Positions 1 through 64,000 of a stretch of 64,000 nucleotides of DNA are shown here, piece by piece. Made by a program: the position numbers and the translations under genes. The notes under the pieces were generated by a model that worked only from the letters and a program-made list of their open reading frames with translations, was not told the DNA's origin and did no database searches. The stretch lies in the IMG/VR virus record IMGVR_UViG_3300025502_001322, positions 64,001 through 128,000 of that record, one strand, 5' to 3'. Every line of letters begins with the position of its first letter. Position 1 is the stretch's first letter. This DNA is from a virus (lineage: Duplodnaviria; Caudoviricetes).

Positions 1-597
1 TCTCCATTGGTACATTCTTAGGTCTTCTGTGTCTGTCGTAACTACCGCTTCTAGAAACTCTGCAGGTAAACTATGCTTGTTAAGGTAGGCAGCCTGATCT
101 GGTACACCGCCTAAAAAGTTATAAGTTTCCCAACTATGTACCTCAATAGAAACATCATTGGGAATAAAAACGCAATCTGACTTTGCAAAGTTTTTAGCAC
201 ACCACCATGTAGTTAGAATCCCTTCATCTATACCTGCACCGCCTAGTGTTTCCGAAATTACGACATCTATAGAGTCAGGGTCTATCAGCTGTTCCACCTC
301 ATCAGTCCAAAAATTTGTATTAATTACAGTGTACCTATCACTATCGAAACATTTGCTTAAGACTCCATGTAGGATAGGCGAGATTCCTGGATCAGACTCA
401 ACAGCATATACGTGTTTGGCGCCTGCTTGAAGCGCATAATATGTGAGTAGCCCAGATCCCGCACCTACATCTAAGACCACCTTATTGGGACAATTCTGCT
501 CAATACGGTGCTTAAACCACTCGTTACGAGATCGATCGTTAAGCATTTCAGCGTGTTGCACTAGTGTATTTGATTGTACTGGATATCGATCAGACAT
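1..597 (-). CDS. SAM-dependent methyltransferase, protein-arginine-methyltransferase (PRMT)-like; runs off the left edge
   Basis: Hand-translated, absent from the ORF track: MSDRYPVQSNTLVQHAEMLNDRSRNEWFKHRIEQNCPNKVVLDVGAGSGLLTYYALQAGAKHVYAVE...DVVISETLGGAGIDEGIL...VFIP. Shows H-x-x-ML-x-D-x-x-R, motif I, post-I and a double-E-loop-like segment. Frame is open to position 1. Confidence 0.8.
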   Translation of the reverse strand, partial: MSDRYPVQSNTLVQHAEMLNDRSRNEWFKHRIEQNCPNKVVLDVGAGSGLLTYYALQAGAKHVYAVESDPGISPILHGVLSKCFDSDRYTVINTNFWTDEVEQLIDPDSIDVVISETLGGAGIDEGILTTWWCAKNFAKSDCVFIPNDVSIEVHSWETYNFLGGVPDQAAYLNKHSLPAEFLEAVVTTDTEDLRMYQWR

Positions 598-611
598 ATA
601 CTTATATTTAA

Positions 612-619
612 TATAAATA
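612..619 (+). promoter_or_regulatory. T4-type late promoter TATAAATA
   Basis: Exact TATAAATA about 22 nt upstream of the ATG at 642. Confidence 0.5.
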
Positions 620-641
620 CAGTACACCACAAGGAATTAAT

Positions 642-965
642 ATGGCTCGCATTATTATTCTTATATGTGCTATGTTATATTCGGTATCAGCATATAGCGA
701 AGAACTACCTAGATTACAAATTAATAAACTTATTCCACTAGAGAAATGTGTGTATAAAGCAAAACTAGCGGCTGCCGCTTCCTGGTTGCGCATTACAAAA
801 AAAGCTACCGATTGCAACAGTATTAAGATACATTGGCACGGAGACGAAACAGAATACGAAATAGACTTTATTAAAGAGTGGTCCTGTGTTGGCTTTCGAT
901 TCGACAAAGATCCGATTAAAACTGGTGATACTGTCTATCTAGATTGTATTAAAAAGTTACCGTGA
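642..965 (+). CDS. Hypothetical protein with N-terminal signal-like hydrophobic stretch
   Basis: 107 aa ORF with AAGGA RBS; overlaps the next gene (GTGA). Confidence 0.6.
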   Translation: MARIIILICAMLYSVSAYSEELPRLQINKLIPLEKCVYKAKLAAAASWLRITKKATDCNSIKIHWHGDETEYEIDFIKEWSCVGFRFDKDPIKTGDTVYLDCIKKLP

Positions 966-1474
966 GACACAGTTTCTCATGGACCATGAGAAACATACTA
1001 ACAATTATTTGTGCTGTATTATCTTTGTCAGCCAGCGCACAGAACAATGGCACAATCGACTACAATTATGTAGACTTGCTATTAAAACATATAAATGTTA
1101 GCTCTGATTTAGGCATACCCAAAAAAGGTACTCCAGAATATCCTACAGTAGTGTTTGTTCCAGCCGAGGAAGTATATAAGTTAGTATGCCATAACAGTTT
1201 AAAGTGTACTGCTGTGGCAGCCGCTAAATGGAACCTAGTACTGTTAACCAAGTACGTGGACTTAGATACCCCAGAAGGAGATTCTATTTTATATCATGAA
1301 CTAGTGCATGTGGCACAGTGGTATACAAAAGGCACAGCCAAAACCTGCAAAGAATGGTCAGACAACGAAATACAAGCATATCTACTGCAACACAAATATT
1401 CACAGTCTAAAGGTCATGACATGGACGTGATATATAAATGGATACAGACTATACGTAAGCGTTGCAATTATTAG
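962..1474 (+). CDS. Exported-type protein with HExxH zincin-like motif
   Basis: Signal-like N-terminus; ILYHELVHVAQWY; several Cys. Confidence 0.55.
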   Translation: MRHSFSWTMRNILTIICAVLSLSASAQNNGTIDYNYVDLLLKHINVSSDLGIPKKGTPEYPTVVFVPAEEVYKLVCHNSLKCTAVAAAKWNLVLLTKYVDLDTPEGDSILYHELVHVAQWYTKGTAKTCKEWSDNEIQAYLLQHKYSQSKGHDMDVIYKWIQTIRKRCNY

Positions 1475-1518
1475 TTTTTTAGTGTATAATCCAAGCATAA
1501 ATTAACAAAGGAAAACAA

Positions 1519-2250
1519 GTGTATAAGGAACAAGTTACTTGGGTCCACCATTGGGGCGACAAAACATTTAGTTTTCGCACAACCAGAAATCAATCATTTA
1601 GATTCAATGCTGGCGAGTTTGCTATGATTGGATTGGAAGCAGATGGAAAGAAAATACTACGTGCGTACAGTATTGCCAGCGCACCATGGGAAGAACACTT
1701 GGAGTGGTTAAGTGTAAAAGTACAAGACGGTGAACTGACCGGCAAACTGCAACATCTTAAAGAAGGTGACGAGGTTATCATCATGCCCAAGTGTGTGGGC
1801 ACATTACGCAACGAAGCATTTACAGACGGTGACACGCTCTGGATGATGGCAACAGGCACTGGTCTGGCGCCTTTTATGAGCCTGATACGTGATGTGGACA
1901 CACTAGAACGTTGGAGTAAAATTATACTTGTTCACAGTGTGCGTAACAGAGAAGAACTTGCATACAAGCACGAACTAACTCGCAAGTTTGTGGGCACAGA
2001 ACTATTTGATCTAATGCATAATACCTTAGAATATGTACCTATCGTAACAGGTGAAGGCGGTGACCGCATTACCACACAGTTAGAATCAGGCAGCCTAGCA
2101 GTAAACACTGATTCAGACAAAATTATGATATGTGGTAACATGACATTTAATGAAGACGTTATGGCTTGGTGCGAAAGTAAAGACATGCGAGAAGGTACTT
2201 TACGTACACCTGGCGATTATGTGTTTGAAAGAGCATTCGTAGAAAAATAA
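1519..2250 (+). CDS. fpr: Ferredoxin/flavodoxin-NADP+ reductase
   Basis: RAYSIAS FAD motif, GELT, MATGTGLAPF NADP motif, MICG and terminal FERAFVEK, typical of bacterial Fpr. Confidence 0.93.
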   Translation: MYKEQVTWVHHWGDKTFSFRTTRNQSFRFNAGEFAMIGLEADGKKILRAYSIASAPWEEHLEWLSVKVQDGELTGKLQHLKEGDEVIIMPKCVGTLRNEAFTDGDTLWMMATGTGLAPFMSLIRDVDTLERWSKIILVHSVRNREELAYKHELTRKFVGTELFDLMHNTLEYVPIVTGEGGDRITTQLESGSLAVNTDSDKIMICGNMTFNEDVMAWCESKDMREGTLRTPGDYVFERAFVEK

Positions 2251-2322
2251 GCGGATATCGTATAATGGTTATTACGTGGCGTTGCCAACGCTACAATGTG
2301 AGTTCGATTCTCACTATCCGCT
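2251..2322 (+). tRNA. tRNA-Gly (GCC)
   Basis: Acceptor GCGGATA/TATCCGC, anticodon loop TTGCCAA, T arm GTGAG-TTCGATT-CTCAC; CCA not encoded. Confidence 0.9.
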
Positions 2323-2328
2323 CAAAAC

Positions 2329-2364
2329 GGAAGTAGGTGTTATACTGTATCGAGGGTTCGAATC
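2329..2364 (+). pseudogene. Possible remnant of the 3' half of a tRNA-Ser
   Basis: GGAAGTA...CTGTATCGAGGGTTCGAATC resembles the variable arm and T arm of tRNA-Ser(GCU); no acceptor stem or D arm. Confidence 0.3.
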
Positions 2365-2381
2365 ATTAGATAAATATTCAT

Positions 2382-3890
2382 ATGTATGACGCAGTTTTTC
2401 TCACCGACCATGATGATGTAACCGATGTCAGTATCATAACATTAGGTCCATATAAATGCGCACACGTCTTACGCAAACTAGGTTACAAATGTCTTGTTGT
2501 AACCAACACGGTGAATTTCACCGAAGAAGATTTTAAAGAATTATTTTTTTACGCTATAGGACATAATACAAAGTTAGTGGGGTTCAGCACAACTTTCCAA
2601 TGGGTCAGTGAAGATGGTCTTGCGTCAGGTGAAAAGAGCAGAGAAGAACTAATTCTCATTGAGATAAAGAAATATAACAAAGACACGAAGATTGTTTTAG
2701 GAGGATCAAAATCACACAGAGAGTGCGCTAATAAAAATGTAGATTTTGCTGTAGTAGGACTAGGTGAGACAAGTATAGTTCATATTATGAATCACCTAGA
2801 TCATGGGCAACCACTAAAAGACAGTTTTGTAAACATACATGGCGTCACTATTGTTGACAGTCAAAATAAAGAAACATATGATTTTATGTCTGATGTGATG
2901 CATTGGTTGCCGGAGGATGTAGTTAATTATAGAACACTACCTATTGAAATGGCCAGGGGGTGTATATTCAAATGTAAATTTTGTTTTCACAGAAATTTAG
3001 GCAAAAAGAAGTTAGAGTACGTTAAAAAGTTTGATGCTCTCAAACAAGAACTGCATCAAGCATACAAGGACTTTAATATCACTCATTATCAGATAGTAGA
3101 CGACACATTTAATGATGATGTAGACAAACTTGAACAGATTAGGAAAGTAACAGACACATTACCAGAACAACTCCGTCTCTGGTGTTATATGAGATTAGAC
3201 CTACTAGGCCGCAATCCACAAAGCATACCTATACTAAAGGATATGGGGGTTAGAGCTACAATATTCGGAATAGAGACCATGCATCCTAAAGCGGCTTCTG
3301 TTATAGGCAAAGGTGGTAGCAGACAGCGAGTAATAGACACTTTGCAGATGTTACGTACAGACTTCTCTGACTTATCAATGCATAGTGGTTTTATTGCGGG
3401 ACTGCCTTATGAACCTGTATCATCTTTAGAACGTACTTTAGAAGATTTAATATCTGGTAAAATACCGTTACATAGTTGGAACTGGATGGCATTTGTAATA
3501 CAAAAGTCAGGAATATATCAGGCAGACAGTACTTTTAACCTAGAGTATGAGAAATACGGCTATAGGAATAGAGGTTATGTTTGGGCAGATAAAAAGACAA
3601 TTAACCAAGTAGCCAACAATGCACTAGTTAACTGGGAAAGAGACGACTGGAATTTTGAAGATGCCTGGAAATGGACAACCCAAAAAGAATTTGAGAGTGT
3701 AAATTGTGGAACATACCACTACGACGGACTATTAGCCGTTGGCACACACACTTTCCCAGCCCCTAAGTTGGACTTTGACCTCATGCGTAAAACACTATAT
3801 CAGGATGTTGATTTTTCACTGATACGTCGTGCCAAAATGCAATTTATTCAAGACTATAAGAAAAAATTATTCAAATTAATAAAAACTTAA
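2382..3890 (+). CDS. Cobalamin-binding (class B-like) radical SAM protein 1
   Basis: N-terminal B12-binding-like domain (GPYKCAHVLR...VGFST...IVLGG...GLGE), then EMARGCIFKCKFC (CxxxCxxC), DDTFN, FGIET. Confidence 0.85.
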   Translation: MYDAVFLTDHDDVTDVSIITLGPYKCAHVLRKLGYKCLVVTNTVNFTEEDFKELFFYAIGHNTKLVGFSTTFQWVSEDGLASGEKSREELILIEIKKYNKDTKIVLGGSKSHRECANKNVDFAVVGLGETSIVHIMNHLDHGQPLKDSFVNIHGVTIVDSQNKETYDFMSDVMHWLPEDVVNYRTLPIEMARGCIFKCKFCFHRNLGKKKLEYVKKFDALKQELHQAYKDFNITHYQIVDDTFNDDVDKLEQIRKVTDTLPEQLRLWCYMRLDLLGRNPQSIPILKDMGVRATIFGIETMHPKAASVIGKGGSRQRVIDTLQMLRTDFSDLSMHSGFIAGLPYEPVSSLERTLEDLISGKIPLHSWNWMAFVIQKSGIYQADSTFNLEYEKYGYRNRGYVWADKKTINQVANNALVNWERDDWNFEDAWKWTTQKEFESVNCGTYHYDGLLAVGTHTFPAPKLDFDLMRKTLYQDVDFSLIRRAKMQFIQDYKKKLFKLIKT

Positions 3891-3987
3891 AGGTACGAAT
3901 GTAATTTTCTTAGTAATGAAAAAAGGTTAATAAATCTTGGTAAAAAGATTGCAAAAGAGTTCAATTTCAGTTATATTTTATGGTTAC

Positions 3988-4077
3988 GGAGAGTTGGCTG
4001 AGTGGCTAAAGGCAACGGTTTACTAAACCGTCATACGTGAATACGTGTCGTGGGTTCGAATCCCACACTCTCCGCCA
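3988..4077 (+). tRNA. tRNA-Ser with anticodon ACT (A34), long variable arm, CCA encoded
   Basis: Acceptor GGAGAGT/ACTCTCC, G73, stem ACGGT-[TTACTAA]-ACCGT, T arm GTGGG-TTCGAAT-CCCAC. Confidence 0.88.
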
Positions 4078-4083
4078 GACCAC

Positions 4084-4112
4084 TTGACAAGAAAGTTTTA
4101 CGGCACTACAAT
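4084..4112 (+). promoter_or_regulatory. Sigma70-type promoter
   Basis: TTGACA-17 nt-TACAAT upstream of the AdoMetDC gene. Confidence 0.65.
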
Positions 4113-4161
4113 AAATAACATCTATAATCTATTAGAAATAAATAACATCTATAATCTATTA
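4110..4161 (+). repeat. Perfect 25-nt direct repeat containing a late-promoter-like AATAAATA
   Basis: AATAAATAACATCTATAATCTATTA at 4110-4134 and 4137-4161. Confidence 0.9.
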
Positions 4162-4177
4162 AAGGAGAAAAAATTAG

Positions 4178-4540
4178 ATGGCATACTGGGGATATCACGC
4201 AATGTTTGATTGCGCCGCATGTGACAAAGAACTTGTTATGAGCAAAGAAAATGTTTATAACTTTATTAAAGAATTAGTTCCAGCAATTGGTATGAAGGCA
4301 TTTGGTGAACCAATGATCGAGCATTTTGCTACGCATGCCCCTGATAAGGCAGGTCTTAGTTGTTGCCAAATGATTGAGACCAGTAATATTTGCGGACACT
4401 TTGTAGATAGCAATGGTGATGCTTATATTGATATTTTTTCGTGTAAGCCAGTTGATATTGGTGTAGCACAAGATGTTATTGAAAAGTTTTTTAAGCCTAC
4501 AAAAACTCGTGTTAATTTCTTAACACGTAGCGCAGGATAA
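4178..4540 (+). CDS. speD: S-adenosylmethionine decarboxylase (class 1b) family proenzyme, paralogue 1
   Basis: WGYH...IETSNICGHF (pyruvoyl-forming Ser region)...YIDIFSCK; 120 aa. Actual substrate uncertain. Confidence 0.85.
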   Translation: MAYWGYHAMFDCAACDKELVMSKENVYNFIKELVPAIGMKAFGEPMIEHFATHAPDKAGLSCCQMIETSNICGHFVDSNGDAYIDIFSCKPVDIGVAQDVIEKFFKPTKTRVNFLTRSAG

Positions 4541-4552
4541 ATTGGAGATAGT

Positions 4553-4708
4553 ATGACAGTTAAAAAGAAGAACAGCCCATTAGCATATGAATCAGGCAAT
4601 CCAAGACTTGGTCCAATGAGTACTGAAGCATTACAAGACCTACTAGGTAAATGTAGACCAAGACACAAGAACAAAATTTCACACGAGTTAGCAAAACGTA
4701 GTAAATAG
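4553..4708 (+). CDS. Small basic hypothetical protein (51 aa)
   Basis: Hand-translated MTVKKKNSPLAYESGNPRLGPMSTEALQDLLGKCRPRHKNKISHELAKRSK; GGAG RBS. Confidence 0.6.
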   Translation: MTVKKKNSPLAYESGNPRLGPMSTEALQDLLGKCRPRHKNKISHELAKRSK

Positions 4709-4714
4709 ATGCGT

Positions 4715-4788
4715 GCCCGGTTAGTTAAATGGTATAACGATGGTTTTGTAAACCTTAATTGGCAGTTCAATTCTGTCACTGGGCACCA
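4715..4788 (+). tRNA. tRNA-Thr (TGT)
   Basis: Acceptor GCCCGGT/ACTGGGC, loop TTTGTAA, T arm with TTCAATT, ACCA end. Confidence 0.88.
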
Positions 4789-4809
4789 TTTTTCAATTAT
4801 AGGTACAAT

Positions 4810-5232
4810 ATGAAAAAACTTATAGCGACAGTACTAATTTTAATATCACCGTTTGTGTTTGCACGTCGTGAATATATTGATGATCCTGCACTGCATGTAC
4901 ATGAACCAACAGAAACTCTACGCTTCATGCCCCAAGAAATTGATAAAGTTTTAGGTAGGCCTGACATATTTGAGGCATATTGGGAAATTAACGGTCCGTA
5001 CATAAACAACAATAAAGTTCACATGCGTAGAATGTTGTTCTTTGTGGACTGTTCACCAGAAAACTTCCCTGAAACTAAACCAGTGCATGTAGCTCTAAGC
5101 ACGATTGCGCTAGGTGGAGAGCAAGGTCATATGATTAAGATTATCTTAGTCCCACCCGGCACTGAAGAGTGGATGGATTGGTCTGAAGTAAGTTTTATTA
5201 AACAAGAAGATATTTCAAAGATATGTAAATGA
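4810..5232 (+). CDS. Hypothetical exported-type protein
   Basis: MKKLIATVLILISPFVFA signal-like start; start chosen at 4810 because the longer ORF overlaps the tRNA. Confidence 0.6.
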   Translation: MKKLIATVLILISPFVFARREYIDDPALHVHEPTETLRFMPQEIDKVLGRPDIFEAYWEINGPYINNNKVHMRRMLFFVDCSPENFPETKPVHVALSTIALGGEQGHMIKIILVPPGTEEWMDWSEVSFIKQEDISKICK

Positions 5233-5271
5233 AGTTCGAGTCTCGTCCGTTCCGCCAAGTAAGTATATAAT

Positions 5272-6945
5272 ATGTTTAATAATGACAAGCCCAACGTAAT
5301 ACTACTTTCTGATTTTGGCAATCAACTATACCTAGAGAAAACAATAGGCCCATATAAGATTGCACAACAGTTACGTAGTGCTGGCTTTGAAGTCGCAGTT
5401 GTTCATCACCTGATGACGTTTACTTTGACTGAAGTTAAACATATTCTTACACACCTAATATCAGACAAAACACTGTTTGTAGGTGTTAACAACTTCTTCT
5501 ACAAAAAAATTGTTAATTACGAAACAATAGAGTTACAGTACCCAGATCCTCATGCTATTATCCCGCACGGCAGTGAGTTTAACGCAGAGATAAAACAGCT
5601 GATACTAGAATGCAATCCCAATTGTAAACTAGTACTTGGTGGACCTAACGCCTGTGACATTCCTATATATAGTGACTATGATTATATAATACTGGGGTAT
5701 GCTGAAATGTCTATAATTAATCTTGCTAAACACCTTGAGAACCCAGTAATATATTTAGATAAAGCACGGGTAAGCAAACATGGTTTTACAGTTATCGACG
5801 ACAGCAAAGCACCCACATACGACTTTGTTAACCATGTTATGCACTACGAAGATCATGATGCAATTATTGATTATGAAACGCTGGTAGTTGAAATTGCACG
5901 TGGTTGTATCTTTCAGTGTAAGTTTTGTAGTTATCCACTTAATGGCAAAAAGAAACTGGACTTTATTAGAACTGAAGAAAGTTTATATCGAGAGTTCATG
6001 GACAATTATGAACGTTTTGGTATAACCAATTATACAATTAGTGATGATACCTTAAACGACAGCGTAGAGAAATGTGAAATGCTGGCTAACCTTACAGAAC
6101 GGTTACCGTTCCAGCCGATGTATAGTGCCGCAGTAAGATTAGATCTCATGACCAAACACAGGGACACGATTGACATGCTGTGGCAAGCAGGGTTGCGATC
6201 AGCGTTCTTTGGTATAGAGAGTATGCATAGTGAAGCGGCTAAGTTTGTGGGCAAGGGAGGTTCCAGAGAACGCCTAATAGAAACATTAAAATACATACGC
6301 AACACTTATGGCGGTGAGTTAAATCAGACAGGTGGGTTTATTTTAGGTTTGCCCAAAGAACCATTAAGCAGTATGCGTGAAACTATAGATTGGCTGTTGA
6401 GTGACGATAACCCACTAGATATATGGCAAATGTTTCCCTTAATGATCAGAGATATGAGTCTTGTACAAGGTGGAAACGGATTTGTTAGCGACTTTGATAA
6501 AAACTGGAAACTGTACGGATACGAAGACACCGGTATTAAAACTAGCAAATACTATATGCATGGTTATATTCCTTGGCGTAATGAATTTACAGATTTTAAT
6601 GAAGTCAGTGACATGGTAGACGATGCAGAGTCTACACGCCGTCTTCACAAGGACACGTCTAGTAATGCAGGTAGACACGTACTTTTACTAGCCAGTTTGG
6701 TTGCTAAAGAGAGTGCTATTATTGCTCAGACGGATTATCTTAACATCAACTGGGACCAACTAAACACCCTTAAACTAGAAAAGAGTCTTAAATACAAAGA
6801 CATGTTATTCAAACAGTGTAATATACCCAACATTGACAGGGCAGGCACATATAGAACTTTTACTGAGGTTATACAATCTAAAGAATACCGCAGAAATCAC
6901 TTACTACTTCCGACTCATCCTTGGTATTCAAACGTGTTTGTCTAA
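5272..6945 (+). CDS. Cobalamin-binding (class B-like) radical SAM protein 2
   Basis: GPYKIAQQLR...LVLGGP...GYAE; EIARGCIFQCKFC; DDTLN; FFGIES; clear paralogue of 2382-3890. Confidence 0.85.
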   Translation: MFNNDKPNVILLSDFGNQLYLEKTIGPYKIAQQLRSAGFEVAVVHHLMTFTLTEVKHILTHLISDKTLFVGVNNFFYKKIVNYETIELQYPDPHAIIPHGSEFNAEIKQLILECNPNCKLVLGGPNACDIPIYSDYDYIILGYAEMSIINLAKHLENPVIYLDKARVSKHGFTVIDDSKAPTYDFVNHVMHYEDHDAIIDYETLVVEIARGCIFQCKFCSYPLNGKKKLDFIRTEESLYREFMDNYERFGITNYTISDDTLNDSVEKCEMLANLTERLPFQPMYSAAVRLDLMTKHRDTIDMLWQAGLRSAFFGIESMHSEAAKFVGKGGSRERLIETLKYIRNTYGGELNQTGGFILGLPKEPLSSMRETIDWLLSDDNPLDIWQMFPLMIRDMSLVQGGNGFVSDFDKNWKLYGYEDTGIKTSKYYMHGYIPWRNEFTDFNEVSDMVDDAESTRRLHKDTSSNAGRHVLLLASLVAKESAIIAQTDYLNINWDQLNTLKLEKSLKYKDMLFKQCNIPNIDRAGTYRTFTEVIQSKEYRRNHLLLPTHPWYSNVFV

Positions 6946-6948
6946 ATG

Positions 6949-6977
6949 TTGACAGCACCTAAGAGTTGTAGTATTAT
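6949..6977 (+). promoter_or_regulatory. Sigma70-type promoter
   Basis: TTGACA-17 nt-TATTAT. Confidence 0.6.
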
Positions 6978-7019
6978 TATTATGATTCTGAAACTTACTT
7001 ACGTTAACAAGAGGCCAAC

Positions 7020-7220
7020 ATGGCAACCAACGCTGAAATAGAAAAACTGGTAGAAATACTAAAATTCACTCCATGTACATATACGATCAGTGTCTCTGGA
7101 TACGGCAGGGAGCATACATTTGGTCATATGCCTAATCAGTCAAGTATAGTATACATGGGGAAGCACGATCTTAATTGGGAAGATGTTATGGGGATGAGCC
7201 CTGATGAATGGGATGATTAG
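7020..7220 (+). CDS. Hypothetical protein
   Basis: 66 aa ORF with GAGG RBS after the promoter. Confidence 0.55.
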   Translation: MATNAEIEKLVEILKFTPCTYTISVSGYGREHTFGHMPNQSSIVYMGKHDLNWEDVMGMSPDEWDD

Positions 7221-7575
7221 TTATAGCACAAACATGATGGGTCCTTGGCATACGAGTTGGTATACTGAAAGAGGACTTACTCACAAAGCAACTCGCACAG
7301 TGACCTCTGACATCATCAAAGGATACTCTCCTGGTGACACAATAGAGTATGATGAAATAACCACACATTATGCTGGTGGTAGAATAGATATTCGTGGCGT
7401 TCCAGATGAACCATATGGTCTCGAATATGGTCTAGCGGTGATGCACGGTGAGGATTGGAACGCATTAAGTGAATGGTTAGCTGATTTTGAATCTGAAGAG
7501 CTTGTGTCACACGACTCTCTCATAGAACAATTTGAAAATGATTATGGTAAAAAGATAAGGTGGTGGAACGACTAA
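7204..7575 (+). CDS. Hypothetical acidic protein
   Basis: 123 aa ORF; start uncertain. Confidence 0.5.
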   Translation: MNGMISYSTNMMGPWHTSWYTERGLTHKATRTVTSDIIKGYSPGDTIEYDEITTHYAGGRIDIRGVPDEPYGLEYGLAVMHGEDWNALSEWLADFESEELVSHDSLIEQFENDYGKKIRWWND

Positions 7576-7651
7576 TGAAAATTAAGTTTGATAAAGAATC
7601 TATACAACTTAGACGAATGGGTTTAATCCTAACGATACATGAGGAACAAGA

Positions 7652-7924
7652 ATGACAACTAACTTTACAAGACAGAATGACCAAACAAAACCATCAGATA
7701 GAAAAAGAAGCACAACATTAGAAGTCAAGATGGATCTAGTGTTAAGTAAACTCGACAAGATTTTAAACAACCTAGATGCAATTAATTTTACTGAATATAC
7801 TTACACTGAAGAAGAAATACAAATTATGACTACACAAAATGACTTCTGTTCCAGTACTGACCGGGACGAAGAAGCATATAATAAGTTTTTAACTGAATTA
7901 AATGACGGATATTCTCCCCAGTAA
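7652..7924 (+). CDS. Hypothetical protein
   Basis: 90 aa ORF with GAGG RBS. Confidence 0.5.
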   Translation: MTTNFTRQNDQTKPSDRKRSTTLEVKMDLVLSKLDKILNNLDAINFTEYTYTEEEIQIMTTQNDFCSSTDRDEEAYNKFLTELNDGYSPQ

Positions 7925-7932
7925 ATAACTGT

Positions 7933-8286
7933 ATGCCTTGGGGTTACCATTATCACTACGATGTTGCTGGTTGCAGTAACGTATCAGACAAAGAACATGT
8001 TACTGGTTTTATCAAAGAACTAGTTACCAGTATAGACATGACGCCACTAGGCGAACCTTTTGTGGAACACATAAATGTAGAAGGTGTAGACAGTGGTATA
8101 ACCGCAGTACAAGTTATTACAACAAGCAGTATCACAGCGCATTTTATAGACGATACAGGTGATCTTTACCTAGACGTTTTTAGTTGTAAAGAGTTTGATG
8201 TAAATAACGTTAAGGCAGTAGTAGACAAATTCTTTAAACCAAAATTATGCGCAGAATCATTCATGACCCGACAAGCACCAAGATAA
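7933..8286 (+). CDS. speD: S-adenosylmethionine decarboxylase family proenzyme, paralogue 2
   Basis: WGYH...GEP...VITTSSITAHF...YLDVFSCK; aligns with 4178-4540. Confidence 0.8.
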   Translation: MPWGYHYHYDVAGCSNVSDKEHVTGFIKELVTSIDMTPLGEPFVEHINVEGVDSGITAVQVITTSSITAHFIDDTGDLYLDVFSCKEFDVNNVKAVVDKFFKPKLCAESFMTRQAPR

Positions 8287-8315
8287 CGGGTAAAGATATC
8301 AATGAGGAGAGTTTT

Positions 8316-8678
8316 ATGAAGAGACTAATTTATATTGCAGGCAGTATTAGTTTAATTGGACTACTAATGTATCCGATTCTTTCAACTTCCGGAGTAACAG
8401 GCACAGCCGCACCAGGATCAGGTGCTAACGTAAAATCTGCAGGTGAAATTGTTGCTAAACAGAACCACTGCCTAGCATGCCACAGTGTGGATAACAAACT
8501 GGTTGGTCCGGCATTTAAGGACGTAGCTAATAAATATACAGAGGCCGACCGTGAGTTTTTAGTTAACAAAATTGTTAAAGGTGGTGGTGGGGTGTGGGGG
8601 CCAATCCCGATGCCGCCAAATGCTGTAGACCAACAGCAAGCAAACCAAGCAGTTACTTGGATTTTGGATCTTAAATAG
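8316..8678 (+). CDS. Class I c-type cytochrome (c551/c552-like) with N-terminal signal/anchor
   Basis: CLACH haem motif, KLVGPAFKDVANKY, GVWGPIPMPPN (axial Met); GAGGAG RBS. Confidence 0.92.
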   Translation: MKRLIYIAGSISLIGLLMYPILSTSGVTGTAAPGSGANVKSAGEIVAKQNHCLACHSVDNKLVGPAFKDVANKYTEADREFLVNKIVKGGGGVWGPIPMPPNAVDQQQANQAVTWILDLK

Positions 8679-8791
8679 ACGGCCAGTTATCCGCATCAAC
8701 AACGGGTATATGTATAAAACCAATTTTTATAACAAGCTCTTTAATAATTGTATGAATAAATATGTTTATACATTTAATAAGGGCTTGTCAA

Positions 8792-9553
8792 ATGTCAGAC
8801 ATAAAAGAAATACACCTGCATGCTGAATGCGCACAGATTGCCTACCTAGGTCTTAAAGAGGCAAAACCAAAATTTAAAAAACTTGGACTTAAAGTTAATA
8901 GTTACTACGACATTGACGGTGCCCAGGCATACTTACTAACAAACAAAGATAGAAGCATACTGGCATTTAGAGGCACAGAGCCCAAAGAAAAGTCAGATAT
9001 TTTCGCTGACTTAAATGCTCTTAGAGATCCAGAACCAACAGGTGGTAGAGTGCATCAGGGCTTCCAGGGAGAAGTTGATAAACTCTGGCCAGAGATAACA
9101 AAGGACCTATTGACTGCTAAAATTAACACTAACTTAACAGTGTGCGGTCACTCATTAGGTGCGGCAATGGCAACTATTGCGGCAGGAAGATTACACTGTC
9201 AACTAGTAAACACTAATTGTGATTTTAAAGAATTATATACATTTGGCTCACCTAGGGTAGGTAATAGACAATGGTTAAAACACGTTGAAGGCATGATCCA
9301 TCACCGTTGTGTTAACAATAATGACTTAGTGCCCAAGGTTCCGCCTGCATTAATGCTTTACAAACACCAAGGAAATCTAGTATACTTTAACTGTTACGGA
9401 AGTATTAGAAAAACCACAATGTGGCAAAGATTCAAAGACCAAATACGTGGACGTAGACGTGCATTACAAAAGGGACAACCGTTTGATGGCATCTACGATC
9501 ATGTCATGACAGAGTACATACGATCAATTGACACAAACCTAACGGAGGAATAA
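8792..9553 (+). CDS. Class 3 lipase / alpha-beta hydrolase
   Basis: LAFRGTE, RVHQGF, CGHSLGAAMA (GxSxG), YTFGSPRVG, NNDLVPKVP, DH; start chosen downstream of the AATAAATA at 8755. Confidence 0.9.
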   Translation: MSDIKEIHLHAECAQIAYLGLKEAKPKFKKLGLKVNSYYDIDGAQAYLLTNKDRSILAFRGTEPKEKSDIFADLNALRDPEPTGGRVHQGFQGEVDKLWPEITKDLLTAKINTNLTVCGHSLGAAMATIAAGRLHCQLVNTNCDFKELYTFGSPRVGNRQWLKHVEGMIHHRCVNNNDLVPKVPPALMLYKHQGNLVYFNCYGSIRKTTMWQRFKDQIRGRRRALQKGQPFDGIYDHVMTEYIRSIDTNLTEE

Positions 9554-9599
9554 AAGGTAGCTAACCGAAGTAATAAAGACGCAACATAAAGCGGCTTTT

Positions 9600-9842
9600 T
9601 TATTTGGCGTACTTTAATTTATAGAAGAGTTCGTTCTCTTCTGACAGTTTTGCTGTCACCACAACACGGTATTCCCATTGACCTGGACGTATATAAAATA
9701 CAGGTTTCTCCAATGCATTATCTAATACCCATTGTCCGTGGTCAGTTTGTTGCCACTCCCATAATGGTTGGGCGGCATATATTTCAGGATCTTCGCAATC
9801 GGATAGGTCAAACGCATGTACTTCTATTTCTTTACGATTCAT
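9600..9842 (-). CDS. Hypothetical phage protein
   Basis: 80 aa ORF. Confidence 0.6.
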   Translation of the reverse strand: MNRKEIEVHAFDLSDCEDPEIYAAQPLWEWQQTDHGQWVLDNALEKPVFYIRPGQWEYRVVVTAKLSEENELFYKLKYAK

Positions 9843-9855
9843 AATTTAATTATAT

Positions 9856-9884
9856 TTGACATTGTTAGATAATGCAAGTATAAT
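9856..9884 (+). promoter_or_regulatory. Consensus sigma70 promoter
   Basis: TTGACA-17 nt-TATAAT. Confidence 0.75.
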
Positions 9885-9910
9885 GAACATATTAACAAAA
9901 GGACTCAGTA

Positions 9911-10360
9911 ATGTTAAAGGCAACCCCAATAGTAAAAAACAAATTTTGGTTAGTAACAAGTAACGGTGAAAAAGTTGGTGCCGTAAAGTCCAGTGACAAA
10001 GGGCTAACGTATATACACGGCGACGAAGAAGAACGTTTTGCAACAGTTAAACTGTTAGAAGACAAGTACAATATTAAGTTTGAGTCATACAAATCAGATA
10101 ATGTTAAAGATTCAGAATACGAAGCATACGGAGCATACGGATATCCTACCGGTAATAACTACCCCCATAACCCCTTGTGGCATATACAACTAGGTATACC
10201 AGTGTTTACTAAAGAAGAAAAATCTCGTAGTTTTTACTGTGCGGGTTACTATCTGGTTAAAGAACGCAATAAAACTAAGTTGCGATTCTGTCCTAAAATT
10301 ATTCTATTAGAACGCAATGAGTTTGAAGGGCCTTTAAAGACCACATTAGGAAACTTTTAA
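9911..10360 (+). CDS. Hypothetical phage protein
   Basis: 149 aa ORF downstream of the promoter. Confidence 0.65.
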   Translation: MLKATPIVKNKFWLVTSNGEKVGAVKSSDKGLTYIHGDEEERFATVKLLEDKYNIKFESYKSDNVKDSEYEAYGAYGYPTGNNYPHNPLWHIQLGIPVFTKEEKSRSFYCAGYYLVKERNKTKLRFCPKIILLERNEFEGPLKTTLGNF

Positions 10361-12159
10361 AAGTCGTCTAACGAAGAATACGAACCTTCATGTTCATGAG
10401 TATCAGGAACATTGTGAGGTTGTAGTATTAACGCAAGTAGTGTGTCTCTTTTTTGTTCGTACGTCTGACCTGCGTATAGGCCTTCTGGGGGAATAGTACC
10501 CATGTCCACAAACATTGTTCTCTTCATAAAGTTCCACATATCCACAGTATACACACTGGTATAGAAATAAGCATCCAGTGTTTTTCCTAATACAATATCC
10601 TCGCATTTCTTAGATATAATACGCCAGACGTCGTTGGCGCCAGGTGTTTCGAACCACGACAACGCCAGATCCAGGAAGTCTGTTAACATAGTGCTATGGT
10701 ACCCTGAGTAAAATTGTTTTAGCCAGGTGGCCACTTTAAAGTTATCTATAGCAGTTTGTGTGCCTTTAATGTAACTTATACAGATTGGGAATTCCTCAAG
10801 GTCGTCTTCTGTTGGTGGCCTTGTTAGGATGTCACCAGGAACCTTTAAGTTTAGTACCTTAACTCCAATCTTTTCTCTGTATTCTTTGCTACCCACTGGG
10901 CTATTTGGTAGATACATCCAGAGATACCAACGTGTTCTAACATTACATTTCAGTACTTCGTACTGTGTGTCTAGCATACTTTGTGGTGTTTGGTTAGGCA
11001 TACCACTTATTAACTCTGTAACTAACTGCAAATCAGGAAATTTTGACTGTATGTTATGTATGTATTCTTTGTGTTTTTCCCAGGGTATCTCAGGTCTGTC
11101 AATCGCAGCCAATACGTCTTTATCGACATCTTGGAAACTTAGTGTCCAGGTTATTAGGTTTACATTTTCTGGATCACCATCAAACTTTTCAGTAAGCATA
11201 TAGTCAAATATTTCATACACTCTGTCTTTCTGCAACTTAGCCCAGGTTATCTCCCAAGGACAAATTACCTTAGGATATTTACGTCTCACTTTTGCCCAGA
11301 ACTTTGTTATATCCATGTCACGTGGGACTTGTCCAAAGTTTGCATCACAGAGCTTTAAGTATCTAATGTCTTCTTGTCCAAAGAACGCAAGATCTTTGTA
11401 AATTGGTATTAGACTCCAAAACGTAACTTTATTATGTAGCCCGCTGGTCCAGTCACAAAATGCGCAGTGGTACGGACACCCTCGGCTTGCCTCAAAATTA
11501 ACAATTGCAGTTAATCCTTGCTGTTTAGCCCAGGCAAACCATTCCCTAACAAGTTTTCTATTGTGCCACCATAACGGAATACCGAAGAATTTTTTATCCT
11601 TAAACGTAGCATGCTTTGCTTTAACTATCTTATCGCCTTCTATCCACAAAGCATTTTCAGTCTCTTCGATAACAGGTGTTTTGTCCTCAAAGTGGCAGTC
11701 TAAGATGTATTTTACAAACTTGTAGCCATCACCGTAACATGCGTATGTGATCCAATCTCTTTCATTAAGCCAAGTATAATCTTTGTGCTCTACTTCAGGA
11801 CCACCCACCATAACCTTAATATTAGGAAGTTTTTTCTGAACTGCTCGTACAATCTTTGCTAGACCTGGCTGAGTCCATATATACATACCCACAAACAACC
11901 AGTCTGATTGATTCTCTACAATTTGATCTACGTATGTGTTAACATAGTCTTCAGTAGGTAAAACTTGATGCCAGTCAACTTGTTTAGCAAGCTCAGGACT
12001 ATACAGATCGTAGTATGTCTTAAAATGCAACATACTGGCATTTATAAACCATGCTGGTCTAGGCTCAGTACTCATTTTATGCTTAGATACGACAGTATTA
12101 TGAAATATTGTCGTATCGAGGATACAGTTTATGAAACTAATCTTTAATTTTTTTGTCAT
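10357..12159 (-). CDS. Cobalamin-binding (class B-like) radical SAM protein 3
   Basis: FVGMYIW...VMVGGPE...YGDG; EASRGCPYHCAFCDW; DANFG; probable start MTKKLK at 12159. Confidence 0.85.
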   Translation of the reverse strand: MTKKLKISFINCILDTTIFHNTVVSKHKMSTEPRPAWFINASMLHFKTYYDLYSPELAKQVDWHQVLPTEDYVNTYVDQIVENQSDWLFVGMYIWTQPGLAKIVRAVQKKLPNIKVMVGGPEVEHKDYTWLNERDWITYACYGDGYKFVKYILDCHFEDKTPVIEETENALWIEGDKIVKAKHATFKDKKFFGIPLWWHNRKLVREWFAWAKQQGLTAIVNFEASRGCPYHCAFCDWTSGLHNKVTFWSLIPIYKDLAFFGQEDIRYLKLCDANFGQVPRDMDITKFWAKVRRKYPKVICPWEITWAKLQKDRVYEIFDYMLTEKFDGDPENVNLITWTLSFQDVDKDVLAAIDRPEIPWEKHKEYIHNIQSKFPDLQLVTELISGMPNQTPQSMLDTQYEVLKCNVRTRWYLWMYLPNSPVGSKEYREKIGVKVLNLKVPGDILTRPPTEDDLEEFPICISYIKGTQTAIDNFKVATWLKQFYSGYHSTMLTDFLDLALSWFETPGANDVWRIISKKCEDIVLGKTLDAYFYTSVYTVDMWNFMKRTMFVDMGTIPPEGLYAGQTYEQKRDTLLALILQPHNVPDTHEHEGSYSSLDDF

Positions 12160-12193
12160 ATAAGTAATTACAACTAAACGGAAGGTGTACAAG

Positions 12194-12201
12194 TATTTAT
12201 A
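12194..12201 (-). promoter_or_regulatory. Late promoter TATAAATA (minus strand)
   Basis: Exact TATAAATA on the minus strand about 35 nt upstream of 12159. Confidence 0.5.
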
Positions 12202-12413
12202 TGAACACTCATTATATAAACCAATTAAACAATAAAATACAGATTTTAAATTCTGGCCCAAATAAGCAGATTATATTAAGCAAGCAGGAAGCACAAGGAC
12301 TGCACAATGAGGTTTACCGGCTTCTGGCTAGGATAGCAGAGCTTGAGGGGATTCAAGAGCAACAGCCCACCGAGGAAGTTATTCGAGCAAATGTAGATGG
12401 TGGTGGTTGGTAA
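12201..12413 (+). CDS. Hypothetical protein
   Basis: 70 aa ORF. Confidence 0.55.
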   Translation: MNTHYINQLNNKIQILNSGPNKQIILSKQEAQGLHNEVYRLLARIAELEGIQEQQPTEEVIRANVDGGGW

Positions 12414-12430
12414 TATACGTATATTATTGG

Positions 12431-12438
12431 TATAAATA
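12431..12438 (+). promoter_or_regulatory. Late promoter TATAAATA
   Basis: Exact motif 5 nt upstream of the ATG at 12444. Confidence 0.5.
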
Positions 12439-12443
12439 ATACT

Positions 12444-12731
12444 ATGTCGAGACCCAAACCAGACGTTCTATTAGAACACGTTAATAAACAAAATTACAAG
12501 AGTGATCAAGTCATTGCTTCTCAGGGCATATGGGCAGTTTACCACAACGGTCACCCTATTAACTTAAAAAGTGCAAATATGTTGGTTAGTTATCCTGGGC
12601 CCAAGTATAAGAAAACAAGTTTTAGTAACCCAGGACACGCAATTAATCTTGCAAAGAAACTCAACAAACTGTTTGATACTGCATTATTCAGTGTGGTGTT
12701 ATTAAAAGCAGGTGAGCAAGTCTTCCCTTAG
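12444..12731 (+). CDS. Hypothetical phage protein
   Basis: 95 aa ORF (MSRPKP...GPKYKKTSFSNPGHAINLAKKLN). Confidence 0.7.
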   Translation: MSRPKPDVLLEHVNKQNYKSDQVIASQGIWAVYHNGHPINLKSANMLVSYPGPKYKKTSFSNPGHAINLAKKLNKLFDTALFSVVLLKAGEQVFP

Positions 12732-13056
12732 ATCACAAGTTAGCGAATATCTGTCTAAAGAAACAGGACTTAAGCCGGTTCACATCTGGGTTAATCCATT
12801 AAACAAGACAAGTATGCGTTTGTCTGTGACTGCCTACCGAACACTTAAAAAATTAAAGTTCCAGCGATTCACACACAAGTTTACTGACCGGATAACACCA
12901 AGGCACATGCTGGAATTAGACAGACTATTCAAGTATCCATATTACATAAGCAGTTACCAAACCATAGAAGTATTTTCTGAAGAGGATACCCTAATGCTAA
13001 CGTTAAACAACAATAATTTAGATAACTATCTGAAAGCACTTCGCCTAAGTTGTTGA
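12712..13056 (+). CDS. Hypothetical protein
   Basis: 114 aa ORF. Confidence 0.6.
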   Translation: MSKSSLRSQVSEYLSKETGLKPVHIWVNPLNKTSMRLSVTAYRTLKKLKFQRFTHKFTDRITPRHMLELDRLFKYPYYISSYQTIEVFSEEDTLMLTLNNNNLDNYLKALRLSC

Positions 13057-13076
13057 TTTAAAACAAAAACAAAAGG

Positions 13077-13105
13077 TTGACGCAATGTTCGAGTAACACT
13101 ATAAT
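13077..13105 (+). promoter_or_regulatory. Early sigma70-type promoter
   Basis: TTGACG-17 nt-TATAAT; near-identical to 13530-13558. Confidence 0.75.
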
Positions 13106-13155
13106 AGCACTTGAAGTACAGTTAGTTATTAATAATACTAATAAGGAGAGTAAAT

Positions 13156-13362
13156 ATGGGTTATTTTAATGAACTTGAAACAGATGTACTTGACTTGTAT
13201 TGTGCTGACGTTCCTGCAGACAAAATTGCTGAAGAATACGGAATCAGTATTGATTTGGTAGAGAAAATTGGCAAAAAGTGGGAACAAGAGAACAATCTTA
13301 ATGTGGTGTCACGCTCAGTGAAGACTTCGCCAAAGACCGTGTGTAAGTTGTTGGCTTACTAA
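13156..13362 (+). CDS. Small protein, possible helix-turn-helix
   Basis: 68 aa; VPADKIAEEYGISIDLVEKI; AAGGAG RBS. Confidence 0.55.
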   Translation: MGYFNELETDVLDLYCADVPADKIAEEYGISIDLVEKIGKKWEQENNLNVVSRSVKTSPKTVCKLLAY

Positions 13363-13372
13363 ACAATGGTGC

Positions 13373-13460
13373 GCCCGGGTGGCGAAATTGGTAGACGCAC
13401 GGGACTTAAAATCCCGGGCCCCTTAAAGGCGTGCCGGTTCGATTCCGGCCCTGGGCACCA
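13373..13460 (+). tRNA. tRNA-Leu (TAA)
   Basis: Acceptor GCCCGGG/CCTGGGC, stem CGGGA-[CTTAAAA]-TCCCG, long variable arm, ACCA end. Confidence 0.93.
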
Positions 13461-13529
13461 ACTAATTCAGATTTATAGTACGTTGGGCAAGTGTTTGTTT
13501 TTAAACAGTTTCTTTTTTTGTCCAAATTG

Positions 13530-13558
13530 TTGACGTATGGTCCGAGTGACACTATAAT
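13530..13558 (+). promoter_or_regulatory. Early sigma70-type promoter
   Basis: TTGACG-17 nt-TATAAT. Confidence 0.75.
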
Positions 13559-13592
13559 ATACATATGCTGTTAATAAAGAAGAGGGGAAACA

Positions 13593-13733
13593 ATGTATAA
13601 AGTCGATTTTTATAATTTTGGTTATTTGAAGCACTTCGACACACTCGAGCAAGCAATTGAAAATGCAAAGTCTTCAGGATTTCAATGTGCGGTTTGGTTT
13701 GATAATGCACTGATTAAACACTTTGGAGGGTAA
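13593..13733 (+). CDS. Small hypothetical protein (46 aa)
   Basis: Hand-translated MYKVDFYNFGYLKHFDTLEQAIENAKSSGFQCAVWFDNALIKHFGG; GAGGGG RBS. Confidence 0.55.
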   Translation: MYKVDFYNFGYLKHFDTLEQAIENAKSSGFQCAVWFDNALIKHFGG

Positions 13734-13734
13734 T

Positions 13735-13914
13735 ATGACTGACGCAATTGATATGGCATTATTCTTAGAATCTATTAAGTATGACATCACCAACAAAATG
13801 GCATCATCAGAAGATGAAGTTGCATTAACAAACAAACTGGATCAGAAAATTGATGAACTGCGACGTGAGGTTTCTAGAATGCAGACTCACTTTGACAGCC
13901 AACTAACTTACTAG
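13735..13914 (+). CDS. Small coiled-coil-like hypothetical protein
   Basis: ORF with GGAGG RBS. Confidence 0.55.
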   Translation: MTDAIDMALFLESIKYDITNKMASSEDEVALTNKLDQKIDELRREVSRMQTHFDSQLTY

Positions 13915-13922
13915 GAGACGGT

Positions 13923-14132
13923 ATGCTTATAAGATCAGATGTAGCAATAGATGTATGCGGTGGTGATCAGTATTTGATGATACGGATGGCCGCACAACGA
14001 GCAAGAGAAATACTACAAGGCTCCGAACCTAGAGTCGTAGCAATTGAGGACGAAAAGGCAGCCAGCACCGCTATTAGAGAAATTGAGCTGGGCGTGTACA
14101 CCGTAGAGGATTTTAACCAGGGGGCAACATAA
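13923..14132 (+). CDS. rpoZ: RNA polymerase omega subunit homologue
   Basis: GGDQYLMIRMAAQRAREILQGSEPRV...EKAASTAIREIELG aligns by eye with the RpoZ pattern GNRFDLVLVAARRARQ...DPLV...DKTTVIALREIEEG; AGGAG RBS. Confidence 0.8.
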   Translation: MLIRSDVAIDVCGGDQYLMIRMAAQRAREILQGSEPRVVAIEDEKAASTAIREIELGVYTVEDFNQGAT

Positions 14133-14144
14133 CAGGAGATGCAG

Positions 14145-14315
14145 ATGGCTAATTATGCTATGGCACCAAAAAAACGTTGGTATGTTACAGAAGAAGGCAA
14201 AGAGATTGTACAACCATTTCCAAACACCGAGTACGAATGTCAAATTACTATAGACCGGTTAGTAGAAGAAAATGAGAAACGTATTCTAACTGTTGAAAGT
14301 GCGACACTGTCATGA
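14145..14315 (+). CDS. Small hypothetical protein (56 aa)
   Basis: Hand-translated MANYAMAPKKRWYVTEEG...; AGGAG RBS; ATGA overlap with the next gene. Confidence 0.55.
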   Translation: MANYAMAPKKRWYVTEEGKEIVQPFPNTEYECQITIDRLVEENEKRILTVESATLS

Positions 14316-14527
14316 ACGATCTGTTGGAGATGATAGATTTTTTAGGCGAACTTGATTACGACTTACATGGCAATATCTCAGGTGAAGAGTTAATTATGGT
14401 ACGTGAGAAACTACATCGGTATAAAGATAGATTAGAAGCAGAAGTTGATGTATTCGAAAATTCTTTCGAGGATACAAAAACAACATTCTACAGCTTGACA
14501 AGAGAAGAGAGTGGCAGTACACTGTAA
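14312..14527 (+). CDS. Hypothetical protein
   Basis: 71 aa ORF. Confidence 0.5.
   Translation: MNDLLEMIDFLGELDYDLHGNISGEELIMVREKLHRYKDRLEAEVDVFENSFEDTKTTFYSLTREESGSTL
14495..14523 (+). promoter_or_regulatory. Putative sigma70 promoter for the MoxR-VWA pair
   Basis: TTGACA-17 nt-TACACT upstream of a GGAGG RBS. Confidence 0.45.
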
Positions 14528-14555
14528 CTCTAACTTAAAGAAGGAGGTAATGTAG

Positions 14556-15683
14556 ATGGCTACTACAGAAACTACGCTAACAAGAACTAGTACATTAGAT
14601 GGTGTTAAACGAGTAATCGAACGATGTGCTAAATCAAAAAAGAAACATCCTATTATGCTCTGGGGTCCTCCAGGGGTAGGTAAGTCAGAAATTGTTGAAC
14701 AAATAGCAAGGGAATTAAATGGGCGGGTATGGGACTTACGTCTTGCACAGAATGACCCAACTGACATTAAAGGTATTCCTTACTATAATAAAGACAGCAA
14801 TAAAATGTCTTGGGCAGACCCAGACGAATTACCTAGCGCAGAAGAAACTAAAGACTATGGTACATGTTTCTTGTTTATGGACGAGATTAACTCTGCTCCT
14901 AGTGCAACACAGGCTAGTGCGTATCAGTTGGTATTAAACAGACGTGTAGGTAAGCACTACAAAGTTCCTGACAATGTTTACATTATTGCGGCAGGTAACC
15001 GAGAAGGTGATCGAGGTGTTACTTACAAGATGCCTAGTCCACTCGCTAATAGATTTATCCACATAGAAGTTCGACCAGACTACGAGACCTGGGAAAAGTG
15101 GGCAACTAAGAATCGTATCCACAAAGATGTAGTGGGTTATATTGGATTTGCCAAACAGGACTTGTTTGATTTTGATCCTAGAAACGCATCACGTGCCTTC
15201 GCAACGCCACGCACCTGGGAATTTGTATCCGACTGTTTACACGATTCTGATACTGATACAGAAACTATTACAGACATGGTTGCTGGTGCAGTGGGCGAAG
15301 GTATTGCTCTTAAGTTTATGGCGCATCGAAAGATTGCTGGACAGTTGCCCAAACCTGAAGAGATCCTTAACGGCAAAGTTAGTACACTTGAAATTAAAGA
15401 AATTAGTGCAATGTACTCTCTAACAATTGCATTGTGTTATGAGTTGCAGGACATCTATCGTAAGGTAGGTAACGACAGCAATGCACTAGATGCTTGGTAT
15501 AAACAGTCTGACAACTTCTTTAAATTTATGATGGAAAACTTTACAACTGAGTTGGTTGTGATGGGTGCCAGAACTGCTCTTACTACTTACGAGTTGCCGT
15601 TTATCCCTAGCAAGTTAAAGAGCTTTGATGAATTCCACAAACGCTATGGTAAGTATGTGGTTAGAACAACGGAGAAGAAATAA
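14556..15683 (+). CDS. MoxR-family AAA+ ATPase
   Basis: Walker A GPPGVGKS, Walker B LFMDEIN, AAGN, PLANRF (Arg finger), TPRTW. Confidence 0.9.
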   Translation: MATTETTLTRTSTLDGVKRVIERCAKSKKKHPIMLWGPPGVGKSEIVEQIARELNGRVWDLRLAQNDPTDIKGIPYYNKDSNKMSWADPDELPSAEETKDYGTCFLFMDEINSAPSATQASAYQLVLNRRVGKHYKVPDNVYIIAAGNREGDRGVTYKMPSPLANRFIHIEVRPDYETWEKWATKNRIHKDVVGYIGFAKQDLFDFDPRNASRAFATPRTWEFVSDCLHDSDTDTETITDMVAGAVGEGIALKFMAHRKIAGQLPKPEEILNGKVSTLEIKEISAMYSLTIALCYELQDIYRKVGNDSNALDAWYKQSDNFFKFMMENFTTELVVMGARTALTTYELPFIPSKLKSFDEFHKRYGKYVVRTTEKK

Positions 15684-16951
15684 TGACTGCGACCTCTGAA
15701 AAAGACCTAGGTCAGGCAGAAATTTTAGGGCCAACAGATCCAGAAGTGGATGCAGAGGCAATAGAGCTTCTCATAACTGCTAGGGTAGGACTTTTACTAA
15801 AACATCCGTTCTTCGGCAACATTGCTACAAGGCTTAGCCTTGTTAACGCAGATGAGTGGTGCCCTACAGCGGCTGTCGATGGCAGACGTATGTACTACAA
15901 CTCAAGGTTCATAGTAAAACACACGGTAGCAGAACTTCAGTTTTTGTTTGCACACGAAGTTCTACATTGTATCTATGACCACTTGGGAAGACGTGGTGAC
16001 CGTGATCCGCAACTAGCGAACTGCGCACAAGACTATGTGGTTAATGATGATCTGGTACAACACCACATAGGTGACATGATTAAACCTTGTCTATGGGATC
16101 CCAAGTACCGTGGTATGAGTTGGGAAGAAGTATACGATAAGCTATATGACCAGATGGACAAAGTTAGTCTTGCGCAATTAGTCGAATTAATGTTAGACGA
16201 ACACTTAGACGGTGAAGGTGAAGGTGGTGTTGGTGGCGACGGTGATGGTAAAGATGGTGACCAACAAGGAAAACGCCCAGCACTTAGTGATACAGAACGT
16301 GAACAGATTAAACAGGAAATTAAAGAAGCCATGTTAACTGCGGCTCAGACTAGCGGCGCTGGAAACTTACCGGCAGGCATTAAACGTTTAATTGAAAACA
16401 TGACTGATCCTAAGATAAACTGGCGTGAGCTTATTGCACAGGATATTGCGGCATGTTTTAAGAACGACTACAGTTTTACTCGACCTAATAAACGTGGTGC
16501 TCACATAGATGCAATACTTCCTGGCATGATACCTGGACAAAAGATTGACGTTTGTGTTTTTAATGACTGCTCAGGATCAATGACAGACTCCATGTTACGT
16601 GATATCCATTGTGAAGTAAAAGGTATTATGCAGACATTTCAGGAGTTTGACTTACACCTAGGAACATTTGACACTGATGTTTACAATTTCCAAACGTTTA
16701 CCACAGACAACATCGACGATATTGATCAATACGAAATGAAAGGTGGTGGTGGTACTAATTTTGAATCTGTCTACAACTTCCTTAAAGAACGTGACATTAT
16801 GCCCAAAAAGTTAATTATATTTACAGATGGTTATCCGTATGGTTCATGGGGAGACCCTAACTACTGCGATACAATATTTGTAATTCATGGCAGTAACGAC
16901 ATCAATGCACCATTTGGCATCACTTGCCAGTACGAAGAGTACAAAAAGTGA
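15683..16951 (+). CDS. Metallopeptidase-like (HExxH) plus VWA domain protein, partner of the MoxR ATPase
   Basis: FAHEVLH; acidic Gly-rich linker; MIDAS-like DCSGSM, GGGTNF, IFTDGY. Confidence 0.88.
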   Translation: MTATSEKDLGQAEILGPTDPEVDAEAIELLITARVGLLLKHPFFGNIATRLSLVNADEWCPTAAVDGRRMYYNSRFIVKHTVAELQFLFAHEVLHCIYDHLGRRGDRDPQLANCAQDYVVNDDLVQHHIGDMIKPCLWDPKYRGMSWEEVYDKLYDQMDKVSLAQLVELMLDEHLDGEGEGGVGGDGDGKDGDQQGKRPALSDTEREQIKQEIKEAMLTAAQTSGAGNLPAGIKRLIENMTDPKINWRELIAQDIAACFKNDYSFTRPNKRGAHIDAILPGMIPGQKIDVCVFNDCSGSMTDSMLRDIHCEVKGIMQTFQEFDLHLGTFDTDVYNFQTFTTDNIDDIDQYEMKGGGGTNFESVYNFLKERDIMPKKLIIFTDGYPYGSWGDPNYCDTIFVIHGSNDINAPFGITCQYEEYKK

Positions 16952-16967
16952 ATGTAGTAGCCAACCA

Positions 16968-16988
16968 GGGGGGACACAGTGTCCCCCC
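16968..16988. repeat. Perfect GC-rich inverted repeat (possible terminator or processing hairpin)
   Basis: GGGGGGACAC-A-GTGTCCCCCC directly after the VWA stop; no strong U-tract. Confidence 0.6.
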
Positions 16989-17000
16989 GCCCTTTCGACA

Positions 17001-17279
17001 ATGTTAAAACATGGCATAATTAATCCGCTAAACGCACTGGATATCAGATGTGTGAGCTTTCGGCCGCCGCATTTTACCTGTACCACACTAGATGGACTAT
17101 GGTGCGACATACGAGACATAGAAGACTACATTTATCGAAACCTAGAAAGTCGCTATTGTATAACATCAGTTACTATAGGCAATCAGGAGCATGTGGAGAT
17201 AGGATTCGAAGACCACGCAGAAGCAAGTATATTTGGGCTAGTAATAAATCAAATAAACAGGCGTCCTGACTTGTTCTAG
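17001..17279 (+). CDS. Hypothetical phage protein
   Basis: ORF, probable start MLKHGIINPLN. Confidence 0.6.
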   Translation: MLKHGIINPLNALDIRCVSFRPPHFTCTTLDGLWCDIRDIEDYIYRNLESRYCITSVTIGNQEHVEIGFEDHAEASIFGLVINQINRRPDLF

Positions 17280-17344
17280 AAATTTTTATATAGTATAATA
17301 CTGCTTTAAATAAGTATACATTAATTTAATGGAGAGTTAAACAA

Positions 17345-17623
17345 ATGGCTAAGAAACGAGTCGAGCAACAACCAGAAAAGCAGAAGGCTGCGCCGACCCA
17401 ATCAGAAGGACTACAACTAACTGACTTGCAAGTTATGATGCAAATTATCGATGTAGTCACACAACGTGGCGCAATTAAGGCAGATGAAATGTCTGCGGTC
17501 GGGGCCGTGTATGCTAAACTTAAAGCATTCACAGGCTCGTCCACTCAGGCTGCACCTGCTGAAACAGGTACCAAAGAAGCACCTGCTGAAGTAAAAGATG
17601 ATTCTGGAAACGGAACAGACTAA
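17345..17623 (+). CDS. Hypothetical phage protein
   Basis: 92 aa ORF with GGAG RBS. Confidence 0.7.
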   Translation: MAKKRVEQQPEKQKAAPTQSEGLQLTDLQVMMQIIDVVTQRGAIKADEMSAVGAVYAKLKAFTGSSTQAAPAETGTKEAPAEVKDDSGNGTD

Positions 17624-17633
17624 GGAGATTATT

Positions 17634-18305
17634 ATGATTAAACATGTCGGTAGACACAATAATGAAAGAGTAGCAATACTTTACAAAACAGTACCAGGGG
17701 AGGACCACATGGCATTAGTTGCGTACAGTGGAAAACTTCCTGCATTAATACACGATGAGGTTATGAAAACTCTGGAAAGTGAAATGGGGCAACAGGCTAA
17801 GGAACTTGCAGATGCTTTATTTAGAACCATTATGGCAGATGGTCGTAATGCATTAACCGCAATGCATGAGGAAGGACTAATTAAAAAAGTCCCTACTAAT
17901 CAAGTTATCGTTACTCCCCGGGCAAATAGCCATGTAAGGTTAGACGAGCTTAATAGCATATTGAAAAAGATGGAAGCTGGCGAAGAAGCTATTCAAGAAA
18001 TGGCTAATATAGATTCGCAACGTGGTGTGCGTGATCCGGCGAAGAGGCTAGAGCCAAGAGAAGTTGGAGAGCCTGCTAATTCAAGAGCAACGCCAGTGCA
18101 AGTACAGGCACCACAAGACGGTGCATTAACAGATGTGGATATTGCAAGGGGTTATAGAGACCAAGCAACACGCATGCAAGTGGAAGCCAAAGCTATGGTA
18201 GCAGAGGCGGCAAGACTCACGAAAGAAGCACTTAAAATAGACCCTTTGACCAATGCCAAAAAAACTACAAAGAAAAAAACAACGGATCGTAAAGTTAAGT
18301 CCTAA
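17634..18305 (+). CDS. Hypothetical phage protein
   Basis: ORF starting MIKHVGRHN after an AAGGAG RBS. Confidence 0.7.
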   Translation: MIKHVGRHNNERVAILYKTVPGEDHMALVAYSGKLPALIHDEVMKTLESEMGQQAKELADALFRTIMADGRNALTAMHEEGLIKKVPTNQVIVTPRANSHVRLDELNSILKKMEAGEEAIQEMANIDSQRGVRDPAKRLEPREVGEPANSRATPVQVQAPQDGALTDVDIARGYRDQATRMQVEAKAMVAEAARLTKEALKIDPLTNAKKTTKKKTTDRKVKS

Positions 18306-18591
18306 TGGTGAACATAGTTGGAAGCGTATTCTAGAACAAATTGACAAAAAAGAAGTTCCTGTTGAAATATTAAAGTCTGTGGAGATTACCTTAAATGATG
18401 GTACCATAGTAGAACTTTCAATGAAGGAACTTACAAGTCAAGGCTTGAGTTATAAAGATATAGAATCTGCTCTCAACGACCGCATGGATAAAATGGGCGA
18501 CTTAATTAAAAATGTGGACTTCTTTGTGGACATTGAAAAAGTGGAAGCAGAAGTCCAACCAAATACTGACAAGCTGTTAAAAGGCTTATGA
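18253..18591 (+). CDS. Hypothetical phage protein
   Basis: 112 aa ORF; ATGA overlap with DHFR. Confidence 0.65.
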   Translation: MPKKLQRKKQRIVKLSPNGEHSWKRILEQIDKKEVPVEILKSVEITLNDGTIVELSMKELTSQGLSYKDIESALNDRMDKMGDLIKNVDFFVDIEKVEAEVQPNTDKLLKGL

Positions 18592-19112
18592 TTAAGGCTA
18601 TATTTGCAATAGACGCATTCGGCAACATGGGATTTAATAACAAGTTGCCTTGGCCTCCGTGTAAAGAAGACTTTGCTTGGTTTGCGAATAATACCAAGGA
18701 CAAAACAGTCATCATGGGTCGCAAAACGTGGGACAGTGTTGGCATGCCTACCCCGCTACCTGGTAGACGTAATATTGTTGTTTGCAAAAATAGATATTAT
18801 AAAGCCGCAGGTGCAGAAGTCTGGACCGACAACTGGCTGGAACGTCTAGAACGTTTGGGTCATAATGACCTCAATGATGTCTGGGTAATAGGCGGAGTTA
18901 GTCTATTAGAACAGGCTAGGCCTCTTATTAAACAGTTTTATGTCACTAGATTTAAAGGTGTCTACCGAGCAGATACTACGTTAAACACACGAACTTATTT
19001 TGAAGGCTTACAATGTCGCACAATAGTGCCCAGTAAGGAAAACAATCAAATAAATTTTGAGGTGTGGATTCCATGGTTAAGCCAGGCTACAGGGTGGGGA
19101 TCCAATGGTTGA
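18588..19112 (+). CDS. folA: Dihydrofolate reductase
   Basis: IFAID..G.MG...LPW...ED..WF...T...VIMGRKTWDS...PLPGRRNIV...VIGG. Confidence 0.95.
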   Translation: MIKAIFAIDAFGNMGFNNKLPWPPCKEDFAWFANNTKDKTVIMGRKTWDSVGMPTPLPGRRNIVVCKNRYYKAAGAEVWTDNWLERLERLGHNDLNDVWVIGGVSLLEQARPLIKQFYVTRFKGVYRADTTLNTRTYFEGLQCRTIVPSKENNQINFEVWIPWLSQATGWGSNG

Positions 19113-20016
19113 GTACCTAAGGAACTTAACGCATGTTTTATACAACGGTGATAAACGCACAGACAGAACAGGTGTAGGCACTCGGTCGATATTTGGTTTA
19201 CAAATGCGTTTTGATTTACGCAAAGAATTTCCTGCGGTAACTACTAAGCGGCTTGCCTGGCGTGGTGTTGTTTCAGAACTGCTATGGTTTCTAGAAGGTT
19301 CTGGAGATGAACGTAGACTAGCAGAGATACTGCATGGTACACGTGACACAGACAAGAAAACCATATGGAGTGCTAATGCTGATGCAGACTACTGGCAACC
19401 CAATGCAAAGTATGAAGGTGACCTAGGTAGAGTATACGGAGTGCAGTGGCGTAGTTTTAGAGGTGCCCGTGCTGAGAAATCTATTAGAACATTTAAAGGC
19501 ATAGAACACCATTCATATGATGACACAAACTTAGTAACATTTGAAGTAGATCAAATTACCGCATTATTAGAAGGTATTAAGTCTGATCCGAACAGTAGAC
19601 GTCACATCATTAGTGCATGGAATCCTGCAGACTTGCCTGCAATGGCACTACCTCCCTGTCATGTCATGAGTCAGTTCTACGTAAACAACGGTGAACTTAG
19701 TTGTCAGATGTATCAGCGTTCAGCAGATATGTTTTTGGGTGTACCATTTAACATTGCCAGTTACAGTTTGCTAACACACATGATAGCACATTGCTGTGAC
19801 TTAAAGGTAGGTGACTTTGTACACTCGATAGGCGATGCACACATTTACAATGACCACGTAGATCAAGTCATTGAACAACTTGGTAGAAAGCCACTACCAG
19901 GACCTAAATTAGTATTAGATTGTGAATCAAAAAACATCTTAGATATCAAAATGGAACATATTAACTTGCTGGACTATCAGAGTCATGCACCAATATCTGC
20001 TTCAATGGCTGTGTGA
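19105..20016 (+). CDS. thyA: Thymidylate synthase
   Basis: DRTGVGT, SELLWF, DLGRVYGVQWR, SRRHI, ALPPCH, YQRSADMFLGVPFNIASY, DAHIY. Confidence 0.97.
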   Translation: MVEYLRNLTHVLYNGDKRTDRTGVGTRSIFGLQMRFDLRKEFPAVTTKRLAWRGVVSELLWFLEGSGDERRLAEILHGTRDTDKKTIWSANADADYWQPNAKYEGDLGRVYGVQWRSFRGARAEKSIRTFKGIEHHSYDDTNLVTFEVDQITALLEGIKSDPNSRRHIISAWNPADLPAMALPPCHVMSQFYVNNGELSCQMYQRSADMFLGVPFNIASYSLLTHMIAHCCDLKVGDFVHSIGDAHIYNDHVDQVIEQLGRKPLPGPKLVLDCESKNILDIKMEHINLLDYQSHAPISASMAV

Positions 20017-20037
20017 TGTGATGGGATGTAGCAGTGT

Positions 20038-20307
20038 ATGTATCTAGTACACCAGTTTGTTATAGACGCCAGTGCGCATTCACTAGTCTCTCACTCTCCG
20101 CATGAACTTGATTTTGAAAGATATGCAGGTTGGGAATTTGTTAGATGGTTGGATGCTACAGAAGATGGAAAGTTATATAAACGACACATTAATTTACCTG
20201 TATCACTAGAACTAATATACAACAACGATAGCGTAGGTGTAAAAGTATATGCACCGTTGACCCAAGAACAAGCAGTATTTTTTGAACTTATAAAAACAAA
20301 TGACTAG
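20038..20307 (+). CDS. Hypothetical protein
   Basis: 89 aa ORF. Confidence 0.5.
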   Translation: MYLVHQFVIDASAHSLVSHSPHELDFERYAGWEFVRWLDATEDGKLYKRHINLPVSLELIYNNDSVGVKVYAPLTQEQAVFFELIKTND

Positions 20308-21310
20308 ACATACCGATCTCCCAGTATTAGTAGTTGGCGGCAATGGTTTCATTGGCAGTCGCATTACACAGAACTTGGTAGCAAGTTTAAAATGGAATCC
20401 TATTGTAGTGGACAATCAGGAAGACTATGGTATACTAGACCGAACCCAACTCAGTAAGCTACACCGACTTAGGCGATGCACAAGACTGCTAGAGAACTCC
20501 AGTTACGATGTACACAATATCAGTATCATGGAGTTTAACAAGATGGAAACTATGTTTAAAAAGTGTCAACCACATAGTGTTATCCATCTTGCCAGTTACC
20601 CAAGACAAAAAGTAGTTAACGCCAATCCTTTAAAGGCAACAGGCGTGATGTGTGATGCACTGGTTAACATGCTAGAGCTTGCAGTAAAGTACCAGGTAAA
20701 ACATTTTATGTACTTTAGTTCAAGTATGGTATATGGTGATTTTAATGACAGAGTTAACGAGAATGCCGTGTGTGCCCCAAAAGGTCAGTATGCCATTATG
20801 AAACACATGGGCGAGCAACTAGTACGTGACTACCATATCAGGCATGGGTTACAATACACAATTATCAGACCCAGTGCTGTATACGGACCTTTAGATGTAG
20901 AAGATCGTGTTGTTAGTAAAATGTTATTAAATGCATTGCGTGGTAAAGAAATACAGGTAAACGGTCCTAATGAAATATTAGACTTTACATACGTAGACGA
21001 CATAGGCAAACAGATTCCCATAGTGCTAAATGCACCCTACACCAACAACGGTATTAATCAAACATATAATTTAACTGCCAGTGAAATTGATGCACGTACA
21101 CTGTTAGACTGTGCAAAAATAATTAAGAAAATCGTACCTGGAACACAAATTGTGATTAACGAGCGAGATCAAAGTTTTCCCCAACGTGGCAGATTAAACA
21201 ACAACAAGATTAATATGTACTTTGAGAACGTTAAAAGAACACCACTAACCACAGGACTAGTGGCATATCATTCCTGGCTTGTCAAGAACTTTGAACTATT
21301 CAATAACTAA
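20300..21310 (+). CDS. NAD-dependent nucleotide-sugar epimerase/dehydratase (extended SDR)
   Basis: GGNGFIG, VIHLA, SSSMVYG, YAIMK (YxxxK), RPSAVYGP, DFTYVDD. Confidence 0.9.
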   Translation: MTRHTDLPVLVVGGNGFIGSRITQNLVASLKWNPIVVDNQEDYGILDRTQLSKLHRLRRCTRLLENSSYDVHNISIMEFNKMETMFKKCQPHSVIHLASYPRQKVVNANPLKATGVMCDALVNMLELAVKYQVKHFMYFSSSMVYGDFNDRVNENAVCAPKGQYAIMKHMGEQLVRDYHIRHGLQYTIIRPSAVYGPLDVEDRVVSKMLLNALRGKEIQVNGPNEILDFTYVDDIGKQIPIVLNAPYTNNGINQTYNLTASEIDARTLLDCAKIIKKIVPGTQIVINERDQSFPQRGRLNNNKINMYFENVKRTPLTTGLVAYHSWLVKNFELFNN

Positions 21311-21322
21311 AATAATACCGCA

Positions 21323-22402
21323 ATGATTCCGTTTACAGACTTATACGCACAGTACCAAGAAGCAAAAACAGAAATAGACCAAGCCTATCACAGAGTAATG
21401 ACTACGTCTAGTTATATTACTGGTCCAATTGTAGATGAATTTGAGACTGCATTTGCTGAGTACGTAGGAGCAGAAGCATGTGCCAGCACAGGTAGTGGTA
21501 CAACTGCCTTACTTTGTGCATTACTAGCATGTGGAATACGAGACGGAGAAGTAATTACGACTCCGTTAACTTTTGTTAGCACTAGTGAATCAATATTATG
21601 GACAGGTGCTAAACCAAAGTTTGTAGACATCGACAACAACTATCAAATAGACGTTGACAAAATAGAAGCAAAGATTACAAGTCATACTCGTGCTATACTG
21701 TACGTCAGCCTTTATGGTCAGACACCTGATGTAGATAGACTACGTGAGATTGCAGACCGATATAACTTATATCTGATTGAAGATGCCGCCCACAGTATTG
21801 GCAGTAGTTATAAGGGCAAGCCTGTTGGCTCACTTGCTGACTTAACTTGTTTTAGTTTTAACCCTGTTAAGAACTTGGGTGCCGCAGGTGATGCAGGCTG
21901 TATTACAGGCAGAGCTGACTTAATTAAACGAGCACGTATGTATAGAGACCATGGTCGCCAAAACAAATGGGATTATGAACTACAAGGTATCAATGCTAGG
22001 ATAGACAATTTCCAAGCTCTTGTAGTATTGGCTAAGTTAAAATATTTAGACTCTTGGTTAACTAAAAAACGTGAAATATGCAACAGATACACCCAAGAAC
22101 TTAAGGATTATTGCCCTACACCTACTGAATTTGCAGACAGTTACCACACATACTATGTTTATGTAATACAAGTACCTGAAAGAGATGCATTTGTCAAATA
22201 CATGCAGGACAACGGTGTTAGTGTTAACGTACACTACCGTGGACCACTGCATAAGCAACCAGTATTTTTATCATACGATGTTTGTCCAAACACAGATAGA
22301 ATTGTGGAAAGTATTGTAAGTTTGCCTTGCTATCACACTCTAACAATAGAACAACAAGACACAATTACAGGATTAACAAAAGCATGGTTAAAGTCGCACT
22401 AG
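21323..22402 (+). CDS. DegT/DnrJ/EryC1/StrS-family sugar aminotransferase
   Basis: SGTTAL, TFVST, IEDAAHSIG, SFNPVKNLGAAGDAG (PLP Lys), NARID, SLP. Confidence 0.93.
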   Translation: MIPFTDLYAQYQEAKTEIDQAYHRVMTTSSYITGPIVDEFETAFAEYVGAEACASTGSGTTALLCALLACGIRDGEVITTPLTFVSTSESILWTGAKPKFVDIDNNYQIDVDKIEAKITSHTRAILYVSLYGQTPDVDRLREIADRYNLYLIEDAAHSIGSSYKGKPVGSLADLTCFSFNPVKNLGAAGDAGCITGRADLIKRARMYRDHGRQNKWDYELQGINARIDNFQALVVLAKLKYLDSWLTKKREICNRYTQELKDYCPTPTEFADSYHTYYVYVIQVPERDAFVKYMQDNGVSVNVHYRGPLHKQPVFLSYDVCPNTDRIVESIVSLPCYHTLTIEQQDTITGLTKAWLKSH

Positions 22403-23268
22403 TAGGAGCAGGCTACTGGGGTAGCAAAATACAGGCTAGCCTAAGTAACAACAAGTCTGTTACAGACACAGTAATTATAGATATTCGGAATGGCGACTCA
22501 CTGGATGACATTCCCATTGAGTACAAGTGTGCTATTGTGGCAACTCCACTTTGGGATCATTTTGATACAGCACGAGAATTATTACAACGTGGCTTTGATT
22601 GCTACATTGAAAAGCCACTTGCAGAAACTAAAGAACATTGTGAACAATTGCGTGACATGTTGGATGATCAGATTCTAATGGTAGGACATATCTTTTTATA
22701 CCATCCAGGATTAGACATTGTCAAACAAAATCTAAATCAGATAGGCAAAGTAAAACACATCACTAGCCAACGTTTAAACTGGGGTATATACCAAACTAAG
22801 ACAACACCATTGCTAAGTTTGCTACCACACGATGTCAGTATTGTGCAAGACATATTAGGCATTGATCACAAACTGCTGAATGTCGTACATAACAGTTTTA
22901 ACAATGACCAACAGCCAGACTATGTAAGTTTTAATTTGCAGTTTGGGGACGTCACATGCAACGTTACAGGCAGTTGGTATTGGCCAGAGCGTGTGCGTAA
23001 GTTAACAGTTATCGGAACTCAGGGACATATTGTCTGGGACGACGTCATAAACATGGTCAGTATCTATCAGGGCACTGTGGAAGATAAAAAACTTACTGAG
23101 TTAACAGTGTTAGATTGTTTAACACCTGACATGTCTGTGACACCATTAGAAAGAGAAATCGATCACTTTATAGATTGTGTTGTTACTAGAAACACACCAC
23201 GTAGCGATGTTAACAATGCTATAGAGGTTGCCAGTTTGCTTGACGAAGTTGCAACTTACCTAGGCTAG
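22384..23268 (+). CDS. Gfo/Idh/MocA-family NAD-dependent oxidoreductase
   Basis: VALVGAGYWG, ATP...H, IEKPLA, MVGH, HDVS. Confidence 0.9.
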   Translation: MVKVALVGAGYWGSKIQASLSNNKSVTDTVIIDIRNGDSLDDIPIEYKCAIVATPLWDHFDTARELLQRGFDCYIEKPLAETKEHCEQLRDMLDDQILMVGHIFLYHPGLDIVKQNLNQIGKVKHITSQRLNWGIYQTKTTPLLSLLPHDVSIVQDILGIDHKLLNVVHNSFNNDQQPDYVSFNLQFGDVTCNVTGSWYWPERVRKLTVIGTQGHIVWDDVINMVSIYQGTVEDKKLTELTVLDCLTPDMSVTPLEREIDHFIDCVVTRNTPRSDVNNAIEVASLLDEVATYLG

Positions 23269-25267
23269 GATCATCCACACTATCATACAAACCTGCAAAG
23301 TGTTCACGCAACCAGGTCCACAAAAAGGCTTGTTGTAATGCATCACTGTCGTCTGCATTAGCACGATAAAATTCTACACCGTCTCTCGCACCACGTGTGC
23401 ACCACTCTGCATAATCACCGTTAGCACTTTTAGTCCAGGTACGTAGTCTATATTCAGTTTCTACATCTTGCGTTTGTGAATTAAACTGTGCAAGTTTTGC
23501 GCCTTCTCTAAATGCAGTACGCCAAGTTTGGTATGGGTTTGTGTTGAATCTAGCAACCGCACTAACCAGTGGAACAACCTCATGTCGAAAACTCAGTGTG
23601 TAGTCTACGCCAAACTGTTTTGCAGATTTTACCATATCGCAATTATACATAACAATACCCATGTGACCATAGCATAGTCCGTTCATGGGATTTTCAGCGT
23701 GGAAGATATAGTGCTTGGGTTGTTGTAAGTAATCCGGAACAACATCAAATTTAAAGTCTGGGTGTAGTTCTGTTTTAGCAAACACCATATAACACCAGGG
23801 AGTTCTACTGATCTCAGCCGCCTGTCGCAGAGCATTTTCCATACCATCAACACCGTGCAGTCTCTGACTAGATGGGAACCGTCCATGTAGTTTGTTCCAG
23901 TTTTCATCAGCATTCGTTTCGTCATAACTTATAAACACAATATCCTGTTTAGATTCCGATAGTGTCTTGTGCTTAGTTATATAAGGGTAGTCGTATACTT
24001 GCTCACTGACGTGTTGTCGCACTTCTCTAGGGACCTGAGCAACCGAGTTACTCTGTGTAAACGTATGCACGTCACGGTCTTTGACGGCCCAGAGCTTGGG
24101 TGTGTGGGATATAGAGCACTCATATGGTGCAAATAGTACGTAGGGATCCGTAAATTGGTTATGATTTACAGCATCTACTAGTGTATCCTGGTTGTATACA
24201 ACTGTAGGCATACTCTCTCTGGGCACGACAACGTCTTCAACATAGTGTACAGTGTCATACCAGTCTAGTAGTTTAATCCTGTCAGATTGTTCTCTGAAAG
24301 ACTCTACATTTACCAGGAAGGTATCACCAAACGTTTGCTCATTACTGGCAAATGCATGCAACATTGTGCTTTGCCAGGTCTCTGGATGCCAGTTAAAATC
24401 AAAATTACTGTAGTCACATAGTGTAGTTACTACCCAGATATATTCTGTAGTAGCCGTGGCACAAATTCGCTTGATTATGTCTAAGTAAGACCCTACAAAT
24501 CGTGTTTTTTTAACCACCAAACCTCTGTTTTTTAGTGTGTCTAACTTTGCTGTAGTGCTATCAGTCATAAAGTCTATTAGATATACTTCAGTGTCTGCTC
24601 TACGTTTAACCTTGCGAGTCATACTAGTATACTTCTTGACTGTGGCACCAGGCACTGTGTACAACAAGCCACTGGTCTTCTGATGCTCAGTAGCAAACTC
24701 ATATATAAATGCTGATTGCGTGGGATCTGGGTGCCAGCTAAAGTCTACATCCTCAATGTCTTTAGGCACAGTCCAGTTTGTCTTATCTGATAGTGCTGTT
24801 ACAACAACGTCGCTTGTAAACTTATTAGGACCCGTACCATAAGTTACTCCACTTGCCCGTTGATGCTGGCTGGGAAAGTGGTATGTAAATTCGGTTTCTA
24901 ATGGATCTGGGTGCCATGTTGTGGCAACCGTTTCAAGGTCTATGTTTTTAGGAAATGTAAACAAGTGCGGATGCTGTAAACGTTCGCACTGTTGATCGAC
25001 GTTGTAGAAATGATCAGCGTTGACATTGCCTTTCTTTACAAGAAAAGTATACCCGTGTTTTTGCCATTGATCACCAAAAACATGTGTAAAGTTTTGCTCC
25101 CAGTTATTAGGACGATAATAGAAGTTAAATTTACGGTAATTGTTACCACCATAAATATACCAGTAGCATGATGTTTTACTTAACTGATCGGCAACCTCCA
25201 ATGACTCCGCAAATTTCTCGTGCGGAAACAAACCGGGCTTAGGTCCAAAATAGAATATATCGTACAT
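23219..25267 (-). CDS. Multi-domain glycosyltransferase-A-like protein with internal WHPDP repeats
   Basis: The C-terminal domain IVFISYDE...RLHGVDG...YGHMG...TWRTAFREGAKL parallels 43254-44177 but lacks its DGD; several upstream degenerate repeats. Confidence 0.6.
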   Translation of the reverse strand: MYDIFYFGPKPGLFPHEKFAESLEVADQLSKTSCYWYIYGGNNYRKFNFYYRPNNWEQNFTHVFGDQWQKHGYTFLVKKGNVNADHFYNVDQQCERLQHPHLFTFPKNIDLETVATTWHPDPLETEFTYHFPSQHQRASGVTYGTGPNKFTSDVVVTALSDKTNWTVPKDIEDVDFSWHPDPTQSAFIYEFATEHQKTSGLLYTVPGATVKKYTSMTRKVKRRADTEVYLIDFMTDSTTAKLDTLKNRGLVVKKTRFVGSYLDIIKRICATATTEYIWVVTTLCDYSNFDFNWHPETWQSTMLHAFASNEQTFGDTFLVNVESFREQSDRIKLLDWYDTVHYVEDVVVPRESMPTVVYNQDTLVDAVNHNQFTDPYVLFAPYECSISHTPKLWAVKDRDVHTFTQSNSVAQVPREVRQHVSEQVYDYPYITKHKTLSESKQDIVFISYDETNADENWNKLHGRFPSSQRLHGVDGMENALRQAAEISRTPWCYMVFAKTELHPDFKFDVVPDYLQQPKHYIFHAENPMNGLCYGHMGIVMYNCDMVKSAKQFGVDYTLSFRHEVVPLVSAVARFNTNPYQTWRTAFREGAKLAQFNSQTQDVETEYRLRTWTKSANGDYAEWCTRGARDGVEFYRANADDSDALQQAFLWTWLREHFAGLYDSVDDPSLGKLQLRQANWQPL

Positions 25268-26405
25268 GTATAACCTTAATAATCACTATGATAGCATATG
25301 GCAACTAACATTGCAACGTTTTAATAACCCACGAATTAATTACTTTATGCCTTTTGGTGCAACTGGGATAGAAGATATTGAGCAACGGTTTGTGAGCATA
25401 GGTGGAGTTGATTGTAGTATCTTTGCGTATGACCAAGAGCCTTTACTAAAGTTATTTAATCCCAGCGTATTCTTTAAAATACAAAGTGACAGTCACGCAG
25501 ACGGGCTAAAGTGGACTATACTACTGAACACAGAATTACATAGTGATCCCAAAGACGATATTCTAAAAAGATTTAGAATGATAGACTGTTATTATTTCCA
25601 CCACGCTCTTGCGGCGGCAGACTGGTACCGAGGAGGCAATTACTGGCATGAGATTAAACCGGTGGCTAGTAGAGTTATTAAAAATAAATTTATTACATTT
25701 AACAGACTAACCAGTAATGACAGGGTGTATAGATCTCTGTTAATTAACGAGTTATATAAACATGACATTCTCAGAGAAGGATTAGTAAGTTACAGTAAGC
25801 AATGCCCAATGGGAGGAGACTATAAAGTAGAAATAATGCATAGCAAACATATCCCAGACGGTTTAAAACTAGAGGCACTGTTTAATATAGGAAAAATAAA
25901 AGACGAGTTAAGGATAGATATACAGGGAGAAATTCCTAATCAAAGTTTTAATATTAGTTGTATTCCAGAATGCATGGAAACATTTTTATATGTTGTTACT
26001 GAAACTTGTTACTGGGGTCGTAAAAAACACCTAACTGAAAAAATATTTAAACCTATAGTCACAATGAACCCGTTCCTACTAGTCGGACCTGCTCATAACC
26101 TTGCATACCTTAAGAGTTATGGGTTTAAGAGTTTTGATAAGTGGATAGATGAATCTTATGATTTAATAGAAGACGATATTAAGCGTATGGAAGCTATAGG
26201 CAACGAACTAAAGCGTATAGCAAGTCTGGATTTTTACCAACTTAAACTAATCTACTATGATATGCAGGCAGTCTTAGAGCATAACAGAGACTGGTTCTAC
26301 AGTCAGGACTTTATTAAGTCAGTACACACCGAACTTATAGATAATTTTACTCAGGCATGTGACGAACTTCAACATCGCACTGCTTTAAAAAATCAACACC
26401 CTTAG
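25266..26405 (+). CDS. Putative glycosyltransferase (GT10-like ET..TEK motif)
   Basis: YVVTETCYWGRKKHLTEKIFKPIV...GFKSF...DESYD; the family call is by-eye inference. Confidence 0.5.
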   Translation: MYNLNNHYDSIWQLTLQRFNNPRINYFMPFGATGIEDIEQRFVSIGGVDCSIFAYDQEPLLKLFNPSVFFKIQSDSHADGLKWTILLNTELHSDPKDDILKRFRMIDCYYFHHALAAADWYRGGNYWHEIKPVASRVIKNKFITFNRLTSNDRVYRSLLINELYKHDILREGLVSYSKQCPMGGDYKVEIMHSKHIPDGLKLEALFNIGKIKDELRIDIQGEIPNQSFNISCIPECMETFLYVVTETCYWGRKKHLTEKIFKPIVTMNPFLLVGPAHNLAYLKSYGFKSFDKWIDESYDLIEDDIKRMEAIGNELKRIASLDFYQLKLIYYDMQAVLEHNRDWFYSQDFIKSVHTELIDNFTQACDELQHRTALKNQHP

Positions 26406-26841
26406 TGTCTCGATATTCCGTTGCATAGTATACTTCTTTTATACCAGCCTGGTATATACCTTTTGCACAATCTAAACAAGGACTGTGCGTGATAAACATT
26501 GTGGCACCTTCACCGCCTCCGTTAGATTTTGCTAACTTCAATAGCGAGTTCATTTCAGCATGAAGTACTTCGGGTTTACTTTTTAACTTAGAATATTTGC
26601 CATAAGCAAATGTCCAACCTGATTCTGTTAATGCAGTATAATCGTGCCATGGATTGTCTTCCATTTCCTCAATGGTGTTTTCGCAATTGTTATCCCAACC
26701 GCTCGGCATTCCATTGTAGCCACATCCTATTATCATGTTGTCTTTTACGACAATAGCGCCTACTTGTAGTCTACGTGCTGTACTACACTCCGCAAATGCA
26801 TGCGCAGTTTTCATATAGGCTTTTGTATGTTTTTCTTTCAT
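26347..26841 (-). CDS. dCMP deaminase
   Basis: VGAIVVKD, GYNG, LHAEMN, SPCLDCAK zinc motifs. Confidence 0.93.
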   Translation of the reverse strand: MKEKHTKAYMKTAHAFAECSTARRLQVGAIVVKDNMIIGCGYNGMPSGWDNNCENTIEEMEDNPWHDYTALTESGWTFAYGKYSKLKSKPEVLHAEMNSLLKLAKSNGGGEGATMFITHSPCLDCAKGIYQAGIKEVYYATEYRDTKGVDFLKQCDVEVRHMPE

Positions 26842-27422
26842 TATAAGTGTTCTTTGTCTATGTAGTTGTGCCAAAATATTAAACTGTACCTAACACTGTT
26901 AGGTACAACATCAAACTCTCTGCTGTGCATGGTTTTTTGACAGTCTTGCATTACCCAACCGTAGTTGTTTCTATAAGGCAAGGTAAACAACAACTCTTTA
27001 TTGTTGTTCAACATACTTGTACCATTTGTTTTATGCAACTCTCTAGTTAGGAATATTTGCCCTTGTGCTTGGCCGGCGTTTTCTTGGTGTGCAAGCAATG
27101 GACCAAACCCGGGGTAGTCAGCCCAAAGATTGCACTGCACGAATTCCATTTTTAGAGGACCTTTTCCCTGTTCTTGTAGGTAAACTTGCATGGGCTGTAA
27201 GAACCGCGGATCACGTAGTATTGACTCTAGTTTTTTAAAAGTGTCAGTGTTGCCTTTGTGTATTTTACGAAGATCAGTCCACTCAGCATACTGCCAATCT
27301 TGGGCATGTGTTTCTGAAGTTTCGCACATGGTCAACAACTCTTCTATTAGATCATCTGGGAAAAAGTTATCCACCAACAGTACCTGCAACTTGTCAGGAT
27401 ACATAAATGTGTTAACTATCAA
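26841..27422 (-). CDS. 2OG-Fe(II) oxygenase-like protein
   Basis: DNFFP start, HQE (HxD/E) motif, NYG, distal H and R (MHS...RYSL). Confidence 0.6.
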   Translation of the reverse strand: MIVNTFMYPDKLQVLLVDNFFPDDLIEELLTMCETSETHAQDWQYAEWTDLRKIHKGNTDTFKKLESILRDPRFLQPMQVYLQEQGKGPLKMEFVQCNLWADYPGFGPLLAHQENAGQAQGQIFLTRELHKTNGTSMLNNNKELLFTLPYRNNYGWVMQDCQKTMHSREFDVVPNSVRYSLIFWHNYIDKEHL

Positions 27423-27835
27423 AGTTTACCTTCAGATCTGAGTCTAGCTCTAATTTCTGTTGCACTTATATTGTGTATTTCTTCACCAAGATCATGTTCT
27501 GTAAATGTGTACCCGACGCCACGCCCGTAACTGATATCAACTATGTTGGGCACTTGCATTATAATGTATTCCTCACCATATGTAAAGCCTTCTTCAAACA
27601 GTCCTTGAGTGATCTTGTTTTTTACGATATTGAAGTTAAATGGATTATCATCCTGTACAGTTGAGGTACGGTTAGCACCGGCATCCTTGCCAACAATACC
27701 ACCCACGTCTCTAATCATAATACATACTTGTCCTGTTTCTAACAGTGCTTTTTTAAACAATGCCGTGTGTCCTGGGTGCCATGGCTGCCACCTCCCAAGT
27801 AGCATAGTGGTTGGCTTCTGATTATCAAACTTCAT
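27419..27835 (-). CDS. HxGH-family nucleotidyltransferase (cytidylyltransferase-like)
   Basis: LGRWQPWHPGH and ISATEIR. Confidence 0.8.
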   Translation of the reverse strand: MKFDNQKPTTMLLGRWQPWHPGHTALFKKALLETGQVCIMIRDVGGIVGKDAGANRTSTVQDDNPFNFNIVKNKITQGLFEEGFTYGEEYIIMQVPNIVDISYGRGVGYTFTEHDLGEEIHNISATEIRARLRSEGKL

Positions 27836-28041
27836 TATTCTTTCACTCCATATTTTATATGCGTGTACCAAACACGCTCGTGTGCATAGTACAACACAAA
27901 TTTAATTACCAAATCTGCCGCAAATACCAGACCCACTGCTTTAGCTGGTAAGCCAAACCACCATGCTATAATAACAGTAACCGTGCTGGCAATTATTCGC
28001 CATGTAACTGCTTTTGCTAAATGTCGTCTTGCTGAAACCAT
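27835..28041 (-). CDS. Small membrane protein, DUF2061-like
   Basis: RHLAKAVTWRIIAS...YYAHERVW. Confidence 0.75.
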   Translation of the reverse strand: MVSARRHLAKAVTWRIIASTVTVIIAWWFGLPAKAVGLVFAADLVIKFVLYYAHERVWYTHIKYGVKE

Positions 28042-28042
28042 G

Positions 28043-28372
28043 TTATGTCATCCTTTGTAGTACTGCCCACATAATTGCACCAGTAATCACTGCGCTTGTT
28101 AACAGTGCTGTATAAAATCCAAAACTGTATAACCAAACAAACATAGGAAAAAACATAAGACTCAGCGCAACAAAAAACACAGTCTCGTAACTAAAGGTAC
28201 GAAATGTTTCAAAAGGCACACCTGCGTGGTGCATCAATACCAATGTAATAACACTTACAAAAGGAATGCCCATAATAAACGCTCCCAGTGTGGGAGTTCG
28301 TTGTGCAATAGTGCTGACTATGCCTATTAGCAAGCCACCTATTAGACTTTTAATTACAATATCAATCAGCAT
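28043..28372 (-). CDS. Small multi-pass membrane protein
   Basis: 109 aa with four hydrophobic segments. Confidence 0.65.
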   Translation of the reverse strand: MLIDIVIKSLIGGLLIGIVSTIAQRTPTLGAFIMGIPFVSVITLVLMHHAGVPFETFRTFSYETVFFVALSLMFFPMFVWLYSFGFYTALLTSAVITGAIMWAVLQRMT

Positions 28373-28393
28373 TTCTTTCCATGTACTTTTGTA

Positions 28394-28828
28394 TTATCTC
28401 TGTAAAAAAGGCCACAAGTACTTGCTTACGATTTCTAACAATTCTTTGTGTGTGTCATCAAACCATTCCGCAACATGATAATCATATTCGTCTTGTTCTA
28501 AAGGCTCAAACATTTTGTTTGTATCTTCAAATCTACCTTCTTTAATTGTGTCCATCCAGATGGTGTAGTCTGCACCAAAGCCTGCTCTTGCTTGTTTTGT
28601 GGGTGCAATAAAGTCTGCTATACAGATCTTACCTGCCTTGACAATGCCGTCTGCCAGATACTTCATGCGTAGTGCTTGTCGCATACGCCCTTCTGGTGAA
28701 AAATCCCAGTCGTCGTATTCTTTTCTAACAGCGTCAGCGTTGATATGTACTGCACTAATTAGTTTAGCAAATGGTTCTGCTAGTGTAGTTTTACCACTAC
28801 CGGGTAATCCGCAAATTAAAATTTTCAT
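28394..28828 (-). CDS. Adenylylsulfate-kinase-like P-loop kinase
   Basis: ILICGLPGSGKTT, NADAVR, DFS..GR.RQA, DFIAP. Confidence 0.8.
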   Translation of the reverse strand: MKILICGLPGSGKTTLAEPFAKLISAVHINADAVRKEYDDWDFSPEGRMRQALRMKYLADGIVKAGKICIADFIAPTKQARAGFGADYTIWMDTIKEGRFEDTNKMFEPLEQDEYDYHVAEWFDDTHKELLEIVSKYLWPFLQR

Positions 28829-29423
28829 TGAGATGTTTCTCCATTCGTTTTGCTATTGCCTGATGTCCTGCTTCTAATGGGTGACCACCAGGACCTTTGT
28901 CACAATTGTAAGTCATTTGTGTCAGTGGCTCCAGGAATGTTTCTGTGTCTAAGACGCCGCCGACGGCGTAAAACATGCTACGTTTTTCTAGAATGGTATT
29001 CATTGAAGTCATAACGTAAGGTTGTTCCATTCTTTTAAAATGATTCTGTAGTGCGATTATCTGAGTTATAGTTCGTTGCCACGCATAGTTATCATCATAA
29101 AATTCTTTGTAGTACTTATCTAGCCACTTCTTGTCGACCTTGTTTAAGCGTTGTGTGCTGGGATTAACCCCTTGAATATCGGCACCACATATACTTAAAT
29201 CTACCCTACCACGTTCTGTCCATTGTACTATAATTACATCATACCGTTCCCAGACAGTTCGCTCGACGGCTGTTGTAAATATCCAGTCATTACTTGCACC
29301 AGACTTTCCTAAGTTAAGAACGTCTACGCCATAAAAACTATCTGCTAGTAAATTGGGCCAGGCGTTTCTGGTATCTGATAATTCTTCCCCGTAGGTAAAA
29401 CTATCACCTATACATAGAATCAT
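28797..29423 (-). CDS. SGNH/GDSL-family hydrolase or acyltransferase
   Basis: GDSFT (block I), NLGKSGASN (block II), GHP (block V). Confidence 0.8.
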   Translation of the reverse strand: MILCIGDSFTYGEELSDTRNAWPNLLADSFYGVDVLNLGKSGASNDWIFTTAVERTVWERYDVIIVQWTERGRVDLSICGADIQGVNPSTQRLNKVDKKWLDKYYKEFYDDNYAWQRTITQIIALQNHFKRMEQPYVMTSMNTILEKRSMFYAVGGVLDTETFLEPLTQMTYNCDKGPGGHPLEAGHQAIAKRMEKHLNENFNLRITR

Positions 29424-29521
29424 TTGTAGATAAAAGGATCCCTCTTACGAAGTTCTTTAAGTTTTTTACGATATGCTATTTCTAATTTAATCCTGTTTAC
29501 TATATTGCGTAACCATGTCAT
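29420..29521 (-). CDS. Basic 33-aa micro-protein
   Basis: Hand-translated MTWLRNIVNRIKLEIAYRKKLKELRKRDPFIYK; its stop overlaps the next start (ATGA). Confidence 0.6.
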   Translation of the reverse strand: MTWLRNIVNRIKLEIAYRKKLKELRKRDPFIYK

Positions 29522-30299
29522 TGAATGTGTCCTTTATAAGTTCTGCGGCAGCCGTGTGTGCTGATTCTCTTGGGTGTGTTGTATACATAGGGTATTTATT
29601 TTCCACAGCCCATTGGTAAAAACCTCTGGGAGCAACTGTTTCTCCCTGATGTGTGCCTTTGGGAAACCAAAAAAACTTCTCCCAGTCTATACTGTTATAA
29701 ACTGCGGCAATACTGGGGTCTCTACCTTGTATATTATGATTATCCATAATACAGTTATCAGCGGCAGTAAACATATAAGGTATTGACATTTGTTTGAGGT
29801 ACATTTGTAGGTATAGTATCTCTTTAAGAGTAGTGTATGTTTTCCAATACATGTCAGCACCTACATGTTTAAAGTACGACTTAGCAAAGTCTGAAACTCC
29901 TGTGAGTCTCGCCCTCTCATTATGCTTGTTCTGCAATGTCTTTTGTTTGTGATCAACTTCAAAAAAGTAAACGCTGGGGTCAAAATCATCATCTTCAGCA
30001 ACCCAAGGACTAATGTTATACCAGTGACCACTGCGTTGACCAGTGTCGTAGTTAAATTTAAATTCGTACCTAGCAGGAAAAGTCCACTGTACTATTACAC
30101 CACATCTACCTATCTGAGATATTTCATTAATGACATTACGAGCAATACCTTGGTTACTCCAGCCGGGGCCAGCAACTAATCTATAGTCATGGTCTTGACT
30201 TAACAGTGCGGGCCATGTAGATGCACTACCGGTTTTAACGTCCCAGTCTTGTAATTCGACTCCGTGTATAAAACTACAACCGCCTGCTACTATAATCAT
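29487..30299 (-). CDS. SGNH-like protein, paralogue 2
   Basis: AGGCSFIHG, GWSNQGI, VQWTF, THP. Confidence 0.7.
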   Translation of the reverse strand: MIIVAGGCSFIHGVELQDWDVKTGSASTWPALLSQDHDYRLVAGPGWSNQGIARNVINEISQIGRCGVIVQWTFPARYEFKFNYDTGQRSGHWYNISPWVAEDDDFDPSVYFFEVDHKQKTLQNKHNERARLTGVSDFAKSYFKHVGADMYWKTYTTLKEILYLQMYLKQMSIPYMFTAADNCIMDNHNIQGRDPSIAAVYNSIDWEKFFWFPKGTHQGETVAPRGFYQWAVENKYPMYTTHPRESAHTAAAELIKDTFNDMVTQYSKQD

Positions 30300-31428
30300 A
30301 TCCGGGTTTCATCATTTCAATTTGATTGTGTTTGTAATTGTGGTCTGACCAACAGTAATCGAACTCTCCCACAACATTATCTATTTCTATTCTGTATATG
30401 TCCAAGTGCTTACTCAGGTGTTGCCACACTGTTTGTGGATGTGCTGTTCCAAATGCTGAACGTAAGTCTATCTCACCTAACTCCAGATAACCTAAACTCA
30501 ATGAACTGTCTTCAGTATTCATGTTGTTGTCACCAAGCCACTTGTCAAACTCTGTCATTTGTTTATTATGCCAATCAAAGTCTCCTCCTTTGACAATGTC
30601 TACACCCCACTCTACATCGAACTCACCTGACCAGTACTGCAAATGTGTTATGGCGTCACACACTGTGTCTGTAAGTTTAGGTGCATGTTCGTCTCTAAAC
30701 ACTTCCATAAGTGTTTTACCAATCTGTGTCCAGTGCATGTAGACTCCACCAAATTTCCTATCGTATCCGTTAGTTAAAAAGCCTTTGCGATGTTCGTCTT
30801 GTAACTGGAATCTATTTGCGTGTAAGAACGTTGTTATCTGACTAGGACGCACAAACTGTGGTGTTGTTGCTAGTTTACGTTGACTTAGTACTAGACTTTC
30901 TAGTTCATGACAGATATTGTTTAACTGTCTGATTGCATACTTTGTGTCGTAGTCTGCTAGTATGTAATACTCACTTAAGTGTTCTACTGTGCCTTGTAAG
31001 ACTTCAAAATGATTGTGTAACTTGTTCATTACTTCATGCTTAATACCTAATCCCAAGTTAGCATCATTATATCCTACAGGATACTCGTCTCCAAATCGTA
31101 TTACGTCAGGTGTAAAGTAATCTTCAATTACATAACTATCTAAGCCCATGTGTTGCCACGTGCGACTGGCATTAAACATGTTGATCTGAAACACTACTTG
31201 ATTTAGTTCGTTACACAGATAGGTTAAGTTGCGTGGACTATGTGGGAACCCCATAAAGCAAAAGTTTTTTTCTAATAACTTTTTGTTACGCAACTCATGC
31301 GTCAGTGCTGATCGCCAGTCTCTTGCAAGTCTAGAATCGTTTAAGATAATGTCATAGTCTAGTGTCTGAGTCTTCTGAAACGGATTACGCAGTACTACTT
31401 TAACTTTCGATTGATTGCCACCACTCAT
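30274..31428 (-). CDS. Hypothetical protein at the end of the radical SAM array
   Basis: 384 aa ORF overlapping both neighbours; no motif recognised. Confidence 0.7.
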   Translation of the reverse strand: MSGGNQSKVKVVLRNPFQKTQTLDYDIILNDSRLARDWRSALTHELRNKKLLEKNFCFMGFPHSPRNLTYLCNELNQVVFQINMFNASRTWQHMGLDSYVIEDYFTPDVIRFGDEYPVGYNDANLGLGIKHEVMNKLHNHFEVLQGTVEHLSEYYILADYDTKYAIRQLNNICHELESLVLSQRKLATTPQFVRPSQITTFLHANRFQLQDEHRKGFLTNGYDRKFGGVYMHWTQIGKTLMEVFRDEHAPKLTDTVCDAITHLQYWSGEFDVEWGVDIVKGGDFDWHNKQMTEFDKWLGDNNMNTEDSSLSLGYLELGEIDLRSAFGTAHPQTVWQHLSKHLDIYRIEIDNVVGEFDYCWSDHNYKHNQIEMMKPGYDYSSRRL

Positions 31429-32719
31429 ATACGTCTGGTCTCGCTTTTAGAATTTCGTCTATTGTTATTGAATCGTTACGTATTTCTTCTAATTGTAACA
31501 TACGATGCTTGCCTTTTGCAAGACCTTGTTGGTATTCTTCTGGCCACTGCTCTGCAAACGTTGGTCTTGTTTTTAGTTGAGTTAAGACATCACGTAATGC
31601 TCCGCTGGTTTTTGGCACTATTTCATCAACCCAATCATCTAGTAGTTTTCTTGGCAGGGCAAGCGGGCTCATTATAATGTCAGGTGAAAAACTAAAGATA
31701 ACTTTAGCCAATATGCCTACCCCGTTCTCTTGTGCGAACTTCACAATGTTTTCAACTTCAAACATGCCCAGTAACGTGAGAGTAAAGTCTACACGTAGTT
31801 GTCTACTATGTTGTGTTATCTGTTTTACTTGCCTAAAGTTTTCCTGCCATTCAGCCCAATTTAAACCTGTACGTATATATTCACCTATTTTGCCTGTGCC
31901 ATCTATACTAGCACATATCTGCCAGTCACGCAACTCACTCAATATGTCGCATAAGTTAGCGCCTTTGTATTTTATTCTACTTAGGTTTGTATTATAACGT
32001 GCGTATACCTTGGCGCCGTCGCCTTGTTCTACAATCTGCTTCATGTACCGCCAGTGTTGCTCGTACATTAAAGGCTCACCACCCACCCAGTATATTTCTT
32101 CTACTCTACTTTCGTCTACTGCTTTGGCAAACTCACGTTCTATCTGGTCGTCTTGGTATTTAGATATCTGTTCACGTATGTCTGGCTTCATCCAGTTGTT
32201 TTTAGGATTGGACCAATCTATCTGATCATGTTTCTTTTGTTCTGATTCCCAGCTAGAACTTAACATGTCGCCACAAGTACGACACTTAAAGTTACATAAG
32301 TTGCTAAACCTATAATCAAAACTAACAGGCTTTAATGCTGTAGAGCCATCATAACCGGTCATCCAGGCTACATTCTGAAACTTATCTTTAAACAAATTCC
32401 AAAAGTAGTCCTTGTATACGTCTGTGTTTAGTAACTTGTTATTGCATACGTCACACTCGGGAAGAGTTTCGCCATTCATCATGCGTCTGCGTACACTACG
32501 CATATGCTCGCCATTCCACCAGTCATCTAATGATTGTGGATTGTACTTGCCTGTGCCAGACTTAGTGTCTATATACTGTGTAAAGTTTTGCGCTGGCTCT
32601 CTACTGGCACAGCACATACGTCTTTCTGTCTGTGGACTTAGATATGTGTGTACCCAAGGCGCCATACAAAAACTTGGACTAGGTGAGGCTAGATATTTTA
32701 ATGGAAACACTTTAATCAT
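31400..32719 (-). CDS. Radical SAM protein with N-terminal Cys cluster (SPASM/twitch-like), type A
   Basis: CMAPW...MCC...CDVC; NLCNFKCRTC; VGGEP; YNTN; SIDG. Confidence 0.88.
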   Translation of the reverse strand: MIKVFPLKYLASPSPSFCMAPWVHTYLSPQTERRMCCASREPAQNFTQYIDTKSGTGKYNPQSLDDWWNGEHMRSVRRRMMNGETLPECDVCNNKLLNTDVYKDYFWNLFKDKFQNVAWMTGYDGSTALKPVSFDYRFSNLCNFKCRTCGDMLSSSWESEQKKHDQIDWSNPKNNWMKPDIREQISKYQDDQIEREFAKAVDESRVEEIYWVGGEPLMYEQHWRYMKQIVEQGDGAKVYARYNTNLSRIKYKGANLCDILSELRDWQICASIDGTGKIGEYIRTGLNWAEWQENFRQVKQITQHSRQLRVDFTLTLLGMFEVENIVKFAQENGVGILAKVIFSFSPDIIMSPLALPRKLLDDWVDEIVPKTSGALRDVLTQLKTRPTFAEQWPEEYQQGLAKGKHRMLQLEEIRNDSITIDEILKARPDVYEWWQSIES

Positions 32720-32727
32720 AATCGTAT

Positions 32728-34098
32728 TTACACAATCAAGTAAGGGAACAAACTTCTCCAGTCAGTCGCTCGACGTCTGTCAAGTTCGTCTAGATAAATG
32801 TGTAAATTTTCTATCTGTTCAGAATCGTGTTGGCTAACTGTCTTTAATTGTTTTTCTAACCCCCGTAGTCTAACAAAAACCTCACGTTGTTCTATTGTGC
32901 CTTGCTTTAGTGTATCGTATATACGCTTAAAGTCTTGTTGCCACATACTGTAAGAAAAAATCTTGGGGTGTAGGTATTGTTCTGGCCCAATGTAAAATTC
33001 AAAATAGTGTCCGATGTGTTTGTTGTCGTTATAGCGATTAACAACTTCGATCAGTTCGGGCATGGTTTTAATGGTCATGTTTGTTATTGTCTGATTAATG
33101 TTTAAGTTAAGCCAATCAGACTGTTGACTTGCCCATGCTAATCGCTGTTCAAATAGTTCTAAGTCCAGGCCACGCCTGACAAATTGTGCTGGCTCTCCCC
33201 AACAGTCTATGCTTGCTGTTAGGTCAAACCCTTTAATCGGTAGATGTTTTATTCTCTCGATGTAATTAATCCAGTGTTTTTCTGGCGCATTCATGTTACT
33301 GAAAATACCCAATCGTAGTTCACTGTTAGGCTTGCGCTCCAGTATATCTAAAATGTCAGTCATCAGTCGATGTTGTATAAACGTCTCTCCACCTAATAGA
33401 TGTAGTCTGCGTAAGTGTTGAACATTATCTGTTAACCAATCTAAAAATTTAGCATATAACGCTGTGTTATCCTGCTTGTTTGGTAGTGTATTTTTTAACC
33501 AAACACCCTTTTGTTTAAACTCACCGTATCTATTATTCTCTTGTTCTATCTGACTGCTTAGGTTACTGTTGCAGTATATGCAACTAAAGTTACAGGTGTT
33601 ATCTGCAAATATTTCCTGTATACGTTGTGTTATATACAAACTCCTGGTGTCAGTATCTAGTTCCAACGGTGTTAATCCTGGTATTAGGTTATTGTGATGT
33701 CTATCGCTGTGTCCACCTGCCGCTTCTATATCTCTACAATATTCACACCCATTACCAGGCCATTTGCCTTCAAGCATCTGCTCACGTGCCAGAATTTTAT
33801 TTGGTCCGTTGTGTAAGTTAAAATCATCTACACTTATATTGTCCCAGCTTGCACGGTGGCAACTGCTTGTCCTCGCTTCATTAAGCCATAGTGTGTTCCA
33901 GGTCCACTTGCTCTGACATGAGGTTGCTGTCTTAATAGGAAAGTATTTGCCCTGCTTGGAAAACTGCCGTACAAAGTCTGTAATCTCTTGGTCTATGCTA
34001 TCTATGCCGGTGGTTGCTCCAGCAACAAAGTCGACCCATTGGGGCCAGTTTTCGCCTTGGTGTTCTAGGTAGTCTGCTTGATCTATATTAGATCTCAT
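32728..34098 (-). CDS. Radical SAM protein, type B
   Basis: CQSKW...SCHR...CEYC; NTCNFSCIYC; LGGET. Confidence 0.85.
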   Translation of the reverse strand: MRSNIDQADYLEHQGENWPQWVDFVAGATTGIDSIDQEITDFVRQFSKQGKYFPIKTATSCQSKWTWNTLWLNEARTSSCHRASWDNISVDDFNLHNGPNKILAREQMLEGKWPGNGCEYCRDIEAAGGHSDRHHNNLIPGLTPLELDTDTRSLYITQRIQEIFADNTCNFSCIYCNSNLSSQIEQENNRYGEFKQKGVWLKNTLPNKQDNTALYAKFLDWLTDNVQHLRRLHLLGGETFIQHRLMTDILDILERKPNSELRLGIFSNMNAPEKHWINYIERIKHLPIKGFDLTASIDCWGEPAQFVRRGLDLELFEQRLAWASQQSDWLNLNINQTITNMTIKTMPELIEVVNRYNDNKHIGHYFEFYIGPEQYLHPKIFSYSMWQQDFKRIYDTLKQGTIEQREVFVRLRGLEKQLKTVSQHDSEQIENLHIYLDELDRRRATDWRSLFPYLIV

Positions 34099-35299
34099 AA
34101 CCCATGGCCCGTGCTATCTCTGGATGGGTATCTGTAAATTTCTCTTTACGCCACTTGTCTGCTAGATACATACGTTCATCAAACATAGGTAACTTATCGC
34201 CTGAGCCGTTTTCAATAAAACGTATTACGTTATCTACTTCAGTCTGATACTCTGGCTTCCAGTCTATGCTTTGTAATTTTACTTTAACCAGTGCTTGTGC
34301 GGCAGGTGTCATGTTCTTAATACACATCTCTGCAGGATCATGTAACATGTTAAAGTAGACAGTACCAAAGCCCTGCTTGTCTGCCCAGTCTAAAAGTTCG
34401 TTTATGTAGTAGACGTTTTGTATATTAATAGTAAAACAGAGTTGTGTAGTAATGTTTGTTACTTCTTTCTGCACTCCATGCACACGTTTAATAATCTCTT
34501 CTGCACGATTCCACTTAGCGCCGTAACGTTCGTATTCAAAACGCTTGCCAACATTGTCTATACTAAATGCAATATCTACTCTACCAAACTCTCGCCATAT
34601 GTCTACAAACTCCTCGTCCCAGGTTGTGGCGTTTGTATTGTAATGTATATCTATATGCTTGCTGTCGCCTGTTCGAATAGCAGTTTTAAGTAAGTTAAAA
34701 TGTTCTTTAATTAAGAAAGGTTCGCCGCCAGTAAATTCAAAGTACTTGATATTAGGCAACAGTGTTTCTAAGTTCTGCCAAAAGACCGGTGACTTACGAG
34801 GCCACTGACCTTCCCGTAGCATTGTGCGTGCTAGGTGATTTTTATTGTCGTGATCTTCTGTAACGTAGTCTATTTCTTCCTGGGCCCATTTGCTTGACGA
34901 CCATGAGCCACATATACGACACTTTAAGTTACAGATGTTACCCAGTTTTAAATCTATAAACCACAGTTGGTCGGGGTTGTCATTCTCCCAGTCAATTTGC
35001 TTATACAAGTCTCGAAGTCTAACCTCACTGTTAATACGTTTACTGTCTCTGCCAGCATCTTCTTCTGCCCAACAGCGTTTGCAAGTTGCAGGCTTCTCTC
35101 CACGTCTAAACTGTTGCCGTAAGTCTTGCATGTACTCACTTGCATAAATCTCTTCCAGTGTGTGTTCAGACATTTTGTACTTTGTGCCATCTGGTTTGAT
35201 TATCTCATCATCTGCAAGACAACATGGTCGAGCAGTACCGACTGGTGATGTTTCAATGCTTATCCAGGGCAAGCCACAAATTGTGTTAGGCAGAGACAT
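34088..35299 (-). CDS. Radical SAM protein, type A
   Basis: CGLPW...PCC...CKRCW; NICNLKCRIC; TGGEP; YNTN. Confidence 0.88.
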   Translation of the reverse strand: MSLPNTICGLPWISIETSPVGTARPCCLADDEIIKPDGTKYKMSEHTLEEIYASEYMQDLRQQFRRGEKPATCKRCWAEEDAGRDSKRINSEVRLRDLYKQIDWENDNPDQLWFIDLKLGNICNLKCRICGSWSSSKWAQEEIDYVTEDHDNKNHLARTMLREGQWPRKSPVFWQNLETLLPNIKYFEFTGGEPFLIKEHFNLLKTAIRTGDSKHIDIHYNTNATTWDEEFVDIWREFGRVDIAFSIDNVGKRFEYERYGAKWNRAEEIIKRVHGVQKEVTNITTQLCFTINIQNVYYINELLDWADKQGFGTVYFNMLHDPAEMCIKNMTPAAQALVKVKLQSIDWKPEYQTEVDNVIRFIENGSGDKLPMFDERMYLADKWRKEKFTDTHPEIARAMGYEI

Positions 35300-36734
35300 T
35301 TAGGTCCTTGAACTCAGGGAATGTTTCCCAGAAGTTTTCATTACGTATGCCATCTAGTTTTGCTATTTGTTTCTCAAACTCAGGCCATTGTTTGTAATTG
35401 TCCTGTGCATTTATTAAACTTAAAATACTCTTGTAACCGTTAGTAGCACGACGTAATCTATCCTTAGGGTCTAACCATTCTATGTGTTTTTCATAGGCAG
35501 GCGTAATTACTCGGTCCTTAAACTCTTGTGGGAATATGTCTGGTCTGTACCAATCAGGTGACTGACATATGTTAATGTTCCAGTCCTTTGCTGTAATTAG
35601 TCCTAGGTTTGTCCATTCTTTGTGAAAATCTAGTACATGTAAAACATTCATGGCACTAATAGTTGAACTCACATAAAAATCTACGTGAGGTACTTTAGCC
35701 ATCATCTGAAATCTATTTTGAATAGCCTGTTCCCAGTCAGTTCCTTTACGTATAAGTTCTGCTTGTGGCCCCATTGCATCTAAACTGGCACCTACACTTA
35801 CATTTTTAAAATGTTTCCAGTAGTCATATACGTGCTTGTCTTTAAAACGCATTTCACTAAAGTTAGTGTTGTACTGAATACGCACATCTGTTTTACCATG
35901 CTCTATTAGTTTCTCTAATAGGTAGTAGTGTTCCTTCATTATTAGCGGTTCACCACCTGCAAAGTATACCTGCTCTAAATGTGGAATATGTGGTTCCATT
36001 TGTTCTAGCATGGAAGACTCATCACCAGCAGTGTACTCTACACGTGCCATATCTCTGCCTAATACGTCTGGCTTTTTACCATATAACTTTACATGGTCAT
36101 TATACCAGTTACTGCTAAAGATAGGACCACAACTTCTACAGCTAAAGTTACACAGGTTACTGAACCTGACATCCCAATAGCGTATCTTAAATTCTTCGTG
36201 ATGTCCATCTGACGCAGTTTGTTTTATTTCATGTACATTGTGTCCGTAGGTTTTATTAGCATCGTTGCGCATACTGAATGCTCCGTGTTGTTCACGTTCG
36301 TAACAATTTTTGCATTCTTTACAGGGTTTGTCATCTAACATGTTACGGCGCATCTGCTTGTATGGATCTTGATTCCATACTTCTGCCATTGTGTTCTTAC
36401 GTAGATCACCAACTGGGCTCCAGTAATCACTTAAACAGCACGGATAAGCTCTACCATCCGGAAAAGCATGCATGTGTACCCATGGCAACATGCAGAAGTT
36501 TTTACTTTCAGTTAGTTTGTATTTTTGATCATCGTCTAGCTGGTCCCATTTTATGTGTGTTGGTTTGAGCGAATTATAATCGTAACCAATGTTAATTTTA
36601 GCAGATTGCTTCCCGAACTCCACAAGTTTAAGTTTTATCGCCGGGTCGGTTATTTTATCTGCAACATAATCCTCATACGATGGCCAGTCTGATCCGGCAA
36701 ACTGGTCATATGCTTCTTTGTGTAGTTTGTTCAT
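35286..36734 (-). CDS. Radical SAM protein, type A, with N-terminal G-x-DWP module
   Basis: CMLPW...PCC...CKNCY; NLCNFSCRSC; AGGEP; start at an ATGA overlap. Confidence 0.88.
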   Translation of the reverse strand: MNKLHKEAYDQFAGSDWPSYEDYVADKITDPAIKLKLVEFGKQSAKINIGYDYNSLKPTHIKWDQLDDDQKYKLTESKNFCMLPWVHMHAFPDGRAYPCCLSDYWSPVGDLRKNTMAEVWNQDPYKQMRRNMLDDKPCKECKNCYEREQHGAFSMRNDANKTYGHNVHEIKQTASDGHHEEFKIRYWDVRFSNLCNFSCRSCGPIFSSNWYNDHVKLYGKKPDVLGRDMARVEYTAGDESSMLEQMEPHIPHLEQVYFAGGEPLIMKEHYYLLEKLIEHGKTDVRIQYNTNFSEMRFKDKHVYDYWKHFKNVSVGASLDAMGPQAELIRKGTDWEQAIQNRFQMMAKVPHVDFYVSSTISAMNVLHVLDFHKEWTNLGLITAKDWNINICQSPDWYRPDIFPQEFKDRVITPAYEKHIEWLDPKDRLRRATNGYKSILSLINAQDNYKQWPEFEKQIAKLDGIRNENFWETFPEFKDLNVSA

Positions 36735-38074
36735 AATGTGTTGTACCAATCTGCTAGTTCTGGAAAAGTTGCTGTCAAGTTCTTTCCTCTACGTTTGTCG
36801 TACTGCTCGTGAAACTTTTTAAAGTCGTTGTGTAGTTTGGGCATGTCGAATGTGTCTGAATGTGGTGTCTCCACTACATCCAAGTAATCAATTAATCTTA
36901 TGATGTGGTTAATCTCATGTTCGTGTAACAACTGCCCAATTGGTCTTGCCATCTGATAATCCAACCATGTGCGTAAACGTTCTTTGTGCTTAATTCTAAT
37001 TTCTTTAGGGAACACTAACGGACTTTGGAAACTAGGGAAGCGTAAGATATTAAGCGTAAAACTTACAGCATGTTTACCGTGTTTTGACTTCCATCCAACT
37101 AATAAATCTAAAAAGTCAGTTAGACTTTCCAAACACAATGCATTAATTGTACACATTACATGTAACCCACGTAATTTATTTCTATGTACTTGTAGTATTT
37201 TGTTTATGTTATCACACCATAGTTCCCATTCCAGCCCATCACGTATATACTCTGCATGACCGTTAACACTTTCATTGCTGGTGTACACATCAATTGGTTG
37301 GTCTACACTGTCAAACAACCTACCTACATCTATATCCTTACCTAAGTTACTGTTAATAGCCAGACGTGTTTTGCTTTTACCTTTGTTTTCTTTAAACCAA
37401 TCAATAAGTTTCCAAGTGTAGCCACTCATCAAAGGTTCGCCACCTGTAATGCGTAGTTCGTCTAGTGTTCGGTGTAGGTCTGATTCCCACCACTTGAAGA
37501 ACGCCTCAACATAAGGATTTTCCTCGCCGAATTTATACAACTGCGCACTGTCATGAGCATGGGTAAAATGATTGCGCCCATCAGAAACGAGCCCAGTATA
37601 ACTTCCGTTTGATTTAATGTCCTTAACCCATGTACTACTAAAAGCAGGGTTGCAATAACTGCAAGCAAATTGACAAGTCCTATCGAAACTGATTTCCAAA
37701 GTTCGTAAGTCCACGTCTCTTGTTGCATCTGATTGATATGCATCGTCTAATTCCTTTATAGTGTATATTTTACTTTTATAGACACGGTCAGAAATATTAT
37801 CACGGTTGATATCTTCAATCTTCCAGCAGTACTCACAACCTGGCGGACGTTCTCCTGCCTGCATCTGCGCTCTGTCTTTTTTCTTTTCAGGCGTGTTGTG
37901 TATTGCTTTGGGATTACGCTTAACTTCTTCAATATCAACTTTGTGTGCTGGTGGGTGATGACAACTGGTACTCATGCCACTGCCTAACCATATGGTGGCG
38001 TTATACCATTTCGCTCCACAAAAGCTCGCTGACTTTGTGTCTAACATTTGTTTCTTAAATTCTAAATCATTCAA
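36731..38074 (-). CDS. Radical SAM protein, type B
   Basis: CGAKW...SCHHP...CEYCW; RTCQFACSYC; TGGEP. Confidence 0.88.
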   Translation of the reverse strand: MNDLEFKKQMLDTKSASFCGAKWYNATIWLGSGMSTSCHHPPAHKVDIEEVKRNPKAIHNTPEKKKDRAQMQAGERPPGCEYCWKIEDINRDNISDRVYKSKIYTIKELDDAYQSDATRDVDLRTLEISFDRTCQFACSYCNPAFSSTWVKDIKSNGSYTGLVSDGRNHFTHAHDSAQLYKFGEENPYVEAFFKWWESDLHRTLDELRITGGEPLMSGYTWKLIDWFKENKGKSKTRLAINSNLGKDIDVGRLFDSVDQPIDVYTSNESVNGHAEYIRDGLEWELWCDNINKILQVHRNKLRGLHVMCTINALCLESLTDFLDLLVGWKSKHGKHAVSFTLNILRFPSFQSPLVFPKEIRIKHKERLRTWLDYQMARPIGQLLHEHEINHIIRLIDYLDVVETPHSDTFDMPKLHNDFKKFHEQYDKRRGKNLTATFPELADWYNTL

Positions 38075-39301
38075 TTACCATACTCCATTGTCATTGAGTA
38101 TTTTTCCATACTCAGGAAATATTGTAACATAATCTTCATTTCTATACAAGTCTTTTTCTTTTGTCCAAAACTTAAACTCGTCCCAGGGTGTGTTGACATT
38201 TAACTCTGATTCATCAAATAACTTTGGTTTTGTTTCAAGTAGTTTTACTATAGACGTTACATTATTTTTTCCTATAAGTTCTACATGAGACTCTAAATGT
38301 TCACGCACAATAGGTTTAATTTTGTCTGGTATTACATTTACGCAATAATAACTGGGCCACTGTACAAGTATTACAAACGGTGTGATCTCAATATTGTGAA
38401 ACATCTTAAACTTTACAAACTGTTCATATACTTCATGAAAGTCCCATACATTAATAGCACTTACACATATGACAGGGACGATACTTACACTATAGTTTGA
38501 CTGTTCTTCTAGTTTGATAAAATCACATAGGTTATTATATACTATTTTCCAATCTGCTGGGTGTCTCACGTAGGTTATCTTTTTGCCCACTGCGTCCAGA
38601 CTGATGTTAACAGTTACATTTTTAAAACCAAGTAAAATGTTACGCCAGGCTTCTGTCAACTTATGTGTGCAGTTTGTGCTTATCTTTAGGTCTATGTCTT
38701 TGGCTTTTCCTGAATCAACAATGCGAGTAAGCAGTTTAGGAACCATGTTATCCAACAGTGGCTCCCCACCATACAGTTCTATTTTTTCTAAGTTATCAAC
38801 ATAGTTATATAGGTCATCCAACTGCTCATCTGTAAAATGTTTTTTAAACTTTTCTCTGGTGTATATTGTATTAGACAACCCATGTTTTTCTTCATAGTGT
38901 TTGCCTTCTATGTGGTACAAGTAACTGTCGTAACTTTGACATGTTCTGCAACGCAGGTTACATATATTACTTACTTTAATGTTTAAGTTTTTAGGTCCTT
39001 TAGTGTAATCTGTGTTAACAAAATCAAACAAGGATAATCTACTTAGTTGATTTACTCTTTCACTTCTATGTCCTAATTTTTCTTCCGACCAACATCTCTG
39101 ACACATGTCTAATTGTTCGCCGTTACTGGATCGCTGTCTAGCATCTTCAAGTTCAGGGCTTGCCCAAATCTCCTTAAAAGTTTTATTAGGAAATTTGTAT
39201 GCCCCGCCCCCCAGCGCAGTACATGGGCTATATGATCCTGCAGGATCTACAGTAGCATCTACATAGAATGCTGGGCAGGTGTTTTCATTAAACTTGTGCA
39301 T
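38075..39301 (-). CDS. Radical SAM protein, divergent type A
   Basis: CPAF...PCT...CQRCW; NICNLRCRTC; YGGEP. Confidence 0.85.
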   Translation of the reverse strand: MHKFNENTCPAFYVDATVDPAGSYSPCTALGGGAYKFPNKTFKEIWASPELEDARQRSSNGEQLDMCQRCWSEEKLGHRSERVNQLSRLSLFDFVNTDYTKGPKNLNIKVSNICNLRCRTCQSYDSYLYHIEGKHYEEKHGLSNTIYTREKFKKHFTDEQLDDLYNYVDNLEKIELYGGEPLLDNMVPKLLTRIVDSGKAKDIDLKISTNCTHKLTEAWRNILLGFKNVTVNISLDAVGKKITYVRHPADWKIVYNNLCDFIKLEEQSNYSVSIVPVICVSAINVWDFHEVYEQFVKFKMFHNIEITPFVILVQWPSYYCVNVIPDKIKPIVREHLESHVELIGKNNVTSIVKLLETKPKLFDESELNVNTPWDEFKFWTKEKDLYRNEDYVTIFPEYGKILNDNGVW

Positions 39302-40658
39302 GGTACCTACATTCTGACCACCAGGATTCCATTTCCGGGAAAGTTTCTAAAAAGTTTGTATTTCTACGTTTATCGTGTTCATTGAAAAATAAAAAGAAGT
39401 TTCTCTTTTGTTGTTTAATGTACTCTCCATCCAGTTGTTGGCCTTCTCGCATCCAAGCAATGGTTCTTCGCATACGTTGTACCTCAAAGTCTTTAAAACC
39501 TGTACTGTATTCTATATTCTCTTCCATCCAGTCAGCAACTTCGTCTAGACGTTGTGCATAACTTTCTGGTAGTATTTGTAAACTCTGCCAAGCAGGTTGT
39601 CTAAGTAAAGGAGTATCAAACCAAATTTTATTGTACTCTTTATTGTGTTGACGTCGCAATTCTAATATCCAGCCTAGCAATTTTTGTAATCTGATAACAC
39701 TTAAATTATTCATTGTAATAATAAATGTTAGACTGTTCTTGTATTTAACTTCACGTAGGTAATGCTCTACGTATCCTGTCAAGCGTTGCATTTTTAAACC
39801 ATCACGTATGTACTCTGCTTGTACACCCATGCTGTCTACACTAACATACTGCATAAAGTGTTCTAAGTAGTTGCTCGAACACATCTTCTTAACGTATTCT
39901 ATGTACTTGATAAACAAACCATTCTCAACACTGAAGTTACTGGTAACATTTAAATGTAAATCAGGCTTAGGCAATGCTAACACGTACTCAAACACACGGT
40001 ATGTGTTACGATCCATTAGTGGCTCACCACCAGTCATTCTAAAGTGTTCTAGTTTGGGGTATAGTTCTGGCCACCATTTCCAAAATGCGTCAACATATGG
40101 ATTTTCTTCTCTATTAGGAACAGGTCGCCTGTCTCCCATAAAGTGTTCTGGTGCATTGTGTGGTTGTATTGTTGGGTAAGCACCTTTGTCTTGTACTTCT
40201 TTTGCCCAACTTGAACTAAACTGTGGGCTACAATAACTGCACCTAAGGTTACATGCGTTGTTAAAATTGACTTCCACATAACTAGGTATAACATCTTCTT
40301 GCCAGTCTATTGTGGCAGGATCCATTTGTGCCCAGGGCTCACCTGAACGATAATGTCTATCACTCAAGTTACCTGCATCTTCTATTGCCCAACAGTAACT
40401 ACACTCTTCAGGACGCTTGCCCTCTATCATTAACTTACGTTGTTGTTTTTTATGCTCTGTGTTATGTAGTGCGCTGGGATTCTTTTGTATTGCCGCTAAA
40501 GGTATTTTGTGCAACGGTGGATGATAGCAACTGTTGTTAAGTCCTGTGGGCAGGTGCAAACTTACTTGTTTCCATTTTGCATAGCAAAGACTAGGACCCA
40601 ACTGGTCCTTCATGGCCTCTGCCGCTGACATAAATTCGCTTTGATCGCCTTTTGTCAT
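39288..40658 (-). CDS. Radical SAM protein, type B
   Basis: CYAKW...SCYHP...CSYCW; NACNLRCSYC; TGGEP. Confidence 0.88.
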   Translation of the reverse strand: MTKGDQSEFMSAAEAMKDQLGPSLCYAKWKQVSLHLPTGLNNSCYHPPLHKIPLAAIQKNPSALHNTEHKKQQRKLMIEGKRPEECSYCWAIEDAGNLSDRHYRSGEPWAQMDPATIDWQEDVIPSYVEVNFNNACNLRCSYCSPQFSSSWAKEVQDKGAYPTIQPHNAPEHFMGDRRPVPNREENPYVDAFWKWWPELYPKLEHFRMTGGEPLMDRNTYRVFEYVLALPKPDLHLNVTSNFSVENGLFIKYIEYVKKMCSSNYLEHFMQYVSVDSMGVQAEYIRDGLKMQRLTGYVEHYLREVKYKNSLTFIITMNNLSVIRLQKLLGWILELRRQHNKEYNKIWFDTPLLRQPAWQSLQILPESYAQRLDEVADWMEENIEYSTGFKDFEVQRMRRTIAWMREGQQLDGEYIKQQKRNFFLFFNEHDKRRNTNFLETFPEMESWWSECRYHAQV

Positions 40659-41632
40659 ACTACTCTTCTCTTTGATCCGTTACGTCTAACATCAAGTGTT
40701 AAACAATGTATACCGGCTTCCCAAAACATGCCGTGTCTTACGGGAACATGGTGTACTGTTATGCCATGTGCTTCTACTTCAGGTAACTCTATACTACTTA
40801 CAATGTTTTCGCTGTCCACAACTAAAACGTTACTTTCAAATGCTGTGTCTTGTGCGAGTCCTTGCCACTGTTCCAGCCACGTAAATAAATTTTTCCTGTT
40901 ACCCTGTTGTATGTCTTTTAAACTTTCACTATACTTGAAAGTTCTATTGTTTAGTTCTATAATTGTTTTGCTACGTAAGCATTGTGGTACCCACGAGATG
41001 TCAACACAAAACACTGTGTCATCATCCGTCATGTAAAAGCCTTGATCTATGTGGCCCCATCGACCTTGTCTTGTGTCTACGTTTTTTACTAGAGTGCCTT
41101 CACAGTTTCTCTCCATCCAGTCATACCCATTTTGGTTACCCGGACCGTAGTCATTAATAATTATGCTATCACCTGCCTTAAACATTGTAGCAGTGTGCCA
41201 TAACAATTTATTTTTATATTCGTGATGATACGGTGTGGCAACCATTTGGTAGGATAACTGTTCTAGTATAGGCGGTGGCTGACTTAACCAGTTATGTCCT
41301 TGCATAAACAGTTGTGCAAATACATCATAATAACATAAGCCGTCCCAGTATCTATCCTTCATACTTGTATATGTTTGGTATACACAATCGCCATATACCA
41401 AATACTGATCACGTGGCACAATAGGATATATTTGACTAGGCTGTAGATCGCCTATTGTTGGGCGGTGTACTTTAATGCCTAACTTAGTTAAGTAGTTGGC
41501 TAAGTTATCTAAATCCTCTTTTGTTTCTGTTAGTATTTTATCTAACTCAGGCACGCCTGGATATGTAGGTCTGCAATCTCCTACTATAACTTCTTCAAGT
41601 GGATCCCATTCAGTCCAGACTGTCACCAACAA
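40655..41632 (-). CDS. Amidinotransferase (glycine/inosamine-phosphate amidinotransferase family)
   Basis: TEWDPLEEVIVG, PRDQ, GHID, GIHCLTLDVRR (catalytic Asp/His/Cys pattern). Confidence 0.88.
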   Translation of the reverse strand: MLVTVWTEWDPLEEVIVGDCRPTYPGVPELDKILTETKEDLDNLANYLTKLGIKVHRPTIGDLQPSQIYPIVPRDQYLVYGDCVYQTYTSMKDRYWDGLCYYDVFAQLFMQGHNWLSQPPPILEQLSYQMVATPYHHEYKNKLLWHTATMFKAGDSIIINDYGPGNQNGYDWMERNCEGTLVKNVDTRQGRWGHIDQGFYMTDDDTVFCVDISWVPQCLRSKTIIELNNRTFKYSESLKDIQQGNRKNLFTWLEQWQGLAQDTAFESNVLVVDSENIVSSIELPEVEAHGITVHHVPVRHGMFWEAGIHCLTLDVRRNGSKRRVV

Positions 41633-42086
41633 TCTCCTTTAAGTATTCTGGTTCCCAAAATGTATAATAATCTGTTTTTGCTAACTGCGTACGTGCGCCT
41701 AGTAGTTTCTGTTTATTTTGACACAGTATTAACTTATACTTGCCGTTATTAGTCTGCACACCGTTAATGTGTGTTTCTTTTTCACTGTCAGGTAAAAATA
41801 TCATATCAGGATATTGTTCTGCTAATCTAGCACAATGCTCTTTTAGTTCGTTGTGTGTCAGCGGGTTGTTATGACTTAACTTCTGTTCACTACAGATTAG
41901 TATCAGTACATCACACTTAATGTCTGGCAGTTCTTTAAGGTCTCTAATTTGTACATTAACTGCTCGCATCTTAGCCAGGTGTGCATAAGGACAAACACGA
42001 TTGCCGCCTAATTCTTCGTAAGGCATTACTAAACGTTTAATCCAGATTAATAGATGATTTTGTTGTTCATGTGTTGCTAAACGCAT
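41610..42086 (-). CDS. Hypothetical protein, DUF1415-like CPYA motif
   Basis: LGGNRVCPYA. Confidence 0.55.
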   Translation of the reverse strand: MRLATHEQQNHLLIWIKRLVMPYEELGGNRVCPYAHLAKMRAVNVQIRDLKELPDIKCDVLILICSEQKLSHNNPLTHNELKEHCARLAEQYPDMIFLPDSEKETHINGVQTNNGKYKLILCQNKQKLLGARTQLAKTDYYTFWEPEYLKEIVGDSLD

Positions 42087-43254
42087 TGTCTAACCTTTCG
42101 TTTAACTCGTCCCAATAACCATTATCTTCTATACCGACAGGAACACATAATGTTAAATGATTATTGTCATAATAACATCCTAATCCGCTGGGCATTATTC
42201 CACTCTCTAACAACTTAAGTTGTGTTATTGGGTTAACTAGCTCAACACTACACAAAATACCTTTGTGCCAGCCTTGTTTAATGTGACCCTTTGTTAGCCT
42301 CTCAGTAATTAAACTGTTGAACCTAGAAGTAATATTATTAAAGGCTGTTTCTTCTGGCCAATGTCTCCAGATCCAGTTTGCGGCATCAACTCCTGCCATG
42401 TTAGGACTCCAGGTGTGACTAAAACCAAACTTCGCACTTACTGATCTTGTGATATCCTCGCTCATACACACTGTGCTTAGTGGTGTGTATCCACCAGTAA
42501 TACTTTTACCACTTATTACCAGATCAGGTAAGATGCCCTGTGCATTGTGTGTAAATCGTGTACCTGTTTTACCATAGCCGCCCATGACATCATCAACAAT
42601 CAGTAAACATTCATACTTGTCGCACAACCTACGCACTTCATGCCACCAGGAATCCGACCAGGGGCGCAATTTTTCTATCCAGGGTATGGACTCCATAAAC
42701 ACTGTGCCGATATTGTGATTATTCTTTAATAGATCCTCTACCTGTTGTAAAGCGGCATTTTCATGATGTTGTCTTGCGACTATAGTTGGCCATATACCAG
42801 TATCCACAATGTGGCACCAGGGAACCTCGAATTCACCACGTAATATACTAGGCAAAAGACTTGTACCACTATACCCTGGTGCAAAACATATTATTTCCTG
42901 TCTATTGGGATTATGTTTTTTAAAATACAAATCTTTAAGGTAAAACGCAAGCTCTACGGCATCAGTACCACTAACTGCCCATGCTACACTGTGTAATCCA
43001 CTTTCCTGTGTGATATTGTTGGCAAGTAAATCTACAGACTCGGTGCTTTCGCTTGCCTTGTAGTTTACCCATGATACTTTATTTGTTATACCATGTACTG
43101 CCCAGAGTATATTCCAGTGGTTGTATCCCCAGATAAATGTCTGATTGCCACAACTGATGTCAAACAATCTTCCAGCATTGGTGTCACAATACCACCTGTC
43201 TTGTTTGCTTACGAGTAAGTTTACTCGATCATCGGTTAACTCTGCTAATTCCAT
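42067..43254 (-). CDS. Class III PLP-dependent aminotransferase
   Basis: SGTDAVE, FMES, LIVDDVMGGYGKTG, PDLVISGKSITGG, HTW. Confidence 0.9.
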   Translation of the reverse strand: MELAELTDDRVNLLVSKQDRWYCDTNAGRLFDISCGNQTFIWGYNHWNILWAVHGITNKVSWVNYKASESTESVDLLANNITQESGLHSVAWAVSGTDAVELAFYLKDLYFKKHNPNRQEIICFAPGYSGTSLLPSILRGEFEVPWCHIVDTGIWPTIVARQHHENAALQQVEDLLKNNHNIGTVFMESIPWIEKLRPWSDSWWHEVRRLCDKYECLLIVDDVMGGYGKTGTRFTHNAQGILPDLVISGKSITGGYTPLSTVCMSEDITRSVSAKFGFSHTWSPNMAGVDAANWIWRHWPEETAFNNITSRFNSLITERLTKGHIKQGWHKGILCSVELVNPITQLKLLESGIMPSGLGCYYDNNHLTLCVPVGIEDNGYWDELNERLDNAFSNT

Positions 43255-44177
43255 TACCAGCCTTCAACAATCCTGATAATGTCTATTTCTCTGGTCATGG
43301 GCTTTATGTTAAAATGTTTTCCGGTTAGGTGATGCTTTAGAAATTTACTTTGCTCTGCATCTAGTGTAACAATTGGCAGTCCTAATCGTTTTGATAGAAC
43401 AGTTTCCAATATCTTACTGTGTTCTACTGGGTCGTTGTCTTTAACTGACTCCCATAACTTTTCTAGTTCCACAAAGTCTTGTACACGCTTGTAAGGCCAG
43501 TCTTCCAACATGGTCATGTAAGTACCAAGTCGTGCGCCATACATTGCCCAGATGCCGTTAGTTATGTCCTGTCCAACACTTTGCCAAATACATAACTGAT
43601 CGTAATTCCTATTGTTTACTTTTTTATCAAACTCCAACAGCGATGGTTTAACTCCACGATCCAAACACATCTTTACACCTTCTCTAAATCCTGCTCGCCA
43701 TGCTTGAAAAGGTGTTTGGTTAGGATAGGTAGTACTATAACAATTATGCATTGCCAAATATCGTTTGTCGAAACAAAACTCCACTGCGGTATCATCACTA
43801 CCGTCTGAGTTTTCGTGTGTGCGCATATCGGCAACAAAGTCTTTTGTCCAGCAACTGATACCACCATTGCCATACATAAGTCCGTTTATCTCATTGCGGG
43901 CTCTCCATCTAAACACACAGTCTCGATTTGTATCATCTAGCTCTAACTGTATGTTAAAGAAGTCTGGATCAGGCAAGTTGTCACCGTCTATTAACACAAA
44001 CCTATATGTGTCACTTGCTTCACCTGCGGCTTTGTGTGCATTATCACTGCCTTGCACACCGTCCACACGTTTGGCCCAAGGTACTATGTTTTGTATTTTA
44101 ATCCAGAACTCTTCCTTCTTGGGCTCGTCATACGTTAAAAATATGACATCTAAATCTGCTACATCAATAATGTCCAT
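43254..44177 (-). CDS. GT-A fold glycosyltransferase-like protein
   Basis: VIFLTYDEP, RVDGVQG, LIDGDN (DxD), YGNGG, AWRAGFREGVKM. Confidence 0.7.
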   Translation of the reverse strand: MDIIDVADLDVIFLTYDEPKKEEFWIKIQNIVPWAKRVDGVQGSDNAHKAAGEASDTYRFVLIDGDNLPDPDFFNIQLELDDTNRDCVFRWRARNEINGLMYGNGGISCWTKDFVADMRTHENSDGSDDTAVEFCFDKRYLAMHNCYSTTYPNQTPFQAWRAGFREGVKMCLDRGVKPSLLEFDKKVNNRNYDQLCIWQSVGQDITNGIWAMYGARLGTYMTMLEDWPYKRVQDFVELEKLWESVKDNDPVEHSKILETVLSKRLGLPIVTLDAEQSKFLKHHLTGKHFNIKPMTREIDIIRIVEGW

Positions 44178-44529
44178 GGTCCCAATACTCCGGATTGTTG
44201 TCATCAGGAAATGCTAGGTTGTTACGCATAACACTGTAGCCTGAATTGCTTGGTTTTAGTAATTTAGTCTTTACCTTATGTGGTATATCTGTTATCGTGC
44301 CGTCCTTAATAATACAGTTATGTAACTTATGCATAACTGTATTATATTCGTTCCAGTTCATTTCCAAACAAGGACCAGTGGGGTCTCCCGGTTCATTATG
44401 AACTTGCTTAGTTACTTCTCCTTCACTATTATAATATATTCTGTATGTTTCTACAATAGCTTTAGGTGGAATAAACTCAGTTACGGCTTTGGAAAATTCG
44501 CTCCAGGCTTTGGATTGCTTGTCTGACAA
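44164..44529 (-). CDS. Hypothetical protein
   Basis: 121 aa ORF in the operon. Confidence 0.6.
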   Translation of the reverse strand: MSDKQSKAWSEFSKAVTEFIPPKAIVETYRIYYNSEGEVTKQVHNEPGDPTGPCLEMNWNEYNTVMHKLHNCIIKDGTITDIPHKVKTKLLKPSNSGYSVMRNNLAFPDDNNPEYWDHGHY

Positions 44530-45328
44530 ACTCTTTGTCCTTTATAAAATAATGCACAGGATACATCTGCTTTTGTGTGTTCAAACTTAACACCCCATCA
44601 TTGCCAAACTGTGCTAGTACATGATCTTGCCAGTTTAAATTAGGATGCCAACTGTTAACTGCACCTTTCATATGCACAAAACTTGGTATAGCATGTGGTA
44701 AATAACACCGTTCTTCTCCTACTAGCTTTGCTGTTACTGCATATGCAACGTCGGTACTAACCCTATCTTCCCTACAATTTTTAAGTATTCTATCTCTGAA
44801 TCTTGGCCAATGTTGGTATACATACCTTAGTTGCCGCCAGAACTCCTGACTGGTATGCCCATACCTAAAATAACTAAATCCGTTGTACGTGTTTAATAAA
44901 TTATTTTCCACAAACAATTTACGGTAAGTCATCGTGTTATTGATGTTGCCTTCCCAGTCTCGTATATTTGTACAAATGCAGACCTCACGCTCCTGCATTG
45001 CAGACCACCAATGATCTATGTTGGTGGTTAATAATATGTCTGATTCAATTTTTACTGTCTCCTTGAAGGGAGTCAATGGACCCACCTGCCATTCGTTGGC
45101 CAGTTTCCAGTCATCATCGACGGCATCGTCCTGTTGTAAATCAATTACATGGTCAAATACAGCCAGGTACTTTTCCTTCATTGCCAGTCTGGTTTGTTTA
45201 TCAACCAGTACTGCATAGTTGGTATATTTTTTCTGTGTTAGTTTAATACTCAGAGCCTGCAGATACGCTAACTCTAAGTAGTCAGTAGTACTATTGTTCT
45301 GTGCTATTGTCACGTACCCTGATGTCAT
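44477..45328 (-). CDS. GT8-like glycosyltransferase, paralogue 1
   Basis: GYVTIAQN...YLELA...TPFKETVKIESDILL...DVAYA...HMKG. Confidence 0.6.
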   Translation of the reverse strand: MTSGYVTIAQNNSTTDYLELAYLQALSIKLTQKKYTNYAVLVDKQTRLAMKEKYLAVFDHVIDLQQDDAVDDDWKLANEWQVGPLTPFKETVKIESDILLTTNIDHWWSAMQEREVCICTNIRDWEGNINNTMTYRKLFVENNLLNTYNGFSYFRYGHTSQEFWRQLRYVYQHWPRFRDRILKNCREDRVSTDVAYAVTAKLVGEERCYLPHAIPSFVHMKGAVNSWHPNLNWQDHVLAQFGNDGVLSLNTQKQMYPVHYFIKDKEFVRQAIQSLERIFQSRN

Positions 45329-46155
45329 ATAAAATCCACTAACGACTTTTTATCCATAATATGTATGTCTTGTCGGACCCTGCCTACATAGTTATGCTTT
45401 TGTTTTTCGTAGACATATTTTATCCCACGTTCATTGTAGTCAATGATCTTTGCTCTAGATGTCAGTGTGGGCAATGCCCATGGTATGCTATATGTATTTG
45501 TGCCATAGCCTCCCAGTATGTGTAATGCTATACTAAGTGCAAAATCGTTCCTAAATACTTTGCGGTTAAATTGGTATAGTGATGAATAATACTCCCAGTG
45601 TTCTTTAACTAACTTCATCATCGTAAATACATTTTCTGAAAAGTTGCACTTGTCGAACAAAACTGCTGTTGCCCATACCATTGGTATAGTGTAACTGTTT
45701 AACCTCTTGTCGGAGTTATATAAGTTCTGCCCGGTAACATCTAACACACTGTAGTGACATGTAAATTCAATATCCAGATCAAACAATTTTTTGTAGTTGT
45801 TTGACATTATCAAGTAGTCAGCATCTAGTAAAAGTGTCCGATCAAAAGGCGTTAGGTCATATGCATCACTGCGACTGCCATTTATCCAGGGAGTTGACAA
45901 TGATTCGCCGTTAAAGTAAAACACCCTTTTGTTCGTGTCTTCAGTATTATCCATGATGACATGGTCAAACATGGTGGTGTCTGATTCATCACGTGTCTTG
46001 GTGTCAGTAATTACTGCTACTGGTAACTGTAAATGTTCTTTTATCAATCCACAATTATGTTGTGCTATGCGCATGTAATCCAGTTTAGAATTACGTGCGA
46101 ACATTAGTACACCTTTAGACTTGGGTTGCTCGCCTGGTTTGTTTGAGTTGCTCAT
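45325..46155 (-). CDS. GT8-like glycosyltransferase, paralogue 2
   Basis: KGVLMFA...YMRIA...TPFDRTLLLDADYL (DxD)...RNDFA...HIMDK. Confidence 0.65.
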   Translation of the reverse strand: MSNSNKPGEQPKSKGVLMFARNSKLDYMRIAQHNCGLIKEHLQLPVAVITDTKTRDESDTTMFDHVIMDNTEDTNKRVFYFNGESLSTPWINGSRSDAYDLTPFDRTLLLDADYLIMSNNYKKLFDLDIEFTCHYSVLDVTGQNLYNSDKRLNSYTIPMVWATAVLFDKCNFSENVFTMMKLVKEHWEYYSSLYQFNRKVFRNDFALSIALHILGGYGTNTYSIPWALPTLTSRAKIIDYNERGIKYVYEKQKHNYVGRVRQDIHIMDKKSLVDFI

Positions 46156-46438
46156 ATTCTACATGGTATGCATTAATCTTTTGTTGGTATGATTGTTTAG
46201 CATATTCTAATAATGTTGTTCTTTGTACCTGAATAGGATTTTCGTAGGTGTCTACCATATAGATAGTGTCCTCTTCCCAGGCATTTAGAAATGCTATTAG
46301 ACCTTGATCTGCCTTAAACATACCACCATTGTGTGCAACGTATAGATCTGAATCTATACGTTCTTTAAGATTCTTTTTTGCTACAGCAAGTTCGAAACGA
46401 GCCTGTGCGAACTGTTCTAATTTATCTACTTTGTCCAT
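46115..46438 (-). CDS. Hypothetical protein
   Basis: 107 aa ORF, first gene after the structural genes. Confidence 0.65.
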   Translation of the reverse strand: MDKVDKLEQFAQARFELAVAKKNLKERIDSDLYVAHNGGMFKADQGLIAFLNAWEEDTIYMVDTYENPIQVQRTTLLEYAKQSYQQKINAYHVEYEQLKQTRRATQV

Positions 46439-46527
46439 GTTGGTATTTTACATTAATATTGTTGAATAGTCAATACAAAAATGGCACTATTTCTAGTGCC
46501 AAATTTGTGTTTATTTGTAAAACTAAG

Positions 46528-47532
46528 TTATGCGACTGCCGCCGTTGCTTGTGCCATTGTGACTGTGCCCCAAGTAGTAGTTAAATGCGTTGCACTTGGT
46601 GGGACATTGCTGGCCACAACCCTAGCATCACCGTCCATTATGTCAAGAGGATCATATTCTGGCTTATCATAAGTTTGGTCTGTTGAAGCGTCTAAGAAGC
46701 TAATCTTAAATGTTACAATACTGCCACTATCACTGTTTGATCCTTGTGCGCCGTTAGATTTTGCTTCAATCCTAATATTGTTTGCGGCACCACTAATGTA
46801 CGGGCTACCAGCTGATGTTAAATCTCTTTGAAGTATTGTCTGATAACCTGTGGTCATGTCATAATAACCAATAGTAGTTGCTAATGTGACTTGAGAGCTT
46901 GTGTGTGCTTCTGTAACTGTGATAGAATCGGCACCACCACTTATAACGCTACCGTTTGCACTGTATACCAGAGACCCAGCCATCTGTGTTAATGCGTTCC
47001 AGGATCTTGCTTTGGCATCATCTGTATAACCTACCATTTGCGGATCTAATACAATTGTACCACCTGCATTAAAGAAATATCTTGCTTGATCTGCTGAACT
47101 AAATGTAAAAGTTACTTCCTGAATATTACTTACTGTCCAGTTGCCTGACGAGTTAAAGGTTGAAGAAGCAGTTGATCCTTGGGCCGCCGCATTAGTTTTG
47201 TTGCTATGTAATGTACTAATGTTTGTGCTAATTGCGGCTATGATTTCAATCTCATTTCCTGCACTAGGAGAAGTCATTGAAGTTAAACTAGACCCTTGGT
47301 GACTGCCCATTGTGGTTATTCTTGAAAGAGCCGTAGCCCACTGTGTTGCAGTTACGTTACTGCCTGCTGTAACTGCTGATAATGTTCCAGACTGACCGTA
47401 ACCCCGGTCTCCTGTCCCAGTTCCCCAAATGTTGTTAATATTTGCACTGTCGGTTGCCGTTCCTCCAGTATGCCCTGTAGCGAATACATTGTATTCGTCA
47501 TCTAGTATTGTATCACCGGTTTGGTATGCCAT
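46528..47532 (-). CDS. Putative virion structural protein, paralogue A
   Basis: Ser/Thr/Gly-rich; MAYQTGDTILDDEYNVFATG; RYFFNAGG. Confidence 0.65.
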   Translation of the reverse strand: MAYQTGDTILDDEYNVFATGHTGGTATDSANINNIWGTGTGDRGYGQSGTLSAVTAGSNVTATQWATALSRITTMGSHQGSSLTSMTSPSAGNEIEIIAAISTNISTLHSNKTNAAAQGSTASSTFNSSGNWTVSNIQEVTFTFSSADQARYFFNAGGTIVLDPQMVGYTDDAKARSWNALTQMAGSLVYSANGSVISGGADSITVTEAHTSSQVTLATTIGYYDMTTGYQTILQRDLTSAGSPYISGAANNIRIEAKSNGAQGSNSDSGSIVTFKISFLDASTDQTYDKPEYDPLDIMDGDARVVASNVPPSATHLTTTWGTVTMAQATAAVA

Positions 47533-47547
47533 CTTTATTTCTTCCTA

Positions 47548-48549
47548 TTATGTATGTGTACTACTACCCAACGCAATTGTTGGATTAGACCAACTCTGAG
47601 TCAAATATGTTGTGCTAGGTGGAACACTAGAAATTTCATTTCGTACTGTGCCATCCATAATATCTAAGTCACTATATTCAGTCTTATCAAAGGTACTATC
47701 CTCACTTGCGTCATTATAATCTATTGTAACTGTAATAATTGTTCCGTTGTCACTAAAACTCCCCTGAGTCCCATTTGATTTCACATAAACCTTAACGTTA
47801 TTTGCTGTATTTACAATATAAGGACTAGCAAATGTAGTCAATGTCTTGTCAAACAGCAATTGATTGCTTGTAGTTAGGTCATAATAACCTAACGCACTTA
47901 CGGATGCAGGACTTGATGCATGGGCATCTGTAACTGTAATACTATTTGATTCTCCAGTAACTGTTGTAGCGTCTGACTTAAACTGTAGACTTCCTGCCAT
48001 CTGTACCAATGCGTCCCAACTACGTGCTTTTGCATCGTCTGTGTAGCCAATAACTGTGGGATTAATATGTATGTATCCACCTGCATTAAAGAAATATCTT
48101 ACTTCATCTGCATCTGCCCACGTAAGTGTAATAATTTGTTGTGCCTGTGTTGACCAGGATCCTGTGCTATCTATGTTTGATGTTGTACTAGAACCGGTTG
48201 CTACAGCAGTTTTCCTATTAGTGTGTATAGTGCTAACATTGGCACTAATTGTGCCGATAACCTCAATAATGTCTGTAGCACTAGGATTTGTCATAGATGA
48301 AATGCTAGATCCCTGATGGTCTGCCGCACTAGTGACACGAGCTAACATAGTAGACCATTGTGTAGCAGTTACTGTGGATCCTGCTGTAACAGCACTCAGT
48401 GTAGTTGCCTGGCCGTAACCTCTGTCTGCTTGTCCGATGCCCCAGACATTGTTTATGTTTGCACTATCTGTGGAGCCACCGCCTATTAATCCTGTGGCAA
48501 ATACATTGTATTCGTCATCTAATATCGTGTCTCCGGTTTGGTATGCCAT
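47548..48549 (-). CDS. Putative virion structural protein, paralogue B
   Basis: Identical first 20 aa to paralogue A and collinear throughout. Confidence 0.65.
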   Translation of the reverse strand: MAYQTGDTILDDEYNVFATGLIGGGSTDSANINNVWGIGQADRGYGQATTLSAVTAGSTVTATQWSTMLARVTSAADHQGSSISSMTNPSATDIIEVIGTISANVSTIHTNRKTAVATGSSTTSNIDSTGSWSTQAQQIITLTWADADEVRYFFNAGGYIHINPTVIGYTDDAKARSWDALVQMAGSLQFKSDATTVTGESNSITVTDAHASSPASVSALGYYDLTTSNQLLFDKTLTTFASPYIVNTANNVKVYVKSNGTQGSFSDNGTIITVTIDYNDASEDSTFDKTEYSDLDIMDGTVRNEISSVPPSTTYLTQSWSNPTIALGSSTHT

Positions 48550-48558
48550 ACTACATCC

Positions 48559-50046
48559 TTATGAATTCAATTGGACTACTGCTTCTACTACGCCGATGCC
48601 ATCATCAGTTTTACTTGTTAATGCTCGACCAATTACGTTAAAAGAAGTGATCTCTGAACGAGTACCTGCTCTTGCAAGTCCGTTTCCAGCTGAAATTAAT
48701 CTATCACCTTTATTTACCTTACCTAGCACTTGTACTGGTACCCTACCTTGTAGAGCAACACCAGGATGTGTTTCATCTGTGCCTGCTCCAGCATTCATCA
48801 AGTGTGCTGGTTGTTTACTAATAACACCAAATACATCTTCTGATGCATCGTCTAATACTCTAGTAATTTCATTAACACCACCTAGTGCAACTACTGTACC
48901 AGGTGTATAAACATCATCAGCGTGGAAGCGTTCGGCCACGTCAGCGTATTGCGCTTGTGTTGATGTTCCGTTAAATGTTGTTGCATATATTGTAGCAAAC
49001 TTAGTTAACGATGCACCCAAATTATGAGTATTATTAGTGTCTGGTAAAATATTTCCACTTATAGTGTTTGCGCCGTTTCTTGCTAGTGCATTACCTGTTA
49101 GGATAATGTTGTCTACATAGTTCTTTGTTGCTACACCTAGTCCTGTTGTAGGATCACTTGCTACTAACAAAGTTGATGTAGCACCATCTATTGTTAATGC
49201 CGTAGTAAGTACACCACCATCGTTAACTTTAATGTAGATGTCTCCATCTGATGTTTGATTTTGAATTGTTGCATCACTGCCACTAACACTGATTTTTACG
49301 TCACTGTCAGCACCAACAATAAATCCTGTATCGTTAAGTACACTCAGTGTTCCTGATGTTGAGTCGTTAGCGTCTGCACGTAAAAACTGTGTACTAGTTA
49401 GACTATCTAACAAGTCTGCATTACTTGCTGTGCCTGTTAGTTGGATACCTGCAATAGTTCCTGTACTTGCAAGATTAATACCTGGCTTAATAGTACTAAA
49501 TCCTGTAATACTTGGATCTGGGGTAAATGTTCCATCCTTGCTGATAATGCTAACTACTGTGTTACTAGTATAGTTCTTAATAACGACATGATCCACTGCA
49601 CCCGGAGTATCGGTGACTGTCTCAACAATGGCGCCTGATGTTCCTGCGCCTGCTGTAGCGGGTGGACCAACGAGAATAAATGCTGACCCGTCGTATGCTT
49701 TCAACTGCTTGTCAGTACTGCTCCACCATAAATCACCTGTTGTGTTATTTGTGGGCGTACTAGTAGTACTTGTAATTGCTGACAACCGCTTAAAGCCAAC
49801 AGCACCACTGATGTACACTTTTAAGTGACTGGTAGTAGTATCGTACCAAAGTTGTCCTGCAATAGGCGTTCCTGGTTGTGTAGTATTTGCAAAGTTTTCT
49901 AACAACTTCACATAGTTTTCGTTCTGTAACTCACCGTAACCAGCATAATTTTTGCCAATTAAGGTTAAGTCTGAAGTGGTGTCGATAGTACCATCAGCGA
50001 TTGTTGTTAACACCGCCCCACTTGTTTTGTTAATTGTATAAGCCAT
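48559..50046 (-). CDS. Tail fibre/spike protein with C-terminal intramolecular-chaperone-like domain
   Basis: MAYTINKT...LIGKNY.GYG...ENF anchor; C-terminal YADVAERF...GTVV..GG...GVIS..PA.LMN...GRVPV. Confidence 0.75.
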   Translation of the reverse strand: MAYTINKTSGAVLTTIADGTIDTTSDLTLIGKNYAGYGELQNENYVKLLENFANTTQPGTPIAGQLWYDTTTSHLKVYISGAVGFKRLSAITSTTSTPTNNTTGDLWWSSTDKQLKAYDGSAFILVGPPATAGAGTSGAIVETVTDTPGAVDHVVIKNYTSNTVVSIISKDGTFTPDPSITGFSTIKPGINLASTGTIAGIQLTGTASNADLLDSLTSTQFLRADANDSTSGTLSVLNDTGFIVGADSDVKISVSGSDATIQNQTSDGDIYIKVNDGGVLTTALTIDGATSTLLVASDPTTGLGVATKNYVDNIILTGNALARNGANTISGNILPDTNNTHNLGASLTKFATIYATTFNGTSTQAQYADVAERFHADDVYTPGTVVALGGVNEITRVLDDASEDVFGVISKQPAHLMNAGAGTDETHPGVALQGRVPVQVLGKVNKGDRLISAGNGLARAGTRSEITSFNVIGRALTSKTDDGIGVVEAVVQLNS

Positions 50047-50084
50047 TTATAGTTTACTCCATTTATCTTATATTTATTACGATT

Positions 50085-50228
50085 CTAACCTGAGAAAATT
50101 TGTTTCCAGGTTCCACTTACTTTAACATAAGCGGCAGTAATGTTCTTCCATGTTCCGCTTACCTTGGTCTTAATTGCTGTGACCTGTTTTTGTGATCCTG
50201 CTACTTTTACATAAACATTAGTGGACAT
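50085..50228 (-). CDS. 47-aa fibre-tip-like peptide with KVSGTWK repeats
   Basis: Hand-translated MSTNVYVKVAGSQKQVTAIKTKVSGTWKNITAAYVKVSGTWKQIFSG; start overlaps the upstream stop (TAATG). Confidence 0.7.
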   Translation of the reverse strand: MSTNVYVKVAGSQKQVTAIKTKVSGTWKNITAAYVKVSGTWKQIFSG

Positions 50229-51934
50229 TATGCTTCCCTAACAAACCAGATGTCACCATCGACACCATCACTGCCAGTAGGCGCACTTGTTTCAACATGT
50301 TTGTTGGAACCCTGCCACTTGGCTGTTTGATCTGCATATGTTTTAAGTGCGTATGAGCCCAACGTGTCTGATACAGCACTATCTACGTAACCTTTTGTTG
50401 CGGCATGCCCTGTTGCTGTTGGTACACCAGATAATGTTAATGCACCTGTCAATGTATCGCCGGCAATATTAACAGCACCTAAGTTCGTCCTTGCGTCTGC
50501 GGCTGAGCTTGCGCCTGTGCCGCCTTCTGTAACTGCTAAGTCATTGGTTAGCGCCAGTGTAGTTATTGTTGCTGTGCCACTTACAGTTAACCCGCCTAGT
50601 GTGCCAACGCTTGTGATATTTGTTTGTGACGCAGAGCCTAGTGTACCACTAATTACCCCACTTGCAACATTGATACCATTATTAAACGTTGCTGAACCAG
50701 ATACTTGTAGTCCGCTCAATGTTCCAATTTGATTAATGTTTGTTTGTGCCGCTGTACTTAACGTTCCTGTTAATGTTGTTGCACTAAATGTATTTGCAGT
50801 TACTGTGTCAGTGACTGCTAAACTTCCCAATGTACCAATACTTGTGATATTAGGCTGTGCCGCTGTACTTAACGTTCCTGTTAATGTTGTTGCACTAAAT
50901 GTATTTGCAGTTACTGTGCCAGTGACTGCTAAACTTCCCAATGTACCAATACTTGTGATATTAGGCTGTGCCGCTGTCGTCAATGTACCCACAACTGTGT
51001 CTCCAGTAAGTACACCTGATGCCGTTATAGTTCCTGCTGAAAGGATTGCCGCTGACAATGTATTAGTTGCTATAACATTACCAGTGCTACCATCTAGTGT
51101 CAGTAAAGTAGATAATGTAGAACTGTCTTTGGCCTGAAAAATAATATCTTTGTTTAATGCTTCATTTTTTACTATATAATCATCGTCTTGTATTTCCTGA
51201 GTCACAAATGCGTTTGAGCCCAGCACCATACCAGCATTATTATTAATTGTTAACTTTGCTGTTGCTACATTCGCCAGGTCTAGTCGCATAAATTTTGAAC
51301 TATCTAAACTGTCGACCTGATCTGCACTTGTGGCAGTTCCTTGGAACTTCATTGACGAATAATCAGCACTAAAAGTTAAGCCTGCTTTTATCTCTGCAAA
51401 GCCACTAATACTAGGACTAGGAGTAAATGTTGTCGTTGATATATATGCTATAACAACCCCTGCTTGCATGACCTTACTAACAACATAACTTGTTGTTGTG
51501 CTATCTTGTAATGTTTCAACAAATATACCACTTTGCCCTTGTGAATCTGTGTATTGCGGGCCTAATAGTTTGTGAGCATTTCCGTCTGTTAGATACAACT
51601 GCTCGTTTGTGGTGTTATACCATAAATCTCCTGCTTGCTGACTTGCAGGGGTAGATGATTGCACAACTACCACACCAAGTGATTTAAAAACAGATCCGTT
51701 GTAGACGCTAAGTCTATCATTACTCTTATCCCACCAGAGCTGCCCCTCAAGTGGGGTCGTTGGTGAAGTGGCATTACTGAAGTTTTCCAGTAGTTTAATT
51801 AAATTTTCATTAAAAACTTCACCAAAATTACTGTAATTCTTGCCAATCAGTCTTAAGTTTGTTGTTGTGTCCAATGTCCCATCTTCAACTACAGTTAAGA
51901 TAGTGTCATCTGTCTTATTAATGGTATAACTCAT
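50228..51934 (-). CDS. Tail fibre protein
   Basis: Same N-terminal anchor as 48559-50046; TAAQPNITSIGTL repeats; ATKGYVD; terminal DGDIWF. Confidence 0.78.
   Translation of the reverse strand: MSYTINKTDDTILTVVEDGTLDTTTNLRLIGKNYSNFGEVFNENLIKLLENFSNATSPTTPLEGQLWWDKSNDRLSVYNGSVFKSLGVVVVQSSTPASQQAGDLWYNTTNEQLYLTDGNAHKLLGPQYTDSQGQSGIFVETLQDSTTTSYVVSKVMQAGVVIAYISTTTFTPSPSISGFAEIKAGLTFSADYSSMKFQGTATSADQVDSLDSSKFMRLDLANVATAKLTINNNAGMVLGSNAFVTQEIQDDDYIVKNEALNKDIIFQAKDSSTLSTLLTLDGSTGNVIATNTLSAAILSAGTITASGVLTGDTVVGTLTTAAQPNITSIGTLGSLAVTGTVTANTFSATTLTGTLSTAAQPNITSIGTLGSLAVTDTVTANTFSATTLTGTLSTAAQTNINQIGTLSGLQVSGSATFNNGINVASGVISGTLGSASQTNITSVGTLGGLTVSGTATITTLALTNDLAVTEGGTGASSAADARTNLGAVNIAGDTLTGALTLSGVPTATGHAATKGYVDSAVSDTLGSYALKTYADQTAKWQGSNKHVETSAPTGSDGVDGDIWFVREA
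50745..50977. repeat. 111-bp in-frame tandem duplication inside the fibre gene
   Basis: Copies start at 50745 and 50856 (one mismatch); a third copy begins at 50967. Confidence 0.92.
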
Positions 51935-52590
51935 TATGCAACACCGGTTAAGTTAGTTAAACTCTGAATTCTAACAGTATAGTCAATTTGTATTAATCTA
52001 TTCAATGATTTTTGCACTGGATGAAAAATTACGTGTGTTAGTAATTTGCCTGTAGCAATTGTCCCTACCCAACTCTTAAGCCCTAGTTCGTCAAAAACAT
52101 ACTCCTCATCTAAATTGGAGGTGTTATCAAATGCACTTTGTCCGCTAGGTTCTCCATAATCTAATAAACAAGTTACTAGAATATCTGTGTAATTGTTGCC
52201 CGCTGTGTGCCTAGTTTCAATTTTATTTCTGGTGGGGTCTGTATTTAAACTGGAGTTATCATCTACAACTTTGTAATAAGTTTGGTTGTATAAGTCAGAA
52301 TTTTGACCTGTGTTGTTTGCTGGCAAATATGTAATTACCCCGGTAGGGTCCACACTTGTGCCACCGTTGCCAAAGTGCATCTCATGAATAAATCCAGTGG
52401 TTTTGTTTGATAAACTTAGTGCTAGTGCTTCACTGATGTTCTCGTAATGAATAGCATTACGTTTATCCACAAATACTTCACCTGAGTCTGGATCATGAAT
52501 TTTTATGTGGCCTTCTATATGGATTCCAGAGTCCTCATTGGGCTTTTCTTGTTGTTCAGTAGTCATATTATCCTGCTTATTTTCTTCCAT
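51934..52590 (-). CDS. Probable baseplate/tail structural protein
   Basis: 218 aa (GHIKIHDP...KRNAIHYEN...FDELGL...HVIFHPVQKS) in the structural operon; GATAAATA upstream at 52596-52603. Confidence 0.65.
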   Translation of the reverse strand: MEENKQDNMTTEQQEKPNEDSGIHIEGHIKIHDPDSGEVFVDKRNAIHYENISEALALSLSNKTTGFIHEMHFGNGGTSVDPTGVITYLPANNTGQNSDLYNQTYYKVVDDNSSLNTDPTRNKIETRHTAGNNYTDILVTCLLDYGEPSGQSAFDNTSNLDEEYVFDELGLKSWVGTIATGKLLTHVIFHPVQKSLNRLIQIDYTVRIQSLTNLTGVA

Positions 52591-52598
52591 ATTAGTAT

Positions 52599-55500
52599 TT
52601 ATCCTTGGTAAAATGCTGTTCGATCTCTTAGGAATTTAGCCTGTGTAGTTGTTGCTGTACCCAAACTTTTACCTGCTGTAGTCTTAACCACCAGTGTGCT
52701 TCCGTCCGGACCAACCTGGCCTCCTGCATCTATGTCATACCATATCTTTGTTGTAGCTGGTACATTCTGCTGTGTACTTGCATCCTGCACTGTACTGCCT
52801 GCCAGGTGAGTATTTTTTGCGCCTGTACCATATGTTCCTCTTCTTAACTGCGATAATGTGTTATTTGCTTTGTCTATTGCATAATATGTAATTCGTTCAC
52901 TGTCAATATACACAATGCCTGGATCGTTGGCTGTTATACCTGGATCTGGTAAAACACTTGCATTAGTAACGTGTATTTCAGTATCTGTAATCTGTAGCGT
53001 TCTAGACAATGTAGTAGCCTCTTGGTCACTAATACGTTTGTAAATTACATTGCCTAATATATCTTGCCCTATTCTAAATCCAAATGCATCTGGTCTTACG
53101 TTTTCAGTAAACGACGTTACTGCTATTACTGTATCACCAGCTACATTTAAGTGGTCTCCCAATAATATCTTATTAGTGCCAGTTATTTCAAAGTCCACTG
53201 TTGGGTGTATTCTAACACCATCTACAGCAACCCAGAGAAAAGTTGCATTTGTTACGCCTCTGCTTAAGGTATATTCAGGTGTTGTAACAACTAATGACGT
53301 TTCTCCGTCAAAAGTATCTGCCTCATACCCAAGTTCATCATACCCTGTTGTAACTGTTGTTGTACCTGTTGTAGTACCAACGAAAACCTGTGTTCTCATA
53401 CGTAGCGGATCATGGTTAGCAAAAGTGTGTATAGTTATAGTATTACCTGCCGCTAAAGTTAAGCCACTGTCTAATAAAATCTCGCTACTTGAATTAATTC
53501 TAAATTGTTGTCCTGTTAGTAAAGATATAACAACTCTGTTGCCACTTACTGGTGCTGTAATGAATGTAATATAACGTAAACTACTACCGTCACTCGGTGC
53601 TAGTGTATAATCAATATTTTGCACAAGTCTCGTACCATTATTATACACTTCTACATCGTTGTCTGCAACCGTATCCGGATCTAATGTTCCATCACTGCCA
53701 CTTACTGTGTACACTGTGGTTGATCCATCACCGGTATAATAAGCATTATTAGATGGGCGTAATCTTGTTCCATTTAGCTCTAAGATAAGCATCGCACTCA
53801 ACGGACCTTCATATTGTAATTCTTTGTCTAGAGTTATTGTATAGTCAGTTGGGTATGTTCCACCTGTCAGTGTCTCATATTGAGAATGTGGGTAAGAAAC
53901 ATCTCTTACGCCCGTTGCACCATTATGCACGTGGACGTCAATGTGTGTTCCTGCCAACGGAGCAGGACTAAACCTAATAATTGCTTGTCCTGGATCGCTA
54001 TCAACTACAGTGTGTGCTGTCTCTACGTTGTCTACTAGTACTAACGTATTTATTGTTAATGCATAGTCAGCATTAACAATAAAATCTGTTGTGCTTCCGT
54101 CTCCGGCATATTCACCGGTAAAAATTTCATTATTTCCAACAATATCCATAACATAAATGAATACAATGTCACCGGCAACTGGAGTAGTTCCTAAAGTTAT
54201 TGTTCTATTAGTGTAATCTGTTGTGTAGTGCGTAGGATTGTGTAGGTCACCTCGAGTTTGAGTGTAAACAAAGAGTTGGTGGCCCCCAGGAGCACTTGCC
54301 CAACTAAACGTTGTTGCGCTTCCGTCTCCGGTATGAGTTATTAAGTGTTGCAGACTTCCGCTACCGTCTGATTCGATATCGTTGCCAGATGTTTGATATA
54401 CCTGTATGTCTAAAGTATCAAAAACTCTGCCAGGTAGTAACTCCTGCGGAGCAAACGAACTGAACTCATCAACAAATGCGGCGCCATCTATATTAATATC
54501 TTCTGCCTTTAACCCTAGCGTTACAGATGAGCCATCTGCGTCTACGAACGTACTACTAATAAAAGTATCGTAATAGTCCGTACTTGCTTCAATACTGCTT
54601 GCATCACTGTATGTTGTGTTTAGGTCCTGCACGAGAACGCCTCGATATTCTAATCCATCAACTAACTGAGTTAGGTCTCTACCCAACATTCCACTAGTAG
54701 GATTGTATAATGCCATAATCCTATCATTGGCGTTTTCGAATTCGCTACCACCTAGTTCTGTTAAGTTTGTTAAACTAAACGTGCTTCCACTAGTGAAGCC
54801 TGTTGTGGCTTGATACGCTTTGCCTAGGTATCTAATATAATCGTCTTCAGCGTATGCCGTGCTAGCGGCCCAGTCGTTAATAGTATGGCTATAAGTAATA
54901 CGGTCAAATTTTAATGTATTACTAAAAGTTCTTACAAGTGTGTTGTTGCCTAATTGTACATACGCCTTTGCTGTTGTTCCCGTAATAGGTGCAGGTCCTA
55001 TAGTTACTGTTGGAGTAGTTGTATAACCGACTCCTCTGGTGACCATAGTTATAGATGTTACTATACCGTTAACTATTCTTGCTGTAGCCGTTGCGCCGGT
55101 GCCTCCCCCACCTGTAATTGTTACTGTGGGAGTTTGCGTGTAACCTACTCCACCTTGGTAGATATCAATGCTCTGTACTTGATACTTGTGGTGAGTGTTC
55201 CAGTCTGTATATTCTGGTTGTGTTGACAGTAGATCCGGGTCAACAGTAAACTCTCCACTAGGACTCCTAAACCGGTTTACAGTGGTGTGGTAATATGCTG
55301 GCAAATCAAAGTCACTGTTGCCTACGTAGTTATTCTCTAACTTAGTATAATTAAGTAGGTATTCCCTTATCTTTGTGTGGTAAGGTTTAACCTCATTAAT
55401 GTAATCCTGTAAATATGTCTGGTTGTCTTTCTGATAACTAGGATTTTGGTCAAGGTCTCTTAACTTGTGTAATACCGTTAATAAACTAGTCTTGAATGCA

Positions 55501-55643
55501 TAATCAACAGAAGTTTGCTCAGACAAGATTTGTCTAATAAGAACAAAGAACATATTTCGGTGTTCAATACTTAGATCTTTAATGAAAATATCATTTTCTA
55601 ATGCCTCTAAGATATTTCTAATCTCTGTTGATCCTACGGCCAT
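52599..55643 (-). CDS. Large virion (baseplate-associated) protein with GDGST repeats
   Basis: 1014 aa; YINEVKPYHTKIRE; GGVGYT..PTVTITGGGG beta repeats; repeated GDGS(A/T)T. Confidence 0.7.
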   Translation of the reverse strand: MAVGSTEIRNILEALENDIFIKDLSIEHRNMFFVLIRQILSEQTSVDYAFKTSLLTVLHKLRDLDQNPSYQKDNQTYLQDYINEVKPYHTKIREYLLNYTKLENNYVGNSDFDLPAYYHTTVNRFRSPSGEFTVDPDLLSTQPEYTDWNTHHKYQVQSIDIYQGGVGYTQTPTVTITGGGGTGATATARIVNGIVTSITMVTRGVGYTTTPTVTIGPAPITGTTAKAYVQLGNNTLVRTFSNTLKFDRITYSHTINDWAASTAYAEDDYIRYLGKAYQATTGFTSGSTFSLTNLTELGGSEFENANDRIMALYNPTSGMLGRDLTQLVDGLEYRGVLVQDLNTTYSDASSIEASTDYYDTFISSTFVDADGSSVTLGLKAEDINIDGAAFVDEFSSFAPQELLPGRVFDTLDIQVYQTSGNDIESDGSGSLQHLITHTGDGSATTFSWASAPGGHQLFVYTQTRGDLHNPTHYTTDYTNRTITLGTTPVAGDIVFIYVMDIVGNNEIFTGEYAGDGSTTDFIVNADYALTINTLVLVDNVETAHTVVDSDPGQAIIRFSPAPLAGTHIDVHVHNGATGVRDVSYPHSQYETLTGGTYPTDYTITLDKELQYEGPLSAMLILELNGTRLRPSNNAYYTGDGSTTVYTVSGSDGTLDPDTVADNDVEVYNNGTRLVQNIDYTLAPSDGSSLRYITFITAPVSGNRVVISLLTGQQFRINSSSEILLDSGLTLAAGNTITIHTFANHDPLRMRTQVFVGTTTGTTTVTTGYDELGYEADTFDGETSLVVTTPEYTLSRGVTNATFLWVAVDGVRIHPTVDFEITGTNKILLGDHLNVAGDTVIAVTSFTENVRPDAFGFRIGQDILGNVIYKRISDQEATTLSRTLQITDTEIHVTNASVLPDPGITANDPGIVYIDSERITYYAIDKANNTLSQLRRGTYGTGAKNTHLAGSTVQDASTQQNVPATTKIWYDIDAGGQVGPDGSTLVVKTTAGKSLGTATTTQAKFLRDRTAFYQG

Positions 55644-55653
55644 TTAATTTCCT

Positions 55654-58600
55654 TTATTCATGTGTTTTACTGTACAAACTTGTTGCAGGCACTGACCAGG
55701 TTTTGCTTATGTATGTTGCGCTTGGTTCGTAATACGTAACTGCTGATCGTACTGTTCCGTCCATTGTGTCTGTTGGTGCACCTGTTGAATCGTCTGACGC
55801 ATCAGACAAAACAACTGTAAATGTAATTATCGTTCCGTTGTCAGTGTTATTGCCAATTGTGCCATTTGTTTTTGCATAAATTTTTACGTTGTTTGCTGTG
55901 GCACTTATATACGGACTTCCCGCTGTGGTTAACGTTTTCTCGAAAATTAATTGGTCTACCGAAGTTAAATCATAATATCCAATATTAGAACCTACAACAC
56001 TTGTACTACTTGTGTGTGTTTCTGTTACAGTAGCACTTGTGCTATCTCCCGTAACTGTGGTTGTTTGTGCGTTTAATTTTATTGTGCCACTCATCTGTGT
56101 AAGTGCAACCCAACTACGTGCTTTGGCATCATCTGTATAACCTGTAACTGTGGGTGCAATTGCAATGTAACCGCCAGCATTAAAGAAATAACGTGTCTTG
56201 TCGGGATCATTGAATACCGATCTTATTACCTGAGTTGCACTATCACTCCAGGATCCTGTGCTATCTATGTTTGTTAACCGACCGACATTGGTTGTTTTTG
56301 CAACCAATCTGTTTGTGTGAATATTAGTTATGTTTGTACTAATATCATCTAAGTCCAGTTCTAAATCATCTGAGGACATAGCCAACATCGCTGTGTCCTG
56401 ATGACTTCCTATACTATTATTAATAGTGAACATAGCACTCCATTCTTCAGTTGATGGGTCACTATCCTCTGCTTTAGGTACTATGATATTTGTTTGTCCA
56501 TAGCCTGCGTCTCCACTGCCTATGCCCCATACATTATTAATATTAGCACCTACTTGTTGTATTCCTGATTGTGCTCCTGTAGCAAAAATATTATAATCGT
56601 CCCAGTACCCAGATTGTACTTCTGACCAAATTGTAGACTTAAACTGTATGGTGCCGTCTTCTAATCCCACTACTTCTGTAGTTAAGTCATCCTTAACACG
56701 AAGCACTTCAAATAAACCGTTACCCCTGTTTGTAACATTAATTATATCTCCTACAGATAAATTAGTAAGCCCTGCAACTGCATTTCTATCAGTCACATTG
56801 TGGTCTGGTATAGTTGTTAAATCATGATCTGACGCATACCAATCTGCATAATCCCAGTACGTTGTTGTATCGTATGACTGTTTATCTATCTGCAACCATA
56901 TGCGTGTGCTTGAATCAACTACATCTAATTCGTATAGTGACCAACCACCTGCATTATTTTGTTCATCTGCTAGTACGAGTACTTTGTACCCGTCGCTGAA
57001 TAAGTCTTGATCTAAGAACAGTAGCTCTGCATAACTGTTTAAACTTTCTGTCCAACCACCAACTGCTTTAGTAGGTGTGGGCTCTTTAGATAATAACCTG
57101 GTTAAGTCTCTCGATTCAGACACCTGATTTTCTGTCATAACAATGTTAACATACCTAAACAATGCTTCTAATGCATTGCCTCGATCCACAAACACAGTCT
57201 GTCTAGGTCTAATGTTTATTCCATACCGCTCAGTTTTTACTAAGCCTGTCTGAGGTACTGCATTTCCGTATACGTCCTCACCACACAAACTATCGTATAG
57301 TTTTTCAACAATGTTATTAGGCAATGCGGCATCTGCTTTGTTCTCTTGCACGAGTTGATATTCGTTGTGTAAGACTGCTTCATTATAACTTGTGTCATAA
57401 TTTATACCCAGGATTACATTATCTGAATCTATATAAGATTGTATATTAAACATACCTATTAGGTTCTTGTCCATTATAGCTATATGTGCAACTCCCTGAT
57501 TGAAGGGATCTGTCAGCAATGCATTTACCTGACTGATTGTTAGACTCTTAGTTATGTTGTCTGTCACTGTTCTTTGACCTACCCAATAACAATAAATTGG
57601 AGTAGAAGCGCCTGTACTTGTGTCGTTTTTAGTTTTTGTAACATAGTCTATGTTGTTCTCGTCTCTTGGGACTCCGTTGTATCCTGCACTTACATAGTTG
57701 CTAGGAAGCACATCAGTTTCTACCCATTCATAAACATTAAAGACACTGCCAGGAAAACTAGATCCCCAGTTATTTGATCTATAGAGGTAATCTCCTTGTT
57801 CGTAATCTATATAACGAACAGTACTGGTGTCCCACCAATACTTGCCTTTATTAAAACCTGACCAACCGGTAGAGTATGTGGCAGGATCTACTTCAGAAAT
57901 GTAGTCTGTCTCTTGGCTTGCTAAACCTATAAACTTTCCTTTAGCAGGGTCATAAACATCTAAGTATGTAGATATTTCTTTAGTAACTCTATTATAGAGA
58001 TATGCTTTATTAATAACTCTTGGTTCTATCTGACTAGTTCGAGATCTAAGTACTTTCCAACCACCAACACCTGTACTATCAAAATCATATACTGCGCCTG
58101 CGTCAATGCCTTGCTCGTCATCTTGCTCGGCCCCAACTACAGCGTAATTACCTCTAACACTAATACTAACACCGAACCGATCTTCTGCCGCCATGTTGTC
58201 AGTTGCAGAACTAACTTCTAGTTCTTGCACAAAGTCAAACTGTCCAGGATCAGTAACGAGATTGCGAGGATTACCTAAAAATTCGTACACGTAGGCTGCG
58301 CCAGAGTTAGGATTTGTATCAAAGAATGTTGTGCTATCTATATCAAAAGTTGTATCTGGTTTGTTATCAACAGCGTCAACATCAAACTGTACATTAACTC
58401 TCATAGTGCAGTTAGGAGCACCGACAAACAACTTGGTTGCATCATCACTTATTGCAATGGTGTCACCAAAATTACTGTTGGAAGAACCTTTGGGCGCTAG
58501 TATTGATTGTGTGTAGTAAAATACTGTTAAGCCTAAATCAATTAATCCTGTGCCTACGCCTGGTAATACTTTTAACTTTTGTAATTCGATAGTGCTTGTA

Positions 58601-61600
58601 CTTGTAACTGTAAGCACACCACTAGTAACACTGGCAGATACACCTGCAATACCAGCATTGTTAATATCTGTCTTAACAGAATCTATAGTTGTGCCTGTAA
58701 ACGCAACCTCAAAGTCGTTTATTCTGATACTATCAGTAGCTGTCACTGTGGGGCTAGTTTTGGTGCTTGTTATTAAGCCGTATACTCGACCCTGATTAAC
58801 ATAGCGATCAACACTGCCTGAGTTACGTAGTTCTCTTGGATCGTCGCTTGGATTTCCAATGTATATCGAACAGTCTGTAGGACAAATTAGCACAGTCTTA
58901 CCAAAACTATTACCCACACCACGTGTGTTAGCAGTCTGCTCTGCCATCTTTTGCATTTGTATAAACGTATTTGTGTCGACTTTTATAATTGCACCTGAGC
59001 TCGGCGCAATGTTAAATGTTAGAGTTGTTCCTGATACTGAGTAGTCCCAATATGCATCAGCGCCTTTGCGCTGATCCTGTAACACCCGGTTAACAGTTGT
59101 TTTGTTAACATCTGCATCCATTGAGCGTATTGTAGTAAATGCTGTTGTACTACCGTCTCCTTTAAATGCTTCTACAGTTCTATCAAACACGTAAGAGGCG
59201 CCTGAATTTATAACACTATCCTCTCCTGCGTTATCATGACTAGGAGCGCCGATTACTGTTTGTGTACCATCTGTGCTTGTCCAAACACTAGCACCAAACT
59301 GATCGCCAGCATCTCCACCACTTGCGGTAAGTGTAGCAATATATTTGTAACTAAAGTTTTCTGACACTGTAACATTAACACTAGGCGCAGTTGCAAAAGT
59401 AATATCACTGCCACTAACTGTGTAGTCTGTTGTGGGTCTGTATATAACACCTGTCGCATCCTGTACAAAAATACTTGTCAGGCTCTTAGGAGTAAATCCT
59501 AATGCATGTACTGTGGTACTACCATCACCTGTTACTGTAACAGACTGTTCTGTTAATTTTGTATCTAAACAGTAAGCATAAACTTTATCTTCGCCTGGTG
59601 CACCAATATATAACCAACTTGCGTCTTGACTTATCGCTACTGCTTTACCGAACTCATCACTAACAACTGCACTAACTGGTGCAATATACTGATGCGCTGT
59701 CCATGTGCCGCTTCTGTATCTGTAAATTACAACTCCGCCACGTGTGCTGTTACTGTCAGGCGCACCTACTGCAAGATATTCGTCACTAACTACTGTAGAT
59801 CCGTCATAGTTAAAACTAAGTTGTCCAGTAGCAAGACTTCTACCAAACAACTGGGTAATGTCTGCACCTGCTCCTACTTCTGCGTCTAGTAACGTATCTT
59901 GTTCTAAATCGTTAATGCTGTTAATATCGTAAAGTTGTACTCTACCAGTATCTCTGCCTGGTGCACCTACTGCAACCCAGGTAGCACTTTGTCCTATAAG
60001 TACAGTCTGACCTAATAAGTCATCTGCATCAAATCCTGCTCTTATATATTTCTTATTGTTGCTCCAAGGTTCTGTTTTTTCTAATACTTGCCAGTCACCA
60101 GCACTGTTATATTCATCTACAAATACTTTATCACCCACTTTCCAATGGTTTAGTGGATCTGTAGCGGCTACTCTGCTGGGGTATGCATAACGGTTACTAA
60201 CTAACTTATATACGTTTCCGGTTTTTCCTACACTGCCAGGAGCTCCAGTGTTTGGATCTATTAGCAAACTCATCCTAGCCTGTGTTGATTTAACACTGAA
60301 CTCTAGACCATTAATTACACTATAGACTCTATAAATTGCATTGAATCGTGTATCAACGTCTTTAATTATTACTACATCATCTTTAGAAAGAGTGTGTGGT
60401 AAACTACAAGTAACCTTCATAAAGTTATTTGTGATGTTTGTGAGTTTTGTAACTAGTGTATTTGTTTCTGTAATTCTGTAAGTATTCCAGCTTCCGTTGT
60501 AATCTTTAGCTACCCAGATCTCTTGTCCAAGTCCAAACTTTTCAACGCTCTGATCCAGCGTAGTGGCTGATCTTATATCAAATATTTTCCAGTCTGTGTC
60601 GTCAAGTCTAGGAAATCCAGCCTTAGCAATGTCTTTGTTTAAATCTGTGTCGAAATCTCTGTACACGAAAGGAGTTGCATTATAATTAGCTGGCCGCTTG
60701 TACACTCCTGCAAATGGCACACTAACAATATCTATAGGTGTGGCATCAGATGCCGTTAGTAATTTAACTGTGGTATTGCTGTTACTGTATGTGGCATCAG
60801 AGGTTTGTATTTCAATAACTTGATTTTTGTCTAATACTCCGTAACTGCCTGTTCTAAATGCCCACTCTTCAAATAGGTTAACACTGGTATTTAAGTTGTT
60901 TAACCGTGCTTTGACCAATGCATTTATTGAGTTTAGAGTACCTTTTTCCTGAATAAATCCCTGGTAGAATTTTACCTGACTGGTGTCGTCTATACCAAGA
61001 GCATTAAGATATTCTCTGTTTTTATATCCTATTAAACTTTTACTGAATAAGTCTGCATCGCTTTCTAAATTAATATCATCTATATCGTAAAATTTCTCAA
61101 TAGCGGCTGCTGTATTACTTAGGTTAGGCAATAAGCCTTTCTTAATAGCATTGTAATCTATCTTTACCCAGTTTTCTTCTTTAAACGTGGTGCTTGCTGG
61201 GGTATTAGCCAGGGCTCGGTAATATCTCTGTTTAAACTTAACTAACTTGCCTTTTCTATAATCTGTATTGGTTTGCCATAATGCAATGTTATCCTGGTTT
61301 AGCAAGAAACCTCCAGGTGAGATTGTGCCGTTCCAGTTGTTGGATTTAAATCCAACTAATTTAACCCTACCTTGCCTATTGCCCAACTCAGGCTGATAGA
61401 TAACATCATTAAACACAGTAATATTGTTAGGGACAAAAGTGTGTTCGTACTGTATAGTTTCTAAGACAGCGAGTCCAATAGTTTTATTATTGGCTGTTTT
61501 TATTGATGCACTGTTGCCTATTCTATCTATCTCTAATTCTTTGCTACCAATCGTGTTGTAGTTCTGATCTAAGATTCTGCTACTTCTATACGCACCTGAT

Positions 61601-64000
61601 ATGTTGTCTATAGTAGCATTATCAAGAACTAACTCAAGTTGATCAAACACTGGACTTAATACTAAAAGGTTGCCAGATGCCCAGCCCTGCTGTGCCCAGA
61701 CTAAGAACTCTTTCGCACTCATTAACCAGGTTTTAGTCTCACCTAAAGTTCCTATTCTTGCCTGGAAAACAAATCCCTGCGCTGTTAGATATCTACCATA
61801 TCCTAACAGAAAGTCTATTACTGCTTGTTGTGATGTAAACTCTGTACCGTAAGGCACAGATTCTGACACAGGGAGAAACTCGTCGTTTAATGCAACACTA
61901 GCACCAAAAATATTAAGTGTGCCGCCTGACTTTGATTCTTTCCTGTGAGGTACTATTCTAAAGTAAGGGTTATCTGTATCGTACCCATCAACTTTGTATC
62001 CTTTTGCTGTTTTCTCTACAATCACAGCACTATAACTTAAACGCTCAATAGCACTAGACTTCTGAAGGAACAACTCATAGTCTGTGTCAGGAATAAACAC
62101 AGAATCAGTTGTACTTGTAGGACTATTCTGTTCCGCTAACACTTTAAGGTAGGTCTTATCAGTAAAGCCTCCTAATTTACTTGCTAGTTGTATATAAAGG
62201 TTGTCTAACTTGTTACGTAGAGTTACTGCTGGGTCAACGCCCAAGGATCTTATCCTGTCTGAAATCCAGTTTACATAGCCAGCAGTAAACTGCCGGACGC
62301 TACCAACAAGAGCACCATTAATTGTAATATCTGATTTTGTTAATCTGTTGTTCGTAGAACTTAAAACGTATTGTCCTAAATTACTATTAACTGTAAATCC
62401 ACTAACCCTGGCATTAAGTCCAAAGTACTTTGCTGGTTTTACCAAAGCTAATAGCTTTTGTACAGCAAACGGATATTGACTGCTCTTGATCCAGGCAGTT
62501 TCAGCAGGCGCCTCGTCTCCCGCTACAAATGTTTTTTGTATATATGTACCGTTAAAACTTCTAATTAAAAACTCGTTAGGTGCTTTTAATTCACCGTAAA
62601 CATTTACAGGAATAAATTTTGTTACTCCAGGTCGTGCATAGCGAGTATCGATTCGAGTATTACCTGGTTCTTTAATATATCCTGTTTCTAAGTCGTCCCA
62701 GAGTACTAGGTTACCTGAAGAGAAAGGTGCGGTACCGTATGCGGCAGCCCACCAACTTGGCTCTTCTGCAAGACCCAGGCACTCCCAGGGAGTCAAGTGA
62801 GGAGTATCAGTATCGTAATAGTGCCTATAAACACCACGCCAGAAACCTGGCAATAACACACCGTCTACCGCACTAGAACTTTGACTCCAGTTGTAAGTAA
62901 AAGGATCAGAGTTGTTAAAGAAGTCCTGGTTAGCAAAATCAATTACATTATTGCCTGCCCACCTAGAAAACTCCTGTCCCAAGATCCCTACGCATTCTGC
63001 TCTTGAGTACTCAGTTGTTCTAAATTGTCCTGGGAACACATCATGTAAGTCTAGTCTAGACTTTTGGTATCTTACTTTTATGTTGTTGTATATTCTTTTT
63101 TCTAATTCTAGCAGTAGGTCGTCTCTTGAGTCACCAAAGCTAGGGGTGTAACTACCGTCATGTCCAATAACAAATGTAGTTGTTGTTCTGTATGTACTAT
63201 CTGTCAGTAATCTAGGCTGATAACTAGGATACATTCCCATCTTGGTGGGTGTTTCAGGAACAAAACTTCCGTTAGTGCTGGTGTACTCTCTAATTGTTAT
63301 AACATCATTATGAGCAGGAGTATAGTCTGCGGTAAATTCAACAAACAATCCATCACTGCTTATGTTATAGTCCTTATATCTTAATAGTTGTGTGGTACCA
63401 TTAAACACCAGCACAGACACCTGACTAGGAGTATCCATTTTATTAGTGTATGTTGTCCTTATGGACTTACTGTTGCCAGCCCGCCAGGTTTCTGTAAACT
63501 CTGTGTACGTGCTTCCAGCAGGAATCATATCTGAGTAGTACCAAGGGAATGTGTCTGTTTTTGCTTCGTTAATACTTGTTATTATGGCATCTACCGCTTT
63601 GTCAGTGGATAGTTGTTCTAAACCTGACAGCGTAAATGACGCCTCAATAAACTTATTTTTAAAGTTAGAGTATTCCCTAGCGGCAAGATCTAAACTGTCA
63701 AAGAAGTTTGTCTGTTTATCACCAGTAAACAACATTGCGTAAGGTAGCCCAGATGTGTGTTGTAGTATACTTCCCTGACTTTGTTTAGCGTTAATATCTC
63801 TGGAGTTATTTCTTCCAGGAAACACTCCGGAAACATTCAGCGTATTTTCAAAACTTGTTTGGAAGTGGTTACGCAGTTGTCCTAACGTAACATTGTTAAA
63901 ATTAGCATTAACACTATTATAATCCAAGTTGGTCGGTATCTGATAATACGCATTAGCAAGTACGCTATTGTCAAGAGTTAATATTGTAACTGTTTTGTCA
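55654..64000 (-). CDS. Giant virion protein (baseplate wedge/hub-like), more than 2780 aa, truncated at the right edge
   Basis: Frame remains open from 63927 to the window end; FG-GAP-like repeats; C-terminal copy of the paralogue A/B domain. Confidence 0.75.
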   Translation of the reverse strand, partial: DKTVTILTLDNSVLANAYYQIPTNLDYNSVNANFNNVTLGQLRNHFQTSFENTLNVSGVFPGRNNSRDINAKQSQGSILQHTSGLPYAMLFTGDKQTNFFDSLDLAAREYSNFKNKFIEASFTLSGLEQLSTDKAVDAIITSINEAKTDTFPWYYSDMIPAGSTYTEFTETWRAGNSKSIRTTYTNKMDTPSQVSVLVFNGTTQLLRYKDYNISSDGLFVEFTADYTPAHNDVITIREYTSTNGSFVPETPTKMGMYPSYQPRLLTDSTYRTTTTFVIGHDGSYTPSFGDSRDDLLLELEKRIYNNIKVRYQKSRLDLHDVFPGQFRTTEYSRAECVGILGQEFSRWAGNNVIDFANQDFFNNSDPFTYNWSQSSSAVDGVLLPGFWRGVYRHYYDTDTPHLTPWECLGLAEEPSWWAAAYGTAPFSSGNLVLWDDLETGYIKEPGNTRIDTRYARPGVTKFIPVNVYGELKAPNEFLIRSFNGTYIQKTFVAGDEAPAETAWIKSSQYPFAVQKLLALVKPAKYFGLNARVSGFTVNSNLGQYVLSSTNNRLTKSDITINGALVGSVRQFTAGYVNWISDRIRSLGVDPAVTLRNKLDNLYIQLASKLGGFTDKTYLKVLAEQNSPTSTTDSVFIPDTDYELFLQKSSAIERLSYSAVIVEKTAKGYKVDGYDTDNPYFRIVPHRKESKSGGTLNIFGASVALNDEFLPVSESVPYGTEFTSQQAVIDFLLGYGRYLTAQGFVFQARIGTLGETKTWLMSAKEFLVWAQQGWASGNLLVLSPVFDQLELVLDNATIDNISGAYRSSRILDQNYNTIGSKELEIDRIGNSASIKTANNKTIGLAVLETIQYEHTFVPNNITVFNDVIYQPELGNRQGRVKLVGFKSNNWNGTISPGGFLLNQDNIALWQTNTDYRKGKLVKFKQRYYRALANTPASTTFKEENWVKIDYNAIKKGLLPNLSNTAAAIEKFYDIDDINLESDADLFSKSLIGYKNREYLNALGIDDTSQVKFYQGFIQEKGTLNSINALVKARLNNLNTSVNLFEEWAFRTGSYGVLDKNQVIEIQTSDATYSNSNTTVKLLTASDATPIDIVSVPFAGVYKRPANYNATPFVYRDFDTDLNKDIAKAGFPRLDDTDWKIFDIRSATTLDQSVEKFGLGQEIWVAKDYNGSWNTYRITETNTLVTKLTNITNNFMKVTCSLPHTLSKDDVVIIKDVDTRFNAIYRVYSVINGLEFSVKSTQARMSLLIDPNTGAPGSVGKTGNVYKLVSNRYAYPSRVAATDPLNHWKVGDKVFVDEYNSAGDWQVLEKTEPWSNNKKYIRAGFDADDLLGQTVLIGQSATWVAVGAPGRDTGRVQLYDINSINDLEQDTLLDAEVGAGADITQLFGRSLATGQLSFNYDGSTVVSDEYLAVGAPDSNSTRGGVVIYRYRSGTWTAHQYIAPVSAVVSDEFGKAVAISQDASWLYIGAPGEDKVYAYCLDTKLTEQSVTVTGDGSTTVHALGFTPKSLTSIFVQDATGVIYRPTTDYTVSGSDITFATAPSVNVTVSENFSYKYIATLTASGGDAGDQFGASVWTSTDGTQTVIGAPSHDNAGEDSVINSGASYVFDRTVEAFKGDGSTTAFTTIRSMDADVNKTTVNRVLQDQRKGADAYWDYSVSGTTLTFNIAPSSGAIIKVDTNTFIQMQKMAEQTANTRGVGNSFGKTVLICPTDCSIYIGNPSDDPRELRNSGSVDRYVNQGRVYGLITSTKTSPTVTATDSIRINDFEVAFTGTTIDSVKTDINNAGIAGVSASVTSGVLTVTSTSTIELQKLKVLPGVGTGLIDLGLTVFYYTQSILAPKGSSNSNFGDTIAISDDATKLFVGAPNCTMRVNVQFDVDAVDNKPDTTFDIDSTTFFDTNPNSGAAYVYEFLGNPRNLVTDPGQFDFVQELEVSSATDNMAAEDRFGVSISVRGNYAVVGAEQDDEQGIDAGAVYDFDSTGVGGWKVLRSRTSQIEPRVINKAYLYNRVTKEISTYLDVYDPAKGKFIGLASQETDYISEVDPATYSTGWSGFNKGKYWWDTSTVRYIDYEQGDYLYRSNNWGSSFPGSVFNVYEWVETDVLPSNYVSAGYNGVPRDENNIDYVTKTKNDTSTGASTPIYCYWVGQRTVTDNITKSLTISQVNALLTDPFNQGVAHIAIMDKNLIGMFNIQSYIDSDNVILGINYDTSYNEAVLHNEYQLVQENKADAALPNNIVEKLYDSLCGEDVYGNAVPQTGLVKTERYGINIRPRQTVFVDRGNALEALFRYVNIVMTENQVSESRDLTRLLSKEPTPTKAVGGWTESLNSYAELLFLDQDLFSDGYKVLVLADEQNNAGGWSLYELDVVDSSTRIWLQIDKQSYDTTTYWDYADWYASDHDLTTIPDHNVTDRNAVAGLTNLSVGDIINVTNRGNGLFEVLRVKDDLTTEVVGLEDGTIQFKSTIWSEVQSGYWDDYNIFATGAQSGIQQVGANINNVWGIGSGDAGYGQTNIIVPKAEDSDPSTEEWSAMFTINNSIGSHQDTAMLAMSSDDLELDLDDISTNITNIHTNRLVAKTTNVGRLTNIDSTGSWSDSATQVIRSVFNDPDKTRYFFNAGGYIAIAPTVTGYTDDAKARSWVALTQMSGTIKLNAQTTTVTGDSTSATVTETHTSSTSVVGSNIGYYDLTSVDQLIFEKTLTTAGSPYISATANNVKIYAKTNGTIGNNTDNGTIITFTVVLSDASDDSTGAPTDTMDGTVRSAVTYYEPSATYISKTWSVPATSLYSKTHE

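Follow-up and report, generated by a model that had tools for sequence, protein, structure and literature searches.

An amidinotransferase operon of a giant salt-lake phage with radical SAM and GT-A-fold genes: a possible guanidino-sugar tailoring cassette

Cassettes combining radical SAM, amidinotransferase and nucleotide-diphospho-sugar-transferase genes recur independently in phages, namely in CP220, which infects Campylobacter, and in the cyanophage S-SCSM2R. The CP220 cassette lies near the tail/baseplate genes and comprises four radical SAM genes, one small ORF, the amidinotransferase, a further radical SAM gene and a pair of nucleotide-diphospho-sugar transferases; the module of radical SAM genes with a putative glycine amidinotransferase was described for CP220 and CPt10 in 2010 (Timms et al., 2010, PMC2853527); in S-SCSM2R, the amidinotransferase sits among five glycosyltransferases (GTs), an aminotransferase of the DegT/AHBA type and one radical SAM gene (PMC12801897). 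A first-pass annotation of the DNA studied here held the chemistry to be unusual for a phage; with this cassette type on record since 2010, the cassette is not unusual in the sense of being rare.

Here we analyzed a related locus in the genome of a giant salt-lake phage, contained in a stretch of 64,000 nucleotides (hereafter, the window). The amidinotransferase, the class III aminotransferase and the three GT-like genes that had been annotated between 40655 and 46155 are all present on the minus strand, in the following setting:

7933..8286, plus strand: AdoMetDC-like gene (pyruvoyl decarboxylase family)
within 20300..25267, plus strand: nucleotide-sugar genes (epimerase/dehydratase, DegT aminotransferase, GFO/IDH/MocA oxidoreductase)
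within 20300..25267, minus strand, 8 kb away: 682-aa protein, one domain belonging to the 316-aa GT-A family
31400..40658, minus strand: seven tandem radical SAM genes of the N-terminal-twitch (N-twitch) type, same operon
40655..41632, minus strand: amidinotransferase-family protein, 325 aa (phmmer against the PDB, and family profile)
41610..42086, minus strand: conserved 158-aa protein (phrog_10325, weak DUF6875)
42067..43254, minus strand: class III (omega) PLP aminotransferase, 395 aa (PF00202, 4.6e-39)
43254..44204, minus strand: 316-aa protein, N-terminal domain of GT-A (nucleotide-diphospho-sugar transferase) fold, C-terminal domain helical
44164..44529, minus strand: conserved 121-aa protein (68-74% identity in contigs L001 and L002)
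44477..45328, minus strand: 283-aa GT8-like GT-A paralogue, with ExD instead of DxD
45325..46155, minus strand: 276-aa candidate GT8-like retaining-type GT-A glycosyltransferase
46115..46438, minus strand: conserved small 107-aa protein, first gene of the operon (homologue in phage RsoM2USA)
46473-46445, minus strand: promoter-like site, preceded by a terminator-like hairpin at 46501-46482 (both consensus matches only)
46528..55643, minus strand: upstream virion genes of fibre or spike type, candidate acceptors

Three of the conserved genes in or touching this span, encoding the 158-aa, 121-aa and 107-aa proteins, were absent from the first-pass annotation.

The operon runs on the minus strand from 46438 to about 29487, with every junction overlapping or at most 8 nt long, and it joins the seven N-twitch radical SAM genes to the amidinotransferase, aminotransferase and GT-A genes. 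The amidinotransferase, the 158-aa protein and the aminotransferase (hereafter, the trio) are flanked by the GT-A gene on one side and the radical SAM genes on the other, their stop and start codons overlapping. Since the terminator-like and promoter-like sites occupy the sole intergenic gap (46445..46501), the operon likely starts there, directly downstream of the tail-fibre/spike genes, and we read the span 40655-46155 as the promoter-proximal segment of a single long operon of late type. All operon proteins are devoid of hydrophobic segments, which places their chemistry in the cytoplasm. The upstream virion proteins are acidic and Cys-free, with 17-28% Ser+Thr, and one carries a Peptidase_G2 domain. 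Furthermore, the full cassette is syntenic in two viral contigs (L001 and L002), at 63-91% identity.

In phmmer searches of the PDB, the 325-aa protein matched StrB1 (1bwd, 1.7e-22), HsvA (5wpi, 1.7e-15), AGAT (1e-11) and SxtG (6e-9), and the family profile matched HsvA (1.5e-40), StrB1 (1.1e-36), AGAT (7e-31) and SxtG (4e-29), the polyamine amidinotransferase HsvA, not StrB1, being the top profile match; Pfam and NCBIfam searches did not report the protein. Its motifs PRD (73-75), GHID (193-196) and IHC (308-310) align with StrB1 D108, H227/D229 and C332, and Asp75, His194, Asp196 and Cys310 are retained. The catalytic pattern, previously described as intact, is so with regard to these motifs but not to the third triad residue, which is His146 (WHTA) where StrB1 (D179) and AGAT (D254, motif FDAA) have Asp. 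This His is invariant among the viral homologues (16/16), the clade bearing it was found only among viral or metagenome sequences, and no cellular homologue exceeds 27% identity. With His in place of the triad Asp, transamidination by this protein is putative, and its chemistry may differ from the classical one. The genome carries a second amidinotransferase, canonical, which is placed between N-twitch radical SAM genes and adjoins a gene of the UDP-glucose/GDP-mannose dehydrogenase family.

The 158-aa gene and the start of the amidinotransferase gene share 23 nt; the 158-aa product, with one invariant Cys in a CPYA motif, is an obligate-looking partner of this amidinotransferase clade. The aminotransferase had been annotated as a PLP enzyme with its Lys motif, an assignment confirmed by the Pfam match and by the alignment of the Schiff-base Lys250 (SGKSITGG) and of D221 (DDVMGG) with BioA; BioA-type and other omega-transaminases are its nearest solved relatives. 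The usual substrates of class III transaminases are omega-amines or aldehydes, not NDP-ketosugars, which are handled by DegT-type enzymes.

The annotation of two GT8-like genes was likewise borne out. The predicted structure of the 276-aa protein (pLDDT 91) has GT8 and related retaining GT-A enzymes as best solved matches (GlyE, 1.9e-6; glycogenin; XXYLT1; LgtC), all 19 weak matches of its profile against the PDB are glycogenin, and D111xD113 and H265 are invariant; the 283-aa protein is a paralogue of the 276-aa one (BLASTP 2e-5, profile 8.5e-14). For the 316-aa protein (pLDDT 83), the N-terminal ~160 residues match the GT-A enzymes PBCV-1 A64R (3.4e-4), SunS and TarP, with VIA Z of 8-9.4; cytidylyltransferases, which have the same fold, score almost equally. 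The model matches thus support the GT-A fold claimed for this gene, but not a transferase type. Its Y25-D26-E27 and D73xD75 are invariant, and its family is very large and uncharacterised (at least 8000 clusters).

From the observed families, folds, operon structure and recurrent synteny, we tentatively put forward, as one possible reading, that the cassette tailors a guanidino-sugar and transfers it, probably to Ser/Thr-rich fibre proteins. The seven N-twitch radical SAM enzymes would oxidise or rearrange a nucleotide-sugar or cyclitol-type intermediate made by phage or host, and the class III transaminase would aminate the resulting carbonyl. The amidinotransferase would then convert the amine into a guanidino group with arginine as donor; Cys310 would carry the S-amidino intermediate, His194 act as base and Asp75/Asp196 hold the guanidinium. 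Finally, the three GT-A-fold enzymes would transfer the decorated, cationic sugar to a macromolecule, the most likely acceptors being the fibre proteins encoded just upstream. What we infer here is the order of these steps, the donor arginine, which amine is the acceptor and what the final target is. A functional link of the amidinotransferase to the GTs, as drawn in the first-pass annotation, is supported by their common operon, by the recurrence in CP220 and S-SCSM2R and by the nucleotide-sugar genes of the genome, among them the dehydrogenase-family gene beside the second amidinotransferase, but the two are separable and the link is not obligatory. That interpretation as a whole is partly supported: the enzyme families stand, and the altered triad, the separable modules and the occurrence of this cassette type in other phages weaken or correct it. 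The guanidino-sugar reading is weakened by the Asp to His change, by this separability, by the other neighbors of the trio in most viral lineages, by HsvA as best profile match, by the class III substrates and by the fact that the 316-aa fold also matches cytidylyltransferases.

A rather doubtful alternative is that the trio, together with an AdoMetDC-like decarboxylase, makes a diamine or polyamine bearing an amidino group, or a related small cation, to serve as DNA counter-ion, signalling molecule or inhibitor; the GT-like genes would then share no more than the operon and have a function of their own in the virion or its glycans. Among 12 viral lineages, the amidinotransferase is adjoined by an AdoMetDC-like gene (PF02675, 2e-12) in about 7, by the 158-aa gene in 8 and by the class III transaminase in 7, and by GT-like genes only in the closest relatives and L010. 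In about 8 of the 12, no N-twitch radical SAM or GT-like gene occurs within 10 kb of the trio, whose neighbors are AdoMetDC-like, B12 radical SAM, HMPTM-type radical SAM and Trp-halogenase-like genes; a small amine or other metabolite therefore fits better there. The polyamine specificity of HsvA and the diamines or omega-amino acids typical of class III transaminases point the same way, as does RsoM2USA, whose GT/radical SAM block works without the trio, so that the trio and the GT genes constitute separable modules. The window itself has AdoMetDC-like genes at 4-8 kb, the one at 7933..8286 being homologous to the trio's neighbor in other viral contigs; however, they lie 33 kb from the trio, which is embedded between GT-A and radical SAM genes, the distant CP220 and S-SCSM2R amidinotransferases are likewise found among such genes, and no aminopropyl/polyamine synthase was seen near the trio.

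It is unlikely that a phage structural protein or small peptide is the substrate, matured by the radical SAM enzymes and glycosylated by the GTs, with the amidinotransferase placing guanidino groups on its Lys/Orn-type side chains or on an introduced amine and the 158-aa domain as a substrate-recognition adaptor common to the tailoring enzymes. In peptide-tailoring pathways, substrate-recognition domains occur stand-alone or fused to enzymes, and the 158-aa domain is found stand-alone or as a C-terminal fusion to a Trp-halogenase-like (L010) or radical SAM (P0213) enzyme; it has, however, no similarity to known recognition elements. SPASM peptide maturases are secondary matches of the radical SAM genes, but all seven exceed the cut-off of NF033640, which is not a maturase family. 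Also in favor are a sub-threshold match of the aminotransferase to the daptide RiPP aminotransferase family, the adjoining 107-aa and 121-aa ORFs and fibre genes, and the fact that the 316-aa protein has A64R, which glycosylates a capsid, and SunS, an S-glycosyltransferase of peptides, among its best fold matches; against it, no leader-peptide-like precursor was identified, and we know of no solved amidinotransferase that acts on proteins.

Base glycosylation or amination is common in phages, and all cassette enzymes are soluble. Nevertheless, decoration of the phage DNA with base-linked glycosyl or guanidino-containing groups against restriction is highly improbable, as the single gene of the thymidylate synthase (TS) family encodes a genuine TS (7e-85 to solved TS enzymes), not a dCMP/dUMP hydroxymethylase, no TGT/DpdA gene was found in the phage record (~80% complete), and in CP220, with its related cassette and fully modified DNA, the modified base is 7-amido-7-deazaguanine, credited to a DpdA3-type enzyme rather than to the radical SAM/amidinotransferase cluster (PMC10516641).

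Returning to the guanidino-sugar reading, the cassette can be compared with known systems gene by gene. The 325-aa protein is homologous over its full length to StrB1, HsvA and AGAT (1jdw), and shares with them the Cys nucleophile, the base (His), both Asp residues that bind guanidinium and the N-terminal WDPLEEVIVG and C-terminal HCxTLDVxR motifs; it differs from them by the invariant His at the triad Asp position, by a 7-residue deletion after GHID and by the 158-aa neighbor. Like the GT8 enzymes glycogenin, LgtC, GlyE and XXYLT1, the 276-aa protein has a GT-A fold, a DxD and a C-terminal His, although identity is 12-15%, the TM-score about 0.4, and there is no Pfam GT8 match. The top Foldseek match of the 316-aa protein, the capsid glycosyltransferase A64R of PBCV-1 (2p6w), is also a virus-encoded soluble GT-A enzyme near structural genes, the match being weak (E 3.4e-4, TM 0.28-0.40, no sequence similarity) and glycosylation of this phage's virion being putative. 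Ralstonia jumbo phage RsoM2USA harbors a syntenic block (RsoM2USA_350-355, all annotated as hypothetical; 26-37% identity) in the same order, i.e., structural paralogue, 107-aa protein, two GT8-like proteins, small ORF, 316-aa GT-A protein and N-twitch radical SAM, with one radical SAM gene instead of seven and none of the three trio genes. CP220 lacks the class III transaminase and a detectable 158-aa homologue, its amidinotransferase is only 25% identical and keeps the canonical triad Asp (VDAA) where the window protein has His, and homology between the GT and radical SAM genes is not detectable by BLAST; in both phages, an amidinotransferase and a small ORF accompany several tandem radical SAM genes and two genes of nucleotide-diphospho-sugar-transferase fold, all in one direction and near tail/baseplate genes.

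The genes under study are located in one single virus record of 289,070 bp, estimated to be ~80% complete, whose bases 64001-128000 constitute the window, and they sit within a long run of minus-strand genes. The relevant features are the following:

46115-46438, minus strand, 107-aa protein, the most 5' gene of the span
45325-46155, minus strand, 276-aa protein, GT8-like
44477-45328, minus strand, 283-aa protein, GT8-like
44164-44529, minus strand, 121-aa protein
43254-44204, minus strand, 316-aa protein with a predicted N-terminal GT-A-fold domain
42067-43254, minus strand, 395-aa protein, class III aminotransferase
41610-42086, minus strand, 158-aa protein
40655-41632, minus strand, 325-aa protein, predicted amidinotransferase
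31400-40658, minus strand, seven radical SAM genes

From 46438 down to 29487 neighbouring genes either overlap or are separated by no more than 8 nt, and in the sole upstream gap (46439-46527), read on the minus strand, a promoter-like site comes after a terminator-like hairpin, both being consensus matches only; this arrangement argues for a single operon, predicted to start directly after fibre-type structural genes. The seven radical SAM genes all pass the curated cut-off of NF033640 (N_Twi_rSAM), scoring 207-400 bits vs 170. Hydrophobic segments are absent from every operon enzyme, which argues against the assembly of an undecaprenyl-linked envelope glycan. Directly upstream lie genes for structural proteins that are acidic, devoid of Cys and composed of 17-28% Ser+Thr, plausible candidate acceptors for O-glycosylation. 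A DNA-level search of cultured phages gave no match. Towards its end, this run of minus-strand genes also includes an SGNH/GDSL-type hydrolase gene (28797-29423), and the sole membrane-like segment in the 29 genes inspected on that strand between 26347 and 55643 was found in a 109-aa ORF (28043-28372).

The 325-aa protein matched only amidinotransferases among PDB sequences, both with phmmer (StrB1 1.7e-22, HsvA 1.7e-15, AGAT 1e-11, SxtG 6e-9) and with a profile of 16 viral homologues (HsvA 1.5e-40, StrB1 1.1e-36, AGAT 7e-31, SxtG 4e-29), and its full-length homology to the solved members of this group (GME/pentein superfamily) is significant. Pfam and NCBIfam gave no report for it; for this protein, its 158-aa neighbour and the three GT-like proteins alike, neither they nor PHROGs were informative. 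Counting positions along the alignments, residues D75, H194, D196 and C310 correspond to D108, H227, D229 and C332 of StrB1; therefore, the three amidinotransferase motifs recognized in the first-pass annotation are real and had been correctly interpreted. The nucleophilic Cys C310 (AGAT C407) and the general-base H194 (AGAT H303) are invariant in the 16 homologues and present in at least 134 of 135 full-length representatives drawn from a library of 1.84 billion proteins, and the guanidinium-binding Asp pair D75/D196 is invariant among the aligned viral homologues and near-invariant across those representatives. The annotation's observation of an amidinotransferase, an aminotransferase and GT-like genes in the same stretch thus stands, except for its description of the catalytic pattern as intact: the third triad residue, an Asp in StrB1 (D179) and AGAT (D254) that lies within FDAA in StrB1, HsvA and AGAT, is replaced by His146 (WHTA), invariant in 16/16 viral homologues.

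At this triad column His occurs in 17 of the 135 representatives, all the closest matches among them. The Asp is retained in a second amidinotransferase of the same genome, in gp086 of the Campylobacter phage CP220, in ORF309 of the cyanophage S-SCSM2R, and in every one of the 56 scorable cellular loci. Across 185,579 species genomes, only canonical Asp-bearing amidinotransferases were detected, with identities not exceeding 27%, and none of them was flanked by the radical SAM or GT genes of the window. By homology, we assign the 325-aa enzyme to the amidinotransferase family, within a clade whose active site is altered and whose amidinotransferase chemistry is predicted; judged from these sequence collections, the His-variant clade is seen only in viral or metagenome sequences.

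Regarding the other two genes of the trio, the 395-aa protein is a class III aminotransferase (PF00202, 4.6e-39, 134.7 bits vs a gathering cut-off of 30.5) that falls below all NCBIfam equivalog cut-offs; among solved structures it lies closest to BioA and other omega-transaminases, and the Schiff-base Lys250 (SGKSITGG) and PLP-binding Asp221 (DDVMGG) align with the BioA motifs. The 158-aa protein showed only weak DUF6875 and thioredoxin-like hints, its profile found no relative in the PDB, and its atlas neighbours are unnamed viral clusters. A complex prediction of this protein with the amidinotransferase scored 0.00 and gave no verdict, being evidence neither way. The same domain forms the C-terminal end of a Trp-halogenase-like flavoenzyme in another viral contig (L010:2615-4591) and of a radical SAM enzyme in the metagenome protein P0213, for which a scan of viral contigs found nothing.

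Of the GT-like proteins, the one of 276 aa falls in a family of 92 clusters that lacks annotation and in which D111xD113 and H265 are invariant. Its AlphaFold model (pLDDT 91) best matched GlyE (1.9e-6), glycogenin, XXYLT1, UGGT and LgtC in the PDB, all GT8 or related retaining GT-A enzymes, with top matches spanning E 2e-6 to 3e-5, and it also matched viral GT8/GT-A proteins; the modelled GT-A fold together with the DxD motif suggests a GT8/retaining GT-A enzyme at the level of fold. Sequence-level membership in GT8 was not found, as Pfam Glyco_transf_8 gave no match even at E 10, and the profile of this protein yielded 19 weak PDB matches, all to glycogenin at E ~0.01. The 276-aa protein has a diverged paralogue in the 283-aa one, and single-sequence PDB searches with these two and the 316-aa protein returned nothing meaningful.

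The 316-aa protein represents a strongly conserved and wholly unannotated family of at least 8000 clusters (the best 120 being ~65-90% identical), whose only cultured representative is in the Ralstonia jumbo phage RsoM2USA. A profile of this family likewise found no relative in the PDB, and Pfam Glyco_tranf_2_3 matched the protein only at E 0.24. Its model (pLDDT 83) predicts an N-terminal GT-A-fold domain followed by a helical C-terminal domain; the former resembled PBCV-1 A64R (3.4e-4), SunS and TarP in Foldseek, and in VIA structure comparisons reached Z 8-9.4 against GT-A glycosyltransferases, with IspD-type cytidylyltransferases close at Z ~8. A DxD motif (D73, D75) and a YDE motif (25-27) are invariant in the family. 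A further member, a 682-aa protein (23219-25267), adjoins epimerase/dehydratase, DegT aminotransferase and GFO/IDH/MocA oxidoreductase genes; this nucleotide-sugar cluster (20300-26405 of the window) also includes a 379-aa protein without assignment, beside the 682-aa protein and the sugar genes. Elsewhere in the window, a MoxR-type AAA ATPase gene is followed by one for a DUF2201 metallopeptidase/VWA protein (14556-16951), a pair that usually constitutes a chaperone-like two-gene system.

The far part of the present genome (L029) contains a second cluster:

L029:7064-15109 (genome ~279-287 kb), second cluster
L029:10302-11318 (genome 282302-283318), second amidinotransferase, canonical (FDAA)

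It is ordered as an N-twitch radical SAM gene, a UDP-glucose/GDP-mannose dehydrogenase-family gene, an Asp/Arg-hydroxylase-like gene and the canonical amidinotransferase gene, continuing with three unannotated genes and another N-twitch radical SAM gene, and its two radical SAM genes score 250 bits against NF033640 (cut-off 170). The same region encodes a 676-aa protein with CHASE2 sensor and adenylate/guanylate cyclase domains (L029:2991-5021, genome 274991-277021) and, towards the record's end, a UV damage endonuclease of the UvdE type (L029:15578-16693).

Homologues of the 325-aa enzyme were identified in 25 viral contigs (41-89% identity, ~12 lineages), of which two, L001 and L002, harbor every gene of the cassette with its order preserved. 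Counting the L001/L002 lineage, the amidinotransferase gene is accompanied by the 158-aa gene in ~8 of the ~12 lineages, by a class III transaminase and by a small AdoMetDC-like gene in ~7 each, by B12-binding radical SAM genes in ~5 and by N-twitch radical SAM genes in ~4; radical SAM genes of the HMPTM type and Trp-halogenase-like genes occur in some lineages. Among these contigs, GT8-like genes are restricted to L001 and L002, and the 316-aa family is additionally present in L010. A conserved cluster free of GT genes was observed in two viral contigs (L005:7434-17094 and L003:3317-14400), which combines Trp-halogenase-like or B12 radical SAM genes with the amidinotransferase module and includes B12 radical SAM, HMPTM-zinc-ribbon radical SAM, AdoMetDC-like and further radical SAM genes. 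Conversely, RsoM2USA displays a block formed by a structural paralogue, the 107-aa gene, two GT8 genes, a small ORF, the 316-aa gene, an N-twitch radical SAM gene and a 316-like gene, lacking the amidinotransferase, 158-aa and transaminase genes of the window operon. The occurrence of the trio without GT genes, and of the GT block without the trio, indicates that the trio is a portable module, one that entered a GT and radical SAM island already in place.

The transfer of a guanidino product, as proposed in the first-pass annotation, is partly supported: the tailoring and transfer of a guanidino-sugar is the best single reading of the cassette, held tentatively, and it is weakened by the separability of the trio from the GT genes. 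That same separability suits the second-ranked explanation, a guanidino-amine made by a separable module, which we regard as somewhat unlikely. Protein modification ranks third and is distinctly unlikely. DNA modification is very improbable. With a TS-family gene that encodes a true thymidylate synthase and no TGT in the record (~80% complete), the hmC, hmU and deazaguanine types are unlikely, and the hmC/hmU type was rejected as a lead. Returning to the guanidino-sugar reading, its fullest version would have giant phages attaching a cationic guanidino-sugar to their own Ser/Thr-rich fibres through a virus-only clade of amidinotransferases with a Cys-His-His active site that depends on a dedicated 158-aa partner. 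We consider this version distinctly unlikely; if true, neither such a virion glycan nor such a catalytic variant of the pentein fold would have a precedent, and a cationic fibre glycan would matter for host recognition, for the evasion of immunity or defence, and for engineering phages.

Islands combining radical SAM, amidinotransferase and sugar-transferase genes are widespread in large phages, including the cultured CP220, RsoM2USA and S-SCSM2R, and to our knowledge not one of their products has been established. This kind of island was already known descriptively; the new elements are the His-variant clade, viral or metagenomic only, with its altered catalytic triad and fixed 158-aa partner, and the modularity of the trio, which plugs into different tailoring islands. 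In CP220, four radical SAM genes, a small ORF, the amidinotransferase gene, another radical SAM gene and two genes of nucleotide-diphospho-sugar-transferase fold lie close to baseplate genes; this module of radical SAM and putative glycine amidinotransferase genes was described in 2010 with no function assigned (PMC2853527). In S-SCSM2R, the surroundings of the amidinotransferase gene comprise five annotated GTs, 2OG oxygenases, a radical SAM maturase and an aminotransferase of the DegT/AHBA type; SpeD and PrnA lie close by, and the authors of that genome labelled these as 'antibiotic synthesis genes' (PMC12801897). Profiles of the GT8-like, 316-aa and 158-aa proteins detected no homologues in either phage, thus the resemblance is one of domain architecture only. 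RsoM2USA, a cultured phage carrying the island without the trio, offers a natural comparison for experiments.
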